A DNA stretch of 64,000 nt from a virus. How positions within the stretch are numbered: position 1 is the first letter of the stretch; each line of letters starts with the position of its first letter. Both the position numbers and the translations under genes were made by a program. A model generated the notes under the pieces. The model was not told the origin of the DNA, did no database searches, and saw nothing but the letters and a program-made list of their open reading frames with translations. The stretch is taken from UHGV virus genome UHGV-0076294; one strand, written 5' to 3'. Of the stretch, positions 1 through 64,000 are shown one piece after another.

Positions 1-168
1 GCAAAATTCCCTGGGTCAAAGAATCCTTATTTGCTGCTGGCTGTTATTGTTGCCCAGCAGAAACGTGCAGGCGAACGTTGGTTACCGAAAGAAGCGAAAG
101 AGTATATTCGTAAACATCCGAAGGCTTTCTATTCCGTAGGTCAATGGCGTAACCTCCCACTCTTTTAA
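1..168 (+). CDS. hypothetical protein, C-terminal fragment (gene truncated by window start)
   Basis: Frame +1 is open from base 1 to TAA at 166-168 (...YSVGQWRNLPLF*); co-oriented with downstream genes. Confidence 0.5.
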   Translation, partial: AKFPGSKNPYLLLAVIVAQQKRAGERWLPKEAKEYIRKHPKAFYSVGQWRNLPLF

Positions 169-221
169 CTTTTTTACAAAACCCTTAGTTGATTTGAATA
201 AACCTAAAGAGGACTATTAAA

Positions 222-1157
222 ATGACTTTTCCATCTGAAGTAATTTACGAACTGGCTAACACACTACGTCGTCACTATAGCGCCAAGATGATGCAAACCC
301 ATGTGGGTGCGACCGCTGACTTTTTGCGCGGCCATTTCCTGGGCAATAACCCGCCATCTATTACACAGGAAACGGTTTTCTCTATCGATCGTGCCTCCTT
401 AATTCTTCCAATCGACCACGCCATTGCGGTTCAAGAAGGGAATACGTTCAACTTCTCTATGGGAATGCGACGTTCGTCTATCGCCGTTAACTCAAACATG
501 GGAAATAACCCGTCTTTCGTACAGAACACGCACTCTGCAGAACACGGTAACTGGTTCGTTGTTGTAGAACAAGGCGTGAATCAGTATGACGTTGTTGCAG
601 CTCGCGATGAATCTTTCTTTGAGCTGGGACAGATTTCTCGCCGTCGTGAAATTGCGCTTGACCTACGTCAAGGTAATATCGGATTAAGTGGGACCAGTGT
701 CTATTTCATCCTGAGCAGTTGGGCACATGTAAGTTATGTGCTGAAAAATGCCAGTCCGACGTTCCACGCAACGACGGTAGAATTTCGTGGCCTTGAGATA
801 GAATATCGTGACGAAGAAGAAACGGTACCTGGCACAGAGGTCGCCATTTGTGAAAACTACGATGATCTGAAATCTGTGCTTGTTAAGCGTGATGTTTTCG
901 AATCGTTAAACTTGGATTTCCCCGGCGATGAAAATGAAATATCCGTAGCTGACCTGGTAGAAACATTGTGTCAGAAAGACCAAGCTAACGAAATTAGCGA
1001 CGAAGAAGCAGAACTCTTCCAAGTTCAACAACTCATCAGCAAGGTTATCGGCGGTCAGGAAATTGTTGACACCCTTATGGCTTTACCACCGAAGAAACGT
1101 ACTCAAAAGTACATTCGTGAACTGGTTCTTGAAAACCTGGGTCAAGCCAAAAAGTAA
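222..1157 (+). CDS. hypothetical protein (tandem paralog A1)
   Basis: 311-aa ORF with SD-like AAAGAGG upstream. N-terminus MTFPSEVIYELANTLRRH and block VYFILSSW align with the next ORF. Followed by a terminator. Confidence 0.85.
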   Translation: MTFPSEVIYELANTLRRHYSAKMMQTHVGATADFLRGHFLGNNPPSITQETVFSIDRASLILPIDHAIAVQEGNTFNFSMGMRRSSIAVNSNMGNNPSFVQNTHSAEHGNWFVVVEQGVNQYDVVAARDESFFELGQISRRREIALDLRQGNIGLSGTSVYFILSSWAHVSYVLKNASPTFHATTVEFRGLEIEYRDEEETVPGTEVAICENYDDLKSVLVKRDVFESLNLDFPGDENEISVADLVETLCQKDQANEISDEEAELFQVQQLISKVIGGQEIVDTLMALPPKKRTQKYIRELVLENLGQAKK

Positions 1158-1165
1158 TTTAAATC

Positions 1166-1199
1166 CCCTACTCCCGGAGGAGTAGGGTTAATTCTTTTT
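1166..1199 (+). terminator. rho-independent terminator, stem CCCTACTCC/GGAGTAGGG
   Basis: 9-bp stem, 4-nt loop, then TTAATTCTTTTT. Confidence 0.75.
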
Positions 1200-1218
1200 C
1201 CATCTTAGGAGTATTAAA

Positions 1219-1767
1219 ATGTTTCCATCATCTGAATATTTAACCCACCTGGCTTACGGTATTCGTCGAGGTTCTGTTTTCCGTACACGTTTAAAGGACG
1301 TAAATTTCCTGGCTAATTTCTTATTTAACCATTTGGGAGATGGAACTAACGTTTACAAAAAGATCACCACAACACAACTTTATTCCCTTATAGCGGCGTC
1401 TGAAATTGTACCTACAGATATTTGGCGATTCAAGCGTTATAACGGAGATATTACGATCAGTTTTCTTGATCATTCTCCTATTACCGTTGAAATCGTCGAA
1501 CGCGTTGATATTAATAGTGAAGTGTCTGGTTGGAAGATTCTGTTTGATTGTGGCAATCGTTATGCGGTACTTGGCTCCTCTGATGAACGTGACTTCCCAT
1601 TCGACAAACCCTACTACTACCTCAGCGAAGATGATTTCCCGGATAAAGAATCCAATATCTTTTTAAACGGGGATACCGTTTACTTCATTTTTCGTACTTG
1701 GAACGATGTTGCTGCTATGATTGCTCAAGGTGTCATCGATTACCGTAAACTAGAAGTCGACATTTAA
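1219..1767 (+). CDS. hypothetical protein (tandem paralog A2)
   Basis: 182-aa ORF, SD TAGGAG. MFPSSEYLTHLAYGIRRG and VYFIFRTW match the upstream paralog. Followed by a bidirectional terminator. Confidence 0.85.
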   Translation: MFPSSEYLTHLAYGIRRGSVFRTRLKDVNFLANFLFNHLGDGTNVYKKITTTQLYSLIAASEIVPTDIWRFKRYNGDITISFLDHSPITVEIVERVDINSEVSGWKILFDCGNRYAVLGSSDERDFPFDKPYYYLSEDDFPDKESNIFLNGDTVYFIFRTWNDVAAMIAQGVIDYRKLEVDI

Positions 1768-1776
1768 AATAAAAGC

Positions 1777-1813
1777 TACCCTACTCCTTTTCGGGAGTAG
1801 GGTAATTTCTTTT
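1777..1813. terminator. bidirectional terminator, stem TACCCTACTCC/GGAGTAGGGTA
   Basis: 11-bp stem between convergent genes; A-run upstream, T-run downstream. Confidence 0.8.
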
Positions 1814-2435
1814 AGTTAACTAACCCGTTAGCTTTAAGAATCTCTAACATCTGGTTGTTTAACTCTTTTAATTTTTTGTTTTCGTTTGTCAACGAAGTAA
1901 CTTGTTCTGACAACGGAATAGCCTCTCGAATTTTCCTTTTCCGAGCCGCTTCCATTTGCAGGTGTTGCTCCTCCGTCACTTTCCCTTCATACTCCATGGT
2001 CGTGATTTCGACTTTCGGGTCGATACCCAACGTACGGGTAAGAATATCCGAAACGTCTTTAGTCATCACCGACACATCTACATAATCCGGTACAAACGAT
2101 AAGTCCACCACCATCACATTACGCTGGTACGCGATTCCCGATAAACCGGGGCACGATTCTACGTAAGTGTCGGGGATATAAACGACTTGACCATCGCGTG
2201 ATTTAAACGTAAGTATTGACGCGTTAACAGTGGCATCAGCAAGATATTCTTCTCGCTCCAACCCAACGGGCTTGTAATACTCGTTGTAAACATCAATATT
2301 CTGACGTACTAAATCTGGGAAGGTACGTGATGCCTCCACCGTGAAGATAACCGTTTCGGCTAACGTAAACGGTGTTTTTACCTTAAATAAACCCGTTGTG
2401 TTAACGGGAACCAAAAGAGGTAAACGCGTAGCCAT
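1812..2435 (-). CDS. hypothetical protein with C-terminal coiled-coil-like tail (possible virion protein)
   Basis: 207-aa ORF starting 4 nt after the upstream minus-strand gene ends. Charged heptad-like C-terminus (EEQHLQMEAARKRKIRE...KKLKELNNQMLEILK). Confidence 0.8.
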   Translation of the reverse strand: MATRLPLLVPVNTTGLFKVKTPFTLAETVIFTVEASRTFPDLVRQNIDVYNEYYKPVGLEREEYLADATVNASILTFKSRDGQVVYIPDTYVESCPGLSGIAYQRNVMVVDLSFVPDYVDVSVMTKDVSDILTRTLGIDPKVEITTMEYEGKVTEEQHLQMEAARKRKIREAIPLSEQVTSLTNENKKLKELNNQMLEILKANGLVN

Positions 2436-2438
2436 TCA

Positions 2439-3812
2439 TTACTCCTCGTCGATTTCAGTGTACCATTTCGCTTTACGAGACAGTATGCGATATTCGACGT
2501 TATCGTATTCAAACACCCAGAAGTAGTTATCGGGATCAGCTTCATCAACGAGTTTCACGACATCCAGACTGGTCTGGTACGGATGGTATTCTTCCGCTGC
2601 TATTAGTGCCTGGAAGAACAATGCTAACCACTCGGTGGTGGATTTTGACATTCGTGCAATGTCTGGGTTCGTTGTTGCAATCAGTGCGTAGTCTGGTAAC
2701 GTCTCGTGTAAGGTATTCTTACGAGTGTCGTTCTCAGGGCCACTGATAACCACCATGTTCAGCGATTTATACACGGTAGGTAAATCGGTAACATCCGTTG
2801 TCGGTTTGCTTACCGTATTACTATTTCTTTCTGCAACAGACTGATCAGACCATTCCCCAAACTTTGTAATGGCTTTGACCCAGAAATCATATGGAAGGAT
2901 GGGGGAATAGAGAGCCGCCACGTCTTCCTCATTCGGTATACCACGGATTTTCCACCCCGGAACCATTGTGAATTTCGTAGTGGTAAAGATCTCAGGGAAT
3001 ACCTTCACCCCAATCGGAACCGTAAAGCTGGAGTTTGCAAGAATATGTTCACGCAACGCTTGCTTTATTTTCGTTGGGTTTTTTCCTGCACGTCCGTAAA
3101 TGATAACCGACATTGGAACAACCAGTGTTGACTCGTAGTTTTCTTGGTCATGCCAGGTGTAGTAGTTAGTTTGGATGGCAGTATACGGGAACCCTGCCAT
3201 TAACTCGTTGATTTTCTTATGGTGTTCGGTAAGGTTAAACCCTTCCATCGCTTTTTCAACGACTGACTTTGTGGCCAAGAATGTGTCGATTGGCTCAATC
3301 GGCATCTGTACTTCGATTTCAAAACCCGTGTAGTCCTGGTCGAAGTCTTCATCCGAGAACCAAACTATGATTTGGTTATCTACATCAGTGTCATCTTGTA
3401 CTTGATCTGCTGTTGCTTCATATTTCCAGCTCACCCAACGTGGGAACCAGTTACTGTTCGTCTGGATCATCGCACCGGACTGAACACCGGAAATGGTTGT
3501 TTGGAATTGACCTAATAATAGGCGCTGGAATTCAAGTTCGTCATTTCTCAGATTCCCCAAGATGGCTTGCTGGTAAATCCATTGAGAAACGGTTAGAATA
3601 TGATCAGAAAACTCGGCTGGAACAACAACCGTCTGTTTTTCTCGTTTAGACGTAAATGTCACCAACTGCACTTGCAGATTGGATTTAGTAAACGTCTGTT
3701 TACTCTTCGCGTACGAGAGGGTCAGATCAGACAGCTCACCTACCGGAGCGGTGACGCCGTCCTGATTGTCAAACAGAGCCGGTATCTGAATAAAACCTTG
3801 TAAGTCTAACAT
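2439..3812 (-). CDS. hypothetical protein
   Basis: The track ORF extends to 3872. The ATG at 3812 (MLDLQGF...) has GGAG 11 nt upstream and avoids overlap with the divergent gene at 3838. 457 aa. Confidence 0.75.
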   Translation of the reverse strand: MLDLQGFIQIPALFDNQDGVTAPVGELSDLTLSYAKSKQTFTKSNLQVQLVTFTSKREKQTVVVPAEFSDHILTVSQWIYQQAILGNLRNDELEFQRLLLGQFQTTISGVQSGAMIQTNSNWFPRWVSWKYEATADQVQDDTDVDNQIIVWFSDEDFDQDYTGFEIEVQMPIEPIDTFLATKSVVEKAMEGFNLTEHHKKINELMAGFPYTAIQTNYYTWHDQENYESTLVVPMSVIIYGRAGKNPTKIKQALREHILANSSFTVPIGVKVFPEIFTTTKFTMVPGWKIRGIPNEEDVAALYSPILPYDFWVKAITKFGEWSDQSVAERNSNTVSKPTTDVTDLPTVYKSLNMVVISGPENDTRKNTLHETLPDYALIATTNPDIARMSKSTTEWLALFFQALIAAEEYHPYQTSLDVVKLVDEADPDNYFWVFEYDNVEYRILSRKAKWYTEIDEE

Positions 3813-3837
3813 AATTAAAAATACTCCGAGGTGAGCA

Positions 3838-4341
3838 ATGGGTTCATTTCTTAAAGTGCTTCCGTTCTTCATTCAGATGTTGATGGAAGCATTTAAACCA
3901 GGAGAAGGAGAGAACGTATCAAGAGCAAACAAGATAATGACTTTAATCATCACGGTCTTGTTATCCTACTCGGCTTTCGTCTCCTATGCGTACGTAGTGC
4001 AGTTTCACAAGCTCGTTACAGTACAATCGCATGATCAATACATGTCGCAATCTTACCAAGAGATGAAGCAAGATCGTGACAAACTGAAAGATGATAATGG
4101 TAGATTATACGACAAGCTCTTTATTTGCCTCGGCCAGAAACCGCCATATGAAAGCGGGTACAGCTCGGTAAAAGAAGACGTCTCTGCCAAAGATTTAACA
4201 CCTAAGAAACCAGAAACTCCTGTTAGCCCAGCTTCAACACCAGAACAACGCAAAGAAGCTTCGGCACGACCTGTTGGTAGTCAAGACGCTAACAGTTTCC
4301 GTCAGGAGATCATAAAGACGTTATCGTCACCTAAGGAGTAA
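3838..4341 (+). CDS. membrane-anchored coiled-coil protein (i-spanin-like topology, function unproven)
   Basis: 167 aa with strong SD GAGGTGA 4 nt upstream. One hydrophobic helix (IMTLIITVLLSYSAFVSYAYVV), then a charged helical segment and a Pro/Ser-rich tail. Confidence 0.75.
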   Translation: MGSFLKVLPFFIQMLMEAFKPGEGENVSRANKIMTLIITVLLSYSAFVSYAYVVQFHKLVTVQSHDQYMSQSYQEMKQDRDKLKDDNGRLYDKLFICLGQKPPYESGYSSVKEDVSAKDLTPKKPETPVSPASTPEQRKEASARPVGSQDANSFRQEIIKTLSSPKE

Positions 4342-4344
4342 CTG

Positions 4345-4800
4345 ATGAAATCGCTGTTATTCATCATGATTTTGTGCGTGGGTTTGGTGAGTAATAGCTA
4401 TGGAGAACCCGGTAAACGGTCATCCTATACTGCGTTACAGCCTCCGCCAGCGCCACCTATCATGTTAAATTGGAAAATTGATAAAGACGCGATGCGGGAA
4501 TATGTTGCGGATGTGAATACATACGCTTATTACGTTTATCTCTACACACGAAACTTAAATCAGCAAGCAGTCAAACGCGGGTGGAATCCACCGATGTTAG
4601 CACCTATCTGCGAACGGTTTGAAATTCCTAAATTACATTCCGTTCCAGAAAAGATGCTATTAGACGAGAAAGCGTTAACGCCACAAGAAATCAGTCGGGA
4701 TTTATCACGTAAACTGAATTCGTTGTTGTGGAATTATCGCTCTGACCGGCAAGCTTTATTAGACGCCTACGATCAGTATCTGACAACGTGTTTGAACTGA
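4345..4800 (+). CDS. secreted/periplasmic protein with N-terminal signal peptide
   Basis: 151 aa, SD AAGGAG. Signal-like MKSLLFIMILCVGLVSNSYG then EPGK...PPPAPP. Followed by a UUCG-loop terminator. Confidence 0.75.
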   Translation: MKSLLFIMILCVGLVSNSYGEPGKRSSYTALQPPPAPPIMLNWKIDKDAMREYVADVNTYAYYVYLYTRNLNQQAVKRGWNPPMLAPICERFEIPKLHSVPEKMLLDEKALTPQEISRDLSRKLNSLLWNYRSDRQALLDAYDQYLTTCLN

Positions 4801-4805
4801 CAACG

Positions 4806-4845
4806 CCTCCTGTATCCTTCGGGGTACAGGAGGTATTTTCTTTTT
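4806..4845 (+). terminator. rho-independent terminator with UUCG loop
   Basis: CCTCCTGTAtCC ttcg GGgTACAGGAGG, then TATTTTCTTTTT. Confidence 0.8.
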
Positions 4846-4887
4846 AACGTTTAACCCCCTTCTAATGTATAGAGAAAGGAGCTTAAC

Positions 4888-5622
4888 ATGACATACCCGA
4901 AAACGATTCAACCCACCTTACCGACGCTGGTAATTGGTGCTGACGCAGAAACCAAATCACTGCGTCCTGATGCGTATTTGTTAACCACAGGCTTAGTTGC
5001 CTTTGACGTACCGACTTTAAAAATGGTAGGGTCGTCGTATATGCGTATTGATCCTAACGACCCTAAAGCAAAAGCTGTGTTCCACGAAGACCCGCAAACC
5101 GTGGGGTGGTGGGAAGGTAAAGGAGAACCTGAATACGCGCCGTCTCGTGAAGCCTACACGGAAGCATGGGGTGGTACAACTCCTATGCCGGAAGCGCTGT
5201 GGGCAATGCGGAAGTGGTTAGACGAAATCACCGGCAAACACAATTTCGTTATTACCATGCGTGGGCCAGATTTCGATTCTCCGATTTTCATGAACGCGTT
5301 CGCACAATGTGACGTCCCTCCAGGTAAGTTCCGTAAGTTTAGTGCGTTAGACAGCGACCGCACCGCAGAGCGTTTAGCGCTGGCGTTTGGTTTTGAGCCT
5401 GACTTGACCGTTGAGCAAGTTTACTGGACGCGGGGTAAACCGGCATTTGAACACCATGCTTTGTGGGATGCCGCGAAAGAAGCGTACACCACCGCACGTA
5501 TTTATCACCTTGCACTGATTACCCGCGAGTATGGGTACGAACGTGCTAAAACCTGTCACGAAGAACTGAAAACCGGTGAGTATATTCCACCACAGATTCG
5601 TGATCAGTTAACCAGGGATTAA
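4888..5622 (+). CDS. DnaQ-like DEDDh 3'-5' exonuclease
   Basis: 244 aa. Exo I VIGADAET, Exo II GPDFDSPIF and Exo III HHALWDAAKEA give the DEDDh signature. Confidence 0.75.
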   Translation: MTYPKTIQPTLPTLVIGADAETKSLRPDAYLLTTGLVAFDVPTLKMVGSSYMRIDPNDPKAKAVFHEDPQTVGWWEGKGEPEYAPSREAYTEAWGGTTPMPEALWAMRKWLDEITGKHNFVITMRGPDFDSPIFMNAFAQCDVPPGKFRKFSALDSDRTAERLALAFGFEPDLTVEQVYWTRGKPAFEHHALWDAAKEAYTTARIYHLALITREYGYERAKTCHEELKTGEYIPPQIRDQLTRD

Positions 5623-5624
5623 GA

Positions 5625-7136
5625 ATGAAGAACGTTGATGTTGCTGTACTTTATACCGACGGTAGCCATTTAACCTCACCGATGGGAACAGGCGGTGGGA
5701 TTCACGGCTACCTGTTTAACAAGGAAGAGATTGTTGACGGTGGCGTTTATCGCCACCCTACCATTCCCGAAGGGATTACGACCTCTGGTTATCGTCAGAT
5801 TAACAAAGAGGAAAAACTTCCTGCGTTACCAGACTCTGTTGAGTTCGTAGACTGTGTTATTCCGGTACCGAAACACCACCACTCTGATGTTGCAGAGATT
5901 GTTGCTTTTTTAACCGTTTTCGAAAAAGCACCGTTCGTTGCAAAAAACTACGTTATCTATATCGACGCGTCTTACGTTGTGAATACGTTTAACGATTGGA
6001 TTGACGGTTGGGCTAAGCGGGACTGGCGACGGGCTGATGGAACCCCTATCGCGAACCTTGAACTGGTTCAACGGATGTGGGAAATTAAGAAACGTCTGAA
6101 GAGAGAAGGGAAAGGGATTCGTGTTCTTAAAATCAAAGGACACTCTGGTCACTACGGTAACGAACGGGCTGACGGGCTGGCACGAAAGGGATCATCCATC
6201 TCTGCGCACGGAGAAGGTTTAGATTATCAGGCGTACTGGTCAGCAGACGAAATCCCGGAAGAACAGCAGGAAGAAATCGTCAGTGAAGGCGTTAACGTTG
6301 CCGCGTTTCCTGATATTTGCGTAACTAAGTTCTGTTACCCGATGGTAAATGAGCAACACCCTACGGTTAAAGTAAACGGTGAAAATCTCTATTACATGTT
6401 CGGGGGTAACCACGCAAAACAGAAGGACGATATTGTCTTCGTCGGAAAATACATCCCTGATGCGCAGTTTTGTGTGATGTTTACACGTGAACCGTGGACG
6501 AACGTTTACGATTTGGTTAACGCCCACGCTGCTAAAGCCTGGGAGGGCGTACCACGTTTGCGTCAGTTTGACCCTATCGCTGTTGTGTTCAACCTGTTCG
6601 TAAAACGTAAGAAGTTTGCGGAAGCAGCGGCTAACGGTATCCCGGTTGACAAAATGCACTTTAGCGAAGACAAAAACCTGTGGATGTACGAAGACTTGTC
6701 TATCAGTCGTATTCTGCGTCCCGCGTTATTGTCATACCGCTGCGTAACCATTCGTGATGAACTGGCAGAGTGGCTGCGTGACTGTTTGGAAGGCAAATCG
6801 AACGTTGTCTTAAATGACATTACCGATTTGCTTTATGACGAAAAAGGTAAACCCACCAAAGACTTTTACCGAAACGTGGATAAAGGGTTTGACGTTTCCA
6901 TTAAAATTCCTAACGGGAAGGTTGACGTTAAAACTATTCTGACGCGTGCTATCGACATACCGACACGTACGGAAATCAACCGTATCAAAGAACCAAACGG
7001 GAGATTCTACATTGCCGTACGACGTCCAGAACGTCAGTATATTGAATATGCGTTAGTGTATATCGGTGAGAAGTATCATGGTCTGTGGTGTGGTTATTAT
7101 TCAAACAAACGAATATTGACCGATAAGGAACTTTGA
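5625..7136 (+). CDS. RNase HI domain protein with ~310-aa C-terminal extension of unknown function
   Basis: 503 aa. The first ~190 aa carry RNase HI blocks YTDGS, AEIVAF, IDASYV and HSGHYGNERADGLARKG. The rest has no motif I recognise. Confidence 0.85.
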   Translation: MKNVDVAVLYTDGSHLTSPMGTGGGIHGYLFNKEEIVDGGVYRHPTIPEGITTSGYRQINKEEKLPALPDSVEFVDCVIPVPKHHHSDVAEIVAFLTVFEKAPFVAKNYVIYIDASYVVNTFNDWIDGWAKRDWRRADGTPIANLELVQRMWEIKKRLKREGKGIRVLKIKGHSGHYGNERADGLARKGSSISAHGEGLDYQAYWSADEIPEEQQEEIVSEGVNVAAFPDICVTKFCYPMVNEQHPTVKVNGENLYYMFGGNHAKQKDDIVFVGKYIPDAQFCVMFTREPWTNVYDLVNAHAAKAWEGVPRLRQFDPIAVVFNLFVKRKKFAEAAANGIPVDKMHFSEDKNLWMYEDLSISRILRPALLSYRCVTIRDELAEWLRDCLEGKSNVVLNDITDLLYDEKGKPTKDFYRNVDKGFDVSIKIPNGKVDVKTILTRAIDIPTRTEINRIKEPNGRFYIAVRRPERQYIEYALVYIGEKYHGLWCGYYSNKRILTDKEL

Positions 7137-7804
7137 TGCTGATTGTTTTTAGTCAAGCGTTATCGATGGCACCGAGTTATATCCAGATACGCTTTTCAGC
7201 AATTGCGCGTCAGCAGTGGGGCTTTAAAGCCCCCTATTCTGACGACCACTATACACTCGGTGAAGTAGCACTTGAACTTGCTTTACGTTCATTGTGGGAA
7301 ATCATTGCATTGTACAATGCAGGTTGTGATATACCGAAAGATTGTTTCCCACAGCGGGTGATTGCACAAGGCACTACGAACACTTACGGTAATCCGGCAT
7401 TGGTGGAAGAGTGCTTAGGCTACGCTAACCAGTCTGGGGAACTGCAACATAACTTTAATCTGGTGATTAACAAAGTCTGGAGTGAGCTGGAAAGCTACCC
7501 TGAAAAGATTATCTGGTTTGATCGTAACCAATTCGTTAAGGAGGTGGCCAGTAAACGACCCGTACGTTTAGTTGCCTTAAAGCCCACCGACCTTGATTTG
7601 AAACAAACCTATCCCTTCCCAGAGGAAATTCGACTTTCTCCAGAAACCGTAGGTCACACTATTTTCAAACAAGGTGACGCCTGGATACTTCCTCACGATC
7701 TAGACCGTTTCCTGCTCAACTCCGATCAGATTCACTCCGGCTATGATTCTCTCGTAAAAGAGTTTCACATCGATCCCTATTTCGCTAAAAACTTTCTTAG
7801 ATAG
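7136..7804 (+). CDS. hypothetical protein
   Basis: 222 aa from an ATG overlapping the upstream stop (TGATG). The track start at 7133 is TTG. Confidence 0.7.
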   Translation: MLIVFSQALSMAPSYIQIRFSAIARQQWGFKAPYSDDHYTLGEVALELALRSLWEIIALYNAGCDIPKDCFPQRVIAQGTTNTYGNPALVEECLGYANQSGELQHNFNLVINKVWSELESYPEKIIWFDRNQFVKEVASKRPVRLVALKPTDLDLKQTYPFPEEIRLSPETVGHTIFKQGDAWILPHDLDRFLLNSDQIHSGYDSLVKEFHIDPYFAKNFLR

Positions 7805-7821
7805 ATATTATTCAGGTGTAG
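7800..7821 (+). promoter_or_regulatory. promoter-like motif, copy 1: GATAGATATTATTCAGGTGTAG
   Basis: Shares GAYAGATATTAT + N4-6 + GTG(A/T)AG with three other sites. Lies 20 nt upstream of ATG 7842. Confidence 0.4.
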
Positions 7822-7841
7822 AACCCTCGGAGTTAATCACC

Positions 7842-8579
7842 ATGTTGAAAGTTTATGTCCCTCAATTACAACGTATTAATCCCTCGTTGTTCGAGGGATT
7901 CTTTTATAAAATTTGGCCACAATACTTCAATGAACACCTGAAAGACTCAAAATGGTCATCTGTCCAAGGAGAATTCTTTTACACCGCACAATCAGCCTGT
8001 ACAAATGTCTTTACCCACCTCATCTCTGAGGTTATTGACGCTGTCAACACCAACCGAAACTTTGACCTTCGTGACGTCATAATAGATCTCTCAGCGATCT
8101 TCGATAACTACGATTGCGATGACGCAGTATTCGAACATTTCTCCTCTGAAGATGTGTGGGAGGCCGTTTATCAATGGCTAGAATACTACGTGAATTTTCT
8201 ACTTTCCTCGAACATGTTAGAAAATTACAATAAAGCACTCTTTCCCATTTATAACGACTTAATGAACGTTAAACTGACAAAGAATCTCGTTGGTTTTTGG
8301 TATTCGACCTACGACGCTGAAAGCAGGTTGTGGGAAAAAGAAATGATCGCTTACGGCATCGAGCGCGGCGATTATGATGAATTATATCGATGTTATTGGC
8401 CATTCAATCATTACGAAAAAGGGTGTCAAGGCGATCCGTATTTGTGGTCTTTTTATTTCTGTAATCAGACTGGTGTTATTTATCTTGAAGACACCGGTGT
8501 ACGAATCCCTAACGGTACTGATGTAACATACTGCCAATTACGTAAAGACCGGGCTGACGCCATTTATCAGGATTATTAA
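7842..8579 (+). CDS. hypothetical protein
   Basis: 245-aa ORF, SD CGGAG upstream, co-oriented operon. Confidence 0.75.
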   Translation: MLKVYVPQLQRINPSLFEGFFYKIWPQYFNEHLKDSKWSSVQGEFFYTAQSACTNVFTHLISEVIDAVNTNRNFDLRDVIIDLSAIFDNYDCDDAVFEHFSSEDVWEAVYQWLEYYVNFLLSSNMLENYNKALFPIYNDLMNVKLTKNLVGFWYSTYDAESRLWEKEMIAYGIERGDYDELYRCYWPFNHYEKGCQGDPYLWSFYFCNQTGVIYLEDTGVRIPNGTDVTYCQLRKDRADAIYQDY

Positions 8580-8580
8580 C

Positions 8581-9123
8581 ATGAAATTACTTATCGATTT
8601 TTCTCTGAGTTCGTCACGCGACAGGCTAAATAAAATACTTACTGAAATGCGAAGTAAAGTGACGTTAGAATTGCACGATGCGATAGCGGTATACGAGAGA
8701 AAGCTAACGAAAGAGAACAACGGGGAGACCGTGGTGATCTTAGACGCTAAAGCGATGGTGGATTTTCTGGTAGACGTTTTAGAAAGACGGATACACGCAG
8801 TGATAGAACGACCCTACCTGGTTCGTGTGACCGACCCAGACACTACGGTAGATTCGATACTGGAAAAAGCATTCGTTGACGCAGCACACTATTTACAAAA
8901 TCATTCCCCAGACGATTTCGAAACGATTTACGTTGGTGTTATACAGCAACAGAATGCTGAAACCAACATAGTCGATACTGTGTGCTGGAGCGATATTCTT
9001 ACTAATGAAACCATGTCTCGCATTCGAGATATCTTTATTGAAAATTTGGCATTAGTAAAAAGGGTGTGTAGTTCCGAGATTATTTATTTATCATCGAAAT
9101 ACGAAAAACCTAAAGGGGTATAA
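8581..9123 (+). CDS. hypothetical protein
   Basis: 180-aa ORF starting 1 nt after the upstream stop. Confidence 0.75.
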   Translation: MKLLIDFSLSSSRDRLNKILTEMRSKVTLELHDAIAVYERKLTKENNGETVVILDAKAMVDFLVDVLERRIHAVIERPYLVRVTDPDTTVDSILEKAFVDAAHYLQNHSPDDFETIYVGVIQQQNAETNIVDTVCWSDILTNETMSRIRDIFIENLALVKRVCSSEIIYLSSKYEKPKGV

Positions 9124-9125
9124 CC

Positions 9126-9650
9126 ATGGATATTTTAATTCAGCTTCGTAAGAAAACAACCATTGCCACGCCGATAGCGTTAGAGGAGAAAATCTCTGGC
9201 GCGGTTGCACGCAAGCTCTGTGGTGCTCACGGCTTTAGCAGTCATCAGGAACAGGTCGTTACTGCCGCCACATTACACAACTTACGGCACACAGTACATT
9301 ACTGTTTAGCTGACAACGTCACCATCACTCTTGATGATGGCGCAGCAGCCGACCAACTGCGTCGTGAAATTGACCACAAGATCGGCGTTTATAAAAGACG
9401 TTTTGATCGTGCCTGTGCACGTTTAACCGATGACAAGGAATTATGGAAACGTTTGAAACTTGAAATTGAGTATGCGGCGCAGCGTTACGGGATTGGCGGT
9501 ACCGAACCGTTGCTGTCCGAACAAGAAATCATGTTAGCAATCGAAGTTTACATCACCGTTTGTATCGCCATCCTGAAAGAAACCGACTACGAAATTACAA
9601 AAGCGTTGTTAAACACCGCAGACAGACTCACCCCAATTTTAGGACAGTAA
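9126..9650 (+). CDS. hypothetical protein
   Basis: 174-aa ORF, SD AAAGGGG upstream, 2-nt spacer. Confidence 0.75.
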   Translation: MDILIQLRKKTTIATPIALEEKISGAVARKLCGAHGFSSHQEQVVTAATLHNLRHTVHYCLADNVTITLDDGAAADQLRREIDHKIGVYKRRFDRACARLTDDKELWKRLKLEIEYAAQRYGIGGTEPLLSEQEIMLAIEVYITVCIAILKETDYEITKALLNTADRLTPILGQ

Positions 9651-9651
9651 A

Positions 9652-10137
9652 ATGAACTTAAATGCAATTATCAATCTCTCTAATAGCGACATTGTCCACG
9701 AGTTTCTGAACCACTGCGATCGCACAGAACAGTCTATCCGTAACATGTTAGCTCCGAAAACAGTGGATGCCATTTGGATAGCTTCACAGGCAGCGGGCGT
9801 TATCGTTGCAAGATATCGCGCGACATTACTAATGAGTCTGGACATTTTCTTCGATCGACCAGGGCCTATTACATGGACTTCTATCGGACGTCGGCTTTAT
9901 GACATACGTATCGAAACCCTACGCTCGATAATTAATGGCTGGCACAACGGGTATATGCCTGACGTAATAGTACCCTACACTGTTCCCGAATGGCGACGCT
10001 TTTATAGTCAGATTTGGAGTAATGAAAGCGTTTATCATGAAATAGTGGCTCTTATCAGTGCTGACCAAAGCCAACTTGCATACCAGCTATGGGAGTGGCT
10101 AAAAGCTAATTATCCTGATTACGTCAAAATCGACTAA
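9652..10137 (+). CDS. hypothetical protein
   Basis: 161-aa ORF with a 1-nt spacer; followed by a terminator at 10143. Confidence 0.75.
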   Translation: MNLNAIINLSNSDIVHEFLNHCDRTEQSIRNMLAPKTVDAIWIASQAAGVIVARYRATLLMSLDIFFDRPGPITWTSIGRRLYDIRIETLRSIINGWHNGYMPDVIVPYTVPEWRRFYSQIWSNESVYHEIVALISADQSQLAYQLWEWLKANYPDYVKID

Positions 10138-10142
10138 TAGAC

Positions 10143-10174
10143 ACCCTAGCTTCGGCTAGGGTTACTTTATTTTT
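10143..10174 (+). terminator. rho-independent terminator with UUCG loop
   Basis: ACCCTAGC ttcg GCTAGGGT, then TACTTTATTTTT. Confidence 0.75.
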
Positions 10175-10196
10175 AACCATTTTAGGAGAATATACC

Positions 10197-11129
10197 ATGT
10201 ATTTGTACAAAAGTAAAAAAGTAAAAGGTATTAAAGACTGCCTTAGACAAATGGGGAGTCAGCATCTAGAAAATGTCATGGAAGAAAATCAAACAAAAGA
10301 AAATCCTGTCTCGAAATGGATAAAAAAGAATCGTAATCATCTAACCAATAGCTTTATACCGTATAATGAAGATTTAGGTCTCAAAGATCCACGTTCCCTT
10401 CACGCTCAAACATTGGCAATTGGATGGCTATACGGCGGGGCTTCCTTAATATCCGATCGAGCACTTAGAGAACTTGTTTTTGAGACTGAGATGCCCAGTA
10501 AATTCCCTGAAGAATGGTTGGACTTTATACCTACTTGGACTGTGGCAATCGATGTAGGTAAAGAGGATGAGACTTTCTTTCTCGGTTATCGAAAAAATGG
10601 GAAGAGAAGGTTTATTATAATTGCTACAAATACTGATTACGGGTTAACAGAAGGCGTTACCACGATTGCCACTTGTTCGTTAGAGCTTCGTAGTGCAGGA
10701 AACGGACTTGTGGAAATCGACTATGCCGACGGTGTGGAGAACGAACAAGAAAAGATGCTATGGTTATCTCTGGCCAAAGCCGCCACATCGATGATATTTC
10801 TGTGTACGCTAATCCCACCTAATCTCAAAACGTCTTACAATGACGTTAAGTTCAAAGAAATCAAAAAGAACGGCAGTATTAGCTACGAAGTCAAACCTCG
10901 TGAACGTGATGTTAAAGTGGATATCACACCAGGACAAGTAAAATATCTAAAAGGATTTAACACCGACTTGAAAGCCATGCAGGGTATCAAACACGCTAAA
11001 GCTGCGCACATTCGTCGTGCCCACTGGCGTAGATACTGGGTTGGTCCAAGAAACGGTGAAAGAAAAAGAAAACTTTGCTGGATTCCACCGACATTTGTTC
11101 GCGGCTACGTACCCCACACGCAAGACTAG
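10197..11129 (+). CDS. hypothetical protein (tandem paralog B1) with basic C-terminal motif AAHIRRAHWRRYWVGP...CWIPPTFVRGY
   Basis: 310 aa, SD TAGGAG. Blocks LGWLYGGASLISDRALRELV and the C-terminal 40 aa align with the next ORF. Confidence 0.85.
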   Translation: MYLYKSKKVKGIKDCLRQMGSQHLENVMEENQTKENPVSKWIKKNRNHLTNSFIPYNEDLGLKDPRSLHAQTLAIGWLYGGASLISDRALRELVFETEMPSKFPEEWLDFIPTWTVAIDVGKEDETFFLGYRKNGKRRFIIIATNTDYGLTEGVTTIATCSLELRSAGNGLVEIDYADGVENEQEKMLWLSLAKAATSMIFLCTLIPPNLKTSYNDVKFKEIKKNGSISYEVKPRERDVKVDITPGQVKYLKGFNTDLKAMQGIKHAKAAHIRRAHWRRYWVGPRNGERKRKLCWIPPTFVRGYVPHTQD

Positions 11130-11139
11130 GAGAATTATA

Positions 11140-12024
11140 ATGTTAAGACGCAGAATTTATGGAGACACGCTTCGACGTATTAGTGAAGCTATAGAGACTG
11201 CACACAAAGACTTGTTTGGTCTGAAGGAAGATCGTTTTCTAACGTTTGTCAGGGAACACAAGAGGCAACTTCCTGTAACCTTTCTGCCCGTTAACGACCC
11301 AACGTACCGTGTGTTCGGCACCACCAAACAGGTGCCGTATTCTATTCGCCAATCGTTAGGTTTGGGCTGGCAATACGCAGGTATTGAAATTATCTCTGAT
11401 AAAGAGTTGATGGGACTACTTGCAGACACAGAACGTTTAACGGATATTCCGTACGCGTGGATTGAAGCAATTCCTTCATTCACCTTTTCCGTGACTGTAA
11501 AGATTAACGAACTACCCGCTACGCTCTTTATCGGTCGTCGTAAATTCGAAGGTGAGGAAGTATTGTTCGTTTTACGATGGGTGGAGATAAATCAGCGGCA
11601 CTGTTGGTCAACCAAGATTTATCGGTTCAACAGAAAGGCAGATGACTTTGTTAGTTTAGAGCCTTACTTTGCTAACGAGTCAAAGGACGAGGAACTTCTG
11701 GATGAGGTACATATCGGTTTATATCTTTCCTCGCGGGTGAAGAAATCGGAACGCGAGAGACGGGAATACCGTGGTAGAACGACACGTTACGTACCTGATA
11801 CAGAAATCCTCCCACGCAGAGAACCTGTCGTCGTTGACGTAAGTCCAGTACAACGCGAAGACTTAGAAAAACAACGCAGGGAAGGCAGGAGAATCTGTTT
11901 AACGCCTCATCGCGCAGCACACATACGCAGGGCTCATTGGAAACGGGTCTGGTGTGGGCCAATGACAGGACCACGCTGGCAGGAGTGGCGATGGATTGCA
12001 CCCACCTTTATATCTGGTTTTTAA
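11140..12024 (+). CDS. hypothetical protein (tandem paralog B2) with C-terminal motif AAHIRRAHWKRVWCGP...RWIAPTFISGF
   Basis: 294 aa from ATG 11140 (SD TAGGAG 7 nt upstream). The track ORF from GTG 11017 overlaps the upstream gene and is probably an artefactual extension. Confidence 0.8.
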   Translation: MLRRRIYGDTLRRISEAIETAHKDLFGLKEDRFLTFVREHKRQLPVTFLPVNDPTYRVFGTTKQVPYSIRQSLGLGWQYAGIEIISDKELMGLLADTERLTDIPYAWIEAIPSFTFSVTVKINELPATLFIGRRKFEGEEVLFVLRWVEINQRHCWSTKIYRFNRKADDFVSLEPYFANESKDEELLDEVHIGLYLSSRVKKSERERREYRGRTTRYVPDTEILPRREPVVVDVSPVQREDLEKQRREGRRICLTPHRAAHIRRAHWKRVWCGPMTGPRWQEWRWIAPTFISGF

Positions 12025-12039
12025 TGTGAAAATAAAGAT

Positions 12040-12087
12040 TACCCCTAGACCACAAGGTCTAGGGGTAGCTTTTACTTTTTATTTTTT
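12040..12087. terminator. bidirectional terminator
   Basis: 12-bp stem TACCCCTAGACC acaa GGTCTAGGGGTA with flanking A- and T-runs, between convergent genes. Confidence 0.8.
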
Positions 12088-12834
12088 GTTTGCCTTCAGC
12101 GCTTTCAGGCGTTCAGCCGTCACGTTCAGACATTCAATCAATTCGTTCACCTGTTTCATGAACAAACCAAACAGTTCAACCCAATCGGATGCAAAGTCTA
12201 ACATCGCTGTCAGTTCTTTTGCCACGTTAGGATGAATGTTTTGTTCAGACAGAATCGTTGCAGAGGCTTTAATAGACTCGATGGATTTGTCGATGTTCGT
12301 ACGAAGTTTCTTCGTGATTTCAACGTTCAGTGCTTTTGCACGGTTAAACGCAATATCGATCTCCGTAGCACTGTGGTACGTTTTCTCAATCGGACGCTGG
12401 TCAATAACGTTGTTGATGTAAGACTTAGCCAACTGGTTAACCAGGTCTTTCGGATTCACGTTACGTAACGGAATGTTAACGTTTTTATAACGGAAACCGA
12501 TAGGTAATGACAGTACGCCCACATCATGTGTAAGGGCGGAAAGTTGCAACTCAACAGGTAAAAGGACACCGTCGTAGATCTTCTGTAATGAACTCCATAC
12601 CGATTCTAAGCGGTTAATGTGATCCATTACGTAGGTATTGAAGCCTGGCGGTACAATAACCAACATGCCTGCAAAGTGTAAGAATTTTTCCTGTTGCATC
12701 CACTTGGAAACGTCTGACATGTCGTCGTAAGTGGTTAATGCAATCTCTTGTTGAGGGCCACTGAACCCTTTGGGTAAGATTGCAGACGCTTTAGCGGCAA
12801 AGCTAGTTAACGCTGCAAGTGGATTTACGTTCAT
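12079..12834 (-). CDS. hypothetical protein
   Basis: 251 aa. Start context GAGGTTTTAAATG is shared with the minus gene at 16868. An isolated minus-strand gene between a bidirectional terminator and a divergent control region. Confidence 0.8.
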   Translation of the reverse strand: MNVNPLAALTSFAAKASAILPKGFSGPQQEIALTTYDDMSDVSKWMQQEKFLHFAGMLVIVPPGFNTYVMDHINRLESVWSSLQKIYDGVLLPVELQLSALTHDVGVLSLPIGFRYKNVNIPLRNVNPKDLVNQLAKSYINNVIDQRPIEKTYHSATEIDIAFNRAKALNVEITKKLRTNIDKSIESIKASATILSEQNIHPNVAKELTAMLDFASDWVELFGLFMKQVNELIECLNVTAERLKALKANKK

Positions 12835-12841
12835 TTAAAAC

Positions 12842-12907
12842 CTCGGATTATAAGTCAGGGTTACATAGTAAAGTCTTTTTACAGTTCATCCTGAACTTAT
12901 GACCGAG
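12842..12907. promoter_or_regulatory. imperfect 18-nt inverted repeat bracketing the divergent control region
   Basis: CTCGGATTATAAGTCAGG (12842-12859) versus CCTGAACTTATGACCGAG (12890-12907). About 16 pairs with one mismatch and two bulges. The left arm overlaps the SD of the minus gene. Confidence 0.45.
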
Positions 12908-12931
12908 ATTATCTCATAAAGGTAAAGCTCG

Positions 12932-13231
12932 ATGAAAATCAAATTACTGACTCGAAACACCACGCCTCGTCTGGAACCGGAAATCTATCTTACCCCGGTG
13001 AAAAAAGACAAAGAAGGTAAGCCTATTCAAGTAGGTAAGATTCTTAGCGTGACCTCTTTACCTAACGGTAAGCGCGTGATGGAATTAGAAATCGACGAGC
13101 GCAACAAACGTCGTTTCGAGTCTATTGAGAACCCCTATCCTGAAAAATCGGAAGAAGTCACCGAGTGGGTAGAGACCTACTTTGAATTCTGGCACAAACG
13201 CCGTCTTCTTCTTCCGACCAAGAATCGTTAA
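12932..13231 (+). CDS. hypothetical protein
   Basis: 99-aa ORF, SD AAAGG upstream, precedes the UvsX-like gene. Confidence 0.7.
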   Translation: MKIKLLTRNTTPRLEPEIYLTPVKKDKEGKPIQVGKILSVTSLPNGKRVMELEIDERNKRRFESIENPYPEKSEEVTEWVETYFEFWHKRRLLLPTKNR

Positions 13232-13246
13232 TTATTGGAGCGCTAA

Positions 13247-14743
13247 ATGGCAGGCCCAACTAAGCAAGTTATCGGTGAAGTAATTCGTCCTCGTTTTAAC
13301 GTTTATACCATCATGGACCACGCCTTAGGCAACTACGAAAGAGGCGAAGATGGTTTATACTACCTTAACGGTGGTTTTGCCCACATCATGGGTTTCGCGG
13401 GTCGTGGTAACACCTTCAAATCCACACTGTTGGATTTCTGTATCTTCCAAATCCTACAACGCTATAAAGCAGAGTGGGGTTCGAAATACGATACCGAAGT
13501 GTCTGCTGCCCTCGATCGCTTAGAGACCGGTTATATTTCTGCCATGCACGCCAACGGTATTGACGATGGAACTTCGGTACTGGAACTTATTCACGAAGGT
13601 CGTTATAACCTCGTTGGTTCTGACGTGATGCCAGGGGAACAATATTACAGTGACTATATTCGTGATGAAGTGGAAAAACGCTTCAAGCAGTATATGTCTG
13701 GTAAAACGCGTGTAACGCCGTTCCTCGACCCGGTTCGTCGTAAGCAAAAAGAAATCCTTGACCCGTGGCTGTATTCTATCGACTCCCTGTCGGAGTGGCA
13801 CTCGTCTTCTCTGGAAGACAAGCACGCTAAAACGGATATCGGTGATTCCGATCAGAACATCCTCAACGCCCACGACGCCTTACAGAAATCGAACATGATG
13901 AGCCGTTGGCCGTCTGCGTTTGCCCGTGGTGGTTTCTACATGGGCTTTGTTGCACAGATGGCCGATGACTCCGGTAAGGCGATGGCAGGCGGTCGTCAAG
14001 GACAGAAAGCAAATGCGAAACTGCTGGACGATGCGAACGACGATCTCAAATTCGCAGGGATTCCTCGTCGTCAGTTAAGCTTCCTGACTAACTCGTTTAT
14101 TGTTGCGACAAAATCAGGCGAGCTGAAAAAAGACCAGAGTTATAACGCCCAGACCGGTGTTAACGAAGAACTTTACCCAACCGCACGTTCAAAAGCCATG
14201 AACGCGTCGGTTAACGACCTGAAAGTTATCACCTTTACGCAGTACCGTGCTAAAGGCGGTCACACAGGCGTGAAGTTCCAGATGATCTTCTCGCAAGAGA
14301 TGGGTCTACTGTATCACCTGAGCCTGTGGCACTACCTGAGTGATACCCTGAAAAAATCCGAATTTGGATTTACATCCAGCGGTAGCGGTGGTTCCATTAA
14401 AGAACTCCAGATTCTGCCTGGTGTTAAATTCCAGCGTACGACGATTCGCGACATGATCGACGATAACCCGAAACTGCGTCGGGCATTAGAAATCACGGCC
14501 GCGATTGCGTACATGCAGAACAACTACCATCGTTTAGAGGTTAAATACCACCTCACGATGGAAGAAATCTACAAACTCATTGATGAAAAATGGGATTGGA
14601 ATGAGATTCTGGAGAACACCGTAGAATACTGGATGTTTAAAGACCAAGAAACGAAAGGTGGTAAACGTACGTTAACTGCCCGTACGATTCTGGGTATGGC
14701 CGTGGACGGCCTGGAACCGAAGTTCCTCACCAAAAAGAAATAA
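13247..14743 (+). CDS. UvsX/RecA-like recombination ATPase
   Basis: 498 aa. Walker A GFAGRGNTFKST resembles T4 UvsX LAGPSKSFKSN. Walker B LYSIDSLSEW resembles UvsX VFIDSLGNL. Confidence 0.65.
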   Translation: MAGPTKQVIGEVIRPRFNVYTIMDHALGNYERGEDGLYYLNGGFAHIMGFAGRGNTFKSTLLDFCIFQILQRYKAEWGSKYDTEVSAALDRLETGYISAMHANGIDDGTSVLELIHEGRYNLVGSDVMPGEQYYSDYIRDEVEKRFKQYMSGKTRVTPFLDPVRRKQKEILDPWLYSIDSLSEWHSSSLEDKHAKTDIGDSDQNILNAHDALQKSNMMSRWPSAFARGGFYMGFVAQMADDSGKAMAGGRQGQKANAKLLDDANDDLKFAGIPRRQLSFLTNSFIVATKSGELKKDQSYNAQTGVNEELYPTARSKAMNASVNDLKVITFTQYRAKGGHTGVKFQMIFSQEMGLLYHLSLWHYLSDTLKKSEFGFTSSGSGGSIKELQILPGVKFQRTTIRDMIDDNPKLRRALEITAAIAYMQNNYHRLEVKYHLTMEEIYKLIDEKWDWNEILENTVEYWMFKDQETKGGKRTLTARTILGMAVDGLEPKFLTKKK

Positions 14744-14749
14744 AGTCGT

Positions 14750-14774
14750 TAGGGTAGGGTAATCCCCTACCCTA
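14750..14774 (+). other. intergenic hairpin without U-tract (TAGGGTAGGG taatc CCCTACCCTA)
   Basis: 10-bp stem between the UvsX-like gene and the next SD. Confidence 0.5.
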
Positions 14775-14788
14775 GCTAAGGAGTCGTT

Positions 14789-15088
14789 ATGCGTTATCAA
14801 ACGGAGATTGTGGAGCGCTTAAGCGAAGGTTTAGCCAGCGTCAGTCTGGAAACAGCAGCGGCATTTCGTGAGACTTTCGCTACTTTCTTTCCCGATCGTG
14901 AATCTTTTTGTTTAAAGGTCGGTGAATATTATTCCAAGTTACTCGAACACTACGGTTACCCGCCGGTGAAATTCGACGTACCTGAAAACACCGACGACAT
15001 CAGTTATTGGATTGAAACCCTCGAAGCAGGGACACTTTCCAACTTGCGTAAGGCGGTAGAAAATGAGACTCGATCCAGCGCGGCGTAA
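14789..15088 (+). CDS. hypothetical protein
   Basis: 99-aa ORF, SD TAAGGAG; its 3' end overlaps the next gene by 26 nt. Confidence 0.7.
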   Translation: MRYQTEIVERLSEGLASVSLETAAAFRETFATFFPDRESFCLKVGEYYSKLLEHYGYPPVKFDVPENTDDISYWIETLEAGTLSNLRKAVENETRSSAA

Positions 15089-15731
15089 AAAAGCAGAAGC
15101 TTACGCCTTACAAATCTTAAACCTGGTTGACCCCTCTGGGATTAATGCAGAGGCAGCAAAGAAAGCTTTTGCTCGAATGACAGACGAACAGTTTAATCGT
15201 CTTCGTGAAGGGCTACCGATTTACAACCCGGTTGGCAGCAAAGTTAAAATAGACCACATGCGAAACGTTGAGCTATGTCGTGTTTTAGGTTTGAACCTGG
15301 AACAGCGGTTGTGGTTAACTGAGCCGAAAACGGGTGTTTTCCATCGTACCCGCTACCCACATCTGGTATTGCGCTTGCCTGCGCGTCGTCAAACGCAGAT
15401 GCAAGAAAAGAAAATGGCAGTAGCGAAGAACGACAAAGTTCGTGATAAACTCTCCGGTCAAGTTGTTGGTCCTTCTAAAGCATCTGGTGTATCTTTCCCA
15501 GAAGCGTACATCATGTACTCCGATGGTCACGACTGGACACTGAAAGAGTTTCTGTGGGCGCGTGGGGGTAACGAAGCTTTACAACGTGCGTTCTATCAAT
15601 CGTTACGTCAAACCGGTAAGGGACGTATTGACCTGCCGGGAGCAGAACGTACCAGTTCGAAAGCAACACGTACCTGGTCTGCGTATCTGAAAGCGATGCA
15701 CATTGGTAACAACATAGGCCATCCGTCATGA
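15063..15731 (+). CDS. RNA polymerase beta-subunit C-terminal module (split rpoB-like fragment)
   Basis: 222 aa. MTDEQFNRLREGLPIYNPV, RLWLTEPKTGVFHRTRYPHLVLRL, NDKVRDKLSG, SFPEAYIMYSDGHDWTLKEFL and SAYLKAMHIGNNI align by eye with E. coli RpoB ~1150-1342 ([91 protein letters not shown]). Confidence 0.65.
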   Translation: MRLDPARRKKAEAYALQILNLVDPSGINAEAAKKAFARMTDEQFNRLREGLPIYNPVGSKVKIDHMRNVELCRVLGLNLEQRLWLTEPKTGVFHRTRYPHLVLRLPARRQTQMQEKKMAVAKNDKVRDKLSGQVVGPSKASGVSFPEAYIMYSDGHDWTLKEFLWARGGNEALQRAFYQSLRQTGKGRIDLPGAERTSSKATRTWSAYLKAMHIGNNIGHPS

Positions 15732-16450
15732 GATTTTCTCGACGTTTTTTGATTGATATCGATGCGTTGTTTGACACCCGAATCGGTTGGGTCAAAGCCA
15801 TCAAACCTGAAAGATTGGAAATTATGGATTACGACGTTTATCGTCGTCGTTTTACGGAGGAATGGGCGACTGTCTTGGGGTTTGAGAATTGGAAAGAGGA
15901 ATATCAGAAACGTGATAAACGCGCGTTAATGAATGCGGAACCCACCGAACTGTTGTTGACGATGAAGAACGAGTTCGAATGTATGTTACTCGAAATCGAG
16001 ATGCATTCGCCTATCGAAAAACCGACGCTGACAATTAACACCTGGCCGTATACTGATCTTACTGACCAAGAAATGCAAACGTTCTTGCAGATGTTCCGTA
16101 TCTATTACGATATGGTGCAGGTTGAGTTAGTGTCGTGGCCGCATTCGGAACTTACGCCGGGTCGTTTAGCGACAGCTTGGGATTGTTGGATAATGTACGA
16201 TTGGTTCGCTTGGATTGAACTCAATGCGAAACATCTGAAAAAGCCTATCCCTAGCTTTACCATTACGCACCCTGCCCTGCTAACGCCGGAACTTACAAAA
16301 GAGACGGTAGAGCAGCTTAAACGCGATGGTGTGAATCCGTTCAAGGAACACATCCGGTTTATGGCAGAGTGGGTCGGTGTCGACCCACGTGATTCTGCGC
16401 TATTTAGTCTGGCTCGTCCGAAGAAGGACGCGCAAACGCCGCAGTCATAA
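15728..16450 (+). CDS. hypothetical protein
   Basis: 240-aa ORF with an ATGA start/stop overlap with the upstream gene. Confidence 0.75.
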   Translation: MRFSRRFLIDIDALFDTRIGWVKAIKPERLEIMDYDVYRRRFTEEWATVLGFENWKEEYQKRDKRALMNAEPTELLLTMKNEFECMLLEIEMHSPIEKPTLTINTWPYTDLTDQEMQTFLQMFRIYYDMVQVELVSWPHSELTPGRLATAWDCWIMYDWFAWIELNAKHLKKPIPSFTITHPALLTPELTKETVEQLKRDGVNPFKEHIRFMAEWVGVDPRDSALFSLARPKKDAQTPQS

Positions 16451-16868
16451 TGGACTTCACGTCAATTTGTTCGCCAACCGGAGCCAACTCCCCTTCCGAG
16501 ATTTCTACGTTAGGAATGTCTGGAAGGGTGGGTTGGTAACCATTATTTTCATCAAGTTCTTCATCGTGACGTTTTATTTTCACGTTACCGCGTTGCATCA
16601 GAATTGTATTCAGTGCGTTAGCCAAGTCTTGGTTCGCTTCACTGTTTTTCTGGGCAGCGGCAACACGACGTTTAGAAATGATCTGCTTATCTAGGTCGTT
16701 TAATAACGTCCCGATACGATCCACAGTCTTTAAGTCTTTGTGAGCATTAGGATCGTCTAAGATTAGATTGACGATTCTGACACGGGCTTGTTGCGTTTGG
16801 CGGAGAAGCGATTCTTCGTCGTCTACTTCACCATCTAACGCCTGGTATTTCACTTCTTCTTCAGCCAT
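16404..16868 (-). CDS. hypothetical acidic protein
   Basis: 154 aa. Start context GAGGTGGTTTTAAATG. Its 3' end overlaps the convergent gene by 47 nt. Confidence 0.7.
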   Translation of the reverse strand: MAEEEVKYQALDGEVDDEESLLRQTQQARVRIVNLILDDPNAHKDLKTVDRIGTLLNDLDKQIISKRRVAAAQKNSEANQDLANALNTILMQRGNVKIKRHDEELDENNGYQPTLPDIPNVEISEGELAPVGEQIDVKSIMTAAFARPSSDEPD

Positions 16869-16899
16869 TTAAAACCACCTCATTTTCAAAAAGAAGTCA

Positions 16900-16922
16900 G
16901 ACAGATATTATTTACGTGAGAC
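16900..16922 (+). promoter_or_regulatory. promoter-like motif, copy 2: GACAGATATTATTTACGTGAGAC
   Basis: In a divergent intergenic region, 20 nt upstream of ATG 16941. Confidence 0.45.
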
Positions 16923-16940
16923 ATTCTTTCGGAGTGAATT

Positions 16941-17489
16941 ATGTTTACAGGATTAATAACACGTTTTAAGAAACGTCTACAGCAAAAGCGTTTACAGGCT
17001 CTCAGAGAGTCTCTAAGGCAGGAGTTTCATAAGAACATCCATAACCCCTGCGCGAGAACGTTTAGCGGCTTACGGTTGCTTACGTTGCCTATAAACGTAG
17101 ATACCGAACCCTACCACCCCAGCTTACGTGGTAATCTCGAGTTACGTATCGCTAATCTCGATATTCTTTACCAACGTCTTGCTTTTTATATCAACGAATA
17201 CCAACGCACGATTAATGGAACCTCTATCGAGTGGTTATCATTGCCAGAGTCGTTAAGTAAACAAAAAGACTCATCGGAAAACCGCTGGTTAGACACTTAT
17301 TTTGGGACGTCCAATCCGGCGGTTGCCTATTATAAGCTAACGCAGTTACTCGAGCTTATCGAACCTTACGAAGATATTTTCTTAAAGCCCAAGACCGATG
17401 AAGATCGGGCATTGGTAAATCACTGTGCACATTTGTTTCGTGAAATGGAGGTACTCATCGAACACTACCTTTTAAACCGACCTGTTTAA
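16941..17489 (+). CDS. hypothetical protein
   Basis: 182-aa ORF, SD CGGAG; preceded by the promoter-like motif at 16900. Confidence 0.75.
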   Translation: MFTGLITRFKKRLQQKRLQALRESLRQEFHKNIHNPCARTFSGLRLLTLPINVDTEPYHPSLRGNLELRIANLDILYQRLAFYINEYQRTINGTSIEWLSLPESLSKQKDSSENRWLDTYFGTSNPAVAYYKLTQLLELIEPYEDIFLKPKTDEDRALVNHCAHLFREMEVLIEHYLLNRPV

Positions 17490-17522
17490 TAATCAGTTAA
17501 CCCCTTGTAACAAGGTGAAGTG

Positions 17523-18335
17523 ATGGATAACGAAGCAAAAGCAAAACTGCAACGAGACGAAGAAGAACGTGCGGGTAAACCGTTGCAAAAACTTTACTGG
17601 GAATATAAAACTCAGATTGGGTGGGAACCTAAAGATTATAAGCTTGCAGTTGCAAGACACATCCTGTCCCCTGATTTCCGCACACGTTCGAAGGCCGTTC
17701 TCGAAGATCGAGTACAACGCATCTCAACGAAACTTACCTCAGGTAACAACCGTGACTTACCAGTTGACCTCACGTGGCGAGGTTTCACGGAAGGGTTAGT
17801 GATTACCGGGGTGGAATCGTTGAGAATCTGTATAACGACTTACCGTGGACGTTTCCAGACAAAAACCATTTCTGAAGTCACCACACGAGTGCGTGACGAT
17901 CTTATCCGCTACGATTTTGAAGACTGTAACGAGAAACCGACGGCCAGTGCTAGTACGGAACTGAATCGTTTCTTCCGAGATTGTGCGGGGACAGCAAAGA
18001 CGATGGAGCACCCCCTTTCGAGACTCCTGTGGACAATCTTTGCGAATATCAAAATGACTTCGGATTGGTGGCATCGACTTTCAACGAACTATGTTAATAA
18101 TCCAGAGAACTGTCTTCCTATCGCTTCTAAACGCAATGACATGCGGCACAATATGCAGCACAACATGCGACTGAAAAAGAAGCTGTCTTGGAAATGGTTT
18201 ATGAGGATACTCAAGGCGATTGATGTGAAGAAATTCGATATTCTGTTGACGTTAAAACGCAAAAACGACAACAAGATTTACGAAGTCGTTCACACGGTTG
18301 ACCTCGAGGCTTATCAATTTCGGAGTACAGAATGA
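17523..18335 (+). CDS. hypothetical protein
   Basis: 270 aa from ATG 17523 (SD AAGGTGA 4-5 nt upstream). The track start at 17520 is GTG. Confidence 0.75.
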   Translation: MDNEAKAKLQRDEEERAGKPLQKLYWEYKTQIGWEPKDYKLAVARHILSPDFRTRSKAVLEDRVQRISTKLTSGNNRDLPVDLTWRGFTEGLVITGVESLRICITTYRGRFQTKTISEVTTRVRDDLIRYDFEDCNEKPTASASTELNRFFRDCAGTAKTMEHPLSRLLWTIFANIKMTSDWWHRLSTNYVNNPENCLPIASKRNDMRHNMQHNMRLKKKLSWKWFMRILKAIDVKKFDILLTLKRKNDNKIYEVVHTVDLEAYQFRSTE

Positions 18336-19606
18336 AACTCGATCAGATAACCGGCCAGATTAACAAAGGTCAATCGGCTATCGACAACTCGGTTAATACC
18401 GCGAAGAATGCGGTTAACCGAGTACAGTCTACGGTAGAGAACGCCGAACGTGGCATTCAGAATACCGTAGATAAAGTCAGCCAGCTTTCCGATCGTGCCG
18501 GTGAAACCTTTAACAAACTCATCAGCGGTGGAAGTGAACTGACCTCAAAAATCGGTAACCTATTCGGCGGTAGTGACATTGCCAGCGTGGGGGGTACCAA
18601 AACAGCAGGCAGCTCCACCTCCGGTGTTTCCCCAGGACAAAAAGTTCCTGGGTTTGCTTCTAACACTAAAGAGACACTACCTGTTCTCGATCCGCAGAAG
18701 CGTGATGTTTCAGAACCTTTCAAAAAGGTTAATGAGGAAGGGCTTAAAGCACTAGGGTATCTGTCACCCGGTGACTCAGGAAGTTTACTGGGCAAAGGTT
18801 GGGACAGCATTTCGTCGCTGAGTGATTCTCTTCTATCAGGAATTGGTACTGACTTCTCCTCCGTGAAGAAGCGTCTCGAAGGAACGCTGAATATCGCAGG
18901 TCAACTGGCTAAGCTTCCTTCAGAAATCAGTCATGAAGTCAACAACTTTATGTCTGAAGTCAACAGTATGCGTTACCAGATAACCTCGGTTATTGATGAC
19001 GTACAACACACGTTTGACAGCTATAAAGACCTTGACGATTTCTTAGCCATCGACAACTTGATTAACAGTTTCAAAGGCAGCGACAGTTTTTCAGCGTTAG
19101 ACATTAACACGTCGTCTGCTTTGATCTACGGTCTGTCTACGAAACTTAACAGTTACGGATTGCCTGCAAAAATCGACCCGATGATTCAGGCTATCAGTGA
19201 CGATCAAGCAAAAGAGGCGCTTTACGGGGAGCTGATGATTCAAGCTGCTGCTACCGGTAACTTGGACTCAACAGAATATTACCTGAACAAACTTCAGGAA
19301 GGTCAGGGCAAACAGATTGCGGAAACCGTGATTCAAAACATCATGGCTAACTTGCGTGTGGAAACCGGTACGAGTTTTAGTACGTACGGTACACGAATGT
19401 TAGCATTATTTAAAGCACTTGATGCCAAATGGGATAAAACGAAAAACGTTACTCCTGAAACTACCGAACTGAAACTTTATACTTACGCAGGCGCTAACGC
19501 GATACAAGCGCTGATGACCACCGAAAAACGTAACTACGTTTTAGCGGCAGGTAGTGTAAGTTATCAGTCTACCGATGAAATCGTGGAAGACTACTTTGCA
19601 ATCTAA
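18332..19606 (+). CDS. hypothetical protein, N-terminal amphipathic-helix repeats and Ser/Gly-rich linker (possible virion/internal protein)
   Basis: 424 aa with an ATGA overlap with the upstream gene. N-terminus NKGQSAIDNSVNTAKNAVNRVQSTVENAERGIQNTVDKV. Confidence 0.75.
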   Translation: MKLDQITGQINKGQSAIDNSVNTAKNAVNRVQSTVENAERGIQNTVDKVSQLSDRAGETFNKLISGGSELTSKIGNLFGGSDIASVGGTKTAGSSTSGVSPGQKVPGFASNTKETLPVLDPQKRDVSEPFKKVNEEGLKALGYLSPGDSGSLLGKGWDSISSLSDSLLSGIGTDFSSVKKRLEGTLNIAGQLAKLPSEISHEVNNFMSEVNSMRYQITSVIDDVQHTFDSYKDLDDFLAIDNLINSFKGSDSFSALDINTSSALIYGLSTKLNSYGLPAKIDPMIQAISDDQAKEALYGELMIQAAATGNLDSTEYYLNKLQEGQGKQIAETVIQNIMANLRVETGTSFSTYGTRMLALFKALDAKWDKTKNVTPETTELKLYTYAGANAIQALMTTEKRNYVLAAGSVSYQSTDEIVEDYFAI

Positions 19607-19616
19607 GAGGCCGGAT

Positions 19617-20438
19617 ATGTCCGAACCACAATTACTGCGCTCCGTATTAAAGAAAATCAAAAGTCAAAGTGAAGACATTCAATCACTGGCTTTAACGCTC
19701 GGTTATGCGCCGGGTGACTTACGTTCTAAATCCTACGTGAACGCGTCAAGCATTGTACTCACGCCTGATGAGCTCCTTGCTTATGTCCTATACCTGAGAC
19801 GGTTAGGCTATGTTTGTGCTTTACCTGAACAACTCCCGTTTACCGATGGGGTGAACCACATCAACTTTTACTCCAACGGTCGTACTACCGTGGGTAAGAT
19901 GATCAGTAACTTCTACGCGAAACCTGACGGGTCAAAATTCGACACGATACACGGTCAGTTCCTGACGTTAGAAGGTTACTATCACTACTTGCGTATCGTT
20001 GACTACATGTTACACATGGGTTACTCGATTAAAACGATGGGACGTCTGGAGACTGAATTTCCTGATATTCTTCGTTTACGTACGTTAACGGGTGCTGAGT
20101 GTATTCAGTTAGGTCGTCGATTAAAAGCGGCAATTTACGGGAAAACGGATTACCGTCCCGGTGAGTTTAGTAGCTACGCGACTGGCGCATTTAAGAATGC
20201 GCTGCTGCGTAAGTTGCACCTGTTGCAATACGACGGGTCTTGTTTAGGTAATACCCTGTCTTACTGCCATTCGATGAATCTTCCGTTCTTGCATTATTAC
20301 GTCATGAACGGTCGGGTGATTACACCACCACATTCTGAATGGCTTCCTAATCTGGTGGTTTCTATTGTTGAAAACATCGACTATAACGACTCGACGTTCG
20401 ATATTACGGACGTCAGTGAACGTATGGGATTAATCTAA
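19617..20438 (+). CDS. NADAR (YbiA/DUF1768-like) domain protein with N-terminal extension
   Basis: 273 aa from ATG 19617 (SD AAGAGG). HINFYSNGRTTVGKMISNFYAKPDG..IHGQFLTLEGYYHYLR aligns with E. coli YbiA INFYS..GDFSNFAAWPIKVDGKTWPTSEHYFQAQK. Downstream, QLGRRLK...AFKNALLRKL resembles ARMGRN..MRKALRAKF. Confidence 0.6.
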   Translation: MSEPQLLRSVLKKIKSQSEDIQSLALTLGYAPGDLRSKSYVNASSIVLTPDELLAYVLYLRRLGYVCALPEQLPFTDGVNHINFYSNGRTTVGKMISNFYAKPDGSKFDTIHGQFLTLEGYYHYLRIVDYMLHMGYSIKTMGRLETEFPDILRLRTLTGAECIQLGRRLKAAIYGKTDYRPGEFSSYATGAFKNALLRKLHLLQYDGSCLGNTLSYCHSMNLPFLHYYVMNGRVITPPHSEWLPNLVVSIVENIDYNDSTFDITDVSERMGLI

Positions 20439-21097
20439 TGGGATTGTTCGATACCCTAGCGCGGCTGGATAAAGCGCAGGAAGAAGAAATCATTCGTGTT
20501 GCTGGTGAGTCCATTAAACACGAAGTCGAAAAGGAATACTGCGTTTGGGTAAAACCTACGCAAGCGGGATGGGATTGGCTCCACGCACAAGAAGCCAAGA
20601 TGTTCATGGACATTCTCATGCCGATAGAAGGTGGGCGTCGTCGTATCCGTATTAAAGAAGACGGTACGGCACAGCTAACGCTTAAGCGTAAGTTCCAGGA
20701 CGGAAAGGTTGAAGAGAATTCGGATATCGGTATTAGTTCCGCACTCTCTTTTTACAAAGACGGTTATTTGGCACACCTGGTGAAACGTATTCACTTAGAG
20801 CCGGGTGAATTAGCCGAGAAAGGGGCTAAGCATTGGGATATTGATATTTTCACTATCACCACCGGACACCCTGCCATTGAAGTTTCAGCTGACTTTAACG
20901 ATCTCATCACCGAGATGCGTAGTAGCACCAGCGTTGGTGACTGGGTGAAAGTTGAACTGGAAGTCGAACGTTACGAGATTGCAGATGTGCTGTCTGTAAT
21001 TCCGTTTGAGTTTGACGGCCATATTCCGGCTACGCCGAAAGATCCTGAAGACCAAGAATATCTTCGTGATTACTGGGATTCAGTTACCCGTATGTAA
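20438..21097 (+). CDS. hypothetical protein; weak CYTH/triphosphate-tunnel-like pattern
   Basis: 219 aa with a TAATG overlap. HEVEKEY, RRRIRIKEDGTAQLTLKRK, VKRIHLEP..HWDIDIF and VKVELEVE follow the order of CYTH strand motifs (ExExK, RxR, T.K, K.R, D.f, ExE). The first motif is off-register. Confidence 0.3.
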   Translation: MGLFDTLARLDKAQEEEIIRVAGESIKHEVEKEYCVWVKPTQAGWDWLHAQEAKMFMDILMPIEGGRRRIRIKEDGTAQLTLKRKFQDGKVEENSDIGISSALSFYKDGYLAHLVKRIHLEPGELAEKGAKHWDIDIFTITTGHPAIEVSADFNDLITEMRSSTSVGDWVKVELEVERYEIADVLSVIPFEFDGHIPATPKDPEDQEYLRDYWDSVTRM

Positions 21098-21101
21098 CAC
21101 C

Positions 21102-21140
21102 TACCCTACTCCCAGACAGGAGTAGGGTATTTTCATTTTT
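21102..21140 (+). terminator. rho-independent terminator; stem identical to the one at 1777
   Basis: TACCCTACTCC cagaca GGAGTAGGGTA, then TTTTCATTTTT. Confidence 0.8.
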
Positions 21141-21160
21141 ACCCTAAAGGAGAATTTACC

Positions 21161-21529
21161 ATGCAAGCTCAGTTTTTTAATACCCCCAACGGGTTCGGTT
21201 TTAGATTCCCTGAATTTGTTTTACCAAAACAAGTTATTGAAGTACCCTTCCCCCGTTATGTGCTATTAGGACTGCGCACTGTACTTGCCAACTTTTCGGG
21301 AAAGACTGTGGAAATTCGTGTGTGGTCAGGTTCGGGAAGTCCTGGTGGTGTTTTGTTTGTCGATTACAATTGGATTAAAAGAACAGGTTTTCCGCTTGTA
21401 CGAAAAGTTGAAGCTGTACACGGATTATCCTTCCACACTCTACTAGGGGATTTATCGTTTCCTGAAACCGGCGATTATTCTTCTCCTGCGGATGACGAAT
21501 ACCAAATTCATCTTGTTTTGTTGAAATGA
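21161..21529 (+). CDS. hypothetical protein
   Basis: 122-aa ORF, SD AAAGGAG, directly after the terminator at 21102. Confidence 0.7.
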   Translation: MQAQFFNTPNGFGFRFPEFVLPKQVIEVPFPRYVLLGLRTVLANFSGKTVEIRVWSGSGSPGGVLFVDYNWIKRTGFPLVRKVEAVHGLSFHTLLGDLSFPETGDYSSPADDEYQIHLVLLK

Positions 21530-21589
21530 TTTTTACAGTTGGGAACAAACTTATGTCTCCCAAGACTGCGTTTAAGCGGAGAAACAATT

Positions 21590-22054
21590 ATGCGTGGATA
21601 TATTCTCGATCTTGCAATTTCTGTAGAAGAACTTGTGGAAAAACTCGGCGGTACCGGTCATGGGCTTCATGGGAAGACCAAAAGCATAGCTCATATTCTC
21701 GAACCAAAATACGAACGGAAACTCCACATGATTGCTTCCGTTCGCAACAAAGCCGCTCACAGGAGAATTCTTCCTGATCGCATAGACGACTATGAACAGG
21801 CTGTGGAAGAAACGAGGCTCTATTTAGAAGAGCTGATTGGGGAAGAAGAACGGAAACGTCGTTGTGAAGAGGAAATAAATCCCAGCTGTCTGGAACGCGA
21901 AGCGATGTGGAGAGAACGGGCAGACGAGGCCAAACGACGTAACGAAGAGAAAAGATGGGACGATATGAGTGTAATAGAAAAGATAGGTTGGGGTGCCGGT
22001 ATTGCAATCATGGGAGCTGCGGTTGCGTACCTTAAAATAAAGTCTCGTGACTAA
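21590..22054 (+). CDS. small HEPN/DUF4145-like protein (RNKAAH motif) with coiled-coil and C-terminal TM anchor
   Basis: 154 aa from ATG 21590 (SD GGAG 8 nt upstream). LHGKTKSIAHILEPKYERKLHMIASVRNKAAH fits the DUF4145/HEPN pattern and contains Rx4H (21743-21760). Charged EEERKRRCEEE region, then the hydrophobic helix IGWGAGIAIMGAAVAYL. Confidence 0.45.
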   Translation: MRGYILDLAISVEELVEKLGGTGHGLHGKTKSIAHILEPKYERKLHMIASVRNKAAHRRILPDRIDDYEQAVEETRLYLEELIGEEERKRRCEEEINPSCLEREAMWRERADEAKRRNEEKRWDDMSVIEKIGWGAGIAIMGAAVAYLKIKSRD

Positions 22055-22068
22055 ATCGGGTATCGGAA

Positions 22069-22614
22069 ATGAAACAAATACAGTTAACTGATCACGTTAA
22101 TGCGTTTAAACACTTTCTGGATAACGCGGGTATAAAACCTGGCGAACAGACAGACGCATGGACTGCACGTGTTTACGGAAGTATTGGCAAAGTCTGTGAG
22201 TCCACGACAACACAGGACGGGTTGTTTGTTGCTAAAGCAGTAGGTATTGCCTTGTGGGATATTGCTGCTTTGGTTTACGTGATGAATAACGGGGATTTAC
22301 GTCCCCTTGAAAAATCTTTACACCGACTACTGGCCATTAAGAAATGGAAAAATGAACATCCTGAGTCAATCGCGATTACGTTGATGCCAGAAGCGGTACT
22401 TGCTATCAAAGCGGTACGCAGTTGTACCGCCCGTGCACAAATGGAGCGTCGGTTACATCTCACGACGCTCTTTTATCAATTGGCCAGAATTGTAAAGATG
22501 AACGGCCTAATCTTCGACCGGGTTCTACAGAACGGACGTATAAGTTGGACAGAAGAACTAAGTAGTTCTCCGTTCTATACAAAACTGAAGCTTAAAGATA
22601 TTTTGAAGGATTAA
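22069..22614 (+). CDS. hypothetical protein
   Basis: 181-aa ORF, co-oriented, short spacers. Confidence 0.75.
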   Translation: MKQIQLTDHVNAFKHFLDNAGIKPGEQTDAWTARVYGSIGKVCESTTTQDGLFVAKAVGIALWDIAALVYVMNNGDLRPLEKSLHRLLAIKKWKNEHPESIAITLMPEAVLAIKAVRSCTARAQMERRLHLTTLFYQLARIVKMNGLIFDRVLQNGRISWTEELSSSPFYTKLKLKDILKD

Positions 22615-22615
22615 C

Positions 22616-22924
22616 ATGGAAAACTATTCGGGTTGGGCGATTTCGCAGTGCATTGGCTATTCTTTACGTTCTTTAGTGCGTACACTTTATAACAAAAACT
22701 CGGGTGAAGCTATTACACCGCAGTTATTGGGCAAACTGGAAGTCGAAGTTAACTATAAACTAAAACAGTTACTCGACAACCACGTAAGAACAATGCGTTG
22801 GGAGTTCTTGCTACGTGGTAAGAAGCCTTCAATTACCGTTGTAGCAGAAGGTAGTGAAATCGTACTGCAATCCAACGCAGACCTGTTTGAAATTTTAACT
22901 GAACTAGAAAAGGACAAAATCTAA
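22616..22924 (+). CDS. hypothetical protein
   Basis: 102-aa ORF; its stop overlaps the thyA start (TAATG). Confidence 0.7.
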
Positions 22925-23964
22925 TGAAACAGTATTTAGCGTTAATGCAAGACATTCTGGATAACGGCGTTGTCAAAAAAGACCGTACGGGCGTAGGGAC
23001 ACTTTCTGTATTTGGTCGCCAACTACGTTTTGACCTGAAAGAAGGTTTCCCATTAGTTACTACGAAAAAGGTTCACCTGAAAAGTATCATTCATGAACTG
23101 TTATGGTTCTTGAACGGTGACACTAACGTGAAGTACCTGCAAGAGAATGGGGTAAGAATCTGGAACGAGTGGGCGAATGAAGAAGGGGAATTAGGCCCTG
23201 TCTACGGACACCAGTGGCGAGAATGGATGGATACCAAACTGGTTTATCTTTGGGACGAGCGTAGCAAGGACGTATTGAGAAAACGAGGATATCGCTACGT
23301 TGGGACTATCGCAAAGGACGATCCTGAAGAAAGTATCGTTATTTATCGCAAATCTCACGACCAGATCAGCAAAGTTATCCAGCAACTTCGTGAAGACCCT
23401 GACTCCCGCCGTATTATCGTTAGTGCCTGGAACGTAGCCGACCTAGACGATATGGCACTTAACCCATGTCACAACTATTTCCAATTCTACACAACGGAAA
23501 TGACGTTGCCTGAACGACTGGATTGGTACGAAGTAAACGAACCGGAAAAATTTGCGAACGCACCACTTATTAATCACGAAGATATCGATAGCGAAGAACG
23601 ACTTCACGAAATTTTAGATCGTGAAGGTATCCCACGTCGTAAACTTTCGTGTTTTTACATGATGCGGAGCAACGATTACCTACTCGGCGCGCCGTTTAAC
23701 GTCGCTTCTTACGCGTTGTTAACCCACATGATTGCTCAACAACTCAATATGGTTCCAGACGAGTTAGTTTACAGTGGCGTGGACGTTCATCTGTACTCTA
23801 ACCATCTGGAGCAGGCAAAACTTCAACTTACTCGCGAACCTTACCCGCTACCTAAACTGGTTATCAAACGTAAACCTGATTCTATCTTCGATTACAAATA
23901 CGAAGACTTCGAATTGGTTGGATATCAATCGCACGACACAATTAAAGCTCCCATAGCTGTCTAA
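22924..23964 (+). CDS. thyA: thymidylate synthase (ThyA) with two insertions
   Basis: 346 aa, near-colinear with E. coli ThyA ([83 protein letters not shown]). Catalytic Cys (PCH) and the dUMP-specifying Asn (PFNVASY) are retained. Confidence 0.95.
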
Positions 23965-23971
23965 GGGGTAC

Positions 23972-24268
23972 ATGATGATTAATGAGAAATCGTACGCGGA
24001 GTTAACTTCTTTCGGTATTAGTCGATTAGCTGAACTAAAAACTATCACCGAGCGTGCCGGAATAGCATTGCAGGCCAAAGGTAAGTTTGATCAAGGCGAT
24101 ATCGAAATCTTAGAAAAGATTTCGGCAACGTTAAAAGACTTACGTGTATTGAATATTCTTGTTGGTAAATTGGGTGGCCTAAGTAACAAGAAATTGGCCG
24201 AAATACACGGAGTGACGCCAAGCCGAATATCTCAAATCATCAGCAAGGCCAAACGAGATTTTCAATAA
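23972..24268 (+). CDS. small HTH protein (sigma-70 region-4-like C-terminus)
   Basis: 98 aa. The C-terminal LSNKKLAEIHGVTPSRISQIISKAKRDF is a typical r4/LuxR-type helix-turn-helix. Confidence 0.55.
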   Translation: MMINEKSYAELTSFGISRLAELKTITERAGIALQAKGKFDQGDIEILEKISATLKDLRVLNILVGKLGGLSNKKLAEIHGVTPSRISQIISKAKRDFQ

Positions 24269-24302
24269 GGTTATTTCGCTTGTAGTTAAAAGGAACATTG
24301 AA

Positions 24303-24749
24303 ATGTCTAAAACTCATGTTAACTATAACATCGTAGTAGAAGAATTATCAAAAGGTTTAACCGACCTGGATTCTAAAGATAACCCATTTACCGATCGTTA
24401 TGGAGCCAAAGCTTTATCTGAGTTCCGTACTATCCGCTACGGTACAGGTAGACAGACAGGGCTTACAGACTTTGCTGTCGAGTTAGCTAAGAACCATAAA
24501 GGGAAGGTATTATTCGTTAATCCAAAAGGGTTCTTAGAGGACGATGTGCTATTCCGTTTGGGTCTCGAAGACTTACCGGAGAATATCACCCAAATCATTG
24601 GTTACCAAATGGGTACAGAAAAAGAAAAATACAGCCTTGTTATTGTAGACAACGCTGGGGTTTTCTTTAGCATTTTCCGTTACATGAAGTTCTTTCGCTT
24701 ACTGGCAAACTCAGTAACTAAAGACGTCGTAATACATTTAATGGGTTAA
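24303..24749 (+). CDS. hypothetical protein with degenerate P-loop (GTGRQTGLT) and Walker-B-like LVIVDNA
   Basis: 148-aa ORF, SD AAAGGA. The Walker A lysine position is Leu. Confidence 0.7.
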   Translation: MSKTHVNYNIVVEELSKGLTDLDSKDNPFTDRYGAKALSEFRTIRYGTGRQTGLTDFAVELAKNHKGKVLFVNPKGFLEDDVLFRLGLEDLPENITQIIGYQMGTEKEKYSLVIVDNAGVFFSIFRYMKFFRLLANSVTKDVVIHLMG

Positions 24750-24767
24750 TCAGTGGGGGTTAGTTCT

Positions 24768-24938
24768 ATGGAAGAATTAGAGGCGGTTCCCTGTTACATT
24801 CCTAGAAGAGGTGTTATAAAAGAATGTTTCATCGATCGTATTTTGATCTCTCGTATCAAGAAAGGTCCAAGAAAACATCAAACCAAGAAGGTATTTATTT
24901 ATAAATACTTCGAAAAGATTCTATTCCAACCTTACTGA
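24768..24938 (+). CDS. small basic protein, KGPxK family member 1
   Basis: 56 aa from ATG 24768 (G-rich SD 8 nt upstream; the track start GTG 24753 is the alternative). Motif RIKKGPRKHQTKKVFI. Confidence 0.6.
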   Translation: MEELEAVPCYIPRRGVIKECFIDRILISRIKKGPRKHQTKKVFIYKYFEKILFQPY

Positions 24939-24966
24939 CTAAATTAACTCAGGGAGTAAATTTGCT

Positions 24967-25164
24967 ATGTTAGACGATGTTCTTAATTTCACGATAATGT
25001 ATTTCGAACCGAAGAAGTTCCGTACTATCGCCACACGTTACTGTAAAGGGCCGAACAAAGGACGTAAACGTTTCCAAGTAATTCAACTTGATTATTCCAA
25101 GTTCCTTGTAGCTAATCCATTCGAGCGGAAACCTAATGAAGAAACTGGATTTGGTCAAAATTGA
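24967..25164 (+). CDS. small basic protein, KGPxK family member 2
   Basis: 65 aa, SD GGGAG. Motif RYCKGPNKGRKRFQVI. Confidence 0.6.
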   Translation: MLDDVLNFTIMYFEPKKFRTIATRYCKGPNKGRKRFQVIQLDYSKFLVANPFERKPNEETGFGQN

Positions 25165-25351
25165 TTATCTCGTTGGAGGGGTAATTTTTATCGGTTACGC
25201 GCATAAACGCAAAGGTCCTGGTAAATCCAGGACTCGCGGGTTCCGTATAGTGAAAAGAAACCATAATATTAATCCTCTAATAATGGTCTTAGGAAAGCTA
25301 ACCTTTTTAATTTCAAAACGTGTGCCATCTTTGGTAAAATTTGGAGAGTAA
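25136..25351 (+). CDS. small basic protein, KGPxK family member 3
   Basis: 71 aa, overlapping the upstream gene by 29 nt. Motif HKRKGPGKSRTRGFRIV. Confidence 0.55.
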   Translation: MKKLDLVKIDYLVGGVIFIGYAHKRKGPGKSRTRGFRIVKRNHNINPLIMVLGKLTFLISKRVPSLVKFGE

Positions 25352-25353
25352 AA

Positions 25354-25497
25354 ATGACTGAAGAAGTTAAAGTAGAAACCGTTAAAGAAACTGACGAATT
25401 TGCAATCCCTGGCTTAGACCCGGAAGCTACTGTAGAGAAGGGTGCTGACCCAACCACGGAAGACGATAACTGCTCAGGCGGGGCTTGCAAAATTTAA
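25354..25497 (+). CDS. 47-aa highly acidic peptide ending in CSGGACKI (below the ORF-track size cut-off)
   Basis: ATG 25354 with SD GGAGAG 5 nt upstream, 2 nt after the upstream stop. Translation: MTEEVKVETVKETDEFAIPGLDPEATVEKGADPTTEDDNCSGGACKI*. Followed by the hairpin at 25506. Confidence 0.55.
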   Translation: MTEEVKVETVKETDEFAIPGLDPEATVEKGADPTTEDDNCSGGACKI

Positions 25498-25505
25498 CAG
25501 TTCAC

Positions 25506-25542
25506 GGGGTGCTTATGTAGCACCCCTAATCCTTATTCTTTT
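25506..25542 (+). terminator. hairpin/terminator closing the small-gene islet
   Basis: GGGGTGCT tatgt AGCACCCC. The T-run (CTTTTTT) begins about 10 nt downstream, so efficiency is uncertain. Confidence 0.5.
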
Positions 25543-25565
25543 TTGTTAATCTAATGGAGTTTAAA

Positions 25566-26396
25566 ATGGGCGAACGTTTTGACATCAACGCTATCTACAA
25601 CATCGTAGTTAATCCTGGTCAACACCTGGAAGAAGTTAATGCACAACTGCGTGCTCTGAACGAGAAAGCGATTCAGTTTGATGCTATCTACACCATCGGC
25701 GTAAATCCTGGTACTAACCGTGTTCGTGTAGAAGGTAAACGCCACACCGGTAATCAGGAACTGGACATTGAAACGATCGAAGCCCCGATTAAACTTACCG
25801 ATGCCGAATATAACGGTACAGTAATGCACACCGTATCGGTTCCGGTCTACTCTATCGAGAACTGTGTAGAACGTGTTAAAGGTTGGTCTAAAGAACGTGG
25901 TATTCTCGACAACGGTAAACTGGAAACACAAATCACGAAGTTCTTTGAAGAGTTTGGTGAAATCGCAACAGGTATCAGCAAAAACAAACCTGAACTGATC
26001 ATGGACGGTATCGGCGATGCGTTAGTGGTTCTGGTGAACATTCTGGAACTGGGTAAAGAATACCATGACGAATACTTAACAACGGCCGATATTATTAGTA
26101 GCGGTTTAACTATGCAACTTCGTGATGTTGCAAATGTTGAAGCTTGTGCAAACGATCATAAATTCCCACATCGAAAATACCTGGAAGCAACTAATTCTTT
26201 TTCCACGTCTTTCTTAAATACTAACAAAGACGATAACCTGTTCGATCATGGTTTGTATTGCCTTGCTTGTCTCGCGCTGTATTACAAACTGGACATTCGC
26301 CATTGCTTCTCTTTAGCCTGGCACGAAATCAAAGACCGTAAAGGTTACCTGAACGCCGACGGCATCTTTGTAAAAGATGCAGACTTGGCGAAATAA
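25566..26396 (+). CDS. MazG-like nucleoside triphosphate pyrophosphohydrolase with repeat-containing N-terminal domain
   Basis: ATG 25566 has GGAG 5 nt upstream; the track start 25554 lacks an SD. MazG blocks FFEEFGEIATG and DGIGDALVVLVNILE. N-terminal duplicated FD..AIY.I.VNPG. Confidence 0.65.
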   Translation: MGERFDINAIYNIVVNPGQHLEEVNAQLRALNEKAIQFDAIYTIGVNPGTNRVRVEGKRHTGNQELDIETIEAPIKLTDAEYNGTVMHTVSVPVYSIENCVERVKGWSKERGILDNGKLETQITKFFEEFGEIATGISKNKPELIMDGIGDALVVLVNILELGKEYHDEYLTTADIISSGLTMQLRDVANVEACANDHKFPHRKYLEATNSFSTSFLNTNKDDNLFDHGLYCLACLALYYKLDIRHCFSLAWHEIKDRKGYLNADGIFVKDADLAK

Positions 26397-26404
26397 ATAA
26401 AAGT

Positions 26405-26450
26405 ACCTACCTCCTTTCGGAGGTAGGTTAACTTTCTTATTTTTTCTTTT
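26405..26450. terminator. bidirectional terminator, stem ACCTACCTCC/GGAGGTAGGT
   Basis: 10-bp stem, UUUC loop, T-rich tail, A-rich 5' flank, between convergent genes. Confidence 0.8.
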
Positions 26451-27014
26451 TTAAGCGCCAGGAACAATTCCAGAAGAGATATACGTCAAACCGTCAAGTT
26501 CGGTGACTTTAATCAACTTCGAAATGTCCTTACCGTCAGACGGCAGCTCTGTTAAGTACACCTCCAGCCGACCTGTCCACGCCAAAGATCTCCCATTCAT
26601 GATAATGATGGTTTTATCTTTGCTGTCTGGTGCAGCTGTTGGGTTCTCAACTTCGTCGTCGGTAATCTGTAAATTGTACTTATTGCGGAAAAGTTGTAGT
26701 ACCTCAGATACCGTAGTCGCATTAACACCCGCAACAGAAACTACAAAGTCACCTAAGAGGTGCTCTAAATCCAATCGACGATAAATAACGTCGATTTTAC
26801 CAAATGTTTTCTGCTCGATGATACCCTGGACGCTAAGTTGAGTATTTAATCGTGTAAATTGAGTTTCTGGTGTTTCTACCGCAGGAATATGTGACGGCGT
26901 GCCAAAATCCAACTTATCGATTGTAATACCTTTATCTACCAAACCTGGATTCTTTTTTACTAATAACTCATAAACCAGTTGTTTTCCTGATTTACCTAAT
27001 AGCGTATTAGCCAT
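26451..27014 (-). CDS. hypothetical protein (last gene of the minus-strand virion operon)
   Basis: 187-aa ORF, SD GAGGGAAGG; followed by a bidirectional terminator. Confidence 0.75.
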   Translation of the reverse strand: MANTLLGKSGKQLVYELLVKKNPGLVDKGITIDKLDFGTPSHIPAVETPETQFTRLNTQLSVQGIIEQKTFGKIDVIYRRLDLEHLLGDFVVSVAGVNATTVSEVLQLFRNKYNLQITDDEVENPTAAPDSKDKTIIIMNGRSLAWTGRLEVYLTELPSDGKDISKLIKVTELDGLTYISSGIVPGA

Positions 27015-27039
27015 TGCCTTCCCTCAGACTTTAATAACG

Positions 27040-29241
27040 TTATCGCGCTTGCGGTAGGAAGATGTTCGCGATTTGTCGTGCCGGGATAACATCCAACGCA
27101 GCGTTGATGAAACTCCCCTGCGACCACGCAGATGCCCAGTTCTGCGCCCAGATAGAAGCGTTAATCTTAGCGCGGGCGATACCGTTAGTACGTTCGTACA
27201 ACGTAGCACCACCTAAACACGCCATAAACTCACTGAACTTGTTATCGTCATCCCAGACCTTAGTGTCGGTCACAATCGGCATGTACATGACGCGAGTCAA
27301 ATCACGAATAGTAACAGAAATATCGCAGGACAGTGGAACACTATCACCAGGACGCCAACCTAGACCACCTACACCGAACTGTAAGGACATCGACGTTACC
27401 ATTGCATTACGGAACGAGAAACGTCCTTGAGAGTAACACTCTAAGTAAAACGGATGGGTAAAGGTTTGTTTACCGGTTGCGATCGGACACACTGCTGCAA
27501 TCCAAAACGAGAGCGGGACTAACAAATCCTGGAAAATGTCCAGGTCGTTACCCGACCAACAACGTAAAGGAATGGTTAAAGTAATGTCATCTCCTGATGC
27601 GTCAGAACTATCCCAGACTTCTGGGAAGTCTATCACTGAGGAGTTGTACAACGACATTATCCCCGTCAAATGTAGGGTGTCTGCAACGCCTCGCATCGCT
27701 GACTTAATACCGGAAACTAAAGCATCGACCGCACTAAAACCGGTTTGACCGCCAGACAGGTTAACTTCCAGCGAACGTGCTTTTGCTGTTGCGGAGTTTA
27801 CCATCCCGGAAATTTCAGGTTCTTTCGTGGAGTTAGAGAACGAACGCGAAACGGTGTCTTTACCGTCAATACGCCAAGTAACCCACTGTGAACCGTTCTT
27901 AATCTCCGACAAGACGTTATCGCCAACGTCTGCAACCATATCGGTAAACTCTTTAAAGAACGTTCCTACTTTGGATTCATCTTTACCTTTGTTCATCCAA
28001 TCTTGAACTTCAGCAATATCTCCTTCGGTAAGATCTTCTGGATTCTTTTCATCCAACGTAGAGTTCAGCTGCTTAGCTGCCGCTGCACGTTTCTCCATAG
28101 CCTGACGGGTTTTCTCCTGCTCTGACTGAATCTCTGCTGCTCGCTGCTGTAATTCAGTAGCAGTCCCCCCGACCACCAAGCTATTACTCATCTGGCCAAT
28201 CAATTGGTCTTCCTGAGTATCAATGTCCTGTATAGAGGAGGCATACCCACCCTTTTCACTTCTGGCAACTTTCTCCAAGTCGTATAACGAAACTTCAAAT
28301 CCTTCTGCTTTCTGTCGTACACGATCGCTATAAGTAGCATTATAGTAAAACGCGCGCAAACGACTGGCAAACAACTCTTCATCGTCGCCGGATTCTACAC
28401 GAATCATATCGATGGTTTTAGCCTGATAGTTCGCCAAGGTCTGGTAACGGTTAATCATTCGGTAAATGTCAAACTCACCATTCGCTTTCCAGACTTCTGG
28501 TAAGGATTTATACCACTCTTCACGATCTTTATGGTAGCTATTTTCTTTGCTTTCGGTATCGTAACCCAACGCAAAAGTCCCTAACACACCCGTTGGCACT
28601 AAACGACGATAAATTAGCTGGGTGTTCAGGATGTTTTGCACAGCGCGTAAATACAGATGCATTGCGGGCTTAACGTAATAGTATCTTGACGTTTCTTTAT
28701 TCAGTGCTGCCGAAAGAATCCTCGGTGTAATCAGAATCACCGCGAATGCTACAGTACCAACCGTCGCCCAAATAGCGGCCGCACCGATATACGAAGCTGC
28801 TGTTCGAATAATTCCTGGATAGTCACCTGTACGTGCGAGGTATGCCAGGTTAGAATCGTACATGTTCGCAAAGAACGAAGCCATACCCAGATACTTCGGC
28901 TTACCGAAACGACAATGAACGTAAAATGAGTTTTGGCTAATGCTTTCGTAGTAATACGTCCCTAAACGATAAGACCCTGCGGCTGAGGAGTTATAAAAGG
29001 ATTCACTACCGCTCTTAGTCGCATCGGGTTGTGCAAACGCGCCTGTTGAGGAAGGGTCTGCAAAAAGTGTAAACTGGGGCGGACTATTAATCGCTTTACT
29101 GCCACCGACTGTGGTGTCTTCAAACGACAACATACCACCGGAATAGCGGCGCAAGGCCAGGAAACGTTCATCTCGACCATCGACTGCGCCATTAAATAGG
29201 TTTTTGACCCAGCTTGAGTCGTTAACTGTTCTAGCGTCCAC
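27040..29241 (-). CDS. virion-associated protein, putative (one internal hydrophobic segment)
   Basis: 733 aa, GTG start with SD AAGAGG. Immediately downstream of the giant lysin gene. Hydrophobic stretch AAIWATVGTVAFAVILITP. The function is inferred from position only. Confidence 0.6.
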   Translation of the reverse strand: MDARTVNDSSWVKNLFNGAVDGRDERFLALRRYSGGMLSFEDTTVGGSKAINSPPQFTLFADPSSTGAFAQPDATKSGSESFYNSSAAGSYRLGTYYYESISQNSFYVHCRFGKPKYLGMASFFANMYDSNLAYLARTGDYPGIIRTAASYIGAAAIWATVGTVAFAVILITPRILSAALNKETSRYYYVKPAMHLYLRAVQNILNTQLIYRRLVPTGVLGTFALGYDTESKENSYHKDREEWYKSLPEVWKANGEFDIYRMINRYQTLANYQAKTIDMIRVESGDDEELFASRLRAFYYNATYSDRVRQKAEGFEVSLYDLEKVARSEKGGYASSIQDIDTQEDQLIGQMSNSLVVGGTATELQQRAAEIQSEQEKTRQAMEKRAAAAKQLNSTLDEKNPEDLTEGDIAEVQDWMNKGKDESKVGTFFKEFTDMVADVGDNVLSEIKNGSQWVTWRIDGKDTVSRSFSNSTKEPEISGMVNSATAKARSLEVNLSGGQTGFSAVDALVSGIKSAMRGVADTLHLTGIMSLYNSSVIDFPEVWDSSDASGDDITLTIPLRCWSGNDLDIFQDLLVPLSFWIAAVCPIATGKQTFTHPFYLECYSQGRFSFRNAMVTSMSLQFGVGGLGWRPGDSVPLSCDISVTIRDLTRVMYMPIVTDTKVWDDDNKFSEFMACLGGATLYERTNGIARAKINASIWAQNWASAWSQGSFINAALDVIPARQIANIFLPQAR

Positions 29242-29259
29242 TTTCTACCTCTTTAAGAT

Positions 29260-29279
29260 GGGGGTGGTTTCCCACCCCC
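29260..29279 (-). other. G-rich hairpin without U-tract between the giant gene and the 733-aa gene (GGGGGTGG gaaa CCACCCCC on the mRNA strand)
   Basis: 8-bp GC stem with a GAAA loop, 8 nt after the stop; the SD of the next gene follows. Confidence 0.5.
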
Positions 29280-29286
29280 GTGTTTA

Positions 29287-32200
29287 TTAACCCGCACGTC
29301 TAACGTTAAGCTGTCGTGCTGGCTGTTCAACGGACATTTGTCGTGATGCTGAGCCTGCTGGTGCCATAGGTTGGGTCGATACGGTGTTTTGTACCGGCTG
29401 CGGACGTTGTTTAAGAATCGTGACAATCTCTCTGAGATACCCCGCCGATTCTTTCGCAACAGCCAACTGCTGGACACTAATCGGATCACCGCTACTGAGT
29501 GTAGGCCCGTTTTGTGCATCAGAAGTAACCGCAGGTGCCGGTTTACTCGTTGCTGCTACGCGCTGCACAGCGCCTTCTTTCACCTTCTCGACATCTTCTT
29601 CAGGCAACCCTTCGTTTCTAGCTCCAGCCGCAACGGTCTCCGCAATCGTAGAGGCGTCGCCGCCAGCACTACTACCGCCAGGTGACGGTACTGCCGGACC
29701 ACCACTGGTTGCAGCTTTGACATTGTCTGCACCCATCGCACCTTTCTCTGCTAACGCATCGTCACGACGCGCAGCATTCGATGCGGGCAAGTTATCCGTC
29801 GCTCCAGAAATTGATGGATCGTTAGCTGCTCCTGCTGCTACCGCTGGAGAGGAGGCAACCGCAGGCGTTAGCCCTTTCACCATGTCTTTCGTTGAAGCTG
29901 GGTTAGCCGCAATTTCGTTTGTCGCCACAGCACCCATACGGCGGTTCAGTTCATTAATAACTTCGCCAACAGTACGAATACGAACAATCTGTTCGCCTCG
30001 CATTTCGTAGAAGACTCCCTTATTACCTCTAAGGATTTGAGGAGTAATACCTTCTGCTTTGTCGGCTGGCATGTTCGGATTCTGCCGCCATGCATTAAGG
30101 AACTTCTTACCACCGCCTGGACCCAAGAAGTGATACAGATACGCAACAGCCGGGGGCGGTTCTACACCACCCAGGTCTTTCTGCGCCTGCATGATATTAT
30201 CACGAATAAACTGTACCCCGAGGATGGTATTTGCCCACGGGTCATACTGGTTTACTTGCGGAATACCGTACCGACGAGAATACCCCTTCATCATTCCAGA
30301 CCACGTACTGTCGATGAACTGGAACAACCCTGCTGCTGACGCACCTGGGTTCTTGACGCCGTATCTGAAACCAGATTCAGCTTTCGCCATCGCAATCGCA
30401 ATCGCAGGCGGAACACCTAAGGTATTTGCGACATCTGCAATCATTGCTTTAACGCCTTCTACGTTAGGTGTCTTACCACTACCCAGTTTACTGATTGGAT
30501 ATTTCTCAGCCAAGGTTTTGTAATCACCTTCTTTGACGTCCCCGAGTTTAATCCCGGATTGGCCCGTAGAGAACTTCGCGTAATTGCTGATCCCCATCTC
30601 ACCCACAACTTGAGATAAGTCACCCGGTGTACCGTAAGACGACCCACCGTTTGGCAAGTACCCATCGTTAGACGCTGTACCCCAATCAACGACACCTTTA
30701 AAGCGTTCTTTGCCATCTTCGTCGGTTTGGTACATTCTCGTCGCACGATCGGCTTTCTGCCACTTCGCACGTTTACCTGCTGCGGGAGTAGAGCGCAGGG
30801 TGTTACGAACAGCCAGGTCAGGTTCTTTTGACAGTTCTTTCAGGTTGGCAAGTTCAGTAGCAACAGAACCTGCATCAGTGTTTGCTTCCTCGCCTAGCGG
30901 GTTGAATGGAATCTCCCACACGGACTGTCGAATACCGCCCTTCATGTTGTAAGCGCCACGAATCATCAACGCCAATTCGTACATGAACCCACCGGATACT
31001 TTCAATTCGGTAGGGTCTGCTTGCGGAATGTAACGTTTCAGACCAACGACGTAGGTCATATACGCCGGTAAGAAACGGTTGTAGAACCAGTTCTTACAAC
31101 GCTCCTCTTTAGGACCACCTATCAAGTCAGGCGAGATAACCGCAATGGCTTCTTTCCAGTTGCCTTTATAGGTACAGTTCTTCACATCAATGTCTTTCAA
31201 CACGTTCTTCTCTAACAACGTGAAAAGATTACGCGTTGTTTGGTTGATAGTAACCGCACCGTAGGTTTTCCACCTGACCGATTCCAGGTCTTCCAAATCG
31301 CTTTTCTTCGGTAATGAATGCCAGTCAACTTGGATTTGAACCTGCTCAGTCCCGTCTTCCCATCCTTCAACCTTCGCAACTTTCTCGTTACGTTCAGCAT
31401 CCGCATTCGCCAATACCTGACTGGTTTCAGCAACGGACGCAATTTTGTGGCCTTCGACAGCGTCACGCATACCTGAACGTTGTTTCCGTTTGTCGTCAGT
31501 ACGCATGTTGATTGACCGCCACACACGTTCCTGTGCTTCGACAACCTCTTCCCCTGACAAGAACTCTGCCGGAGTAAAGGTAACGAAATCCCACGCTTTA
31601 GAGAACCAACCCTGGTTAACTTTACGCGGGTCAGTCAACGAACGGAATTCCGCAGAATCTTTACCCATCTTCATTTTGTTGTAGAGGGTAATCATATCCG
31701 CTTTCGACACTTTCTTCGGATCACCAACATCTGCCAAAGCGATATCGTTATCCATAGACTTCAGTGCTGAAATCCAACGGAGGTAAATCGGTGCGAAACG
31801 TTGTAGCATAAACGCAGTAAATGCTAACATCTCACCACGTTCTTCCAAGTTTACACCAAACCCTTCTGCGAGTTTCTTCACGTCTTCGGAAGACAAGCCA
31901 CGTAATTGTGCTTCACCCCCTTCGGTATACGAGACGTAAGGTTTCAAAGCGTCTTCTAAATAACGGGCTTTCATACCGTCTTCAGAAGACCACTGGTCGT
32001 AGTCACGGAAACCGTATTGTGCCAGACGCATATAGTCGAGGTACTGCGCTTTCACACGGGTAGCGCATTTATACGCCCAATAACCCAGACCAGCGGCAGT
32101 CGCACCGATCACAATTGCAGGCCAACCCACCGCAGCTACCACCGTAGATGCAGCTGAGGCTACCGCAGTCACCGCCGGAACCGCTAAACGCTGTACGGCA

Positions 32201-35200
32201 AACTTACCAACATTCCACGCTGCTTTACCGATGAACCCGGTAGGTTTAAAAATACCCCACTTCGCAACTTTACCCAGTATGGAACCCACCGTACCTAAGA
32301 TACTCACGATTGGTCCTACTAACGGTAGCCCTTTGAGGAAGTCCATCACCCCGCCTTTACGTCCTTTCTGTTCGGCGGATTTCTTGGCTTTCTCTTCTTC
32401 CTTAGAACGTCTACGACGACGGAAGAATTGGAAGTAGTCGCGTTTTTCATCATTGGCTGCCGGTTTGTTACGTTGTCCGAACTTACTGAACATCGTACGA
32501 ATCAAGCCATCAGGCGCACCAGCACGTTCCGCAGAGTCACGCATGGTGTTAAACCAGGACATTTCCTGGAGGTTAACCATCCGGTTCAAACGTTCCAGTA
32601 ATGCTGAACCAACACTCTTCGCTTTCTGCTTACCTTTGTTGATAACGCGCCCTGCGCTATCCGTTGCGGTTTCGAAATCCTCCTTCGCTGCGTTAATCAC
32701 GCGTGTTGGAGAAACCTTACCACGGGCGTATAAGTGTTGGCGGTAAAACTCAGCAACGTCATCGTCACGACCTGCTAAACGAGACTCCGCCCGATAACGT
32801 GTACCGATATCGTAGCGTGGATCACGGAAGCTATCCACCGTTTCGCCAAAGCGTCCACGGAAACGGTCAAACCACCCTTTACCCGCAGCACCCCAACGAG
32901 ACAGTCTATCGCCAACACCCTGACGGAAACGTGAGAATCGGTCACGTTGTCTGCCTCGCCAATCCCGGAAACTCTGGAAATAGTCTTTAAACCCATCGCG
33001 GAAATCCTTAACGCGGTTAAGCATCCCTTTGATAGATTTCGACCCAACGTTTTTCTCCAGTTGCTCCGTCCAGGATTCATCTTCAGGCTCACCATCTAAA
33101 CGACGGTTAAGGAGTTTATAGATACGAATCAGGATATGGTTGGTCTTACGGCCATTCGACCAGGAGAACATGCTGAAACCGCCACCAGAACCCCCGTCCT
33201 TACGATTCTGCCACCACCGGGTAAGCGGGTTGTCGGTCGCTAACTCTTTGAATTTCTCAAAGCCACGTTTTGCATTGTTCCACAAACGAGCAGGCATTCC
33301 GGTTACACGGGAAATCATGCTTTGTAAACGTGTTTTCTCACTGCCTTCAGGAATCTCGTTAAGCCACTCACGTGCTTTCTCAAAGATAGACGCTGCTCTT
33401 GGTGAAATTAGACCAATAAGTTTCTTCGGTAAGTTAACAGCTTTGTTTACCGCTGTACCTGCTTTACCGGAGATATACTGGAACAGGGCCTGGAGTTTAC
33501 CGCCTTTATAGAAGCGCAGTTTACCCGCAGCCGCTAAGTCCGCCGCTGCGAGAATCAAGTTCCCGGCTTCGTCAACAATATCACGACCCAGCTTAATGTC
33601 GTCTAACGAGCGGAGTTGTACCAGTTTGTTGGTTTTAGGGTCAGCCTGATAATACTCACCTGCCTCTAAACGGTTTCCTTGTAAAACAACATTGCCTTTC
33701 TCGTCGTAGATGTCTCGAACACCAAGAACGCCTTTCCCGAACGCTACTGCTGAATTCCAGCCTGTGGACAGCGTACCAGTAACTAAACCTTTCAGTCGTT
33801 CAAAAACACCTGGACCGTCAGAAGACCCACCGGAGAACTTCCCACGGATAAAACTGCCCAGTGACTGTAAACGCCCTTTTCCTCTCAGGAACATGTTCTT
33901 CGCAAAACGACCAGCGCCCGTACCGGTGTCCCAAAGTACGCCCGCCCAACGACGGAACAGCCCGCTTTCACCAAGCACAATGCGCTTACGTTTGCGTTTG
34001 TTGCCGGTACTACCCGCGTCTTCGGATGCGACACCCTCACCGTCACGACCACCACCTAAGCTTGCCAACAGAATACCTTCTTCATCCATGTTCTTGACAT
34101 GTTTCAGAATTTCCTGCACGGTGTTGGATTCGGATTTGTTACGGATAGCATCAACGATTCTATCAAACTGTTGCTCTAAACCCGCATTAGTGTCAGGCCG
34201 TTCGCTTAACAGTTCAACAAAGTTGGTGGATTTTTCACCGTAGAGGACAGCAGCGAGTTGTCGTGCTGACAGCCCACGGCCACCACGTCCACCTTTACCT
34301 CTAACGGTGTCGATAGTCGACTCATCACCGGTTACGGAAGCGTCTACACCTAAACGACGCAAATAGTCACCTAACGCAGAACCGTTTTTCAGTTTGCGCT
34401 GGATTTCTTGTTCACGCGTTAACGAACGACCAGAGCGAGTTTTCCCCATGGCCAGGTCGTTGTATAGCGTATACGGATCGTTAATGTCTTTATCTACATC
34501 AAACCGATCGTTCTTCGCATCGTACTTAAAGATACCTGCGTCACGTAACGCATTCTCACCGTAGATAATTGAAGCTTCGTCTACCGTGTTTTGACGTGCA
34601 CGAATTGTTGACTGAATAGCTGAAATCTTACCAGCAATCTCATTGCTAAGTTCATGATGCCCACCAACCAGTTCCGCAGAACGGGCTTCTAAGACCGCCT
34701 GAATCGCTTCTACCGCGTTTGCATTCATGTAACGATACATGTGCATCGGGTCTTTCAGCAGACTGCCTACGTCGAATGCCTTACCTTCAGACGCACGGGA
34801 TTCGATATAGTCCGCCAGCGCCTGGCGAGTTTTCGAATCCAGAGTTTTGTCTTTGTCGATAAAGTCAACGGTTTCGTTAATGTACTGCTGTAAACGTTTA
34901 CGCTGTTCGTCATTAGCAACTGCCTTACGTACGCGATTGCCAATAACTTTACGATCCACCATACCTCGCGTGGTCAGGTCATAAACCTGATCGTGGTGTT
35001 CGCCATATCCACGACGAATAGATTTGTTAATCTCCGTCAGCAAGGTCGGGATGACTTCCGTGATGCTAAGATATGCTTTACGGTCGAACTTCGCTGCTGC
35101 TGATAACGCCTCTGCTGAACGTTCTTCTAAAGCTAATCCCTCACGACGCAGCGGTGTCACTAACCCCATCTCGTGCATTAAACGGAAGACAGTGGCCAAT

Positions 35201-36420
35201 GGACCATCTATCTCACCAGCTATCGCTGAGTTAGAGATAGAAGATAAGTTACCGAACCCGTAGCGTGCCAACTGAAGCCGTTTCATGACTTCTGGGTTCT
35301 TTTCTAACTCACTGCGTGTCCAGTTCTGTAAACGTTCTACTTGCGGTTGTAAGAATCGTTTTGCTAACCAACCACCGGCAAACCCTGCGACTTTACCTCG
35401 GCTATTCGTACGACGACGTTCTGGCGACAGTGTAGAACTGTCTTCCATGTCGAAGTCGTCTTCCTGACCCATTGACAGAACTTGTTCTAATAACCCACGT
35501 CCGTCACTGAAGATATTCGAAATCTTTTTCTTCGCGTTCTCACGGATTTGTTCAATGAACGAATCTGCGTAACGTAAGGGGTTCATCCATTCAGCGGCTT
35601 TACGTTTTACGTTAGCCCAACGAATTTCAGAGAATTCCTCTTTTGCATAATCCGGCAACGCGGTGTTTTTAACAATCGCTTCAAGTGCCGGAGTGTTACG
35701 GCTAAACTCGTCCTGTTTAAGTTTAGCAATATCTTGCAATGCGAATAACGTACGGTATTGCAGCTCTAGCTGTTTACGCTGAACGTTAAGCATCACCCCG
35801 CGACTTAAACTGGTCGTCAGGTTAACGTCTTTCGCAATACCGATAACCGTCTGGAACAGCGCATCGGACTTCATGTCCTTGATGGTGTCACGAAGACGGT
35901 CTTCTACCATTCCTTCCTGAACTTCACGTTGTTGTTCAGGTGTTTGTGGGGTACCTGCAAAAACAGTGTCTAACTCACGATCCATTAACGCTTGTTTAGG
36001 ATCGTAATTCCCGTAATCGTACTGGTCGCTTTTCGCCCATTTATCGATCTTACGGGTTACGCTGTCAGGCAAATACCGTTTTAGGGTTGGGCCTAATTGA
36101 CGAGCTTGTGCCTTCACCACGCGGGAGGTCTTTTCAATCTCGTCTTTCGTATGGGCCAGAATGTCTTGACCTGCGGCTTTGACGTTCTTATAACCTTCAT
36201 AAGCGTCAGACGCCGGTTTTGGCATTCCTTTTAAAATGACCTGATCACGTTTATTTTCGGGCCAGATAGTCGACAATGCCGACTTACGGGCAGCACGAAA
36301 TGTGTCCATGACCGGGTTACGCGATTGGTCTTGTTGACGAGGGGGCTCATCAAAATCGTCCCAGTCGTCCATGTTATCAAGATCGATTTCATCGAAATCG
36401 TCTTTACCTTTTTTAGCCAT
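29287..36420 (-). CDS. giant virion protein with lytic transglycosylase (SLT) domain; tape-measure/cell-puncturing lysin candidate (phiKZ gp181-like)
   Basis: 2377 aa. Acidic N-terminus, central hydrophobic cluster, Arg/Phe-rich repeats, SLT block AMAKAESGFRYGV..AAGLFQFIDSTW..YDPWANTILGVQFI, and an Ala/Ser/Gly/Pro-rich tail. Confidence 0.85.
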   Translation of the reverse strand: MAKKGKDDFDEIDLDNMDDWDDFDEPPRQQDQSRNPVMDTFRAARKSALSTIWPENKRDQVILKGMPKPASDAYEGYKNVKAAGQDILAHTKDEIEKTSRVVKAQARQLGPTLKRYLPDSVTRKIDKWAKSDQYDYGNYDPKQALMDRELDTVFAGTPQTPEQQREVQEGMVEDRLRDTIKDMKSDALFQTVIGIAKDVNLTTSLSRGVMLNVQRKQLELQYRTLFALQDIAKLKQDEFSRNTPALEAIVKNTALPDYAKEEFSEIRWANVKRKAAEWMNPLRYADSFIEQIRENAKKKISNIFSDGRGLLEQVLSMGQEDDFDMEDSSTLSPERRRTNSRGKVAGFAGGWLAKRFLQPQVERLQNWTRSELEKNPEVMKRLQLARYGFGNLSSISNSAIAGEIDGPLATVFRLMHEMGLVTPLRREGLALEERSAEALSAAAKFDRKAYLSITEVIPTLLTEINKSIRRGYGEHHDQVYDLTTRGMVDRKVIGNRVRKAVANDEQRKRLQQYINETVDFIDKDKTLDSKTRQALADYIESRASEGKAFDVGSLLKDPMHMYRYMNANAVEAIQAVLEARSAELVGGHHELSNEIAGKISAIQSTIRARQNTVDEASIIYGENALRDAGIFKYDAKNDRFDVDKDINDPYTLYNDLAMGKTRSGRSLTREQEIQRKLKNGSALGDYLRRLGVDASVTGDESTIDTVRGKGGRGGRGLSARQLAAVLYGEKSTNFVELLSERPDTNAGLEQQFDRIVDAIRNKSESNTVQEILKHVKNMDEEGILLASLGGGRDGEGVASEDAGSTGNKRKRKRIVLGESGLFRRWAGVLWDTGTGAGRFAKNMFLRGKGRLQSLGSFIRGKFSGGSSDGPGVFERLKGLVTGTLSTGWNSAVAFGKGVLGVRDIYDEKGNVVLQGNRLEAGEYYQADPKTNKLVQLRSLDDIKLGRDIVDEAGNLILAAADLAAAGKLRFYKGGKLQALFQYISGKAGTAVNKAVNLPKKLIGLISPRAASIFEKAREWLNEIPEGSEKTRLQSMISRVTGMPARLWNNAKRGFEKFKELATDNPLTRWWQNRKDGGSGGGFSMFSWSNGRKTNHILIRIYKLLNRRLDGEPEDESWTEQLEKNVGSKSIKGMLNRVKDFRDGFKDYFQSFRDWRGRQRDRFSRFRQGVGDRLSRWGAAGKGWFDRFRGRFGETVDSFRDPRYDIGTRYRAESRLAGRDDDVAEFYRQHLYARGKVSPTRVINAAKEDFETATDSAGRVINKGKQKAKSVGSALLERLNRMVNLQEMSWFNTMRDSAERAGAPDGLIRTMFSKFGQRNKPAANDEKRDYFQFFRRRRRSKEEEKAKKSAEQKGRKGGVMDFLKGLPLVGPIVSILGTVGSILGKVAKWGIFKPTGFIGKAAWNVGKFAVQRLAVPAVTAVASAASTVVAAVGWPAIVIGATAAGLGYWAYKCATRVKAQYLDYMRLAQYGFRDYDQWSSEDGMKARYLEDALKPYVSYTEGGEAQLRGLSSEDVKKLAEGFGVNLEERGEMLAFTAFMLQRFAPIYLRWISALKSMDNDIALADVGDPKKVSKADMITLYNKMKMGKDSAEFRSLTDPRKVNQGWFSKAWDFVTFTPAEFLSGEEVVEAQERVWRSINMRTDDKRKQRSGMRDAVEGHKIASVAETSQVLANADAERNEKVAKVEGWEDGTEQVQIQVDWHSLPKKSDLEDLESVRWKTYGAVTINQTTRNLFTLLEKNVLKDIDVKNCTYKGNWKEAIAVISPDLIGGPKEERCKNWFYNRFLPAYMTYVVGLKRYIPQADPTELKVSGGFMYELALMIRGAYNMKGGIRQSVWEIPFNPLGEEANTDAGSVATELANLKELSKEPDLAVRNTLRSTPAAGKRAKWQKADRATRMYQTDEDGKERFKGVVDWGTASNDGYLPNGGSSYGTPGDLSQVVGEMGISNYAKFSTGQSGIKLGDVKEGDYKTLAEKYPISKLGSGKTPNVEGVKAMIADVANTLGVPPAIAIAMAKAESGFRYGVKNPGASAAGLFQFIDSTWSGMMKGYSRRYGIPQVNQYDPWANTILGVQFIRDNIMQAQKDLGGVEPPPAVAYLYHFLGPGGGKKFLNAWRQNPNMPADKAEGITPQILRGNKGVFYEMRGEQIVRIRTVGEVINELNRRMGAVATNEIAANPASTKDMVKGLTPAVASSPAVAAGAANDPSISGATDNLPASNAARRDDALAEKGAMGADNVKAATSGGPAVPSPGGSSAGGDASTIAETVAAGARNEGLPEEDVEKVKEGAVQRVAATSKPAPAVTSDAQNGPTLSSGDPISVQQLAVAKESAGYLREIVTILKQRPQPVQNTVSTQPMAPAGSASRQMSVEQPARQLNVRRAG
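30061..30423 (-). other. SLT (goose-type/Slt70-like) lytic transglycosylase domain inside the giant protein
   Basis: Catalytic Glu in AKAESGF is encoded at 30376-30378 (residue 2015). Followed by GLFQF and the Y..N motifs typical of the family. Confidence 0.8.
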
Positions 36421-36449
36421 AACGTTTAATCCGTATCAGGAGATTTAGC

Positions 36450-38075
36450 GTGAATAAACTTAATTGGGTTGACTTTTATCTGCTCAATGTAAACAAGTCT
36501 CTTGTGTCGCGATTACGACCCGTCACGACCACAGATACTTTTCAAGGGTTGACAAAAAACTTTCACCCTGAAGGGTTGTACTCCACGGAGATTTTCGGTC
36601 TTACGGGAAGTGAAGCCCGAGACTCAACGTTTTCTTACATTGATATTAAATTAGATATCATTTCGCCGACGGTGTGTTTGGCGTTATTCCAACTAAAACA
36701 ACTCTACGAAGAAATTTGTTCTGGAAAACGCTACGCAACCTGGAACGAAAAAGAAAAAGATTTTGAACCGGCTTTGCCTGGCGACGCTGGCGCAGATACC
36801 GGTTTTAACTTTTTCCTTAGTCACTACAACGACTTAAAACCCGGACGTAACGAATCGTTACAACGTGACGAAACGGTGGATTTCTTCGAGAAGTTCCGTC
36901 CCGTGAGTCTTAGCCGCTATGTTCTCGTATTACCCGCGGGTTTACGTGATTTGGTGGTTAGACAAGACGGTAGGGAACAGGAAGAGGAAATCGGTGGGTT
37001 ATATCGTCGTTTGATTTCTTTGGCCAGGGCGATTCCTGACCGTGCTACACGGGTTGAATTAACGAACCCTGTGCGATGGAAACTCCAACAAACCTTTAAC
37101 GAAATCTGGATGTACTTCTTTAACATCCAGGACGGTAAAGGAGGTTTCCAACGTCGTAAAGTGACGTCGCGTAAACTGATGAACGGGACACGTAACGTAT
37201 TGTCCTCATTCTCCACAGGCTCTAAATGCATGGGGCGTGAGGATGCGATTCGACCGACCGACACCAAAATTGGTTTGTATCAGGGTCTGAAAGCGTTGCT
37301 ACCTGTTGCGCAATACCAGATACGTGAACGTTACCTCGGTAACATTCGTGCTGGCGATGGCAACCTTTATGGCGTAAACACCAAAACGCTTAAACGCGAG
37401 TTCTTGGAGGTTGGGGGTCGTGTTTACGACACCTTTACCACAGACGACGGTATCGAAACATTAATTAACCGGATGGAAGCTCGCGAGCTTCGTCATCAAC
37501 CGTTAATGATTAACGATACCCATTACGTCGCACTGGTCTACCAAGACAACAAACATTTTAAGGTGTTCTACGATATCGATGAACTGCCTAAAACGTTTGA
37601 CCGTAAAAACGTCCACGGAATGACCCTGGTAGAATTACTCTACTTATCGGGTTACGAACTGTGGAACAACTATTTCGGTTTCGTTACGCGTTATCCCGTC
37701 ACCGGTCGAGGCTCGACGTACTCATCGACCATAAGATTGGAGACCACCACGTCATCTTTATACCTAAAAGAACTGGAAGATGACTGGGAGACTGAAAAGC
37801 CACACGGAGCTATCAGTTATCCTGACAGGTCGGTTCCAACCTTTGTTGAGTCGATGGCACCGCACCCGTCACGATTGGGTGGCTTAGGGGGTGACTACGA
37901 TGGTGACACCGGTTCACTTAACGCGCCTATGTCGCAAGAAGCACTCGAGGAAAACCGTAACTGGATACACTCGAAGAACTACTGGTTCGATTCTGACGGG
38001 AATTTCAAAATCAATCCTGTCAACAACGTGATTAAACGTGCGACGCAAGCGTTATTAAAGAATCCAAAAGGCTAA
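36450..38075 (+). CDS. multisubunit RNA polymerase beta' subunit, N-terminal fragment (phiKZ gp180-like)
   Basis: 541 aa, GTG start with SD AGGAG 7 nt upstream. VLVLPAGLRDLV, VTRYPVTGRGS and GGDYDGDTGSLNAPMSQEALEE align with RpoC VLPPDLRP, NRAPTLHRLG and [22 protein letters not shown]. Confidence 0.85.
   Translation: MNKLNWVDFYLLNVNKSLVSRLRPVTTTDTFQGLTKNFHPEGLYSTEIFGLTGSEARDSTFSYIDIKLDIISPTVCLALFQLKQLYEEICSGKRYATWNEKEKDFEPALPGDAGADTGFNFFLSHYNDLKPGRNESLQRDETVDFFEKFRPVSLSRYVLVLPAGLRDLVVRQDGREQEEEIGGLYRRLISLARAIPDRATRVELTNPVRWKLQQTFNEIWMYFFNIQDGKGGFQRRKVTSRKLMNGTRNVLSSFSTGSKCMGREDAIRPTDTKIGLYQGLKALLPVAQYQIRERYLGNIRAGDGNLYGVNTKTLKREFLEVGGRVYDTFTTDDGIETLINRMEARELRHQPLMINDTHYVALVYQDNKHFKVFYDIDELPKTFDRKNVHGMTLVELLYLSGYELWNNYFGFVTRYPVTGRGSTYSSTIRLETTTSSLYLKELEDDWETEKPHGAISYPDRSVPTFVESMAPHPSRLGGLGGDYDGDTGSLNAPMSQEALEENRNWIHSKNYWFDSDGNFKINPVNNVIKRATQALLKNPKG
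37893..37907 (+). other. catalytic metal-binding loop DYDGD of the beta'-like subunit
   Basis: Codons GAC TAC GAT GGT GAC, residues 482-486. Confidence 0.8.
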
Positions 38076-38078
38076 TCA

Positions 38079-41000
38079 ATGCTGCTCATTAAACAGTTTA
38101 ACCAACGCTTCTCTGTGCGTAAAACAGACGAGTTTGGTAATCCGAGGATTATCCCGCTCGAGAAGCTCCAGATACCACGAGGCTCTATACTGCACGTCGT
38201 GGATCTCGATCAGGTGGTCTTAGCGCCACCTGCTACGCTGGAAATCATCCAGCCGTTGGAAAAACCTGCACAAATTCGCCACCACTTTAAACTTCCCGAA
38301 GAAGGGATCAGTGGGCATCCACGTAACAAACCTGTGCAGGGGCAAGAACGTGCTATCTTTGCGTACCATCGCGCTAACCGTCCAATTCGTCGCCTGACTT
38401 CAGACGACCTGATTCGTAAAGACTTAAAAGTTCTCCTTATCGAGAACTACACACCGATGTTATCGCATTACTACTATCCAGACACTCAGTTAGCCTGGTA
38501 CGATAGACTGCGTAACATCCAGCTGTTAATGACTAACCAGTTCAAATACGACACGCAAGAATACATGCGTCAAAACTACTTCGTGATTGAGCTGGGGTCA
38601 ACGTTACCGTCTTTCCAGAAGTTCCAAACGACGTATAACGATCGTGTTAAAAGCAAGATTGAAAAGTTCCAGGACTTTAACCTGTTGTGGTTATTGGAAC
38701 TGTTCGCTTGGGCATACGGTAAACAGTCCGATTCTCTGTTTGCAGGAATGGACTTAACGCAACTGTCTCGAATGAACTTCATCTTCACCCACAACAGCGG
38801 CTTTACGTCGATGAACATGGGTGTCGTGGAGAAGATGCGTAAATCGTCCGGTGGTCGTTTAAGTGACGATCAAATGGCCAGGATGTTCTATCGTACGTTA
38901 GTGCGTGTAATGACACAAGCACCGTCTAATGCGTACGAAGCTGAATTCCTGACACCGGAAGGTGATGAACGTATCTTTGTTAAGGACATCGAAGAGGATA
39001 CCGTTGACGTCGTTGACGATACAGACGTTGTTAACGACGCTGTGGTTGAATCGGATAACGCTTTCGATGAAAAAGAAGACCTCGTTATTGAGGAGCCGAA
39101 AGAAGACGTTAAGCCGACGACTATCGTTATCGAAAAAACGATTGCTCACGATGACATTATCAAACAGGAAGCGCAGAAACTGGCTGAGGCGGGCCGCTTA
39201 AGCTCCAAAGCGTATCAGTTCCTGTCTGATTCGACCAAACGTTTCGTTCAGTTACCAAACCCGTACAACCCGAAAGAGACTTACGGCGAAGCATTAACCA
39301 TTCACGAAAAAGACATTGCCGTGAAAGCGGAACCGAAGAAAGTCCAGCGACTGGTTACGGATGAAGGTTGGGCAGAAAACGTCACCGACCAAATGGTGAA
39401 ACAATACAACCAGACCATGATGAGTAAAGACGTGCTGGCAGCAGTCGCCAGCTCGCAGCGTCTTGGTTTGGCTATTCACAACCACACGATCGAGAAAGAG
39501 ATTTCCGTTACGGGAACTATCGAACACCACACCCTGCGAGTTCAACCGATTGGTGGTGAACCGACGACAGTGCGTTTCTCTATCCCTGGTTTAACCGAAG
39601 ACGGTACCTGGGTAGCAAACGGTGTTGAATACACCATGCGTCGTCAGCGTGTAGACGTGCCGATTCGTAAGGTCGCCCCAGACACCGTAGCGTTAACTAC
39701 CGCTTACGGTAAAAACTTCGTACGTCGTAGTGACAAAGTCGCAAACGACTACGGCCGTTGGTTAACGAACGCGATTATCACGCGTGCCGTAGACCCGACC
39801 AACACGGAGATCACAGACGCACGACTCGCGAACGTTTTCGATCCTACTGAGAAACTTCCTCGTCAGTACACGGAGATTGCACGTCGTATCGCCAGCTTCA
39901 ATGCAGGCGGGTATATGTGGAACTTCGATTATAAAGAAGCGGTTAACTTCTTTAATGACGAACAACTTACTGACGCAAATAACGTTGAGATGTTGCCGGT
40001 TGCGAAACGTCCGCGCAGTGAAGTTATTGTGGTGATGGATACCAAGTCCATGCTCTATACCGTTAAAGGTAAAGAGTGTACACCACTGGGTACCATCTTG
40101 GAAGTGCTTGGTTTCAGTAGCCAGAAAGCGCCAAGAGAAATGACTGAGCTTTCACTGATGGGCAAATCGCTCTCACTGGGCTTCATCTTCTCGTTCTATT
40201 TAGGTCTGCAAGGGATGCTTAAACATTTCGGCATTCAGTACGAAATCGTCCCTGTTGGCCAACGTGTAGATAAGAGCACGTACGATTCTATTATTCGTCT
40301 CCAGGACAGTAAGTTCCTGGTAACGTGTGATAACGATCAGCAACGAATGATTCTACACGGTCTGGATAAGTACCTGAAACACCTGGTGGCTTATACCGAG
40401 TCCGAAGTCGACCGCGAAGACATTTACCTGAACTTAATACGTGATGCAGATGGGCTAACCCCACGCTACATCAACGAGCTGAAACAAATGCGGGCCGCGT
40501 TTGTTGATGACATGCACGCACGTATCCTCAGGAAAATGGGTGAACCGGAAACCTTTATCGGGCTATTGGAACGTTCTAACGAACTGTTACAAACCGACCA
40601 CTCTTTACCGGAGATTAACGGTGATGAGATGATGTTCTTAGGGAACCAACGTATTTCCTACCACATCTACACTGCGATGGTCAGGGCGATGCGTAACTAC
40701 AACAACGCACCGAACAGTAACCGTAAGTTCGAGCTTACTCAGGACATGATTTGGGGCGCAATTAACTCCGACCCGTCTGTTCTGTTAGCGCCGGGTGCTA
40801 ACCCTATCCAGTCGATTAAAGAGAAAGACGTTATCACCATGGGGGGTACGGGCGGCCGTAACCGTAAAACAATGGTTTATCACACGCGTGAGTTCCAACC
40901 GAGTGACCTGGGTATTGTTTCCGGTAACACGGTGGATAACGGTGATGTAGGTATTACTGCTTTCGCCACTAACAACCCACGTTTCGATACCGTTGACGGC

Positions 41001-42245
41001 ACAACCTATAAACGGGATGAAAAGAAACTGAAACCGAGCGACACTCTGTCATTTATTGACGGTCTCGTGCCGGATACCCTGATGGATGACGCTAAACGTC
41101 AAAACTTCGTTGGGATTCAGTTAGGTTCTGCCACCAGTTGCAACGGCGCTACCACTACCCCTTATCGTACCGAACAGGAGAAATTTGTCGCTCACCGTAC
41201 GTCGGTGAAACACGCACGCGTTATTGATAAAGCAGGTAAAATCACCGGTCTGTCTAAAGACCATATCGAAATTACGTACGAAGATGGAAGTAAAGAAGCC
41301 TTTCCTCTAGGGCGCTGGTTCGGCCCCCACGAAGGTACCTTCTATCCGCACACCCTGGTGACTCGCTGGAAAGCCGGTGACAAACTCCCGGCCGGGGCAG
41401 TCATCACTTATAACGAGCAACACTTTGAACCCGATATCTACGACCCTACTCAGGTTTCCTGGAAAAACGGGGTGCTGGCTACCGTCGCTTTAATCGAGGC
41501 TGAAGAAGTAATCGAAGACTCCAATGCTATTTCTGAACGGTTCGCGAAGAAAATGGTTGGGCAGGTTACTAAGCTGAAAGAAGTGGTGATTAACAGCAAC
41601 CAGATGCTCCTGGAAATCGTTAACGAAGGGGAACACGTTGACGTCGACACAATCCTATGCACATTTACTGACGACCTTACGGGGGATATGAGTACCTTTA
41701 GTAAGGAAGCAGCACAAACGTTGCAAAGTTTAAGTTCGTACGCACCTCGTGCTGGGGTTCGTGGTATCGTGGATAAAATCGAAGTCGTGTATCACGGTGA
41801 AACCGAAGACATGACGCCTTCACTGGCAGAACTGGTACGCAAATACGATCGTATTCGTCGTAAAGCAGCGTTGGCTGTTAATCGTGGCGATCCGGTATCA
41901 GGGAGTGTTAATGGGGATTACCGTGTAGAGGGTGTACCGTTAGCCTTTAACTCGCTTTGTGTTCGATTCTTTATTACGCACGAAGTTGAAATGGCCGCAG
42001 CGGATAAGATGGTTATTGCTAACCAGCTGAAAACCACTGTACAAGAAGTGATGTACGGGGAAAACAAAACAGAAGATGGCGACGACATTGACATTTTGTT
42101 CGGTCGTGATTCTGTCGACGCACGTATTGTAGGTTCTATCCAACGAATCGGTACCGCAAATGCTGTGGGTGAACAAGCAGGGATTCTTATCGGTCGTATT
42201 CTCGACGGCGAGTCCGTGCCTGAGTTACCAGCGACACTTAAATAA
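38079..42245 (+). CDS. multisubunit RNA polymerase beta subunit, large N-terminal fragment (phiKZ gp178-like)
   Basis: 1388 aa. HTREFQPSDLGIVSGNTVDNGDVGITAFA (cf. HYGR.CPIETPEGPNIGLI), AADKMVIANQLKTTV (cf. GDKMAGRHGNKGVIS) and DIDILFGRDSVDARIVGSI (cf. VDIVLNPLGVPSRMNIGQI). Ends where the 15063 module begins in the RpoB alignment. Confidence 0.75.
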   Translation: MLLIKQFNQRFSVRKTDEFGNPRIIPLEKLQIPRGSILHVVDLDQVVLAPPATLEIIQPLEKPAQIRHHFKLPEEGISGHPRNKPVQGQERAIFAYHRANRPIRRLTSDDLIRKDLKVLLIENYTPMLSHYYYPDTQLAWYDRLRNIQLLMTNQFKYDTQEYMRQNYFVIELGSTLPSFQKFQTTYNDRVKSKIEKFQDFNLLWLLELFAWAYGKQSDSLFAGMDLTQLSRMNFIFTHNSGFTSMNMGVVEKMRKSSGGRLSDDQMARMFYRTLVRVMTQAPSNAYEAEFLTPEGDERIFVKDIEEDTVDVVDDTDVVNDAVVESDNAFDEKEDLVIEEPKEDVKPTTIVIEKTIAHDDIIKQEAQKLAEAGRLSSKAYQFLSDSTKRFVQLPNPYNPKETYGEALTIHEKDIAVKAEPKKVQRLVTDEGWAENVTDQMVKQYNQTMMSKDVLAAVASSQRLGLAIHNHTIEKEISVTGTIEHHTLRVQPIGGEPTTVRFSIPGLTEDGTWVANGVEYTMRRQRVDVPIRKVAPDTVALTTAYGKNFVRRSDKVANDYGRWLTNAIITRAVDPTNTEITDARLANVFDPTEKLPRQYTEIARRIASFNAGGYMWNFDYKEAVNFFNDEQLTDANNVEMLPVAKRPRSEVIVVMDTKSMLYTVKGKECTPLGTILEVLGFSSQKAPREMTELSLMGKSLSLGFIFSFYLGLQGMLKHFGIQYEIVPVGQRVDKSTYDSIIRLQDSKFLVTCDNDQQRMILHGLDKYLKHLVAYTESEVDREDIYLNLIRDADGLTPRYINELKQMRAAFVDDMHARILRKMGEPETFIGLLERSNELLQTDHSLPEINGDEMMFLGNQRISYHIYTAMVRAMRNYNNAPNSNRKFELTQDMIWGAINSDPSVLLAPGANPIQSIKEKDVITMGGTGGRNRKTMVYHTREFQPSDLGIVSGNTVDNGDVGITAFATNNPRFDTVDGTTYKRDEKKLKPSDTLSFIDGLVPDTLMDDAKRQNFVGIQLGSATSCNGATTTPYRTEQEKFVAHRTSVKHARVIDKAGKITGLSKDHIEITYEDGSKEAFPLGRWFGPHEGTFYPHTLVTRWKAGDKLPAGAVITYNEQHFEPDIYDPTQVSWKNGVLATVALIEAEEVIEDSNAISERFAKKMVGQVTKLKEVVINSNQMLLEIVNEGEHVDVDTILCTFTDDLTGDMSTFSKEAAQTLQSLSSYAPRAGVRGIVDKIEVVYHGETEDMTPSLAELVRKYDRIRRKAALAVNRGDPVSGSVNGDYRVEGVPLAFNSLCVRFFITHEVEMAAADKMVIANQLKTTVQEVMYGENKTEDGDDIDILFGRDSVDARIVGSIQRIGTANAVGEQAGILIGRILDGESVPELPATLK

Positions 42246-42251
42246 TCTCAA

Positions 42252-42272
42252 GGGGTGGGTCGCTCCCACCCT
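42252..42272 (+). other. G-rich hairpin without U-tract after the RNAP beta gene (GGGTGGG tcgct CCCACCC)
   Basis: 7-8 bp stem, 7 nt after the stop. Confidence 0.5.
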
Positions 42273-42292
42273 GATAAACTCCGGAGTAGAGA

Positions 42293-42586
42293 ATGTCTAT
42301 TTTAGATAAAATCAAACAGCGACACGGTATTCCGACTGGGAAAAATATTACCCAGCAAAGCGTGGAAGGCTATAGCCCTATCCAACGTACTAACTACGTG
42401 TCTTTGGGTAACACGGTTGAACTGACGACCGAAATCGTGCACGGATTGATTCGTGGCAATTCTGGAATGTCTGACCGTATCGGCGATCAGAAACTGCTGA
42501 AACGCGATATCGCTGACCTGGTGGGAGCTCGTTTGTACACGAAGCTTCAGGACGCCATCACCACCAACAAAGAGGCTAAACAATGA
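42293..42586 (+). CDS. hypothetical protein
   Basis: 97-aa ORF, SD CCGGAG; ATGA overlap with the next gene. Confidence 0.65.
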   Translation: MSILDKIKQRHGIPTGKNITQQSVEGYSPIQRTNYVSLGNTVELTTEIVHGLIRGNSGMSDRIGDQKLLKRDIADLVGARLYTKLQDAITTNKEAKQ

Positions 42587-44043
42587 TCAGTTTATACTCG
42601 CTGAACGCGGTTACCAACGCCATGAAGCTGTGCAAACAGCACAACATTCAACTCGGCACCGACGTTGACTCTCCGGTTGACCTGTTAAACCGTGCGGTAG
42701 ACCCATCGCGTGTTTTCGATACCACCATTACTGACGAACAGTTCTTCCAAGAATTGCCAGCAATCACTCAGCTGAAACGTCCGACGGAGGCAACGTCAGA
42801 AGCATCCGTTATCCGTGACGGTGCCATTGAGCCAGAAGCGCTGCGTGTTGACGATCATGAAACTACGCTGTTCGAACTGAAGAACATGGCAATTCAACGC
42901 TGCAACGGGATGCTTGATTTCGCCCGTAACGTGGTACAGCCGTTCGTTCAGTTGGTTATTCAGAACAACGTTATCGACGAAGTTAAACCGTTGGTAGAAG
43001 ACTGGAACCTGATTCCGGTGGGTATCGACAGCTGTGTTGATTCTCCAGTTGTCCAGGCGCTGGTTCAGGAAATCGCTAACCCGATGGGTAACGGGACGAC
43101 TTACGACCCGATTAATTTCGACGTTCCAACCAACATCGAAATCCCAGAAACCGGTGTTAAGGCGTACGACGAATTAGTACGTAGCCTGCTTAACGATTTG
43201 GATATTAGTATTTACGATGCGGCTAAACTGATCCTGGCCGGTAACAACACCGTACCAGTTGCAAGCAACGCACCGATGATTCTGAAAGAGCGTGTGCTGG
43301 TTCTGCTGCTGTCTTCCTACTACATCGAACGTCCTTGGCCTGACTCAGGCGTTGACGCTCTGAAGTGGAAAGCAGAGATGGGTCGTGCTTACTACACCTC
43401 TATCGGTTGGGTTTACGGTTTCGAAAAAGAAATCCTGAACCGTGTCGCGACAGGTAACATCATCTACAGCTACGACACCGATAAGAAAGACGTGTACATC
43501 TGTCAGGAAACGATGGATGACTATCTGTCTAAAGGTGGTATCGTTGAAGGTCTGCTGGGTGCTATCTATCTGATGGACGAAGGCGACTATAACGTTTCTG
43601 CGCGCGTTCCTTCGCTGCTGGAAAACCAGAATACGTACGTCGACGCTTATAACCGTCGTGCGATTATTACGCAGAAGAAAAACGAGCAGGACTGGGTAAC
43701 ACGTAACCGTCAGTCACTGAAAACAGCATTCTCTCTGGCTATCGACCAGCTTGACCAGGGATACTTCGATAACGGAGAAGACCAGCGTACGCGTGAAGAT
43801 GTGAAGCGTTGGGTCATGGCAAGTTGCGACACCTTCTTTAGCAATGCTGATGACGACATCACGCTCTTTATTATCCAAACCGCGTGTAACGACGTGTTCC
43901 GCGTATGGGAAATTGGCCCACTGATGCGGACGATTCACCAGGCGATGGTGGATAATCAAGACCCGTCACAAGCAGCAACCAGTTGGATGATTGACTACGT
44001 TCTGGACTGGATTTCAGGTTCTGTGTTTGTTGACAAACTCTAA
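42583..44043 (+). CDS. hypothetical protein, possible head/virion protein (position-based)
   Basis: 486-aa ORF with biased codon usage, upstream of the prohead protease. Confidence 0.7.
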   Translation: MISLYSLNAVTNAMKLCKQHNIQLGTDVDSPVDLLNRAVDPSRVFDTTITDEQFFQELPAITQLKRPTEATSEASVIRDGAIEPEALRVDDHETTLFELKNMAIQRCNGMLDFARNVVQPFVQLVIQNNVIDEVKPLVEDWNLIPVGIDSCVDSPVVQALVQEIANPMGNGTTYDPINFDVPTNIEIPETGVKAYDELVRSLLNDLDISIYDAAKLILAGNNTVPVASNAPMILKERVLVLLLSSYYIERPWPDSGVDALKWKAEMGRAYYTSIGWVYGFEKEILNRVATGNIIYSYDTDKKDVYICQETMDDYLSKGGIVEGLLGAIYLMDEGDYNVSARVPSLLENQNTYVDAYNRRAIITQKKNEQDWVTRNRQSLKTAFSLAIDQLDQGYFDNGEDQRTREDVKRWVMASCDTFFSNADDDITLFIIQTACNDVFRVWEIGPLMRTIHQAMVDNQDPSQAATSWMIDYVLDWISGSVFVDKL

Positions 44044-44060
44044 TGCAATAGGAGGTGATC

Positions 44061-44789
44061 GTGAGTGCGATTGAAACAGCCCGTCGTGATCCCACTAAGA
44101 TTCATGCGGACTTGGTAAATAACGGCACGGTCACCACTACCAAAGGGGGATGTTACATTTACATCCCCGTTGGGTTTGTGGCGAAAGAGTTGGCGGTTAT
44201 TTCTTCTACGGTAACGATTGTAGGTATTTTTGCTATCTCAACGGACCGTAAAACTTACGGGGTTTCCAGTGTCACTACACTGATTGAGATTACCCCAACG
44301 GCGTTTGAAGAGATTGACGTCTTTGGCGTCCCTTATTACGAATTTCGTTTTGACCCCGGCACAGTGGTTTTCCCCAACTGCAATTTACAGGTGTTATCCG
44401 CACCGATATACAACATTGCGTCGTATATTTACGACTTTGGTAACCGTCCTTTCTGGTTTACCGCTTACGACGATGCTGAACTATTAGCACCGGATAAGGT
44501 AAAGCGATGGAACGGTTTTACTGTATTTGCCGATCAGATTACCGCTGACGTTTATGCTGCACACACGCAGCGTAAAGTGGGTGATCCAAAAACGTTTTTC
44601 CGTTACACCTTGAAAAAAGACAGTGACTTAAACAACCCTGTCCAATTCATCCCACTACGTAGTGGGTCTCTTAACAAAACGTCGAGACTGGCGAAGCTTG
44701 CAGACGTAGAACTGAAACGTGGTATTCGTTCTGCACTACAAGTTGACCCAGTACGTGCCGAACCGCTCGAAGATTTGTTTATGAGGTAA
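44061..44789 (+). CDS. hypothetical protein, possible head/virion protein (position-based)
   Basis: GTG 44061 lies 5 nt after SD GGAGG; the track start GTG 44055 overlaps the SD itself. 242 aa. Confidence 0.7.
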   Translation: MSAIETARRDPTKIHADLVNNGTVTTTKGGCYIYIPVGFVAKELAVISSTVTIVGIFAISTDRKTYGVSSVTTLIEITPTAFEEIDVFGVPYYEFRFDPGTVVFPNCNLQVLSAPIYNIASYIYDFGNRPFWFTAYDDAELLAPDKVKRWNGFTVFADQITADVYAAHTQRKVGDPKTFFRYTLKKDSDLNNPVQFIPLRSGSLNKTSRLAKLADVELKRGIRSALQVDPVRAEPLEDLFMR

Positions 44790-44820
44790 TTTACCTTTTT
44801 ACTTTCACTCGGGGAAAACA

Positions 44821-45624
44821 ATGGACAACTTGACCCTACGTTACAATTGCGTAGCGTTAGCCGGTGTTAATGCTCCAGCCACTCTGGAGAAAGACGCGGA
44901 TGGTTATTACCGCGTATTATTGGGTGCTCTGAATATTTTTAACTCGGAAGGGATTTTCTACGCCTATAACGAGTCTAAGCACGTATTCGAGCGCTCTAAC
45001 ATTTTCATGCGTAAAGTAAAAGCCGGTAACCTGTTCGGGGAAGAAGACCACCCTGCACCAGAACCGGGAATGACCGAAGCGCAGTGGATTGACCGTAACG
45101 AATGGATTGAGACGAAAAACGTCTGTATGCACATTCGTGAAGTCGAAGTTATTCCAACCGATCAGACCTGTAACGGTTTGCCAGTAATGGAAATCTGGGG
45201 CTGGATTAAACCGAACCGTGAACGTGGTCCGTATCTGGCAGAAGCGTTAGAGAATCCACATCAAAACGTTTGCTTCTCTCTGCGTGCTATCGTACGTGAA
45301 GGGTATGTTGGTGGGGTGAAAACGCGTCGTCTGGATCGTCTGGTCACCTTCGACTGGGTTATCGAAGATGGGCTTCAGATTTGCAACAAATACTCCGCGA
45401 TTCAGCGTGGTAGCAAAGTGGCTCAGGAATCTACCCGTGTCCTGCTGGACCGTCGTGTATCGCTTCAGGCGCTGGAAGACATCCTGCGTAATCCAAACAC
45501 CACTTCAACTATCGCAACGGAATCTCGTCGCGGTGAAGTCCGTGCTTTGGCTCAGGAGTATCTGGCAATTGCCAACAAACGCACTAACCTGCGTGTTATG
45601 GGCTTAGGGAACGGGAAGTGGTAA
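44821..45624 (+). CDS. prohead core protease (T4 gp21 / phiKZ gp175 type)
   Basis: 267 aa. NSEGIFY, LFGEEDHP (cf. T4 gp21 LGELNHP) and VCFSLRA (cf. GVSSRG) appear in the same order as in gp21. Confidence 0.65.
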   Translation: MDNLTLRYNCVALAGVNAPATLEKDADGYYRVLLGALNIFNSEGIFYAYNESKHVFERSNIFMRKVKAGNLFGEEDHPAPEPGMTEAQWIDRNEWIETKNVCMHIREVEVIPTDQTCNGLPVMEIWGWIKPNRERGPYLAEALENPHQNVCFSLRAIVREGYVGGVKTRRLDRLVTFDWVIEDGLQICNKYSAIQRGSKVAQESTRVLLDRRVSLQALEDILRNPNTTSTIATESRRGEVRALAQEYLAIANKRTNLRVMGLGNGKW

Positions 45625-46263
45625 ATGGCTGATAATGTCGAACCTTCGCTGGTAAAGTGGTTGGAGCAACAGTTGCCACGTACCGCGAAAAAAGTTTCGT
45701 TGAAAAAACTGGATACTGCTCCACTCCATATCAGCGATAAAAAAATCCCGGTCTTTACGCCCAGGATTCCTCATAGCGTTTACAGCGACGAAGACAAAAC
45801 GGTTCCCCGTATTTGTTGTTCTGTCGATTTAGAAAAATGTTTGCGCGGCGTTCGACGTTACTTCGTACCGAGTCCTTATGAGGACCTGAGACACCGTTAC
45901 TATCTTCATGCATTTGATGAGCGCGACGTTGTTCAACCATCGGTAGAACTCTCAAGTGAACCTTTCCGTGCGAACGAGGTTTGGATTGTTCCACATCGTT
46001 TATCGAACTGGGAAATTAAACCCACCGTTATCGGTGAGTTGCGTTTAGTTCGATTAGCAGATAACGGATATAAACACACACTCGCTGTTGCATTACACGA
46101 AGACGTTCGTTTAAACAGTAACCAGCTGTTAAAGGCAGGTAAGTTTTACGAAATCACGGTGACTATCTCTGAACGGGAACCGTTGATTGTTGTTAGTGAT
46201 GCGACAGAAATCTCGCGTGGTATTTTTGACGCTGCGTTAAACGAATACACTGTAACTCCATAA
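45625..46263 (+). CDS. hypothetical protein
   Basis: 212-aa ORF starting immediately after the protease stop. Confidence 0.75.
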   Translation: MADNVEPSLVKWLEQQLPRTAKKVSLKKLDTAPLHISDKKIPVFTPRIPHSVYSDEDKTVPRICCSVDLEKCLRGVRRYFVPSPYEDLRHRYYLHAFDERDVVQPSVELSSEPFRANEVWIVPHRLSNWEIKPTVIGELRLVRLADNGYKHTLAVALHEDVRLNSNQLLKAGKFYEITVTISEREPLIVVSDATEISRGIFDAALNEYTVTP

Positions 46264-46312
46264 TCGCCCAGTTCATGGTCTGCAACCCGAATTTGTCGAT
46301 TGTGAGGGAAGC

Positions 46313-46612
46313 ATGAAAGTGGTTAACATTGCCATACCTCCGACTTTGCAAACTTTAACGCCTGAGGAATTGAAAGCACTAACAATCTTTGCCGTCCAAG
46401 GACGTGCAGGAAAGGAGGTGCTTTCCGAAATACTCGCTGAACGTTTCGACACCAAACGTAAAGTAAACAACATTGTCGCAGGTATTTCACAACAAGATAT
46501 CGCAAAGTTTTATTGCGACGTCCGTAAAGCTGGAACCGAAATCGACTTTACGCGTACGTATCTCTTGTTAACTGAACCTTGTCGGTTCATTCTTTCGATT
46601 AAGCAGTCTTAA
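46313..46612 (+). CDS. hypothetical protein
   Basis: 99-aa ORF, SD GAGGGAAG. Confidence 0.65.
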   Translation: MKVVNIAIPPTLQTLTPEELKALTIFAVQGRAGKEVLSEILAERFDTKRKVNNIVAGISQQDIAKFYCDVRKAGTEIDFTRTYLLLTEPCRFILSIKQS

Positions 46613-46670
46613 TTTTTTACAATTTCTACCGTTTACTGTGTCGGAGGAAAATTACAAAGGATAACCAAAT

Positions 46671-47222
46671 ATGTTTAATTTAGACAGCGACGGCGTTTTC
46701 GCAAACTGGCGTGGTTACGTTTTGGAACACCACCTTAAAGGAATGAGTATAGAAGAATTTCACGGAATGCCAGAGTTGCATCGTCGTGCTTTGATGCGGG
46801 AAATCTATTTAAACGACCCGGATCTTTTTTATAAACTAGACCCGATACCCGAGGCCGTTAAAATCCTCGAAACAGTAGAAAGTCTGGGAGAATGTTGGGC
46901 GATTTTAACGTCAGGTTCAGAAGATCATTTCGACCACGACCGTGTTGTAGAAAGCAAAAAATTATTCTTCGAAAAACACTTCGGTGTCCCTGGCCATAAA
47001 GTCATCGTGACAACTTCCTCTGCGGAGAAAGCGACCTACGCGGAGAAGGGAAGATTGTTGGTTGACGATTATGGTCGTAATTGCCGTGAGTGGGTGTTAA
47101 AGGGCGGGACCGCAATTTATACGCGGACGAACGAACCTGAAGTCGATGCGATTTGCCGACAAATCAGGACGTTTGCAGAAAGTCCCTTAGAATACTCAGG
47201 TCAAATTTTGTGCGTGCAGTAA
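46671..47222 (+). CDS. HAD-family 5'(3')-deoxyribonucleotidase
   Basis: 183 aa. Motif I FNLDSDGVFANW, motif II AILTSG, motif III/IV K..(GRLLVDDYGRN), as in the NT5C-type phage/bacterial nucleotidases. Confidence 0.6.
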   Translation: MFNLDSDGVFANWRGYVLEHHLKGMSIEEFHGMPELHRRALMREIYLNDPDLFYKLDPIPEAVKILETVESLGECWAILTSGSEDHFDHDRVVESKKLFFEKHFGVPGHKVIVTTSSAEKATYAEKGRLLVDDYGRNCREWVLKGGTAIYTRTNEPEVDAICRQIRTFAESPLEYSGQILCVQ

Positions 47223-47229
47223 AACCTTT

Positions 47230-47270
47230 CGGGTAGTCTATCCAGTGGATAGACTACCCTACCTATTTTT
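47230..47270 (+). terminator. rho-independent terminator
   Basis: 13-bp stem GGGTAGTCTATCC agt GGATAGACTACCC, then TACCTATTTTT. Confidence 0.75.
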
Positions 47271-47290
47271 AACCCTATTGAAAAATATCT

Positions 47291-47315
47291 TAGATATATA
47301 TTACTTAGGTGAGCG
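47291..47315 (+). promoter_or_regulatory. promoter-like motif, copy 3 (variant): TAGATATATATTACTTAGGTGAGCG
   Basis: Just after the terminator at 47230, 50 nt upstream of ATG 47365. Confidence 0.4.
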
Positions 47316-47364
47316 TTGTAGAATTACACGCTATTCGACTTGTTAACCTAAAGGAGTATTAAAG

Positions 47365-47754
47365 ATGAAAAACGAATTATTCAAAGACCCGTTTGTTGTA
47401 TTACTGATTTCTACTCGTGCTATCATGCGTCCAGATGACCTGGAACGATTAATTACAGACGAAGCTTATCTGTGCGAGCAGCGTGACAAACTACTGAACA
47501 AAGAATGTCCAGATGAGTTAATCGAACCTTTTGTACGTATCATTCGCGATGAAGAATGGCGTAAAAAAAATCAACTGTCTGAAAACATCGCCGTATCAGT
47601 TGGATGTCTGTTTATGGTTTTTAAGTTCGACAAAGACATCTGGTACCTCTTTACTGACGAAGAACGCAAAGTCTTAATGGACGATCTTCAACTTGCCACA
47701 AAACGTGTTAACAAATTCGTCGCTAACCGTACGCAGGTAAATCTGGAAAGATAA
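47365..47754 (+). CDS. hypothetical protein (tandem paralog C1)
   Basis: 129 aa. FKDPFVVLLIS and FVRIIRDEEWRKKNQL align with the next ORF. Confidence 0.75.
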   Translation: MKNELFKDPFVVLLISTRAIMRPDDLERLITDEAYLCEQRDKLLNKECPDELIEPFVRIIRDEEWRKKNQLSENIAVSVGCLFMVFKFDKDIWYLFTDEERKVLMDDLQLATKRVNKFVANRTQVNLER

Positions 47755-47755
47755 A

Positions 47756-48145
47756 ATGGAATGGTCAAAAGAACTTATCGAGGTCTGTCGTGACCCGTTC
47801 ACACTGTGGTTACTGTGCAGCTTACGACGTGACGACAGATTCTATACTTTCGTCAAAGACCCACAAGCGTTAGCCAATCACGTAAAACGTGAGGAGACGC
47901 GTTTAGAGACGCTTAAAGAGGAAAGTAATACCCTAGAACCAGCTGATGCGTTTTATGTCCGTATGATGTCTCCTACGTGGCGTAGAACGCATCGGTTAAA
48001 GGCACCGACGTTAGCAGATATGGTACAAGAACTTGCCCGAGCGGTGAGTTCTGACCATCTGCTCTATCGGAATATCATTCAACAACCTGACAGTTGGCAC
48101 GACTTACGTCTGATGTTAATCCGCTGTCAGTTCACTTTCTCCTAA
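47756..48145 (+). CDS. hypothetical protein (tandem paralog C2)
   Basis: 129 aa. CRDPFTLWLLCS and FYVRMMSPTWRRTHRL. Same length as C1, 1-nt spacer. Confidence 0.75.
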   Translation: MEWSKELIEVCRDPFTLWLLCSLRRDDRFYTFVKDPQALANHVKREETRLETLKEESNTLEPADAFYVRMMSPTWRRTHRLKAPTLADMVQELARAVSSDHLLYRNIIQQPDSWHDLRLMLIRCQFTFS

Positions 48146-48166
48146 TCGACATGTAAGGTTTTATAA

Positions 48167-48838
48167 ATGGAAGCTATCGAAATTAACAAATTCTGGGAAC
48201 AAGTCATTGCTCAATTCCGCGATTTCTATCGCTACACAGACAGCGCCCACCGTATTGACCACATCCAGTCAGTGAAGTCTAATGCCATCCGCATTGCTTA
48301 TCTGCTGGGTGAGTCTAAGCACCTTAAAAATATCCTGGTCGCTGTTGCGGCACATGACATATTCTCAACTAAAGCCGATCGTGCTTCCCATCACATCAAA
48401 GCCTTCAACTACGTTCTGGATTCTGCGCCGATTCTAAAACGTCGCTTTAAGCTTACCTGTGATGACGTTACCGAGATAGCTTACGCGGTACTAGAACATC
48501 GCAGTTCACACAAAGGCGGGTACAACTCTATCGTATCCGAAATTGTCGCGGCTGCGGATCGTGGTATCCCTTCTATCGATGAAGTGAAAAATTACATGTA
48601 CCGCTCTTACTTATACGCACGTGACCATGGAAAATCCATTACCGATTCGAAGTTCCATGCGATTCGTCACGTACAAGAAAAGTTCGGTCGCAATGGCAAA
48701 TCTCGCGTTCCAGAATGGTACGAGAAACTCTTCGCGAAAGAGATTCTGGAACGTCAAGAGTACGTAGAGATGCTCGGCCTCGAGCACTTTACTTTTGAAA
48801 TCACCAACGACTTAGAAAGTCGTATCCAAAACCAGTAA
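48167..48838 (+). CDS. HD-domain phosphohydrolase
   Basis: 223 aa. H..H...(x27)..AAHDI metal-binding pattern (AHRIDHIQSV...VAVAAHDIFS), later LEHRSS and AAADRG. Confidence 0.55.
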   Translation: MEAIEINKFWEQVIAQFRDFYRYTDSAHRIDHIQSVKSNAIRIAYLLGESKHLKNILVAVAAHDIFSTKADRASHHIKAFNYVLDSAPILKRRFKLTCDDVTEIAYAVLEHRSSHKGGYNSIVSEIVAAADRGIPSIDEVKNYMYRSYLYARDHGKSITDSKFHAIRHVQEKFGRNGKSRVPEWYEKLFAKEILERQEYVEMLGLEHFTFEITNDLESRIQNQ

Positions 48839-48859
48839 TAACCTGAAGGAATAAAACTA

Positions 48860-49342
48860 ATGGCTAAAGTAACTTCTATCAAAGACCTGGCTGCAATGAT
48901 CGATGCACTGGAAACTCCGGCAATGACCATGAACGACGACCTGGTGGTCAACGCTGACCCGATGGTAAAAATTTATGAAGAAACGCTGCCGGTTATCAAA
49001 GTTAACGATACTGACTATCGCTTAACGCTGAAAGACGCCGACGCGGTTCGTCAACACGATGCTAACTTCCTGGAAGTGTACGGGAAAGTCGCTTCTGGTC
49101 TGATTGTGGAAAAAGCGAAAGCCGATGCTGAGATGGCCGCGATGAACATCACCACCGAAATCGGCAACGCATCGTTCTCCACGGTGTTCTCTCGCCCGAC
49201 CGGGGACACCATCAGCCAGAAAGAATGGGCTGCATCCATCGGTTTCGGTTACGGTGTGCCGAAGTCTAAAGCACTGGAAGGCAAACTTCGTAAGCAATTC
49301 GCTGCGGACATGATGGCTTCCGATGACGAAGACGACGAATAA
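48860..49342 (+). CDS. hypothetical abundant-looking protein with acidic C-terminal tail (SDDEDDE)
   Basis: 160 aa, SD GAAGGA, strongly biased codon choice. Followed by a 155-nt structured region and a strong terminator. Confidence 0.8.
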   Translation: MAKVTSIKDLAAMIDALETPAMTMNDDLVVNADPMVKIYEETLPVIKVNDTDYRLTLKDADAVRQHDANFLEVYGKVASGLIVEKAKADAEMAAMNITTEIGNASFSTVFSRPTGDTISQKEWAASIGFGYGVPKSKALEGKLRKQFAADMMASDDEDDE

Positions 49343-49528
49343 GGTTGCGATACTCGGAGGGAAGGTAAAACATACCTATATCCCTCCTACACCGATTAAC
49401 CCTACGGCCTGGCAGAATCCACTCTCCAGAACGCTAGGGTTACCTAAACCGATTGACGGTTTGGTGTATCTGTCGCATCGACGGAGAAAATAAAAGTTAA
49501 GGCGGTTTTATGACCGCCTTATTTTTTT
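49343..49528 (+). other. structured 3' region / candidate small RNA ending in an intrinsic terminator
   Basis: Hairpins at 49356-49387 (GGAGGGA AGGTA aaaca TACCT ata TCCCTCC), 49398-49441 (AACCCTA...TAGGGTT with inner CTGG/CCAG) and 49446-49462 (AAACCG attga CGGTTT). Direct repeat ACCGATTRAC at 49391 and 49448. Terminator at 49498-49528. Confidence 0.35.
49498..49528 (+). terminator. rho-independent terminator
   Basis: 9-bp stem TAAGGCGGT tttatg ACCGCCTTA followed by T7. Confidence 0.85.
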
Positions 49529-49546
49529 GATCTCAGGAGATATAAA

Positions 49547-50107
49547 ATGTCAAACCCTAACCTTTTTGGTGGGCCTGTTACGCCAGGACATCAGATTGTC
49601 GACGATGTAAAACCGTTACCTAACGTCATGACGCGTACTGAGGTTATTAATCGCCTAAACCAAATCGGTGAAGTTTTTACACTGTCAATGAAATCTGTGT
49701 TGGAAGATGCGTTCCCACACATTGCAGGCTGGCCTGCTGAAACCATCCCCCACACCATCAACGGGTACCAACGTTTCCTGACTGAAATCAGATCAACGGC
49801 TTCGGGTAACATTATCGCCGGTTTTGTTATTCGTTTCAAACAGTTACTGTTAATCGAATTCGGTAAAGACGTTATCGATTCCCTTGAACGTGAACTGGTT
49901 TCGTTACACGACAACGAAATCGTACGTAACGAAAAAGGTGAGGGTTCCAACGGATTAACACTGTGGAAACTCGCTTATCCTGACGATATCACCAACACCC
50001 CACCGACCACTTACGATTTAATTTCAACCTTCCTGTTGTTGATGCAGATGAAAAACTTAATCATCCGTGCATCCGCATCGAAAGTCCTAGGAACGGAAGA
50101 AAAATAA
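49547..50107 (+). CDS. hypothetical protein
   Basis: 186-aa ORF, SD CAGGAG; followed by a bidirectional terminator. Confidence 0.75.
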   Translation: MSNPNLFGGPVTPGHQIVDDVKPLPNVMTRTEVINRLNQIGEVFTLSMKSVLEDAFPHIAGWPAETIPHTINGYQRFLTEIRSTASGNIIAGFVIRFKQLLLIEFGKDVIDSLERELVSLHDNEIVRNEKGEGSNGLTLWKLAYPDDITNTPPTTYDLISTFLLLMQMKNLIIRASASKVLGTEEK

Positions 50108-50112
50108 AAAAG

Positions 50113-50153
50113 TACCTACCTCCATTACGGAGGTAGGTAAACTTATTTTTTTC
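50113..50153. terminator. bidirectional terminator; same stem family and same 5' flank (AAAAGTACCTACCTCC) as 26405
   Basis: TACCTACCTCC attac GGAGGTAGGTA, then AACTTATTTTTTT; between convergent genes. Confidence 0.8.
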
Positions 50154-51029
50154 TTAACGAAGCTGATTGGCCATCTGCTCGTCGGACACAGAACGATAAC
50201 CGCCAGCCGTAGCATCGACGTCTGGGTTGATACCGTCGGTCTGTTGAGACGGAGTGAGCCACAGTTTGCGCTCGTAAGGACGCAGACCGTACAGTTTCAT
50301 ACGTTCCAGTTCCTTCTGCGCTGCCTGCATCGGACCCCAACCTGTCCATTGCTGGGAGGTAAAGGTGATGGACAGTTCGTTAGTTTGCGGACCGGTGTTC
50401 GGGTCACGTTCACCGATATCCTGACCGTTAGACTCAGGAGCCATGTTGGTCAGCCACCATGCGTTCTGCGGTTTACGCTGATACGCATCCGGTTCGAAGT
50501 ACAGCACAGTCATGCTGTACATATCCGGCAGGTGGTCAGGAACGTTCGGGTTGATTGCCGCCAGACCAGGGTGGCCTGTGTGCGGGTCACAAACACCGTA
50601 TACCAGCCACGCCCAGAGCATGTTCTGATACACTTTACCCAGTTTATCCGGGGTAGTGTGCGTAACAGAAGACAGAGCTTCCGTTACCAGACCAGCTTCA
50701 TACTGGACGCGGTTGTTACGACCCTGTTGGGTCTGCACGTACTCAGCACTCAGGGATTTATCCAAACCGGTAATCGTGGTGTGAACCTCGATAAACGATT
50801 TGATTGCCTGACGCCACAATTGTGGGTTCGGCATGTAATCAACCCAGCGAGGGAATTCCATCACACGGGCGATTACGTTACGACGCAGACGGTGGGCGTT
50901 GGTAACAAACTTACCAACCTGTCCGACCGGACCGTTTTGACCCGAGCTGAACGGGTTGACCATGTCGTACTGACCACCGTCAACATGCAAGCCCTGGTCA
51001 GGTAAAATCATGCGTTCTTTGATGGACAT
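50154..51029 (-). CDS. putative tail tube protein (position and size as phiKZ gp30)
   Basis: 291 aa with very strong codon bias, 3 nt downstream of the 685-aa gene. The assignment rests on gene order and size only. Confidence 0.4.
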   Translation of the reverse strand: MSIKERMILPDQGLHVDGGQYDMVNPFSSGQNGPVGQVGKFVTNAHRLRRNVIARVMEFPRWVDYMPNPQLWRQAIKSFIEVHTTITGLDKSLSAEYVQTQQGRNNRVQYEAGLVTEALSSVTHTTPDKLGKVYQNMLWAWLVYGVCDPHTGHPGLAAINPNVPDHLPDMYSMTVLYFEPDAYQRKPQNAWWLTNMAPESNGQDIGERDPNTGPQTNELSITFTSQQWTGWGPMQAAQKELERMKLYGLRPYERKLWLTPSQQTDGINPDVDATAGGYRSVSDEQMANQLR

Positions 51030-51032
51030 CTA

Positions 51033-53090
51033 TTAGCTCTCCGTACTGTCGCGACGATAAACTTTGATCGTCGTGTTGAACTGCGTCAACAGTACACCGC
51101 CTTCAGCTTTAATGTCCAGCGTGATGGAATAGCCGTTAGCTTTGTCATCCGCTGTCATGTACGCACTCGGAGTAATGTTGGCAATACTATCCAGGCGACC
51201 TTCCAAACGCTCGGTGATTTTGTTCTCAATCATTTTCGCGCGTTCGTCGTCCGTCATACGGCTCTCACCGGACATATCTGCCCAAACTTGATCACTGACA
51301 CGATAAACGTAGGTCATGATGAAGTTAAACAGTGCGTTATTCAGCACTGAACGTTCTTCGCTATAGATGGACTGAAGTGCTGGGATGAACAAACGATAGT
51401 AGTCGCGGGAACGTGCAGTAACCAGTGACACATCCCAGTCGGATGCGTAAATCTCGTTACCTTTCCACGGCATACTCAGATCGTACAGATCTTCGATAAT
51501 CGTCTCTTCACCACGGCTGAAGCGATAAGCAGGTTTAGCGCGACCTTCACCGGAACCCAAATACTTCGAGAAGAAGTTCGCGATGCTGTAACACATCGGA
51601 ACCGGTTTCTTGTAAGAGGAGTTACGGATGTAAGCGTCCTGACCACAAATCATCCCACGGCACGCTGGGGTACCGTAATAAGACGATTCAGGTACAGACG
51701 TGATCATTTCGATCAGCGCTGTCTTCACGTTCTCTTCCGTTTGCAGATCGTTACGACCTTGATTGTAAACGTGGGTGCAAAGAGTCAGGAACGTGTTACG
51801 AGAACGACCGATGAAGTTCGTCAGGGCTTTCTTGGTATCCATGCTGAAGCCGGAGTCCCAGAAGCAACCCAGAGAGTATTTCAGTTCGTTATCGTAGCGG
51901 ACTTTACCGCCGTCCGGGAACAGAGACATTTCACGGCGAACCAGTTCGTCGTAAACATCGTTGTTCATGGTCCCGTTACTACCGCCTTGCAGGTAGTGGA
52001 TATTCGAAGCAGAGAAAACAATTTTACCTACTTCTTCAGACGGGTTAACTTGTAAACCGTCGTAGAGCTGACCGGTTAAGTCAACGCCACCGAAAATATC
52101 GACCATATACGGATCGGTAATTGCCGGTTTTGCGTTTTGAATCTTAGATTGGGCCAGTTTCAGCACCGTTTCCAGGTTTTCACGGTAGATGTAAAACTCT
52201 TCGAACGGGCCGTAATCCGGCAGACCACCGATATCCGGCATCGTCTGACGATACGCATCTGGAACGACGACTTCGAAGTCCAGCTGGGTGCTCATCGGCT
52301 GATAGTATGCATCGGGCTTGAAGCTAACATTGATGCTGCTAAGACCTTTGAGGGTCTTCCAAATCACCGGTGATGTTACCCCTGCTAAGGTCTCGAACCA
52401 TTGCAGTGCGTACATACGTCCGCCTACATTCGTCTGATAAGCAGACGCAATAGACGGGCTGGATTTTTCGTTCAGCGGAACCAGTTTGAAACCAAATCCG
52501 TTGACATCAGAACCCGCGTACGGACCTTTGATATCAAAAATCGGATAGAGTTTTGATTTCGCCTGAGTCTCGGTATCAGTCATCGTACCTTCGGTGACGG
52601 TGCCCGCTTTTACGTTGCTGACATCATCGATGACGGACAGTCGGAAGACGATTTTCAGACCGTCTACCTGTTCTTTGACTTTCGGCTTACCGCTTACGTC
52701 GTACTGAATCGCGCCGTTCTCACGCTCATAAGCGGGAACTTTCGTTTCCAGTACGTCAGCAACCAGACGGATAGCTGCGGTTTTCGCATCATCCGGTACC
52801 AGGCGCTGATACATGCAATCGTTACCGTTAGCGTTGAACATCGCCTGGAAAGGTGTGTTAAACGTCGCGTAATCGCCACGCAGGTCGAACAAATCGCGAC
52901 CAAGCAGAGACAATGCATTATCCCCGGATAACGGGAACGCCTCGTCGTCTACCCCGCGTGAAGCAAAGGTGAAGATCAGCGGCTTATGAATCGGATCACC
53001 CGTGGGGGTCCGAACAAGCTCAGGGACAGAATTGTCCTGCCACCCCTGCTTGTTATTCAACGGCGCGCCGTTTCGTGGAATAAAACTCAT
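51033..53090 (-). CDS. putative tail sheath protein (position and size as phiKZ gp29)
   Basis: 685 aa with very strong codon bias, SD GGAG 8 nt upstream. A major structural gene by expression signature. Sheath versus another major virion protein cannot be resolved by eye. Confidence 0.45.
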   Translation of the reverse strand: MSFIPRNGAPLNNKQGWQDNSVPELVRTPTGDPIHKPLIFTFASRGVDDEAFPLSGDNALSLLGRDLFDLRGDYATFNTPFQAMFNANGNDCMYQRLVPDDAKTAAIRLVADVLETKVPAYERENGAIQYDVSGKPKVKEQVDGLKIVFRLSVIDDVSNVKAGTVTEGTMTDTETQAKSKLYPIFDIKGPYAGSDVNGFGFKLVPLNEKSSPSIASAYQTNVGGRMYALQWFETLAGVTSPVIWKTLKGLSSINVSFKPDAYYQPMSTQLDFEVVVPDAYRQTMPDIGGLPDYGPFEEFYIYRENLETVLKLAQSKIQNAKPAITDPYMVDIFGGVDLTGQLYDGLQVNPSEEVGKIVFSASNIHYLQGGSNGTMNNDVYDELVRREMSLFPDGGKVRYDNELKYSLGCFWDSGFSMDTKKALTNFIGRSRNTFLTLCTHVYNQGRNDLQTEENVKTALIEMITSVPESSYYGTPACRGMICGQDAYIRNSSYKKPVPMCYSIANFFSKYLGSGEGRAKPAYRFSRGEETIIEDLYDLSMPWKGNEIYASDWDVSLVTARSRDYYRLFIPALQSIYSEERSVLNNALFNFIMTYVYRVSDQVWADMSGESRMTDDERAKMIENKITERLEGRLDSIANITPSAYMTADDKANGYSITLDIKAEGGVLLTQFNTTIKVYRRDSTES

Positions 53091-53152
53091 GGAACGTCTC
53101 CATATTCAGTCTTTAAGACCTTGAAAAAGGGTCATACTAAGGTATCATACTC

Positions 53153-54058
53153 ATGGCACTCAAAAACGCTTACAACGGCACTCCCTTTAATACCATAGAC
53201 CTTACCCGCTTACACGCGGACTTGGAATTGGCTCGTAAGGTTAACCAAACTGTTGCTCAGTCTGAAGAAGTCCATTACGTTATCGAAACAGCCGATGTAA
53301 AACCGTTCCCGTTACCTATCGTCATTGGTGATGACGTGTACGTTGACGCACGAACTTTTACGACGCTCGATAAAAACGGCGAGTTAAAAATTCGTAACCC
53401 CATTGAGCACCAATTACGTCTAGACGAAGCACGTTGGGAATTAGTGTGGAAACGGAACAATGATAAGCTCGGTGCGTTGATGGCCCGAATGTCTTATCAC
53501 CATGAGATCTTCAGCAGGTGGATTAGCGATGCGATTGAACACACCTATGCACTTGCTCCATATCAAAGCGGTCAAGTCAAGGCACTCGCAGCGCTGTTTT
53601 CCGTAGGACAGTTCTATAACAACTTCGAAGATGAAGTAAAAATGCTGCGTATGCAGCAGCAGTTGGAACGTGAACTGCGACTCTCGCCGCAGTTTTTCGA
53701 AACCGTCACCGGTAATACCGAGTTTCTGTTCCCGCGTAATATCGGTGAATTCGTTGAGATGGTTAAAGCAGCGGGTATCCCGCGTCTTAATGAACTGAGC
53801 GTGGTTAGCTTGCAGTCAATGCTGGCGACCAGCTTAGGCAGCTACATCAGCTACGACCGCCAGTTGGTAACGAGCGCCATCGAATATCCGCCATCACTGT
53901 TTGTGATTGTCCGCACCTGTTTAGAAAACTCGGTGTTCAACCGTTCACGTTTGGGTGGGCTGATTAAGAAATGTGACGTGGCAAAACGTAAAGATGCGTT
54001 TACTATCGCTTACGATACATTACTGAACCAGAATACCAAACCCTTAAATATCCAGTAA
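53153..54058 (+). CDS. hypothetical protein, possible virion/tail protein (position-based)
   Basis: 301-aa ORF divergent from the sheath-like gene. Confidence 0.7.
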   Translation: MALKNAYNGTPFNTIDLTRLHADLELARKVNQTVAQSEEVHYVIETADVKPFPLPIVIGDDVYVDARTFTTLDKNGELKIRNPIEHQLRLDEARWELVWKRNNDKLGALMARMSYHHEIFSRWISDAIEHTYALAPYQSGQVKALAALFSVGQFYNNFEDEVKMLRMQQQLERELRLSPQFFETVTGNTEFLFPRNIGEFVEMVKAAGIPRLNELSVVSLQSMLATSLGSYISYDRQLVTSAIEYPPSLFVIVRTCLENSVFNRSRLGGLIKKCDVAKRKDAFTIAYDTLLNQNTKPLNIQ

Positions 54059-54068
54059 GAGGTCCACT

Positions 54069-56585
54069 ATGGAGAACTGGCTGGTCGCCCACGCCATCCA
54101 AAAAGCGTGGCAGCGTCCATATCTCGACGGGGTGTTGAACATTGCACCCTTCCGTCTTTCACCCAAGACCGGGGCGATCGGCTTTTTCAAACACGGTCGG
54201 ACACCGGTAGCGCTACCGAAAGAAAATACCTGGTGGCACGCATTCGTTATTGATAAACTTCACGTAAACTGGGGGAACTTAGCCATTCCCCTAAACCGCT
54301 GGAAGAAACTTTCAACGTGTGTGAACGGCTTCAGTACCTGGATGCTGGTCTACAACGAGAACGGAGTTTCGATCCCCTCTGAGTATGTCTACTTTTACCG
54401 CACCAGCACTGGGATGGTTTACATGGCTATCCCACAATCCGATCGCTATAGCTGGTTAGAAGAAGACATCTGCTACCTGCGAATTTATCCGGGTTACAGT
54501 GGGGGTGAAAACGCGCCGTACATTAACCCAACCACCGTTGAGTATTTCTCACCGCCCAACCGCGAACAGGTTCAGAGAGTCGTCGATCGGTATAACCTAC
54601 TTAAGCAACAGAATAAAGGTTACGTTGAGTTCTGGTTAAACGGTGAATTAATCGACTCACCGAAAACGCAAGACATTAAAGTCTGGGACGATATCGACAT
54701 TCGTGTTGATGGACGTGTACGCCGCATCGTTGAATTCCGTTGTGGTGACTTACCGACGTTTATGTCTACGCTCGACAGCAAGCGTAAGTATTTGCTCCAC
54801 ATTCCGAAAAAAGACGGGATTTGGATTTTCAACAACGACGCCGAAATTCAGCTGTTCTGGAAAGGTCGCGGTCGTTATTACCACCGTCATCGTCACCAGG
54901 CGATGCGTCAGCTAACGTGGAACGATTTGGCTATCCCAACTGAACGCATTGCGAAATACCGTAACGTCTTTAACGAGTCTATCACCGATTTAGATGAACT
55001 GGTCATTCGTCTTATTATCCGTGACGACTATCTGGACATTACGCCGCTGTATAACTCGTCCCACGTCCACGATTTGTATCGTCTCACCGACGAACTGATT
55101 ATCGACGCGATGATTGGCGCTAACGCCAACGTAACGGAGTGGCAAGCGGCTAACTTAGAACAAGCTGCGTTTAACCGTTTGGCTGCGGCTAAGCTGGAAA
55201 ACATTAACCGTGACTTGTGTACTGACGCTTACGGTTATAACGCCGTTACGCGTTACGCAGCTGACACACCGCAGCGCCTGACCTTAACCGAAGGTGGTTA
55301 TCGTGCAACGCTCCCTGCGTTACTGGCGGTTAACTCCACCGTATACGAATACGACGGTGATGGTTTACTGTTAGAGGCGCATCAAAACACGGGCTACGAT
55401 GTTTACCAAGCTCGCAATACCAACGCTCGCATTATCGAAGCGATTGCGGGGACAAAAGACGACGCGGTGACCATTGTCGATAACGCTGACGACTTCGTGA
55501 TTAACGAAGGTGAAAACGTTAACCTCTGGTTACGTAAAGTCATTGACGATATTCCTCGTGACGAGTATATCGAAGCGGTAGAAGGGACGGACTACGAACG
55601 GGACGGGAACAAGATTACCTGGTCGGTAGACAGAACGCGTCGTCATCCAACGGTGATTTACGACGATCGTCATTTGTTCTTCGAAACCACCGTTGCGGTG
55701 CGGGAAGGGGAAATCCGTATTCCGATTATGGCACGTAACCAGGAAGGGAATCAGCGTACGCTGTGGATTCCGATGGAAACCGTTGAAGTGTGGTTAAATG
55801 GCCACCCGCTGGTACACGGCATTGACTACCACGTTATTTGGCCTGAAATCGTGGTGGTGTGTAAGTCCTGGGTAAGTGACGATGAAGACAACCACATCGC
55901 CGTAAGGTGTCGTGGGGTAACGGGGACACTGCGTATACCGAAACACGGGTTTGTCTCCAGCGGCTTACTGTCTAACAACAGTCAGTTCGATTGTCGTGAT
56001 GACAAAGTCATTCGTGTTGTGGCTGGCGGCTCTTTACTGCTGCGCGATGAAGTGGTGTTCCGTGAGGACAACACCGTTGGGGTCAATATCGTTGACGATG
56101 GTTATCCGTATTCAGTTGATGACCCGACCATTCCGTTACGGACGATGGTTACCGGTGACACCTACGAGCTGCGTGACGTTGCCCGGGACCTGGACACGCG
56201 TGTTGAGAATTACATGACACACTGGTTCCCAACACCACCGCCTGAAAACCCGGTACCGCTACCGCACTTATACCACCTGTATTCGCCGACACTGAACAAA
56301 ATCATGTGGGATTACCTAAACGGTATTTTAATCCTGCGAGAAGACGATCCTGACTACCGTATCTCAACGACTCAGTTGGATGAGATCATGGAACGTTACA
56401 AAGATCTGCTTCCCTTCGACCCGGCGTATATCGGCTACGATAAAGCGTTCGTCAAACTCCACCCACACGTCAAATACGAGACGGTGGAAATCAACGAACT
56501 CGGTTTTGCGTTCTTAGACCGCGTAAACGAACGGTACCTGAACGGTGAAGTTCAGCTGAACCAGTATCTGAAAATCAAGGGTTAA
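54069..56585 (+). CDS. hypothetical protein, possible virion/tail protein (position-based)
   Basis: 838-aa ORF, SD AAGAGG. Confidence 0.75.
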   Translation: MENWLVAHAIQKAWQRPYLDGVLNIAPFRLSPKTGAIGFFKHGRTPVALPKENTWWHAFVIDKLHVNWGNLAIPLNRWKKLSTCVNGFSTWMLVYNENGVSIPSEYVYFYRTSTGMVYMAIPQSDRYSWLEEDICYLRIYPGYSGGENAPYINPTTVEYFSPPNREQVQRVVDRYNLLKQQNKGYVEFWLNGELIDSPKTQDIKVWDDIDIRVDGRVRRIVEFRCGDLPTFMSTLDSKRKYLLHIPKKDGIWIFNNDAEIQLFWKGRGRYYHRHRHQAMRQLTWNDLAIPTERIAKYRNVFNESITDLDELVIRLIIRDDYLDITPLYNSSHVHDLYRLTDELIIDAMIGANANVTEWQAANLEQAAFNRLAAAKLENINRDLCTDAYGYNAVTRYAADTPQRLTLTEGGYRATLPALLAVNSTVYEYDGDGLLLEAHQNTGYDVYQARNTNARIIEAIAGTKDDAVTIVDNADDFVINEGENVNLWLRKVIDDIPRDEYIEAVEGTDYERDGNKITWSVDRTRRHPTVIYDDRHLFFETTVAVREGEIRIPIMARNQEGNQRTLWIPMETVEVWLNGHPLVHGIDYHVIWPEIVVVCKSWVSDDEDNHIAVRCRGVTGTLRIPKHGFVSSGLLSNNSQFDCRDDKVIRVVAGGSLLLRDEVVFREDNTVGVNIVDDGYPYSVDDPTIPLRTMVTGDTYELRDVARDLDTRVENYMTHWFPTPPPENPVPLPHLYHLYSPTLNKIMWDYLNGILILREDDPDYRISTTQLDEIMERYKDLLPFDPAYIGYDKAFVKLHPHVKYETVEINELGFAFLDRVNERYLNGEVQLNQYLKIKG

Positions 56586-56587
56586 TC

Positions 56588-58228
56588 ATGGCCTTAACAA
56601 CTGACATTATCAACAAGGATCGCGGTTTCCGTGTATGGCGTCCTGAGGAGCTTTACGCGGCGGAACGACCTACCGGTTACGTACCGAACCCGAAAGATCT
56701 GATCGTTAACGATATCACCTCTGGTTTTGATATCGTCGTAAGCGTTAACTACGCGAAACCCTCGTGGGAAACTGAACCGTGGGGTGGGGTGGGTGTTGCC
56801 AACCAGGACGGACGTCTGAACGGTCACTACCCGTTACGAAGTGACAAATACCGTGTCTACGTGGACAGTTCAAAACTGCCTGCAACGATGGTCTTGGATA
56901 ACGCGTTGACGTTTGAAGGGCCTGACGTAGACGGTGTACGTGTCTTCCGTGGGAGCACCGTAGATGACCACGCAGAAATCCTGTCGGGGTATTACAAAGA
57001 CGGTAAACTCAAATACACGTACCTGCCCGTACAGACCATCTCGGTGGAAGGCGCTGAACGTGTTGTTAAACAAACGCTACCTGGTGCGTGTTTAGCCGAC
57101 GTTGAGAACGGTGAAGCGTGTATGTTTGCCGTGTACTCGGACGTAGGTAACGTGGTACAAATCGGCCATGCCCACATCATCAAAACCAACCTGGTGATGG
57201 CACAGGAAACACCGGTTCGTACGGTATTGGGTATTAAGCTGGTTTCTCCGTTCTTGGTGGACAACGACGGTACCACTCTGACACTGCCTATCAACATGCC
57301 TATCGACTCTATTCCGTTGTGGTGTGATGTGATTTACAGTGACGGTACCAAACGTTTACCGATAGACCAGGCTCGTGTGAAATTCAACGGTTTACGCAAC
57401 GCCGGTTCTCACGACACCTTCTACATCGCGTCTAACGCCGGTAACAGTCTCCCTTGCGTACTAAGTTACAAGCTCTCGAAAGGGGAAACCTACGGTGGTA
57501 CGGATATCGTTGGTGACACCATCGTGAAGAACTACACCGCTGTCACCGAACAGGTCGATGGGGCTTACTCCATGAAGCTGTTTGTGGTACCGAGATGGTT
57601 GGATGCTACCCGTGGTTATCGTCTGGACTTCCTGTTGTATAACCTGACGCGTGGTAAGGTTTACGATGCGACAGCACACGTGAACTACACGACGGGCACC
57701 ACGTTTGACCCGCTATTGATGGGTGTGAAGCAGCGTCTAAACGTCCAGGTTGACATCAGCAAGGTAGACAGTAAGTTCCGTGCGTTTATCCAGTCGCAGT
57801 CCTTTGCGATTACACTGGTAAATCCGGGTAACGAACTGAACACCAACTTCATTCTGGAGTATCTGCCTGACGGTGAGAAATACGGTGAAAACGTATGGGC
57901 GGAGTTCAAATACTCCAACGTTAACTACTCGGAAATCGACGTCAGTAACAAAGTCAGCTCGAAAACAGAGTGGCTTAAACTGCTGTACGAACCGATTTAT
58001 CCGTTGTACGATCGCCGTAACGAATCGGAACCGCCTGAACCTACCCATTTCGAAATTCACGTTGGGGGTAAAGTTTACACCTACAGCGTGGACGAGTGGT
58101 TAGATAAGAAAGTTATCGATTACCGCGTCCCGTTAGACGCAGCGCTGGTGATTCGTTGGATTCGTCGTACTCCAACCGATACGCTTAACCTTGCAGCGTC
58201 ACCGATGCTTGCGCATCACATCGAATAA
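56588..58228 (+). CDS. hypothetical protein, possible virion/tail protein (position-based)
   Basis: 546-aa ORF, 2-nt spacer from the upstream gene. Confidence 0.75.
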   Translation: MALTTDIINKDRGFRVWRPEELYAAERPTGYVPNPKDLIVNDITSGFDIVVSVNYAKPSWETEPWGGVGVANQDGRLNGHYPLRSDKYRVYVDSSKLPATMVLDNALTFEGPDVDGVRVFRGSTVDDHAEILSGYYKDGKLKYTYLPVQTISVEGAERVVKQTLPGACLADVENGEACMFAVYSDVGNVVQIGHAHIIKTNLVMAQETPVRTVLGIKLVSPFLVDNDGTTLTLPINMPIDSIPLWCDVIYSDGTKRLPIDQARVKFNGLRNAGSHDTFYIASNAGNSLPCVLSYKLSKGETYGGTDIVGDTIVKNYTAVTEQVDGAYSMKLFVVPRWLDATRGYRLDFLLYNLTRGKVYDATAHVNYTTGTTFDPLLMGVKQRLNVQVDISKVDSKFRAFIQSQSFAITLVNPGNELNTNFILEYLPDGEKYGENVWAEFKYSNVNYSEIDVSNKVSSKTEWLKLLYEPIYPLYDRRNESEPPEPTHFEIHVGGKVYTYSVDEWLDKKVIDYRVPLDAALVIRWIRRTPTDTLNLAASPMLAHHIE

Positions 58229-58238
58229 AAAATAAAAG

Positions 58239-58264
58239 ACCTCCTACCCGCAAGGGTAGGAGGT
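58239..58264 (+). other. hairpin without U-tract just upstream of the terminase SD (ACCTCCTACCC gcaa GGGTAGGAGGT)
   Basis: 11-bp stem. Its 3' arm contains AGGAGG and abuts the TAGGAG SD of terL. Confidence 0.5.
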
Positions 58265-58275
58265 TAGGAGTCTGT

Positions 58276-60384
58276 ATGATACTACGTGAATCGGACTGGC
58301 GTTATTATCCAGGCGCTATTGTTGACGATAAAACAACAAACAAATCCTTTATCAAGTTTGCTAACTTACTGAAAAAATTGGGTGTAAAACACTGGTACAT
58401 TCACCTGGCGTTACATAACCCACTGTTGCAGGGCGTAGACCCGTTCGATGAAAACCTTTCAGAACAGATGAAGGCATACATCGCCATCGAATGTGCTGAG
58501 AACCCGTGGTACTGGTTCAGGGAATGTGTCAGGGTGCCTGCGGACGGTATGAAGTACGGTTCCCCGTTCCGTATCGACCGTGGTAACTTCTCGATGTACT
58601 GGATTTTCTTTAACAACATCGACGTTGCTGTAGAGTTCTTACGTCAGCACGGTAAAACCGTCGGGATGAGTGGCTTACTGCTGTGGTTGATTCGTTTCTT
58701 AGAAAACTCCCGAACAATTCTTATCACAAAAGGCCCGGCACTGCGTGAAGAAACTATCAACAAACTGAAACAACTTCGTAACGGTTTACCGAGTTACCTC
58801 TGGCCAGCGCATCCTGATGACCCAGATAACCGAGAAACCTTTGCGTGTTTAGCCCAGGGTAACAAACTGATTACAGGTATCGGCCAAAACGACCCAGAGT
58901 CCGCTAACGGTATCGGTCGTGGACTTACCGCTGGTCGTCTGTTCTCGGACGAAGGCCCCTTTACCAAAAACGTACACCACATTCTACCGGCAGCCCTGGC
59001 ATCCGGTACAGCGGCACGTCGTATTAACGAAGCGGAAGGTGTTCCTTACGGTAACGTATTCGCAACAACCCCTGGTGACTTAGCGACGGAAGAGGGCAAG
59101 TACATGTACGAGCTGATGACGTCAGGGATTATGTGGGATGAGCGCTATATCGACATTCCAACCCGTAAACAGCTCATTGACATCATCCGTTCTAACTCCA
59201 CGGCAGAAGTACCACGTATCATGTTCTACGTGAAGTACAACCACCGTCAGCTCGGTACCACCGATGAACAGTTAGCGGCAATGATTGCGAACGCCAAAGG
59301 TACCCCTGACCAGATCCGTCGTGACTTCGGTGGGGAATGGACAACCGGTGGTCTGAACAAGCCGTTCTCAGCGGAAGATGCAGATCGTATGAATGCTTCA
59401 CGAATGCGTGCAGTGTTCAAAGATATCTCACCACAAAACTACGTTACCGACTGGTACTACACCGAAGAAGAAATGATGATGAAACTCAAAGATCGTCATG
59501 TCATCGGTTTGGATACCTCCGAAGCCGTAGGTCGTGATGCGATCGCTATGTCCATCGTCAACGCGGTCACGGCCGAGTACGCCGGTAAGCTTACCGTTAA
59601 CGAATCCAACGTTATTTCGTTCGCGATCCATTTAGCGGATTTTATGGTGCGATATCCGAACACGGTACTGATTCTGGAACGACGCTCAACAGGCTCATCC
59701 GTTGCAGATGCGGTTATCCTGCAATTGCAATCACGGGTGTCCGATTTACACCGTCGTTTGTTTGTGCGAATCACCCAGGACTACTCGCGTACGGACGATC
59801 TCTACAAAGAGTATCACCGTGGCCCAGTGGGTAGCGCAGAGAAATTCTGGAATAAATTCCGCAAATACATCGGGTTCTCAACCGACCAGGAGAAACGTCG
59901 TAAACTGTACGGTGAGGTATTCACCACTGCGTTGCGCTTGTCTGCCGATAAACTCCGTTGTGGAGAGCTCATCGACCAAATTCTTAACCTCGTGGAGAAA
60001 AATGGTCGTATCGACCACAAAGCATCTGGTCACGATGACCTTGTGATTTCTTGGTTACTTGCAATGTGGTTATTGCTACTTGGGAATAACTTAGGGCATT
60101 ACGAGATCAACAACAGCCGTTTGATGATGCGTAATCGTAACTTGGCAGAAAACCGGGAAGGGGTGGACGAAGAGTTACAGCTTGAAGAGGAAGCGCGACA
60201 GCAAAAACTGATGGGGGAAATTGAGCAGTTAGTGAGAACGACCCACGGGTTACTCGACCCGGTCCAAGCAATGGCCGCTCGTAACCGACTTCAGGCCCTC
60301 ATCTCTCAACTTAACACTGATACACAAAACGTGGCGTCAATGGAAAGCTTGAGAGAGCTTCTCCAACGCCAGAGGATGAAGTGA
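58276..60384 (+). CDS. terL: terminase large subunit (T4 gp17-like)
   Basis: 702 aa. Walker A LRQHGKTV (cf. gp17 SRQLGKT), Walker B GRLFSDEGPF, nuclease Asp blocks VIGLDTSEAVGRD and SGHDDLVISWLLAMW. Confidence 0.85.
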   Translation: MILRESDWRYYPGAIVDDKTTNKSFIKFANLLKKLGVKHWYIHLALHNPLLQGVDPFDENLSEQMKAYIAIECAENPWYWFRECVRVPADGMKYGSPFRIDRGNFSMYWIFFNNIDVAVEFLRQHGKTVGMSGLLLWLIRFLENSRTILITKGPALREETINKLKQLRNGLPSYLWPAHPDDPDNRETFACLAQGNKLITGIGQNDPESANGIGRGLTAGRLFSDEGPFTKNVHHILPAALASGTAARRINEAEGVPYGNVFATTPGDLATEEGKYMYELMTSGIMWDERYIDIPTRKQLIDIIRSNSTAEVPRIMFYVKYNHRQLGTTDEQLAAMIANAKGTPDQIRRDFGGEWTTGGLNKPFSAEDADRMNASRMRAVFKDISPQNYVTDWYYTEEEMMMKLKDRHVIGLDTSEAVGRDAIAMSIVNAVTAEYAGKLTVNESNVISFAIHLADFMVRYPNTVLILERRSTGSSVADAVILQLQSRVSDLHRRLFVRITQDYSRTDDLYKEYHRGPVGSAEKFWNKFRKYIGFSTDQEKRRKLYGEVFTTALRLSADKLRCGELIDQILNLVEKNGRIDHKASGHDDLVISWLLAMWLLLLGNNLGHYEINNSRLMMRNRNLAENREGVDEELQLEEEARQQKLMGEIEQLVRTTHGLLDPVQAMAARNRLQALISQLNTDTQNVASMESLRELLQRQRMK

Positions 60385-60620
60385 TGGCTCCAATATACTA
60401 TTTGCTCGTGTTCTTTTCGTGGATCGCGACGTACAAAATGATTAGACACAGTTACCAATCGATAGAACGATACGGTGCATCGCACGGTGTGTGTCATCGT
60501 ACGACGCGGTATGCGCAGGCGGTAGCAGTATTCGGATTAATGGTGGCAGGGACATCAGCGACTTACGCTCTAAACTTGGTGTACACTATCCACTTATTAG
60601 CGGTATCCGGGGCCCATTGA
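60384..60620 (+). CDS. small membrane protein (two hydrophobic helices)
   Basis: 78 aa from an ATG overlapping the terminase stop (GTGATGG). Helices YYLLVFFSWIATY and AVAVFGLMVAGTSATYALNLV. Followed by a bidirectional terminator. Confidence 0.5.
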   Translation: MAPIYYLLVFFSWIATYKMIRHSYQSIERYGASHGVCHRTTRYAQAVAVFGLMVAGTSATYALNLVYTIHLLAVSGAH

Positions 60621-60637
60621 AGCCTTTTAAAATAAAC

Positions 60638-60679
60638 TAGCCTGAGACCCACCGGGGTCTCAGGCTAACTCTTTTTTTA
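60638..60679. terminator. bidirectional terminator
   Basis: 13-bp stem TAGCCTGAGACCC accg GGGTCTCAGGCTA, then ACTCTTTTTTT; A-run upstream. Confidence 0.85.
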
Positions 60680-62053
60680 TTTCTGTAACGAACGAATCAG
60701 AAAGTAAAGCAGTAACGCATTACGCAGTGCAGCTAACGCAGACTCGTGACGAATGTGGGTCTCTTTCGCTGCCAGTTTCTCAATGCGAGAACGCAACGAC
60801 AACACATACGGGTTAGGCGATTTCGACGCCTGGTACAACGCACGCATACGCTGTAATACCGTGACCGCATCGTTGAAGTTAATTCGGTTGGTAACGATTT
60901 CGTCAAAAGCGTGAGACAGCGTGTCTTCCATGATGCTGTTAACCTCATCGCGTTTCTTCCCGATAGGGAGTCCTGCGATATACGTCAGCAACGTTTTCAG
61001 TGCCGCAGGTGACGCTTTCGGCACCATCTCCAACACCACACGCGCCAACTCTTCTTTGTACAAATTGTTGATATCGTAAGACGCATCAAACAGGTTCTGT
61101 TTTGCGATTTCCAACGCACCAACTTTGTCACGAATCACCGACTGACCGTCTAACTCCACACGCGCAGACTGGCTGACCACACGAGCGTTCTCACGACGTA
61201 CGCGGTCAAGCACCGCGTAGTAGTCTTTCACGGTTTGTTTCGTACGGGTGTTCAGGTCAGTGATATAACGCAACACCATATCCGGTGCATCAAACCGTTT
61301 TACCGCATCGTAGTTAGGGTATTCCGGGGAGCAGAAATACGTTGCACGTTCTGCCATGTGCAGCCCCCAATTCCCTAAACGACGAATATCGAATTTCATC
61401 GACAGCATCGAGTACGCGGCTTCGGCAGCAGGTAAGTCTACCGGCTTCGGGAAGAAGTGGTAGTAAATACTCGAGTAAAATTTGAACTGAAGAATCGTCA
61501 CCAGGTCGATACCCGCAGCGAGAATCTCTTTGTCACCGAACTTCGGAATCATCAGGTGCAGTAAATACACGATGGTCAGGTTATACGTGTCACCCGCCAC
61601 CTGCCAATCGGTATTGATGGAATGCGACTCTTTAATCAGCTCTGACAGATAGTCTTCGTCGATGTTAATCACCTCATCGAACAGACGGTTACGGTCAGAA
61701 TCGAAAAAACGAATGCTGTGGACACCGAGGAGGTTCGACCCTAACCACTCCACGTTGCCTTCACGAGAGAGTATCCCGCTTACGTAGTGACGCAGCTTAG
61801 ACGCCAACTTGCGGTCAATCACGAGTTTGTTAAACACGCTGTCAAACGCTTTACGTAAACGGTCATCGTGACGGGCTTCGTGGGCGACGGAGAATCCCAT
61901 CGGCACGTAGCCGCCAAAACCGTAGTCGTAGTACAACCCCGGTGAGGTTTCCGCGTTGTCGAAGTACGGGTCGTGACCGAACGATTCCTGAGCAACGCGG
62001 GTTCCGGTGGTTTGATAACAACCGGAGGTAAAATCATAAACCAGTTCAGCCAT
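60677..62053 (-). CDS. hypothetical protein
   Basis: 458-aa ORF, SD GAGG 8 nt upstream. Confidence 0.8.
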   Translation of the reverse strand: MAELVYDFTSGCYQTTGTRVAQESFGHDPYFDNAETSPGLYYDYGFGGYVPMGFSVAHEARHDDRLRKAFDSVFNKLVIDRKLASKLRHYVSGILSREGNVEWLGSNLLGVHSIRFFDSDRNRLFDEVINIDEDYLSELIKESHSINTDWQVAGDTYNLTIVYLLHLMIPKFGDKEILAAGIDLVTILQFKFYSSIYYHFFPKPVDLPAAEAAYSMLSMKFDIRRLGNWGLHMAERATYFCSPEYPNYDAVKRFDAPDMVLRYITDLNTRTKQTVKDYYAVLDRVRRENARVVSQSARVELDGQSVIRDKVGALEIAKQNLFDASYDINNLYKEELARVVLEMVPKASPAALKTLLTYIAGLPIGKKRDEVNSIMEDTLSHAFDEIVTNRINFNDAVTVLQRMRALYQASKSPNPYVLSLRSRIEKLAAKETHIRHESALAALRNALLLYFLIRSLQK

Positions 62054-62075
62054 CAGTGAACCTCGAAATTATTAC

Positions 62076-62099
62076 GGATAGATATTATCCTAGTGAGAG
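62076..62099 (+). promoter_or_regulatory. promoter-like motif, copy 4: GGATAGATATTATCCTAGTGAGAG
   Basis: In a divergent intergenic region, 27 nt upstream of ATG 62126. Confidence 0.45.
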
Positions 62100-62125
62100 T
62101 CTTATTACCTAAAGGAGTTTTTACC

Positions 62126-63250
62126 ATGAGAAATTATCTGCGCAAACCCGCTTGGCACAAGATGTTGCGTGAAGGTACCATCGACCGCGAACAGCAAGTC
62201 AAGATGTGGGTGCTTCCTCACGGCGTAATTTGTGACCTGGTCAGAGTCGGTGGGATGGACATCCTGCGTAACGGTACCTACGACGCCGTCAACTCGTTCT
62301 TAGCACGAGAACTGGCGGAAGCAGGGTTACAAGGTGAGGTGTTATTTTACACCACCCGTGTTATCCCGCAAACATTGTCTAAGTGGTTAACGTACTGGCT
62401 GTCTAGTGACCCTGACGCATCAGACCCCGAACTCAGTTCGGTAACGATTACCACACTAGGCCAGTATCCCACGAAACCCTTACCATTTCAGGTGAACGTT
62501 GTTGAGCCGTTAATCGTAAAAGCCGGTGACGTGTTTGACATGATTAAAGTCAAATCCCGTAACCAAGCCGTTTCCCAGTTTATCATCGAAACGGGTGAAC
62601 ACACATTCCGATTAGAACCTGTCCGTAAAACCGATGCGACGCTGCTGGCCGTAACGGATTACGGAATCGTTTGTCGTTCTTCCGAAGGGCACACCTTCCT
62701 GTGCACGATACTCTCACGACGTATTCAGGCACAGTTAGAACACTACAAACTTTCCCTGGAAGACATCGTCGGTACGACGTTACGTATCGAATACACGATG
62801 TACACGGAAGGGAATCGGTTGTGTAATTACAAGTCCCCTATCGCATACCGAGCGTTAGCGCTGGACAACATGGGAGACTGGGTCTCAACGACATACGAAG
62901 GGCCTTCCCCGTTCAAAACCATCCCAACCCAACGACCGGCGTTGTTGACCGTCACCCGCTGTAACCGTGCCGAGATTTTCGAGGAAGAGGGTGTGATTTC
63001 CGGTTACGAACGTGAAACAGGATTAACGCTTTTCCGCTTCCGACGGGGTGCGGAGTACGGTCGCTATGCTGCCGTGTTCGAACGAGACGGTAAGCAAGAA
63101 ACCTGGCTTTTCGATTCGGATTTCTCCGTTGAGGTGATTGACCCTGAAGGCTTTGTGGCTTCAGTGGGGAGTCAGATTTTCTACGCCACGGGCTACAGCC
63201 TGCTGGACGTAAAACTGCACTACCCTCAGAAAGAACAGGTCTGTCCGTAA
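62126..63250 (+). CDS. hypothetical protein
   Basis: 374 aa from ATG 62126 (SD AAAGGAG 8 nt upstream). The track start GTG 62093 lies inside the promoter-like motif. Confidence 0.8.
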   Translation: MRNYLRKPAWHKMLREGTIDREQQVKMWVLPHGVICDLVRVGGMDILRNGTYDAVNSFLARELAEAGLQGEVLFYTTRVIPQTLSKWLTYWLSSDPDASDPELSSVTITTLGQYPTKPLPFQVNVVEPLIVKAGDVFDMIKVKSRNQAVSQFIIETGEHTFRLEPVRKTDATLLAVTDYGIVCRSSEGHTFLCTILSRRIQAQLEHYKLSLEDIVGTTLRIEYTMYTEGNRLCNYKSPIAYRALALDNMGDWVSTTYEGPSPFKTIPTQRPALLTVTRCNRAEIFEEEGVISGYERETGLTLFRFRRGAEYGRYAAVFERDGKQETWLFDSDFSVEVIDPEGFVASVGSQIFYATGYSLLDVKLHYPQKEQVCP

Positions 63251-63258
63251 AAAATTAT

Positions 63259-63298
63259 CGGGTGGCTTCGGCCACCTGTTTTTTTTTATTTTTTTTTG
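63259..63298. terminator. bidirectional terminator
   Basis: CGGGTGGC ttcg GCCACCTG followed by T9AT9; AAAAAA on the 5' side serves the opposite direction. Confidence 0.8.
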
Positions 63299-63752
63299 CC
63301 AAAAAACTTCGACCTCCTCAGAGCGATTCTAACGTATTTTTAGGTCGAGGTGGTACGTTCGTATACCCTGGGTGAGTTTTTCTCGTTAGAGAGCTTCTCA
63401 GGAAGAATTTGACGGGGTTTTATTCCCTGTCGAAGAATTTATTTTAACCCAAACCGCAACAAACCCCAAAACCGGGTGCTGGGATGTCTCTGGAAACCCT
63501 ATCCGGTTGGTGATTTTTTAACCGGATTTCGTAAAACGCTCTAGAAACGATTTTAACGCGGTTTTTACCCCTACCCAGTACACTTGGGTTACCTGATCCT
63601 GTTTAGCGCGATGTGGAGCGATTGAGAAAGCGTACGACCCATTGCCGAGGGTGGGTGAGACCCGACCCTGCCACCCGACGGCCAGCCGCCGCGCCGATCA
63701 AAAAAACATTCACGCTTCGCGTACTAACGGATCAAGTGATTGGATCAACGTT

Positions 63753-63779
63753 TTGAATCTTCACACACTGAAGATTCAA
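63753..63779. repeat. perfect 11-bp hairpin TTGAATCTTCA cacac TGAAGATTCAA
   Basis: Read directly from the sequence. Confidence 0.8.
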
Positions 63780-63816
63780 GTTGAGTAGTTATCTTGCTTG
63801 GTTTTTTAAATACTCA

Positions 63817-63837
63817 CGAGAGACCTCAAGTCTCTCG
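63817..63837. repeat. perfect 8-bp hairpin CGAGAGAC ctcaa GTCTCTCG
   Basis: Read directly from the sequence. Confidence 0.8.
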
Positions 63838-63892
63838 GATCGATCTTAAAAATTTAACTCTCTCAAAAAACCTGATCTCAAAATCTCTTCCT

Positions 63893-63920
63893 TATACGCG
63901 TGTGCGTGCGCACACGTATA
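63893..63920. repeat. 28-nt perfect alternating pyrimidine-purine tract (YR)14, also an imperfect palindrome
   Basis: TATACGCGTGTGCGTGCGCACACGTATA. TATACG/CGTATA and TGTGCG/CGCACA arms. Confidence 0.85.
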
Positions 63921-63922
63921 GT

Positions 63923-63950
63923 ATAATATATTTATTTATAAATATATTAT
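63923..63950. promoter_or_regulatory. perfect 12-bp AT-only inverted repeat (ATAATATATTTA ttta TAAATATATTAT) carrying outward-facing copies of the ATATTAT promoter-like core
   Basis: Plus strand reads AAATATATTATTCC (cf. copy 1 GATATTATTCA). Minus strand reads AAATATATTATACTATACGTGTG (cf. copy 2 GATATTATTTACGTGAG). Confidence 0.4.
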
Positions 63951-64000
63951 TCCTTTAGGATCAAAATAATAATACCTTTAGGTATTATTTAATTATATAT

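What the first reader, a model, noticed from the sequence alone, without database searches (positions are those of the whole stretch)
36421..42245. Split multisubunit RNAP genes (beta'-N with DYDGD, beta-N) head-to-head with the 2377-aa lysin gene across only 29 bp
ORF 36450-38075 aligns by eye with the N-terminal half of bacterial RpoC, including the Mg-binding loop, but reads DYDGD (37893-37907) instead of the canonical DFDGD. ORF 38079-42245 carries three RpoB-like blocks and stops right after the PSRMN-equivalent block. Split beta/beta' genes are established for phiKZ-like jumbo phages (virion and non-virion RNAPs). The position among virion genes suggests the packaged enzyme. The two divergent start codons (36420 and 36450) are 29 bp apart, so promoters for both units must lie inside the neighbouring coding sequences or far upstream.
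Basis: partly seen in the sequence, partly recalled or inferred. Interest (0 to 1): 0.55.

Follow-up and report, generated by a model that had tools for sequence, protein, structure and literature searches.

The report
Virion RNA polymerase genes, jumbo phage
These two genes encode the N-terminal beta-prime piece and the large beta piece of the split RNA polymerase that SPN3US/phiKZ-type giant phages package in their heads; this arrangement is already well described, so the finding is correct but ordinary.

Summary
ORF 36450-38075 (541 aa, GTG start, AGGAG ribosome-binding site) is the N-terminal fragment of an RNA polymerase beta' subunit. D482, D484 and D486 (DYDGD, 37893-37907) align with the NADFDGD catalytic loop. 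ORF 38079-42245 (1388 aa) is the N-terminal four-fifths of a beta subunit, preceded by a roughly 440-aa extension with no beta counterpart. It stops just after the PSRMN-equivalent block. Profile searches against solved structures and predicted-structure searches both return only beta' and beta chains.

The proteins are 87% and 77% identical to SPN3US gp240 and gp241. Those are virion RNAP subunits shown by mass spectrometry and amber mutants to be packaged and essential. The gene order matches phiKZ gp182-gp175.

DYDGD is a common variant in the family: 29 of 79 related loci have it, as do SPN3US gp240 and the AR9 beta' chain in the PDB.

The 29-bp head-to-head gap with the 2377-aa lysin gene is real and conserved (23-32 bp in the SPN3US-like clade, median 60 bp family-wide). 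It holds little beyond the ribosome-binding sites. Promoters embedded in the neighbouring coding sequence are therefore inferred but not shown.

This is a new member of a known kind, of low interest.

The parts
29287..36420 (-). 2377-aa tail-associated lysin / 'tail fiber' gene. It corresponds by position to phiKZ gp181 and to the SPN3US gene upstream of gp240, and is transcribed away from the RNAP genes.
   Evidence: ORF list. Pfam SLT domain at aa 1997-2082, E 2e-8. PHROG 3201 and 4067. Same position and orientation in phiEaH2, SPN3US and phiKZ.
36421..36449 (.). 29-bp divergent spacer. AGGAG (36438-36442) lies 7 nt upstream of the GTG of beta'N. The remaining ~17 nt lie upstream of the lysin ATG.
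   Evidence: Sequence. Alignment of 8 phages, with the ribosome-binding site and both start codons conserved. The gap is 23-32 bp in most SPN3US-like loci, and in 74 of 79 related loci it is 18-190 bp with a median of 60.
36450..38075 (+). Virion RNAP beta'-N subunit (541 aa), ortholog of SPN3US gp240 and phiKZ gp180. It contains the beta' motifs VLPAGLRD (aa 159-166) and DGKGGFQRRKVTSRKLMNGTRNV (aa 228-250) and the catalytic double-psi beta-barrel.
   Evidence: PHROG 2986, E 2e-235. Profile versus PDB. AF2 model, pLDDT 82.7. Foldseek search. 87% identity to SPN3US gp240.
37893..37907 (+). Mg-binding loop DYDGD (D482, D484, D486), aligned with NADFDGD of bacterial beta'.
   Evidence: sequence. 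(alignment to DFDGD). D482, D484, G485 and D486 are invariant in 53 homologs. F, Y or H at position 2 in 41, 29 and 7 of 79 loci.
38079..42245 (+). Virion RNAP beta-N subunit (1388 aa), ortholog of SPN3US gp241 and phiKZ gp178. Residues ~1-440 (38079-39398) are an extension with no beta counterpart and include an acidic linker around aa 296-345. Residues ~440-1388 correspond to beta from its N-terminus through the second double-psi beta-barrel and the PSRMN-equivalent block.
   Evidence: PHROG 3148. Profile versus PDB, E 8e-15, four collinear blocks. AF2 model of aa 440-1388, pLDDT 70.4. Foldseek E 8e-18. 77% identity to gp241. 1879 representative clusters in the family.
42252..42272 (+). GC-rich hairpin (GGGGUGGG-UCGCU-CCCACCCU) 7 nt after the beta-N stop, with no T-run. 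It may mark a 3' end or a stabiliser of a two-gene transcript.
   Evidence: Fold -15.5 to -18.9 kcal/mol, z = -1.8. This is weak evidence. A similar hairpin follows the lysin gene at 29258-29281.
44055..44789 (+). 244-aa ortholog of SPN3US gp244 and phiKZ gp176, the proposed beta'-C (fifth) subunit of the virion RNAP.
   Evidence: 86% identity to SPN3US gp244. PHROG 2926. The role is taken from PMC5105663 and PMC5694885.
15063..15731 (+). 222-aa candidate beta-C subunit, the counterpart of SPN3US gp218. It would supply the part of beta missing after residue 1388 of beta-N.
   Evidence: PHROG 3233 'RNA polymerase beta subunit', E 3e-93. Same length as gp218. By-eye match of HLVLRL...GQVVGPSKASGVSFPEAY to beta region I. 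No single-sequence PDB hit.

Best explanation
The window comes from an SPN3US/phiEaH2-like jumbo phage. Genes 36450-38075 and 38079-42245 encode the beta'-N and beta-N subunits of its virion RNA polymerase (vRNAP). Together with beta-C (15063-15731), the beta'-C candidate (44055-44789) and a beta'-M subunit encoded outside the window, they would form a five-piece homolog of the bacterial beta/beta' catalytic core.

By analogy with SPN3US and phiKZ (inferred from the literature, not shown here), the complex assembles in the cytoplasm and is loaded into the prohead as a unit. It is then ejected with the DNA and transcribes early phage genes without host RNAP.

Catalysis uses the D482/D484/D486 Mg loop of beta'-N. 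It also uses the beta-N active-site residues D1003/D1004, K1310, K1318 and R1349, which match beta EHDD, K1065, K1073 and R1106 by my E. coli numbering.

The two genes appear to be translated as a coupled pair (3-nt gap). They sit head-to-head with the giant tail lysin gene across 29 bp that hold little beyond the ribosome-binding sites. Their promoter most likely lies inside the first part of the lysin coding sequence on the opposite strand, and the lysin's promoter inside beta'-N. This last step is inference only.
For: ORFs and motifs were read directly. A 53-sequence beta'-N profile hits PDB AR9 nvRNAP beta' (3e-13) and bacterial, plastid and cyanobacterial beta'/gamma (1e-10 to 1e-6), with DFDGD aligned to DYDGD. 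An AF2 model (pLDDT 82.7) gives Foldseek E 8e-15 to 1e-11, with beta' chains as all 50 listed hits. A 52-sequence beta-N profile hits Thermus beta at 8e-15 in four collinear blocks. Its AF2 model gives Foldseek E 8e-18, and all 50 listed hits are beta. Catalytic and active-site residues are invariant or nearly invariant in the family alignments. Identity to SPN3US gp240, gp241 and gp244 is 87%, 77% and 86%. Synteny holds with phiEaH2, SPN3US and phiKZ gp182-gp175. The literature shows that SPN3US gp240, gp241, gp218, gp42 and gp244 are head proteins, that three of them have been shown to be essential, and that all five are lost together when any one of gp241, gp218 or gp244 is knocked out (PMC5105663, PMC5694885). 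phiKZ gp180 is packaged at about 10 copies per virion and is a middle-gene product (PMC10612078). Sigma70-like promoter matches are depleted in 29-45 kb, 4 against 16.7 expected.
Against: Curated Pfam RNAP models do not reach significance on either protein, and only 3 of 53 beta'-N relatives touch RNA_pol_Rpb1_1. The AF2 model of beta-N is poor (pLDDT below 50) across aa ~912-1017, which holds two of the conserved blocks. Foldseek TM-scores are low (0.3-0.4) because domain arrangement in the isolated subunits differs from that in the assembled enzyme. The beta'-M subunit is not in the window. No expression, virion or activity data exist for this particular phage. No conserved promoter motif was found around the junction.
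Confidence: 0.93

Rival explanations
1. The two genes belong to the second, non-virion RNAP (nvRNAP) of the phage, which is made after infection and transcribes late genes, rather than to the packaged enzyme.
For: The best solved-structure match of beta'-N is a non-virion enzyme, AR9 nvRNAP. This may simply reflect that no vRNAP chain was among the PDB matches.
Against: The proteins are 87% and 77% identical to the SPN3US virion subunits gp240 and gp241. They sit in the same lysin/protease head-gene block as phiKZ gp180 and gp178, which are annotated as structural head proteins. The other SPN3US 'RNA polymerase beta subunit' genes, at 29-33 kb of that genome and presumed to be nvRNAP subunits, have no counterpart in the window.
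Confidence: 0.02
2. The proteins are catalytically dead RNAP relics retained as structural or ejection proteins of the head. The F-to-Y change in the metal loop would be a sign of this decay.
For: Divergence from cellular RNAP is extreme: 12-14% identity in the structural alignments and no Pfam hit. RHGNKG of beta is replaced by ANQLKT.
Against: The three aspartates and the glycine are invariant in 53 homologs. The beta residues D1003/D1004, K1310, K1318 and R1349 are 90% or more conserved across 52 sequences at 27-83% identity. Y at this position occurs in 29 of 79 loci and in the AR9 nvRNAP beta' chain in the PDB. In SPN3US, vRNAP subunit genes are essential, and particles without the complex look intact but are not viable.
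Confidence: 0.03
3. For the junction only: beta'-N and beta-N have no nearby promoter. They would be reached by a long + strand transcript that starts beyond the three minus-strand genes (upstream of 26451) and runs antisense through about 10 kb, including the whole lysin gene.
For: No promoter motif could be identified within 330 bp of the junction. The nearest + strand gene upstream ends at 26396.
Against: The head-to-head arrangement with a short gap is kept in 74 of 79 related loci, which points to a local control region. The phiKZ nvRNAP recognises a simple TATG consensus, short enough to fit inside coding sequence. Ten kb of antisense transcription through an essential late gene would be costly. 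All of this is indirect.
Confidence: 0.15

Closest known systems
Salmonella phage SPN3US vRNAP subunits gp240 (beta'N) and gp241 (betaN), with gp218, gp42 and gp244
   Same: Identity is 87% and 77%, lengths are about the same (537 and 1401 aa), and the metal loop is also DYDGD. Neighbours, orientation and the 29-bp gap to the giant lysin / 'tail fiber' gene are the same.
   Different: This is a different phage: about 74-76% DNA identity to SPN3US, phiEaH2 and Stratton over this region. The gap between beta'N and betaN is 3 nt here and 18 nt in SPN3US. Nothing functional distinguishes them.
Pseudomonas phage phiKZ vRNAP subunits gp180 and gp178 (block gp182-gp175)
   Same: Gene order and orientation match: gp182-gp181 (-) then gp180 ... 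gp178-gp177.1-gp177-gp176-gp175 (+). The split points match, and the lysin is head-to-head with beta'N.
   Different: Identity to gp180 is about 33%. phiKZ has DFDGD, a 75-bp divergent gap, and an extra gene (gp179) between the two RNAP genes.
Bacillus phage AR9 non-virion RNAP (PDB 7S00/7S01), beta' N-terminal chain
   Same: It is the best solved-structure match by sequence profile (3e-13) and by fold (8e-15). It is also a split beta' piece and also carries DYDGD.
   Different: It is the non-virion paralog, shares only 14% identity, and comes from a uracil-DNA phage whose promoter-recognition subunit was not looked for here.
Bacterial RpoC/RpoB, and the naturally split cyanobacterial/plastid rpoC1 (gamma)
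   Same: The catalytic loop, the VLPPxLRP and GKxGRFR...GRSV motifs of beta', and beta regions B, D, F and H are collinear. Cyanobacteria also split beta' after the catalytic loop.
   Different: No CxxC pairs occur in beta'N, so the bacterial zinc motif is absent (read). RHGNKG is replaced by ANQLKT. Beta carries a ~440-aa extra N-terminal region. Beta is also split, and the full set has five pieces. No alpha, omega or sigma homolog turned up among the window ORFs scanned; about a third of the called genes were scanned.

Membership tests
Multisubunit RNAP beta' (N-terminal half with catalytic double-psi beta-barrel) | Three aspartates of the NADFDGD Mg-binding loop, in register | tested here: met
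   GGDYDGD (aa 480-486) aligns with NADFDGD in HMMER alignments to plastid, cyanobacterial and E. coli beta'. D482, D484, G485 and D486 are invariant in 53 homologs.
Multisubunit RNAP beta' (N-terminal half with catalytic double-psi beta-barrel) | beta'-like fold over the whole chain | tested here: met
   AF2 model pLDDT 82.7. Foldseek against PDB gives 584 hits at E<=1e-3, and the 50 listed hits are all beta'/gamma chains, E 8e-15 to 5e-11, aligned over 520-630 columns. TM-scores are only about 0.3.
Multisubunit RNAP beta' (N-terminal half with catalytic double-psi beta-barrel) | Match to curated Pfam RNA_pol_Rpb1 domain models | tested here: not met
   No Pfam family at E<=1 for this protein. 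Only 3 of 53 relatives hit RNA_pol_Rpb1_1, best E 1e-5. This reflects divergence beyond the reach of the Pfam models, not contrary evidence.
Multisubunit RNAP beta | Collinear conserved regions B, D, F and H of beta | tested here: met
   The family profile matches Thermus beta 118-134, 396-464, 533-656 and 822-872 in order, full-sequence E 8e-15. The same order appears with the shallow profile, which extends to the PSRMN block.
Multisubunit RNAP beta | beta-like fold | tested here: met
   AF2 model of aa 440-1388, pLDDT 70.4. Foldseek against PDB: all 50 listed hits are beta chains, E 8e-18 to 2e-14, over 1045-1240 alignment columns. Confidence is low across aa ~912-1017.
Multisubunit RNAP beta | Active-site residues (EHDD acidic pair, the two lysines of GDK...NKG, the arginine of PSRMN) | tested here: met
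   D1003/D1004, K1310, K1318 and R1349 are 90% or more conserved in 52 homologs and sit in the aligned blocks. The R, H, G and N of RHGNKG are not kept.
Multisubunit RNAP beta | Match to curated Pfam RNA_pol_Rpb2 domain models | tested here: not met
   No Pfam family at E<=1.
phiKZ-like jumbo-phage virion RNAP (vRNAP) | Orthology to subunits shown experimentally to be in the virion | tested here: met
   87%, 77% and 86% identity over full length to SPN3US gp240, gp241 and gp244. Their virion location and essentiality are reported in PMC5105663 and PMC5694885.
phiKZ-like jumbo-phage virion RNAP (vRNAP) | Conserved head-gene block: lysin | beta'N - betaN - ... - beta'C - prohead protease | tested here: met
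   Same order and orientation in phiEaH2, SPN3US and phiKZ. The protease ortholog lies at 44821-45624.
phiKZ-like jumbo-phage virion RNAP (vRNAP) | Full set of five subunits (betaN, betaC, beta'N, beta'M, beta'C) | tested here: inconclusive
   Four lie in the window. tblastn with the 431-aa SPN3US protein taken to be beta'M (gp42) finds nothing in the window. In SPN3US that gene lies about 170 kb away, so it is expected outside a 64-kb window.
phiKZ-like jumbo-phage virion RNAP (vRNAP) | Physical presence in virions, and early transcription independent of host RNAP | not testable with these tools
   Needs virion proteomics and rifampicin or 5'-end experiments on this phage.

The most novel reading that the evidence does not exclude
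The conserved ~440-residue N-terminal extension of beta-N (38079-39398) has no counterpart in cellular beta and no detectable homolog among solved structures. It could be the module that gives the virion enzyme sigma-independent recognition of its AT-rich early promoters, with candidates in this window matching AGAYAGATATTATT. Alternatively, or in addition, it could target the pre-assembled complex into the prohead. Separately, the back-to-back 29-bp junction could create overlapping antisense 5' leaders that couple lysin and vRNAP expression.
Probability: 0.12. Interest if true: 0.55.

Novelty: new member of a known kind. Interest (0 to 1): 0.14.

Why it matters
It matters little beyond annotation. 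Public records call identical or near-identical copies of these two proteins 'hypothetical protein', and they can now be named vRNAP beta-N and beta'-N. The region adds one more lineage to a large family: 1879 representative clusters for beta-N and 324 phage records for beta'-N. It also shows that aromatic F/Y/H variation in the metal loop and the tight head-to-head junction with the tail lysin gene are family traits. The open questions about vRNAPs remain. These are how the enzyme recognises promoters without sigma, what the beta-N extension does, and how the complex passes through the tail. This window offers no special handle on them.

Tried and rejected
1. Single-sequence phmmer of beta-N against the PDB gave only noise, such as laccases at E about 0.1. 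A family profile was needed.
2. A second word-indexed homolog search with alignment A1 returned the same 33 proteins and was wasted. The index-free representative search supplied the diversity.
4. beta-C alone has no PDB hit.
5. The search for an embedded promoter near the junction found nothing convincing.
   - The alignment of 15 close relatives from -330 to +300 shows ordinary codon-periodic conservation with no clear run of constrained synonymous sites.
   - A tentative AAGAC-N-TATG motif seen at two other divergent junctions is no more frequent than chance, 3 against 2.7 expected.
   - 6-mer enrichment in non-coding DNA recovered only AT-rich, ribosome-binding-site and hairpin words.
6. 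Transcription-start tables for phiKZ were not available as text.
7. The idea that DYDGD signals an RdRP-like (QDE-1-type) or altered chemistry was rejected. F, Y and H alternate freely among orthologs.
Full report
**What is in the sequence**

The ORF list and the raw sequence confirm three genes:
- a 2377-aa gene on the minus strand, 29287-36420;
- a 541-aa gene on the plus strand, 36450-38075, with a GTG start;
- a 1388-aa gene on the plus strand, 38079-42245.

The lysin ATG (read as CAT at 36418-36420) and the GTG at 36450 are separated by 29 nt. An AGGAG at 36438-36442 lies 7 nt before the GTG. The codons at 37893-37907 read D-Y-D-G-D, residues 482-486. The first gene ends at TAA (38073-38075), and the ATG of the second follows after 3 nt. 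The 2377-aa protein has an SLT lytic transglycosylase domain at aa 1997-2082.

**Where the window comes from**

The region matches SPN3US/phiEaH2-type jumbo phages of Salmonella and Erwinia at about 70-76% DNA identity; the best are Stratton and phiEaH2 at 76%. Both proteins fall in PHROG families named 'RNA polymerase beta subunit': 2986 at E 2e-235 and 3148 at E 0. Identical or near-identical proteins exist in a 224.8-kb IMG/VR contig and in Salmonella enterica assemblies, where they are labelled hypothetical.

**Identity of the 541-aa protein**

Alone, it gives only marginal PDB hits, but all are to beta' and lie on the expected motifs.

A 53-sequence family profile hits three groups:
- the beta' N-terminal chain of phage AR9 nvRNAP (7S00/7S01) at 3e-13;
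- plastid and cyanobacterial beta'/gamma at about 1e-10;
- E. coli-type beta' at about 3e-6.

In these alignments GGDYDGD sits on NADFDGD. D482, D484, G485 and D486 are invariant in the family.

An AlphaFold2 model (pLDDT 82.7) searched against the PDB returns AR9 beta' first (7.6e-15). The other 48 listed hits are beta'/gamma chains.

Curated Pfam models miss the protein and touch only 3 of 53 relatives. The family is a very divergent beta', not a textbook one.

**Identity of the 1388-aa protein**

The single sequence finds nothing meaningful in the PDB. A shallow profile of close relatives reaches Thermus beta at 6e-4, with three collinear pieces that include the C-terminal FGRDSVDARIVGS / LNPLGVPSRMNLGQ pairing.

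An index-free search of 1.8 billion representatives found 1879 related clusters. A 52-sequence profile built from them hits Thermus beta at 8e-15 in four collinear blocks, Thermus 118-134, 396-464, 533-656 and 822-872.

The acidic pair D1003/D1004, K1310, K1318 and R1349 are at least 90% conserved. An AlphaFold2 model of aa 440-1388 is moderate (pLDDT 70.4) and poor over aa ~912-1017. Its 50 listed PDB matches are nonetheless all beta chains, E 8e-18 to 2e-14.

Beta homology starts at about aa 440-500. The first ~440 residues, including an acidic linker around aa 296-345, have no beta counterpart.

**Virion versus non-virion enzyme**

The two proteins are 87% and 77% identical over full length to SPN3US gp240 and gp241. 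The 244-aa ORF at 44055-44789 is 86% identical to gp244.

In SPN3US these proteins, with gp218 and gp42, are head proteins by mass spectrometry. Genes 241, 218 and 244 are essential, and all five subunits vanish from particles when any one of those three is knocked out. The complex is therefore thought to assemble before it enters the prohead. gp241 is not proteolytically processed (PMC5105663; PMC5694885).

The gene block is syntenic with phiKZ gp182-gp181 (-) | gp180-gp179-gp178-gp177.1-gp177-gp176-gp175 (+). There, gp180 and gp178 are annotated as structural head proteins. In phiKZ the vRNAP subunits are middle-gene products, present at about 10 copies per virion, and the enzyme transcribes early genes (PMC10612078; PMC7598289).

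A 222-aa ORF at 15063-15731 falls in the beta-C PHROG. The 431-aa SPN3US protein taken to be beta'-M, and two larger SPN3US 'RNA polymerase beta subunit' proteins presumed to belong to the nvRNAP, have no homologs in the window.

**DYDGD**

Among 79 related IMG/VR loci the motif is DFDGD in 41, DYDGD in 29 and DHDGD in 7. SPN3US gp240 and the AR9 chain in the PDB both have DYDGD. The substitution is a clade-level conservative variant and carries no special meaning.

**The 29-bp junction**

The GTG start, the AGGAG and the lysin ATG are invariant in an alignment of eight phages from several genera. The annotated gaps in six of those relatives are 14-32 bp.

In 74 of 79 loci a long minus-strand ORF starts 18-190 bp upstream of beta'-N, with a median of 60 bp. 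The SPN3US-like clade sits at 23-32 bp, and phiKZ has 75 bp. The head-to-head arrangement is therefore ancient, and the tight spacing is a clade trait.

The genome is compact in general. Only 4088 of 64000 nt (6.4%) lie outside called genes. The other divergent junctions measure -35, 97, 62 and 39 bp.

Because the spacer holds little beyond the ribosome-binding sites, promoters must lie within coding sequence. I could not find them:
- conservation around the junction is ordinary codon-periodic conservation;
- a tentative AAGAC-N-TATG motif is at chance frequency;
- sigma70-like sites are depleted, 4 against 16.7 expected, which fits with, but does not prove, independence from host RNAP.

A GC-rich hairpin follows the beta-N stop at 42252-42272. 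Its fold is only marginally better than shuffled sequence.

**Verdict**

What is there is an ordinary ortholog of a described system, the five-piece virion RNA polymerase of phiKZ/SPN3US-like jumbo phages. Gene order, split points, catalytic residues and the divergent junction are all shared with characterised relatives. The only untested element is promoter placement at the junction, which needs 5'-end mapping.

Noticed in passing
window 7799-7812, 16899-16912, 47292-47305, 62076-62089 (all + strand): A recurrent AT-rich motif, AGAYAGATATTATT, usually followed by YNAGGTG. It sits in intergenic DNA 30-70 nt upstream of + strand genes. The core AGATATTAT occurs 3 times against 0.26 expected. 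It is a candidate phage promoter, possibly the early class read by the virion RNAP. It is absent from the 36-kb phiEaH2 stretch examined.
   Followed up: partly
window 62093-63250: The GTG called as the start of this ORF lies inside the promoter-like motif at 62076-62095, so the true start is probably a downstream codon.
   Followed up: no
window 29000-45000: Sigma70-type promoter-like sites are strongly depleted: 4 found against 16.7 +/- 4.1 in shuffles. This fits a phage that does not rely on host RNAP.
   Followed up: no
window intergenic regions, e.g. 1158-1218, 14744-14788, 21098-21160, 58229-58275; also 29258-29281 and 42252-42272: GC-rich hairpins built on GGGTAGGG/CCCTACCC or GGGGTGGG/CCCACCCC words recur between genes, some followed by T-runs. 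The words CCCTAC and TAGGGT are 6-7 fold enriched in non-coding DNA. They are likely terminators or RNA-stability elements.
   Followed up: partly
whole window; proteins P0001 and P0034; loci L008 and L089: Identical or 99%-identical copies of the two RNAP proteins occur in hundreds of database members attributed to Salmonella enterica isolates (serovars Chester and Wangata; contigs of 220-222 kb). They also occur in a 224.8-kb IMG/VR contig. A lytic-type jumbo phage appears to travel with sequenced bacterial isolates, through a carrier state, pseudolysogeny or contamination.
   Followed up: partly
window 2439-3872 (-) and 3838-4341 (+): As called, these divergent ORFs overlap by 35 nt at their 5' ends. 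Either one start is mis-assigned or this is an even tighter head-to-head junction than the one under study.
   Followed up: no
window 42583-44043 (+): A 486-aa ORF in the position of SPN3US gp243 (PHROG 3841). [quoted passage not shown] Here it lies between beta-N and the beta'-C candidate.
   Followed up: partly
window 10197-11129 and 11017-12024 (+): Two adjacent ORFs hit the same PHROG family of unknown function (6160). As called, they overlap by 113 nt. They are probably tandem paralogs, with one start mis-assigned.
   Followed up: no

What the first reader, a model, noticed from the sequence alone, without database searches (positions are those of the whole stretch)
62076..62099. Recurrent promoter-like motif GAYAGATATTAT-N4-6-GTGAG upstream of rightward transcription units
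Four plus-strand copies precede genes that start a new unit after a terminator or a divergent junction, 20-50 nt upstream of the start codon. They are 7800 GATAGATATTATTCAGGTGTAG, 16900 GACAGATATTATTTACGTGAGAC, 62076 GGATAGATATTATCCTAGTGAGAG and the variant 47291 TAGATATATATTACTTAGGTGAGCG. No convincing -35 element accompanies them, as expected if a phage RNAP rather than host sigma70 reads them. I recall an A/T-rich TATATTAC-like early consensus for phiKZ but cannot verify it. Copy 4 overlaps the tracked GTG start at 62093, which argues for ATG 62126.
Basis: seen in the sequence. Interest (0 to 1): 0.5.

Follow-up and report, generated by a model that had tools for sequence, protein, structure and literature searches.

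The report
Jumbo-phage early promoters, phiKZ type
The four repeated AT-rich boxes are real and are almost certainly early promoters read by the giant phage's own virion-carried RNA polymerase, a motif already described in related jumbo phages, so this is a sound but ordinary annotation.

Summary
GAYAKATATTAY-N4-GTG occurs four times in the window (7800, 16900, 47293, 62077), all on the + strand, against 0.01 expected by chance. Nothing else matches, even with two mismatches. The window comes from a ~225-kb SPN3US/phiEaH2-clade jumbo phage and carries virion RNA polymerase genes (36450-42245).

A weight matrix built only from other genomes ranks these four sites first. Each has a copy of the same subtype at the orthologous position in SPN3US and phiEaH2. 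Across SPN3US the loose core occurs 24 times: 23 on the + strand, and 20 of those 23 in the 7% of the genome that is intergenic.

The consensus (A-rich, TTTC, AGATAKATATTAY, N4, GTGAG) nearly equals the published predicted early promoters of phages N1M2 and OBP, and contains phiKZ's TATATTAC. Three of the four copies have no sigma-70 -35 box.

Two subtypes exist:
- Class I (47293): AGATATATATTAC, placed after a terminator and followed by a covarying stem-loop at the predicted 5' end of the transcript.
- Class II (the other three): AGAYAGATATTAT, no stem-loop, short leader.

ATG 62126 is the true start of that gene. No transcription start sites have been mapped in this clade, so the polymerase assignment and timing are inferred. 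This is a new member of a known kind, of modest interest.

The parts
7781..7820 (+). Class II promoter copy. A-rich segment CTAAAAAC, core AGATAGATATTAT at 7799-7811, N4, GTGTA at 7816-7820. Predicted TSS near G7816. Overlaps the stop codon of ORF 7133-7804.
   Evidence: (PWM 17.7). Orthologous copies in phiEaH2 (AAATAGATATTAT) and SPN3US (AGATAGATATTAT).
16881..16920 (+). Class II promoter copy at a divergent junction. AAAAAGAAGTC, then core AGACAGATATTAT at 16899-16911, N4, GTGAG at 16916-16920. Predicted TSS near G16916.
   Evidence: (PWM 26.0). The identical AGACAGATATTAT core is kept in phiEaH2 and SPN3US. A marginal sigma-70-like hit overlaps this copy only.
47274..47313 (+). Class I (canonical) promoter copy. 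GAAAAATATCTT, then core AGATATATATTAC at 47292-47304, TTAG, GTGAG at 47309-47313. Predicted TSS near G47309.
   Evidence: (PWM 47.6). Exact pattern conserved in SPN3US (L061) and near-exact in phiEaH2.
62058..62097 (+). Class II promoter copy at a divergent junction (the copy in the finding). GAAATTATTAC, then core GGATAGATATTAT at 62076-62088, CCTA, GTGAG at 62093-62097. Predicted TSS near G62093.
   Evidence: (PWM 21.6). Orthologues in EC001/SPN3US (GGATATATGTTAT), phiEaH2 (GGATAGATATTAT) and an 83%-identical IMG/VR contig (L042, identical motif).
47312..47332 (+). Stem-loop at the predicted 5' end of the class I transcript (AGCGT.GTA / TACACGCT), positions +4 to +24.
   Evidence: RNAfold gives -7.4 kcal/mol. 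The same position is a covarying hairpin in 42 of 44 unique class I sites of related phages.
47231..47259 (+). Intrinsic terminator hairpin (13 bp) with a T-rich tail, ending the preceding unit just upstream of the class I promoter.
   Evidence: The terminator-then-promoter arrangement recurs at class I sites in relatives.
7842..8579 (+). First gene downstream of copy 7800. Unknown function (phrog_8219).
16941..17489 (+). First gene downstream of copy 16900. Unknown function (phrog_8650).
47365..47754 (+). First gene downstream of copy 47293. Unknown function (phrog_27024).
62126..63250 (+). First gene downstream of copy 62077. Unknown function (phrog_8136). The true start is ATG 62126, not GTG 62093.
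36450..42245 (+). Two genes for multisubunit RNAP beta-like fragments, orthologues of SPN3US virion RNAP gp240/gp241. This is the enzyme proposed to read the motif. No copy of the motif lies upstream of them.
   Evidence: phrog_2986, phrog_3148; SPN3US synteny; no motif at 36420-36450.

Best explanation
The four sites are early promoters of a phiKZ-related (SPN3US/phiEaH2-clade) jumbo phage. They are probably recognised by the multisubunit virion RNA polymerase that is injected with the DNA.

The element spans about 40 bp: an A-rich stretch and TTTC around -30 to -18, an extended -10-like core AGATAKATATTAY around -17 to -5, a 4-nt spacer, and a purine start inside GTGAG. Transcription would start at or within about 2 nt of the first G of GTGAG (7816, 16916, 47309, 62093). 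It would run rightward into operons of small genes of unknown function until the next intrinsic terminator.

Two subtypes exist.
- Class I (47293): AGATATATATTAC with a strong upstream element. It follows a terminator, and its transcript would begin with a stem-loop.
- Class II (7800, 16900, 62077): AGAYAGATATTAT with a weaker upstream element, no 5' hairpin and a short leader.

Shown here: the sequence, the statistics, cross-genus conservation, strand and intergenic bias, and the match to published consensuses. Inferred by analogy: the TSS position, early timing and the identity of the polymerase.
For: 1. Non-random and discrete. There are 4 exact matches against 0.01 expected, and none is added at 2 mismatches.

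2. Independent PWM. Trained on 50 sites from other contigs, it ranks the four sites first in the window.

3. Phylogenetic footprint. Each site has a copy of the same subtype at the orthologous position in SPN3US and phiEaH2, which share only about 70-76% nucleotide identity with the window in the regions that align at all.

4. Genome-wide behaviour in SPN3US.
- 24 matches to the loose core, 23 of them on the + strand.
- 20 of the 23 + strand matches are intergenic, where intergenic DNA is 6.9% of the genome (P about 1e-20).
- Most of these lie about 40-115 nt upstream of a + strand start codon.
- In loci from 99%-identical contigs of the window's own phage, every copy has the window's + orientation.

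5. Match to published consensuses (PMC7058600 Table 2).
- N1M2: TBYAWWWWWTTTCARRYAKATATTATYWAAGTGWA
- OBP: ...TTTYARRYAKATATTATYWWADTG
- 201phi2-1: ...BTATATTACDWHDGTG
- phiKZ: TATATTAC

6. Literature on this class of phage.
- Every RNAP-encoding jumbo phage has such an AT-rich motif centred near -10 of early TSSs, and it was verified as the early promoter consensus wherever transcripts were profiled (PMC7598289).
- In phiKZ, early transcription needs neither host RNAP nor protein synthesis (PMC7598289).
- TSS mapping in phiKZ and 201phi2-1 agrees (PMC8244752; PMC11512511).

7. The enzyme is encoded. Virion RNAP subunit genes lie in the window.

8. Position of the RNAP genes. In SPN3US the other set of RNAP genes lies just downstream of such sites: 28971 precedes 29014, and 15614/15707 precede 15768-19299. 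These genes are taken to be non-virion because they fall outside the virion set known from the literature. The virion RNAP genes have no such site upstream. This is as the model requires.

9. No sigma-70 architecture at three of the four copies.
Against: - No TSS, timing or inhibitor data exist for this phage or, as far as the searchable literature shows, for any SPN3US-clade phage.
- With the TSS at the G of GTGAG, class I places TATATT at -12 to -7. That is one mismatch from the sigma-70 -10 hexamer, with an A-rich UP-like region upstream, so recognition by host RNAP cannot be excluded from sequence alone.
- Copy 16900 has a marginal -35.
- Copy 7800 scores only just above the shuffle maximum with the class-I-weighted PWM (17.7 against 17.1), and its GTGAG is GTGTA.
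- The class II copies differ from class I in three linked features, so they might belong to another temporal class.
Confidence: 0.8

Rival explanations
1. Only the class I copy (47293) is a virion-RNAP early promoter. The three class II copies (7800, 16900, 62077) form a separate temporal class, such as delayed-early or middle. They would be read by the virion RNAP with an extra factor, or by the non-virion RNAP.
For: Class I and class II differ discretely in three linked features:
- core sequence: T with a final C in class I, against G with a final T in class II;
- strength of the upstream A-rich/TTTC element;
- presence of the 5' stem-loop (mean z -2.4 in class I, -0.5 in class II) and leader length.

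Subtype identity is conserved site by site across three genera.
Against: - A class II site is the only motif copy directly upstream of the putative non-virion RNAP beta genes of SPN3US (28971 precedes 29014). It lies behind a minus-strand gene, and these genes must be expressed before the non-virion enzyme exists.
- The published OBP and N1M2 'early' consensus is the class II form, AKATATTAT.
- Middle and late promoters of phiKZ look quite different: a TACT/A-rich element at about -22, and TATG at the TSS.
- Hybrid sites exist, such as SPN3US 4429 (ATAGATATTAC with a hairpin).
Confidence: 0.12
2. The sites are host sigma-70 promoters (-10 plus UP element, no -35) that host RNA polymerase uses at the onset of infection.
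For: - TATATT/TATTAT is one mismatch from TATAAT and sits at a suitable distance from a purine.
- An A/T-rich tract lies upstream.
- Copy 16900 gives a 9-of-12 sigma-70 match.
- For some RNAP-encoding jumbo phages, growth is rifampicin-sensitive (PMC7598289).
Against: - Three of the four copies give no sigma-70-type match, and there is no TG extension.
- The most strongly conserved positions include ones sigma-70 does not read: AGA upstream of the hexamer, the final C/T, GTGAG at the start, and TTTC at about -20.
- The same extended consensus is shared by phages of Pseudomonas, Klebsiella, Salmonella and Erwinia.
- In phiKZ it is used independently of host RNAP.
Confidence: 0.06
3. The conserved box is an operator for a phage DNA-binding regulator rather than the polymerase recognition element itself.
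For: The class II consensus in SPN3US, AGATA-GATAT-TATCT, is partly palindromic. The PWM also fires weakly on the minus strand at the same places.
Against: - The dyad is not kept in the window copies, which end ...TTATTC...TTATTT and ...TTATCC.
- Strict strand polarity (23 of 24 in SPN3US) argues for a directional promoter.
- So do the fixed distance to a purine start and the asymmetric flanking elements.
Confidence: 0.02

Closest known systems
Predicted early promoters of jumbo phages OBP and N1M2 (Cornelissen et al. 2012; Lewis et al. 2020, PMC7058600 Table 2)
   Same: The consensus is almost identical over about 30 nt: A-rich, TTTCA, RRYAKATATTATY, about 4 nt, GTG(W)A. The sites precede operons of mostly unknown genes on the coding strand, at dozens of sites per genome (31 in N1M2).
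   Different: Those phages belong to a different clade and infect Pseudomonas or Klebsiella. Only one consensus was reported for them. Here two discrete subtypes coexist, and the TATATTAC subtype carries a 5' stem-loop. Those promoters are also only predicted, not mapped.
phiKZ and 201phi2-1 early promoters read by the virion RNAP (Ceyssens 2014; Wicke 2021, PMC8244752; PMC11512511)
   Same: The AT-rich extended -10-like box contains TATATTAC, which is exact in window copy 47293. A T-rich/A-rich element lies upstream of about -19. The TSS is about 10 nt downstream of the box centre. These sites are used by a multisubunit virion RNAP independently of the host.
   Different: The flanking consensus differs in detail. 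For phiKZ and 201phi2-1 the TSSs are mapped experimentally, whereas here nothing is mapped. The class II form (AGATAGATATTAT) is not the phiKZ form.
AR9/PBS2 early promoters (Lavysh 2017, PMC5312081)
   Same: The logic is the same: an over-represented AT-rich motif near -10 upstream of early operons, first found bioinformatically and then confirmed by dRNA-seq and primer extension.
   Different: The sequence is different, the genome contains uracil, and the phage does not form a nucleus.
Bacterial sigma-70 -10 / UP-element promoters
   Same: A TATAAT-like hexamer lies about 7 nt from a purine start, with an A/T-rich region upstream.
   Different: There is no -35 box and no TG extension at three of the four copies. 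Additional invariant positions lie outside the sigma-70 contacts.

Membership tests
phiKZ-type jumbo-phage early (virion-RNAP) promoter | The phage encodes split multisubunit RNAP beta/beta' homologues, including a virion set. | tested here: met
   Window ORFs 36450-38075 and 38079-42245 hit phrog_2986 and phrog_3148, 'RNA polymerase beta subunit' (E 2e-235 and 0). They are syntenic with SPN3US virion RNAP gp240/gp241. A second set of RNAP genes, outside the virion set, is present in SPN3US but lies outside this window.
phiKZ-type jumbo-phage early (virion-RNAP) promoter | A highly conserved AT-rich box of about 10 nt matching TATATTAC / AKATATTAT. | tested here: met
   The window cores are AGATATATATTAC (47292), AGATAGATATTAT (7799), AGACAGATATTAT (16899) and GGATAGATATTAT (62076). 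The published consensuses are in PMC7058600 Table 2.
phiKZ-type jumbo-phage early (virion-RNAP) promoter | Conserved A/T-rich upstream element (about -20 to -30), with a consensus extending to the start site (...TTTCA...GTG). | tested here: met
   The 50-site matrix gives gATTAAAAATaATTTC-AGATATATATTAC-cTAG-GTGAGA, with high information at several upstream positions. All four window copies carry A-runs at the corresponding place.
phiKZ-type jumbo-phage early (virion-RNAP) promoter | Over-represented, strand-specific and intergenic, lying upstream of operons. | tested here: met
   Window: 4 of 4 on the + strand, against 0.01 expected. SPN3US: 23 of 24 on the + strand, and 20 of 23 intergenic (P about 1e-20).
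phiKZ-type jumbo-phage early (virion-RNAP) promoter | Non-virion RNAP genes lie downstream of such promoters, and virion RNAP genes do not. | tested here: met
   In SPN3US, sites 28971 and 15614/15707 precede the putative non-virion RNAP genes (29014-33356 and 17704-19299). No site lies upstream of window 36450 or of SPN3US 212357. This was tested in the relative, not in the window's own genome.
phiKZ-type jumbo-phage early (virion-RNAP) promoter | A primary transcript 5' end lies about 10 nt downstream of the box centre. | not testable with these tools
   No transcript data are available. The position is predicted only from the covarying stem, which begins at +1 to +3 of GTGAG.
phiKZ-type jumbo-phage early (virion-RNAP) promoter | Active in the first minutes of infection, and resistant to rifampicin and to inhibition of protein synthesis. 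| not testable with these tools
   This has been shown for phiKZ and AR9 only (PMC7598289). No such data were found for the SPN3US clade.
Bacterial sigma-70 promoter | A TTGACA-like -35 box 16-18 bp upstream of a TATAAT-like -10 box, or a TGn extended -10. | tested here: not met
   The scan finds no match at 7800, 47293 or 62077. It finds one marginal 9-of-12 match at 16883-16911, without TG.

The most novel reading that the evidence does not exclude
The SPN3US clade may run a two-tier early programme encoded in the promoter itself.

- Class I promoters (AGATATATATTAC) are insulated by an upstream terminator. Their transcripts would start with a covarying 5'-terminal stem-loop at +3 to +10, paired in 42 of 44 unique sites. 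That stem-loop could protect early mRNAs from 5'-end-dependent decay, or could act as a recognition or escape signal for the virion RNAP.
- Class II promoters (AGATAGATATTAT) lack the stem-loop and drive short-leader transcripts, including those of the putative non-virion RNAP genes.

I did not find such a linked promoter and 5'-hairpin dichotomy described in the searchable literature.
Probability: 0.3. Interest if true: 0.45.

Novelty: new member of a known kind. Interest (0 to 1): 0.3.

Why it matters
The result gives a usable transcription map for this stretch of an uncharacterised ~225-kb jumbo phage.
- It predicts four early transcription units, running rightward from about 7816, 16916, 47309 and 62093 and probably ending at the next intrinsic terminator; for the first three that lies near 10165, 21130 and 49530 (read from the sequence, not called by the terminator scan), and the fourth has a terminator-like hairpin and T-run just after 63250.
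- It corrects one start codon: 62126, not 62093.
- It flags the genes downstream of the four sites, all of unknown function, as candidate host-takeover or early functions.

It also shows that the OBP/N1M2/phiKZ early-promoter consensus extends, position for position, to the enterobacterial SPN3US/phiEaH2 clade, and that it comes there in two conserved subtypes. That is useful for annotation, for engineering these phages, and for designing virion-RNAP templates. It is not a new principle.

Tried and rejected
- A fifth weak copy at 12901 (GACCGAGATTAT, 2 mismatches, at a divergent junction) was rejected. It scores below the PWM threshold in the window, and the PWM finds nothing at the orthologous SPN3US or phiEaH2 position.
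A tighter pattern worked, but about 25 of its hits in small contigs are coding sequence (..FEDIYYVGEV..), an unrelated coincidence, and were excluded.
- RNAalifold on an ungapped alignment of the class I leaders predicted no structure, because the loop lengths differ. Per-sequence folding and a pair table were used instead. Those pair counts derive from MFE folds and therefore lean towards pairing.
- Rfam (gathering thresholds) and ARAGORN found nothing in the window.
- TTTTTAC was considered as a second promoter-like motif. It is not over-represented overall (23 against 19.9).
- Ceyssens et al. 2014 (PMC4178840) is not held in the library. The exact phiKZ box-to-TSS distance is therefore taken from secondary sources.
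- Searches for SPN3US transcript or rifampicin data found none.
- My crude ORF caller mis-set a few starts, for example SPN3US 72738. The record's own annotation tables therefore take precedence for gene positions, and the distance range quoted leaves out the sites where that caller mis-set the next start.

Full report
**What the window is**

Megablast and blastn against GenBank phages find only distant relatives: the aligned parts are about 67-76% identical and cover only part of each query. All of them are about 240-kb jumbo phages of the SPN3US (Seoulvirus), phiEaH2 and Asesino group.

Two IMG/VR contigs are 99% identical to the window. One of them is 224,831 bp long and lies in the reverse orientation. 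ORFs 36450-38075 and 38079-42245 are multisubunit RNAP beta-like fragments, syntenic with the SPN3US virion RNAP genes. The window therefore comes from a phiKZ-related, RNAP-encoding jumbo phage. According to a 2026 review, SPN3US and Asesino form a phage nucleus.

**Checking the observation**

The four quoted strings are at the stated coordinates.

- GAYAGATATTAT is exact three times.
- GAYAKATATTAYNNNNGTG matches four times, all on the + strand, against 0.01 expected. Allowing two mismatches adds nothing.

Because that pattern was derived from the sites themselves, I built an independent test.
- An exact scan of IMG/VR for the canonical form returned 74 loci.
- About 25 of them are a coding-sequence coincidence in small contigs. 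About 50 lie in SPN3US-like jumbo contigs.
- A softened weight matrix from those 50 sites, excluding the window's own copies, scores the window's four sites at 47.6, 26.0, 21.6 and 17.7. The next hit scores 10.2, and the maximum in shuffles is 17.1.

Details that need correcting:
- The spacer is always 4 nt.
- Copy 7800 overlaps the stop codon of a co-directional ORF; it does not follow a terminator or a divergent junction.
- The conserved element is about 40 bp long and includes an upstream A-rich/TTTC segment.
- GTGAG is well kept only in one subtype.

**Conservation and genome-wide behaviour**

I fetched the whole SPN3US genome and the syntenic 75 kb of phiEaH2.

Each of the four window sites has a counterpart at the orthologous position in both phages, and the subtype is kept:
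- the 16900 orthologue is AGACAGATATTAT in all three;
- the 62077 orthologue is GGATAGATATTAT or GGATATATGTTAT;
- the 47293 orthologue is AGATATATATTAC or AGATATATTTTAC;
- the 7800 orthologue is A(G/A)ATAGATATTAT.

Across SPN3US, a loose 11-mer core matches 24 times, 23 of them on the + strand. Of those 23, 20 lie in the 6.9% of the genome that my ORF call leaves intergenic (binomial P about 1e-20). Most of them sit about 40-115 nt upstream of a + strand gene.

In loci from the two 99%-identical contigs of the window's own phage, every copy has the window's + orientation. Together they add four class I copies and one class II copy outside the window.

It is also passed, as far as the data reach, in the phage itself.

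**What it is**

The derived consensus is gATTAAAAATaATTTC-AGATATATATTAC-yTAG-GTGAGA.

PMC7058600 Table 2 lists predicted early promoters for related jumbo phages:
- N1M2: TBYAWWWWWTTTCARRYAKATATTATYWAAGTGWA (31 sites)
- OBP: ...TTTYARRYAKATATTATYWWADTG
- 201phi2-1: ...BTATATTACDWHDGTG
- phiKZ: TATATTAC

The window motif is plainly the same element.

A review of these polymerases makes three relevant points (PMC7598289):
- Every RNAP-encoding jumbo phage has such an AT-rich motif centred near -10 of early genes.
- Wherever transcripts were profiled, the motif proved to be the early promoter consensus.
- In phiKZ, early transcription needs neither host RNAP nor new protein, which points to the injected virion RNAP.

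[quoted passage not shown] ONT-cappable-seq in 201phi2-1 places the motif about 10 bp upstream of the TSS.

The sigma-70 scan finds nothing at three of the four copies and a marginal 9-of-12 match at 16900.

In SPN3US, the second set of RNAP genes, which lies outside the virion set, sits directly behind such sites. The virion RNAP genes do not. This is what the virion-RNAP-first model requires.

The genes downstream of the four window copies all have unknown function, as is typical of early genes in these phages.

**Two subtypes**

The sites fall into two discrete classes.

- Class I has the core AGATATATATTAC, a strong A-rich/TTTC upstream element and GTGAGA. It usually lies just after an intrinsic terminator. 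A hairpin starts at +1 to +3 of GTGAG.
  - 42 of 44 unique class I sites fold this way, with a mean z of -2.4.
  - Several pair types occur at stem positions +7, +9 and +10, which is covariation.
- Class II has the core AGAYAGATATTAT, a weaker upstream element, a variable start region, no hairpin (mean z -0.5) and a short leader.

In the window, 47293 is class I, with its terminator at 47231-47259 and its hairpin at 47312-47332. The other three copies are class II.

The stem often includes the first G of GTGAG (GUGAGAG...CUCUCAC), so the TSS is probably at that G or just before it. This placement puts TATATT at -12 to -7.

**Mechanism and rivals**

The best reading (0.8) is that all four sites are virion-RNAP early promoters starting rightward units.

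The main rival (0.12) is that class II belongs to a separate temporal class. Three things weaken it:
- a class II site lies upstream of the putative non-virion RNAP genes in SPN3US;
- the OBP and N1M2 'early' consensus is the class II form;
- phiKZ middle and late motifs are quite different.

Use by host sigma-70 (0.06) cannot be excluded from sequence, given the TATAAT-like hexamer. It does not explain the invariant positions outside the sigma-70 contacts, nor the sharing of the motif among phages of four host genera.

An operator reading (0.02) rests only on a partial dyad that the window copies do not keep.

**The start-codon claim**

GTG 62093 is the GTG of the motif and has no ribosome-binding site. 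ATG 62126 has AAGGAG 8 nt upstream. The PHROG profile aligns from residue 1 of the ATG-start protein, and the orthologues start there.

**Verdict**

This is a correct and well-spotted observation with a correct interpretation. The element is a new instance of a known kind of promoter. Its subtype structure and the 5' hairpin are the only parts that may be new.

No experiment on this clade is available, so the TSS, the timing and the polymerase remain inferred.

Noticed in passing
window 47312-47332; related loci L037, L070, L061, L113, L120-L177 (class I sites): Class I promoter copies across SPN3US-clade phages are followed by a covarying stem-loop at +3 to +10 of the predicted transcript. 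It is present in 42 of 44 unique sites, with a mean z of -2.4. It is absent from class II copies. It may be a 5'-terminal element that stabilises the mRNA.
   Followed up: partly
window 7878-7900: A terminator-like 9-bp hairpin (AATCCCTCG...CGAGGGATT) followed by CTTTTAT lies 36 nt inside gene 7842-8579, just downstream of promoter copy 7800. It could be an attenuator or chance.
   Followed up: no
window 171, 12876, 21136, 21530, 44796, 46614, 62118 (+ strand): TTTTTAC/TTTTTAAC recurs in + strand intergenic regions shortly before start codons, often right after terminator T-runs. It is not over-represented in the window as a whole (23 against 19.9 expected). It may be part of another promoter class, or just T-rich terminator tails.
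   Followed up: partly
window 63251-64000: After a strong terminator there are at least 750 nt without a convincing ORF. The stretch mixes GC-rich and very AT-rich segments and contains a perfect 13-nt palindrome, ATAATATATTTAT/ATAAATATATTAT, at 63923-63950. It corresponds to the genome-end region of SPN3US. It could be an origin or terminus region.
   Followed up: partly
L183 (phiEaH2) about 20984-21877, record 115984-116877: Annotated phiEaH2 gp142 spans what is a divergent junction in the window and in SPN3US: a minus-strand gene start, then a class II promoter, then a plus-strand gene start. The annotation is probably wrong.
   Followed up: no
IMG/VR loci L006, L012, L018, L046, L048 and about 20 others: Exact matches to AGATATATATTACGTAGGTGAG in small contigs are coding sequence for a conserved peptide (..FEDIYYVGEV..) of an unrelated phage group. 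This is a coincidence that would contaminate any naive database count of the motif.
   Followed up: partly
L070 position 12050 (minus strand of the locus; the window phage's genome outside the window): A further class II copy (AAATAGATATTAT) lies upstream of a gene whose SPN3US and phiEaH2 counterparts, judged from matching flanking sequence, are annotated as a transglycosylase. The site is conserved in SPN3US (174956) and phiEaH2 (98731).
   Followed up: partly

What the first reader, a model, noticed from the sequence alone, without database searches (positions are those of the whole stretch)
63299..64000. 700-bp ORF-free, structure-rich region at the right edge: candidate long non-coding transcript, origin or packaging/terminus region
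In a genome with spacers of 1-90 bp, this stretch has no ORF of 60 aa or more in any frame and no SD-linked small ORF that I could find. It is bounded on the left by a bidirectional terminator (63259-63298). On the right lies an AT palindrome whose left arm reads, on the minus strand, like the promoter motif (AAATATATTATACTATACGTGTG), so a ~620-nt leftward non-coding RNA is possible. It contains perfect hairpins (63753-63779, 63817-63837), a GGGTGG...CCACCC GC-rich element (63650-63676), direct repeats (GAAGAATTT x2 at 63403 and 63432, GGATCAA x3) and four TTTTAAC(C/G) boxes.
Basis: partly seen in the sequence, partly recalled or inferred. Interest (0 to 1): 0.6.

Follow-up and report, generated by a model that had tools for sequence, protein, structure and literature searches.

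The report
Jumbo-phage non-coding control region, left half
The 700 gene-free bases at the window's edge are the left half of a 1.7-kb non-coding region conserved in SPN3US-like giant phages, built around the genome's only pure A+T block and its densest GATC cluster; it looks most like a replication (or packaging) start site and is flanked by non-coding RNA elements.

Summary
Window 63251-64000 has no conserved ORF, folds better than shuffled sequence and contains the hairpins described. The window cuts the feature in half: its last 34 nt equal the first 34 nt of metagenome contig SKEP01000003.1, so the region runs on for about 990 nt, about 1.74 kb in all.

The same architecture sits at the same place (after the large terminase and a 385-aa gene, before an HslV-like gene and tRNAs) in at least five lineages. 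From left to right: a terminator, T-rich AAC boxes, covarying hairpins, GATC clusters, a 19-28-nt alternating purine/pyrimidine GC tract, a 100-180-bp A+T block, a second GATC cluster, and a 0.45-1.4-kb structured plus-strand RNA. The centre is 92-100% identical where neighbouring genes are 77-82%.

A fixed genome terminus is not supported either.

My best reading, inferred rather than shown, is a replication origin with rightward transcription from the left arm into the A+T block (confidence 0.4). Rivals are a P1-like Dam-controlled pac site and a purely RNA-based function. The region is undescribed in the literature I could search and has no Rfam match.

The parts
63259..63298 (+). Intrinsic terminator of the upstream 385-aa gene. 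This is the left boundary of the non-coding region.
   Evidence: 8-bp GC-rich stem with a TTCG loop, followed by a T run. An equivalent terminator is present in all lineages.
63299..63500 (.). Fast-evolving proximal part of the left arm. It holds the GAAGAATTT repeats and the first TTTTAAC box at 63442.
   Evidence: Only 55-73% identical to L004, where the neighbouring coding DNA is 77-82%. No feature here is conserved across lineages.
63511..63568 (+). Cluster of T-rich AAC/AC boxes (63516 TTTTTTAACC, 63551 TTTTAACG, 63562 TTTTTACC) and the conserved block AAAACGCTCTAGAAA (63533-63547). These are candidate rightward promoter boxes of a second promoter class.
   Evidence: The 63516 box (T run plus an invariant ACC) is conserved in Seoulvirus, Erskinevirus and lineages D and E, but lost in the L004 group. 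Elsewhere, TTTTTAC/TTTTAAC sits mostly 25-60 nt upstream of plus-strand genes: 20 of 51 hits fall in the 8% of sequence that is intergenic. TTTTTAC is 11-fold enriched in SPN3US intergenic DNA. Function is inferred.
63573..63589 (+). Conserved hairpin/sequence block ACCCAGTACACTTGGGT (hpA).
   Evidence: GTAC and GG-T are invariant. Pair 105/113 is A-U in 3 sequences, G-C in 3 and G-U in 7. Pair 106/112 is G-U in 12. This fits the plus-strand sense only.
63649..63676 (.). GC-rich GGGTGG...CCACCC element inside a variable GC-rich spacer.
   Evidence: Present in the window. Sequence and length vary between lineages, and only the GC-richness is kept.
63685..63703 (.). Nearly invariant block GCCGCCGCGCCGATCAAAA, containing the first conserved GATC.
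   Evidence: CCGCC, CG and CGATCA are invariant in 13 sequences from 5 lineages.
63712..63722 (+). Small hairpin H0, ACGC-TTC-GCGT.
   Evidence: Compensatory changes: ACGC/GCGT, GCAC/GTGC and CCGC/GCGG.
63729..63748 (.). Two GGATCAA boxes (63729 and 63742).
   Evidence: Part of the GATC cluster. The second box overlaps the outer stem of H1, and TGGATC is conserved.
63745..63784 (+). Long interrupted hairpin H1. The outer helix is TCAAC/GTTGA; the inner helix has 11 bp (63753-63779) with a CACAC loop. A U-rich tail follows in relatives.
   Evidence: Perfect arms (I5). 10 of the 16 pairs show changes on both sides across lineages. Tails such as GUUCUUUU and GUGCUUUU follow the stem in other lineages.
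63818..63838 (+). Hairpin H2, CGAGAGAC-CTCAA-GTCTCTCG.
   Evidence: Read. The loop varies while the stem is kept in L004, L005 and L216. At the same position other lineages carry a different hairpin: TCCCC/GGGGA, CCGGCC/GGCCGG and AGCCAGC/GCTGGCT.
63838..63877 (.). GATC sites of the left cluster (GATCGATC at 63838-63845, GATC at 63874) and the conserved TTAAA..ACT block.
   Evidence: A pair of GATC sites lies just left of the GC tract in most lineages.
63888..63920 (.). TTCCT + TATACGCGTGTGCGTGCGCACACGTATA: a 28-nt alternating purine/pyrimidine GC tract containing the palindrome 63899-63916. It is the left clamp of the A+T block.
   Evidence: Palindrome: I21. A homologous 15-25-nt tract is the longest such run in the loci of lineages B-E and lies 64-122 nt left of the A+T centre. 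It is 98% identical to L004.
63923..63950 (.). AT palindrome (13-nt arms).
   Evidence: I2. It is an insertion specific to the window clade. Its promoter score is 4.9 bits or less, against 26-35 bits for real sites.
63950..63962 (.). TTCCTTTAGGATC dyad box at the left border of the A+T block.
   Evidence: Homologous to TCCTCCAGGATC and TTCCTACAGGGATC in the other lineages.
63963..64000 (.). Start of the pure A+T block, including the palindrome AATAATACCT-TT-AGGTATTATT (63968-63989). The block continues beyond the window to about 64101.
   Evidence: This is the only stretch of 80% A+T or more in the 74 kb I could read (63909-64133); the longest pure A/T run is 119 nt. In SPN3US it is the only block of 85% A+T or more in 240 kb. 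The continuation was read from L209.

Best explanation
The finding is the left arm of a single ~1.74-kb cis-acting non-coding control region of an SPN3US-like (nucleus-forming, phiKZ-related) jumbo phage. Its core is a DNA-unwinding-type element: a 100-180-bp A+T block carrying internal dyads, clamped on both sides by GC-rich alternating purine/pyrimidine palindromes and by clusters of GATC sites.

I propose that this is the phage's origin of DNA replication, and that it works as a transcription-activated origin. Rightward transcription would start at the T-rich AAC boxes of the left arm (around 63516), run through the hairpin module (hpA, H0, H1, H2) and enter the A+T block. There it would help to open the duplex or supply a primer, as at the T7 primary origin, T4 oriF/oriG or ColE1. 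The GATC clusters would let the phage-encoded adenine methylase mark the state of the site. The right arm, beyond the window, encodes a separate structured plus-strand RNA.

Shown: the anatomy, the conservation, the covariation of the hairpins, the uniqueness of the A+T block and the GATC cluster, and the structured RNA in the right arm.

Inferred: that replication starts here, that the boxes are promoters, that the left arm is transcribed rightward, and that GATC methylation matters.
For: - The window ends inside the element. Its last 34 nt equal the start of L209.
- The architecture and genomic position are conserved in lineages A-E, although the adjacent protein falls to 44-63% identity.
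- Selection is strongest at the centre: 63893-64392 is 92-100% identical to L004, against 77-82% for the neighbouring gene.
- The A+T block is unique in the 74 kb of the window's genome that I could read and in the whole 240-kb SPN3US genome.
- GATC is avoided genome-wide: 183 sites against 286 expected here, and 489 against 937 in SPN3US. Yet 14 sites lie in 63595-64273, where 1.6 are expected (P = 1.4e-9). The enrichment is 6-18-fold in every lineage.
- SPN3US carries genes annotated as DNA adenine methylase and RNase H.
- The left-arm hairpins covary: 82.8% of cells paired against 70.1% in shuffles (0/500), with 12 pairs changed on both sides.
- Orientation cues point rightward.
- Detrended cumulative GC skew in SPN3US has its minimum at 0-8 kb, next to the region, and its maximum at 112 kb, roughly opposite. 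This is confounded by gene orientation.
- A 2026 review of jumbo phages does not mention any replication origin.
Against: - There is no direct evidence of initiation here.
- I recognised no iterons, no DnaA boxes and no IHF site, and no initiator gene lies next door: the neighbours are the terminase, proteins of unknown function and an HslV-like protein.
- The raw cumulative GC skew simply follows gene orientation and shows no V shape. Genes on both sides run the same way.
- The T-rich boxes overlap terminator T runs, so their role as promoters is unproven. The best-conserved box (63516) is lost in the closest sister group (L004, L005, L216).
- Derbicusvirus (Phobos) has no such region at the same position.
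- Host Dam and SeqA would probably be excluded from a phage nucleus, and the specificity of the phage methylase is unknown.
Confidence: 0.4

Rival explanations
1. Packaging initiation (pac) site. The terminase would recognise the dyads and GATC boxes and make the first cut of a headful series in or near the A+T block. Cutting would be gated by adenine methylation, as at phage P1 pac, where GATC-containing hexamers flank the cut site (my own knowledge: Sternberg and Coulby 1990).
For: - The region lies 2.9 kb downstream of the large terminase gene, in the same orientation.
- GATC clusters lie on both sides of a central spacer.
- The phage lineage encodes an annotated adenine methylase.
- Several metagenome contigs, and the SPN3US record, begin or end in or beside the A+T block.
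Against: - At 1.7 kb, with a 119-nt A/T run, it is far larger and more complex than known pac sites.
- There is no IHF consensus.
- The contig breaks are expected at such a low-complexity palindromic stretch.
- The SPFM isolate records are permuted arbitrarily, with the region internal.
- No small terminase subunit is identified nearby.
- It does not explain the rightward transcription signals or the adjacent structured RNA.
Confidence: 0.2
2. Non-coding RNA locus only. The left arm would encode a ~270-nt plus-strand small RNA, running from the TTTTTTAACC box at 63516 to the H1 hairpin with its U-rich tail at about 63800. The right arm would encode one or two larger structured RNAs. The A+T block and its clamps would be just promoter, terminator or insulator DNA between these genes.
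For: - The right-arm 3' domain is a well-supported RNA: 32 pairs, 13 of them with compensatory changes; 97.3% of cells paired against 87.2% in shuffles (0/500); 58 G-U cells against 2 A-C; and a GNRA-capped hairpin.
- The left-arm hairpins covary, and hpA uses G-U pairs in the plus-strand sense.
- Hairpin-plus-T sites are in excess and biased to the plus strand: 10 against 2.2 expected, and 7 against 2.0.
- The distance from box to H1 stays within 240-315 nt across lineages.
Against: - The strongest conservation is in the A+T block and its flanks (92-100%), not in the left-arm body (55-73%).
- An RNA-only model does not explain the GATC clustering, the alternating purine/pyrimidine tract or the uniqueness of the A+T block.
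- The H0/H1/H2 stems are almost purely Watson-Crick, so they could act equally well as DNA hairpins or cruciforms.
- RNAalifold found no consistent long-range fold in the left arm.
- No canonical promoter of the shared class lies in the region.
Confidence: 0.2
3. One reading: a ~620-nt leftward non-coding RNA that starts at the left arm of the AT palindrome (minus strand, about 63905) and ends at the 63259-63298 hairpin.
For: - The minus strand contains ATATATTAT, the core of the promoter motif.
- The minus strand folds slightly better, z = -4.2 against -3.1.
- A weak minus-strand terminator exists at 63276-63261.
Against: - The promoter score is 1.5 bits or less, against 26-35 bits for the 24 real sites. 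The site lacks the upstream CAGATAG and has the wrong spacing to GTGAG.
- The palindrome is absent from the other lineages.
- The G-U pairs in hpA would become C-A mismatches on the minus strand.
- All 24 promoters of this class are on the plus strand.
Confidence: 0.05
4. Fixed physical genome end: terminal repeats or a cos-like terminus inside the A+T block.
For: - Contig ends lie in the A+T block in at least five assemblies.
- Most GenBank records of relatives are linearised within 1-4.5 kb of it.
Against: - The contig behind the window closes on itself with a 34-nt overlap.
- L003, L004 and the phiEaH2, SPAsTU and SPFM records read straight through the region.
- Linearisation near it most likely follows the SPN3US/phiEaH2 convention.
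Confidence: 0.03

Closest known systems
Transcription-activated phage and plasmid origins: T7 primary origin (promoters 1.1A/B followed by an AT-rich stretch), T4 oriF/oriG (promoter followed by a DNA-unwinding element, with an R-loop primer) and ColE1 RNA II
   Same: Promoter-like boxes aimed at an easily melted A+T block; a hairpin-rich transcript region upstream of it; a phage that brings its own RNA polymerases; an RNase H annotated in SPN3US.
   Different: No transcript, R-loop or initiation has been mapped here. The region is much larger, and it carries GATC clusters and alternating purine/pyrimidine clamps that those origins lack. The comparison rests on my own knowledge of those systems.
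Enterobacterial oriC and P1 oriR (GATC-rich A+T unwinding regions under Dam/SeqA control)
   Same: The highest GATC density in the genome sits at the borders of an A+T block. The left border sequence GATCTTTTAA in relatives resembles the start of the oriC 13-mer GATCTnTTnTTTT.
   Different: There are no DnaA boxes, no recognisable iterons and no IHF site. Replication of such phages takes place inside a protein-walled nucleus from which host factors are thought to be excluded.
Phage P1 pac site
   Same: Two groups of GATC-containing short boxes flank a central spacer; a phage-encoded adenine methylase is present in the lineage; the site is close to the terminase gene.
   Different: P1 pac is about 160 bp with TGATCA/G hexamers and an IHF site. 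Here the boxes are mostly GGATC(A/G), the spacer is a 100-180-bp A+T block, and the whole region is ten times longer.
Large structured phage-associated RNAs found next to tRNA genes (GOLLD, ROOL). This comparison applies to the right arm only.
   Same: A structured RNA several hundred nucleotides long in a phage genome, close to tRNA genes, with variable peripheral insertions.
   Different: No Rfam family matches at E of 1 or below. Only the 3' ~230 nt have been modelled. No multimer or function is known.

Membership tests
DnaA-dependent origin (oriC / P1 oriR type) | DnaA boxes (TTWTNCACA) next to the unwinding element | tested here: not met
   No match in 63251-65000 on either strand, even with a relaxed pattern.
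DnaA-dependent origin (oriC / P1 oriR type) | A+T-rich unwinding element with clustered GATC sites | tested here: met
   Unique A+T block at 63909-64133. 14 GATC sites against 1.6 expected, P = 1.4e-9. The same holds in all lineages.
Iteron-type phage/plasmid origin | Several direct repeats of 17-22 bp that bind an initiator encoded nearby | tested here: not met
   The repeat finder gives only short two-copy families. The recurring units are 6-7 nt (GGATCA/G). No initiator-like gene is adjacent.
Transcription-activated origin (T7, T4 oriF/G, ColE1 type) | Promoter directed into an unwinding element | tested here: inconclusive
   Four plus-strand T-rich AAC/AC boxes lie 350-480 nt upstream of the A+T block. 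Such boxes precede plus-strand genes elsewhere. Their promoter function is unproven, and the main box is lost in the L004 group.
Transcription-activated origin (T7, T4 oriF/G, ColE1 type) | Initiation of DNA synthesis mapped at the site; a persistent RNA-DNA hybrid | not testable with these tools
   Needs marker-frequency analysis, 2D gels or R-loop mapping.
P1-type pac site | Clusters of GATC-containing boxes flanking the cut site | tested here: met
   Seven GATC sites at 63696-63959 on the left of the pure A/T run (an eighth lies further out at 63595) and six at 64109-64270 on the right.
P1-type pac site | IHF site between the clusters; about 160 bp in size | tested here: not met
   No IHF consensus. 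The element spans about 680 bp at its core and 1.74 kb overall.
P1-type pac site | Terminase cleavage at the site in virion DNA | not testable with these tools
   Needs virion-DNA end mapping. Isolate records are arbitrarily permuted, which neither proves nor excludes a pac site.
phiKZ-group virion-RNA-polymerase (early) promoter | Extended AT-rich consensus with the start site a fixed distance downstream | tested here: not met
   The consensus TTTCAGATAGATATTATCTAGGTGAGAG was derived from 24 sites. Sites in the non-coding region score 4.9 bits or less against 26-35 bits. For comparison, the AR9 consensus is AAATATATATTAT-N6-G (PMC5312081).
Any Rfam RNA family | Covariance-model match | tested here: not met
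   No hit at gathering score anywhere in the window. No relevant hit at E of 1 or below in L003 11100-14200 or L001 5700-7600.

The most novel reading that the evidence does not exclude
This is the first recognisable replication origin of a nucleus-forming jumbo phage lineage: a Dam-marked A+T unwinding element whose firing is driven or primed by phage-polymerase transcripts from flanking non-coding RNA genes. One of those genes would be a new ~0.8-kb structured RNA (beyond the window edge) that tolerates a homing-endonuclease insertion in one of its loops.
Probability: 0.25. Interest if true: 0.8.

Novelty: new variant of a known kind. Interest (0 to 1): 0.6.

Why it matters
How nucleus-forming jumbo phages start replicating and packaging their DNA is not known. 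The 2026 review I read names no origin. This region is the one obviously special cis-element in these 225-250-kb genomes: the only A+T block, the only GATC cluster, and more conserved than the genes around it.

It therefore gives a precise, testable target for marker-frequency mapping, end mapping, transcription-start mapping and antisense or deletion experiments. It is also a candidate part for engineering or rebooting such phages. The adjacent structured RNA would add a new large phage RNA class.

On the practical side, the A+T block explains why assemblies of these phages break at this spot, and why database records start there.

Tried and rejected
- Near-identity search of the phage collection: no match. 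The distant search found only 15-25% coverage in Seoulvirus.
- Rfam and tRNA scans of the window: nothing. Rfam E-value scans of the full region in two lineages: nothing relevant.
- Pfam on six neighbouring proteins: no hits. PHROGs named only the terminase and the HslV-like protein.
- The 14-mer and 17-mer scans of viral and metagenome contigs returned mostly chance hits and had to be filtered by BLAST.
- The protein-alignment scan of viral contigs added few loci.
- Raw cumulative GC skew of SPN3US follows gene orientation only. The detrended curve is suggestive but confounded.
- RNAalifold on the whole left arm gave a weak consensus (-4 kcal/mol). It included a long-range GCCGCCGCG/CGCGTGCGC helix with no compensatory change, which I do not accept. 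Single-sequence folds of the left arm show no common architecture beyond the hairpins.
- Small ORFs: rejected as coding.
- DnaA and IHF motif searches: negative.
- Literature searches for SPN3US non-coding regions, origins, transcriptomes, and phiKZ origins or pac sites found no description of this region.
- Phobos (Derbicusvirus) was checked for the same architecture and does not have it at that position.
Full report
**What the window is.**
The window comes from a jumbo phage related to Salmonella phage SPN3US (Seoulvirus) and Erwinia phage phiEaH2 (Erskinevirus).
- The 702-aa ORF at 58276-60384 is the large terminase.
- The 385-aa ORF at 62093-63250 has homologues in 61 phage records at 39-63% identity.
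- The gene order is the same in those records: terminase, a 79-aa ORF, a 458-aa ORF on the minus strand, the 385-aa ORF, a non-coding region, an HslV-like gene, then tRNAs.

**The window cuts the feature.**
The last 34 nt of the window are identical to the first 34 nt of metagenome contig SKEP01000003.1 (224,834 bp; L209). The window is therefore almost certainly the 3' end of a contig that closes on itself. Joining the two gives a non-coding region from 63251 to about 64990, roughly 1.74 kb. A 98%-identical IMG/VR contig (L003) reads straight through it.

**Check of the observation.**
The region has no ORF of 60 aa or more and is the largest gap in the window.
- Three of the five small ORFs are broken in close relatives. 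The two that stay open have unconserved protein sequence.
- The hairpins, palindromes and GC element exist.
- The stretch 63500-63900 folds better than dinucleotide shuffles on both strands, z = -3.1 and -4.2.
- The upstream terminator is strong on the plus strand and weak on the minus strand.
- The GGATCAA repeats belong to a GATC cluster (see below).
- Three TTTTAAC(C/G) boxes and one TTTTTAC box lie on the plus strand within 63442-63568.

**Anatomy, from comparison of lineages.**
I compared these lineages:

| Lineage | Members |
|---|---|
| A | window, L003, L004, L005, L216 |
| B | Seoulvirus L001, SPAsTU L008 |
| C | phiEaH2 L007, L027 |
| D | Wellington L255, L046, L097, L099 |
| E | L112, Caitlin, Huxley |

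All share the following order, left to right:
1. A terminator.
2. One or two T-rich AACC boxes.
3. AAAACGCTCTAGAAA.
4. ACCC(A/G)GTACAYTYGGGT.
5. A variable GC-rich spacer.
6. CCGCCGCG(A/C)CGATCAAAA.
7. A small hairpin, H0.
8. TGGATC overlapping a long interrupted hairpin (H1), followed by a U-rich tail.
9. A second hairpin, H2, whose sequence differs in each lineage.
10. A TTTTTAAA..ACTTA block.
11. A pair of GATC sites.
12. TTCCTTATA followed by a 19-28-nt alternating purine/pyrimidine GC tract.
13. A TCCTnnAGGATC dyad.
14. A 100-180-bp A+T block with internal dyads of the form A/T arm - CTTTAG - A/T arm.
15. AAAACGCG..GCGCGTGATCCTTATTAnGAGATC..GATC.
16. A right arm of 440-1380 nt, ending in a TTTTTTAC(A/G)G box just before the first gene.

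**Conservation.**
Against L004, coding DNA is 77-82% identical. The profile across the region is:

| Coordinates | Identity to L004 |
|---|---|
| 63293-63692 | 55-73% |
| 63693-63892 | 81-88% |
| 63893-64392 | 92-100% |
| 64693-64992 | 96-97% |

The centre and the end of the right arm are therefore under stronger constraint than the neighbouring proteins.

**Unique composition.**
- The only stretch of 80% A+T or more in the 74 kb I could read is 63909-64133. It contains a 119-nt pure A/T run.
- In SPN3US the homologous block is the only 80-nt window of 85% A+T or more in 240 kb.
- GATC is avoided genome-wide: 183 sites against 286 expected here, and 489 against 937 in SPN3US.
- Even so, 14 GATC sites lie in 63595-64273 where 1.6 are expected, P = 1.4e-9. 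This is the densest spot in both genomes, and the enrichment is 6-18-fold in every lineage.
- SPN3US carries a gene annotated as DNA adenine methylase.
- No DnaA box and no IHF consensus is present.

**Hairpins.**
For hpA, H0 and extended H1, 82.8% of cells pair against 70.1% in shuffles (0/500). The covariation score is 0.357 against 0.153 (0/500). Slid controls pair at 29-48%, and 12 pairs changed on both sides.
- H0, H1 and H2 are almost purely Watson-Crick. They could act as RNA or as DNA hairpins.
- hpA has 19 G-U cells, which fits the plus-strand sense.

**Promoters.**
A strong motif, TTTCAGATAGATATTATCTAGGTGAGAG, recurs 6 times in the window's genome and 18 times in SPN3US. It is always on the plus strand and intergenic. 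It resembles the virion-polymerase early promoters described for this phage group (PMC5312081).
- A matrix built from these sites scores them at 26-35 bits.
- The leftward RNA is therefore not supported.
- TTTTTAC/TTTTAAC boxes are enriched in intergenic DNA and sit 25-60 nt upstream of plus-strand genes. They may be a second promoter class, but this is inference.
- Terminator-like hairpin-plus-T sites in the region are in excess and biased to the plus strand: 8 to 2 in L001 and 7 to 0 in L007.

**Terminus question.**
Contigs L005/L024, L006, L045 and the window/L209 contig end in the A+T block, and SPN3US base 1 lies about 100 nt to its left. However, other assemblies and the isolate records read through the block, and the SPFM isolates are linearised at arbitrary places. 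I read the breaks as assembly failures at a low-complexity palindromic stretch.

**Right arm (outside the window).**
The last ~230 nt form a conserved multi-helix fold.
- It has 32 pairs, 13 of them with compensatory changes, and 97.3% of cells pair against 87.2% in shuffles (0/500).
- There are 58 G-U cells against 2 A-C cells, and an invariant CUUGGCGGCUCGGAAAGACGAGAGGGG.
- A terminal hairpin has a stem that covaries (CGUU/AACG with CGCU/AGCG) under a GNRA loop.
- It is a plus-strand RNA with no Rfam match.
- In Wellington an HNH endonuclease ORF sits inside one of its loops.

**Interpretation.**
That this is a conserved cis-acting control region is well supported. What it controls is inferred.
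- I favour a replication origin activated by rightward transcription from the left arm (0.4).
- GC skew does not discriminate between them.
- No paper in the searchable library describes the region.

Noticed in passing
L209 142-975 (continuation of the window; equals joined coordinates about 64108-64941). The 3' domain is L209 740-971.: A structured plus-strand RNA of about 0.8 kb with no Rfam match lies between the A+T block and the HslV-like gene and tRNAs. Its 3' domain has 13 covarying pairs, a GNRA-capped hairpin and an invariant 27-nt core. Its length varies from 440 to 1380 nt between lineages.
   Followed up: partly
L255 (Erwinia phage Wellington) 7129-7638: An annotated HNH endonuclease gene is inserted into a peripheral hairpin loop of the right-arm RNA. 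Compare L099, which lacks the insertion. L097 has a similarly lengthened arm.
   Followed up: partly
window 7805, 16905, 47298, 62082 (plus strand); also 67387 and 69774 in the continuation: A highly conserved promoter-like motif, TTTCAGATAGATATTATCTAGGTGAGAG, is shared with SPN3US (18 sites), always on the plus strand and intergenic. It is probably the virion-RNA-polymerase early promoter of this clade.
   Followed up: partly
window 62093-62123: The listed GTG start of the 385-aa ORF lies inside the promoter-like motif at 62082-62097, and homology to relatives begins at about residue 10. The true start is probably the ATG at 62123.
   Followed up: no
window 171, 4842, 10171, 12876, 21136, 21530, 44796, 46614, 47267: TTTTTAC/TTTTTAAC boxes lie mostly 25-60 nt upstream of plus-strand genes, often just after a terminator. 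They may be a second (middle or late) promoter class. The same box precedes the first gene after the non-coding region in most of the lineages examined (SPAsTU, with an extra inserted gene, lacks it).
   Followed up: partly
whole window and SPN3US genome (L250-L254): GATC is under-represented about 1.6-fold in the window's genome and about 1.9-fold in SPN3US, although SPN3US encodes an annotated adenine methylase (SPN3US_0105).
   Followed up: partly
window 64000 / L209 1-34; also L005/L024, L006 and L045: At least four independent metagenome assemblies of these phages break inside the same A+T block. The window's own contig closes on itself with a 34-nt overlap that includes the palindrome AATAATACCTTTAGGTATTATT.
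   Followed up: yes
L256 (Erwinia phage Phobos) 5660-6212: At the same position Derbicusvirus has only a ~550-nt spacer with a moderately AT-rich stretch and one early-type promoter. It has no GATC cluster and no GC clamp. The elaborate region is therefore restricted to the SPN3US/Erskine/Wellington/Machina group, or lies elsewhere in Derbicusvirus.
   Followed up: partly
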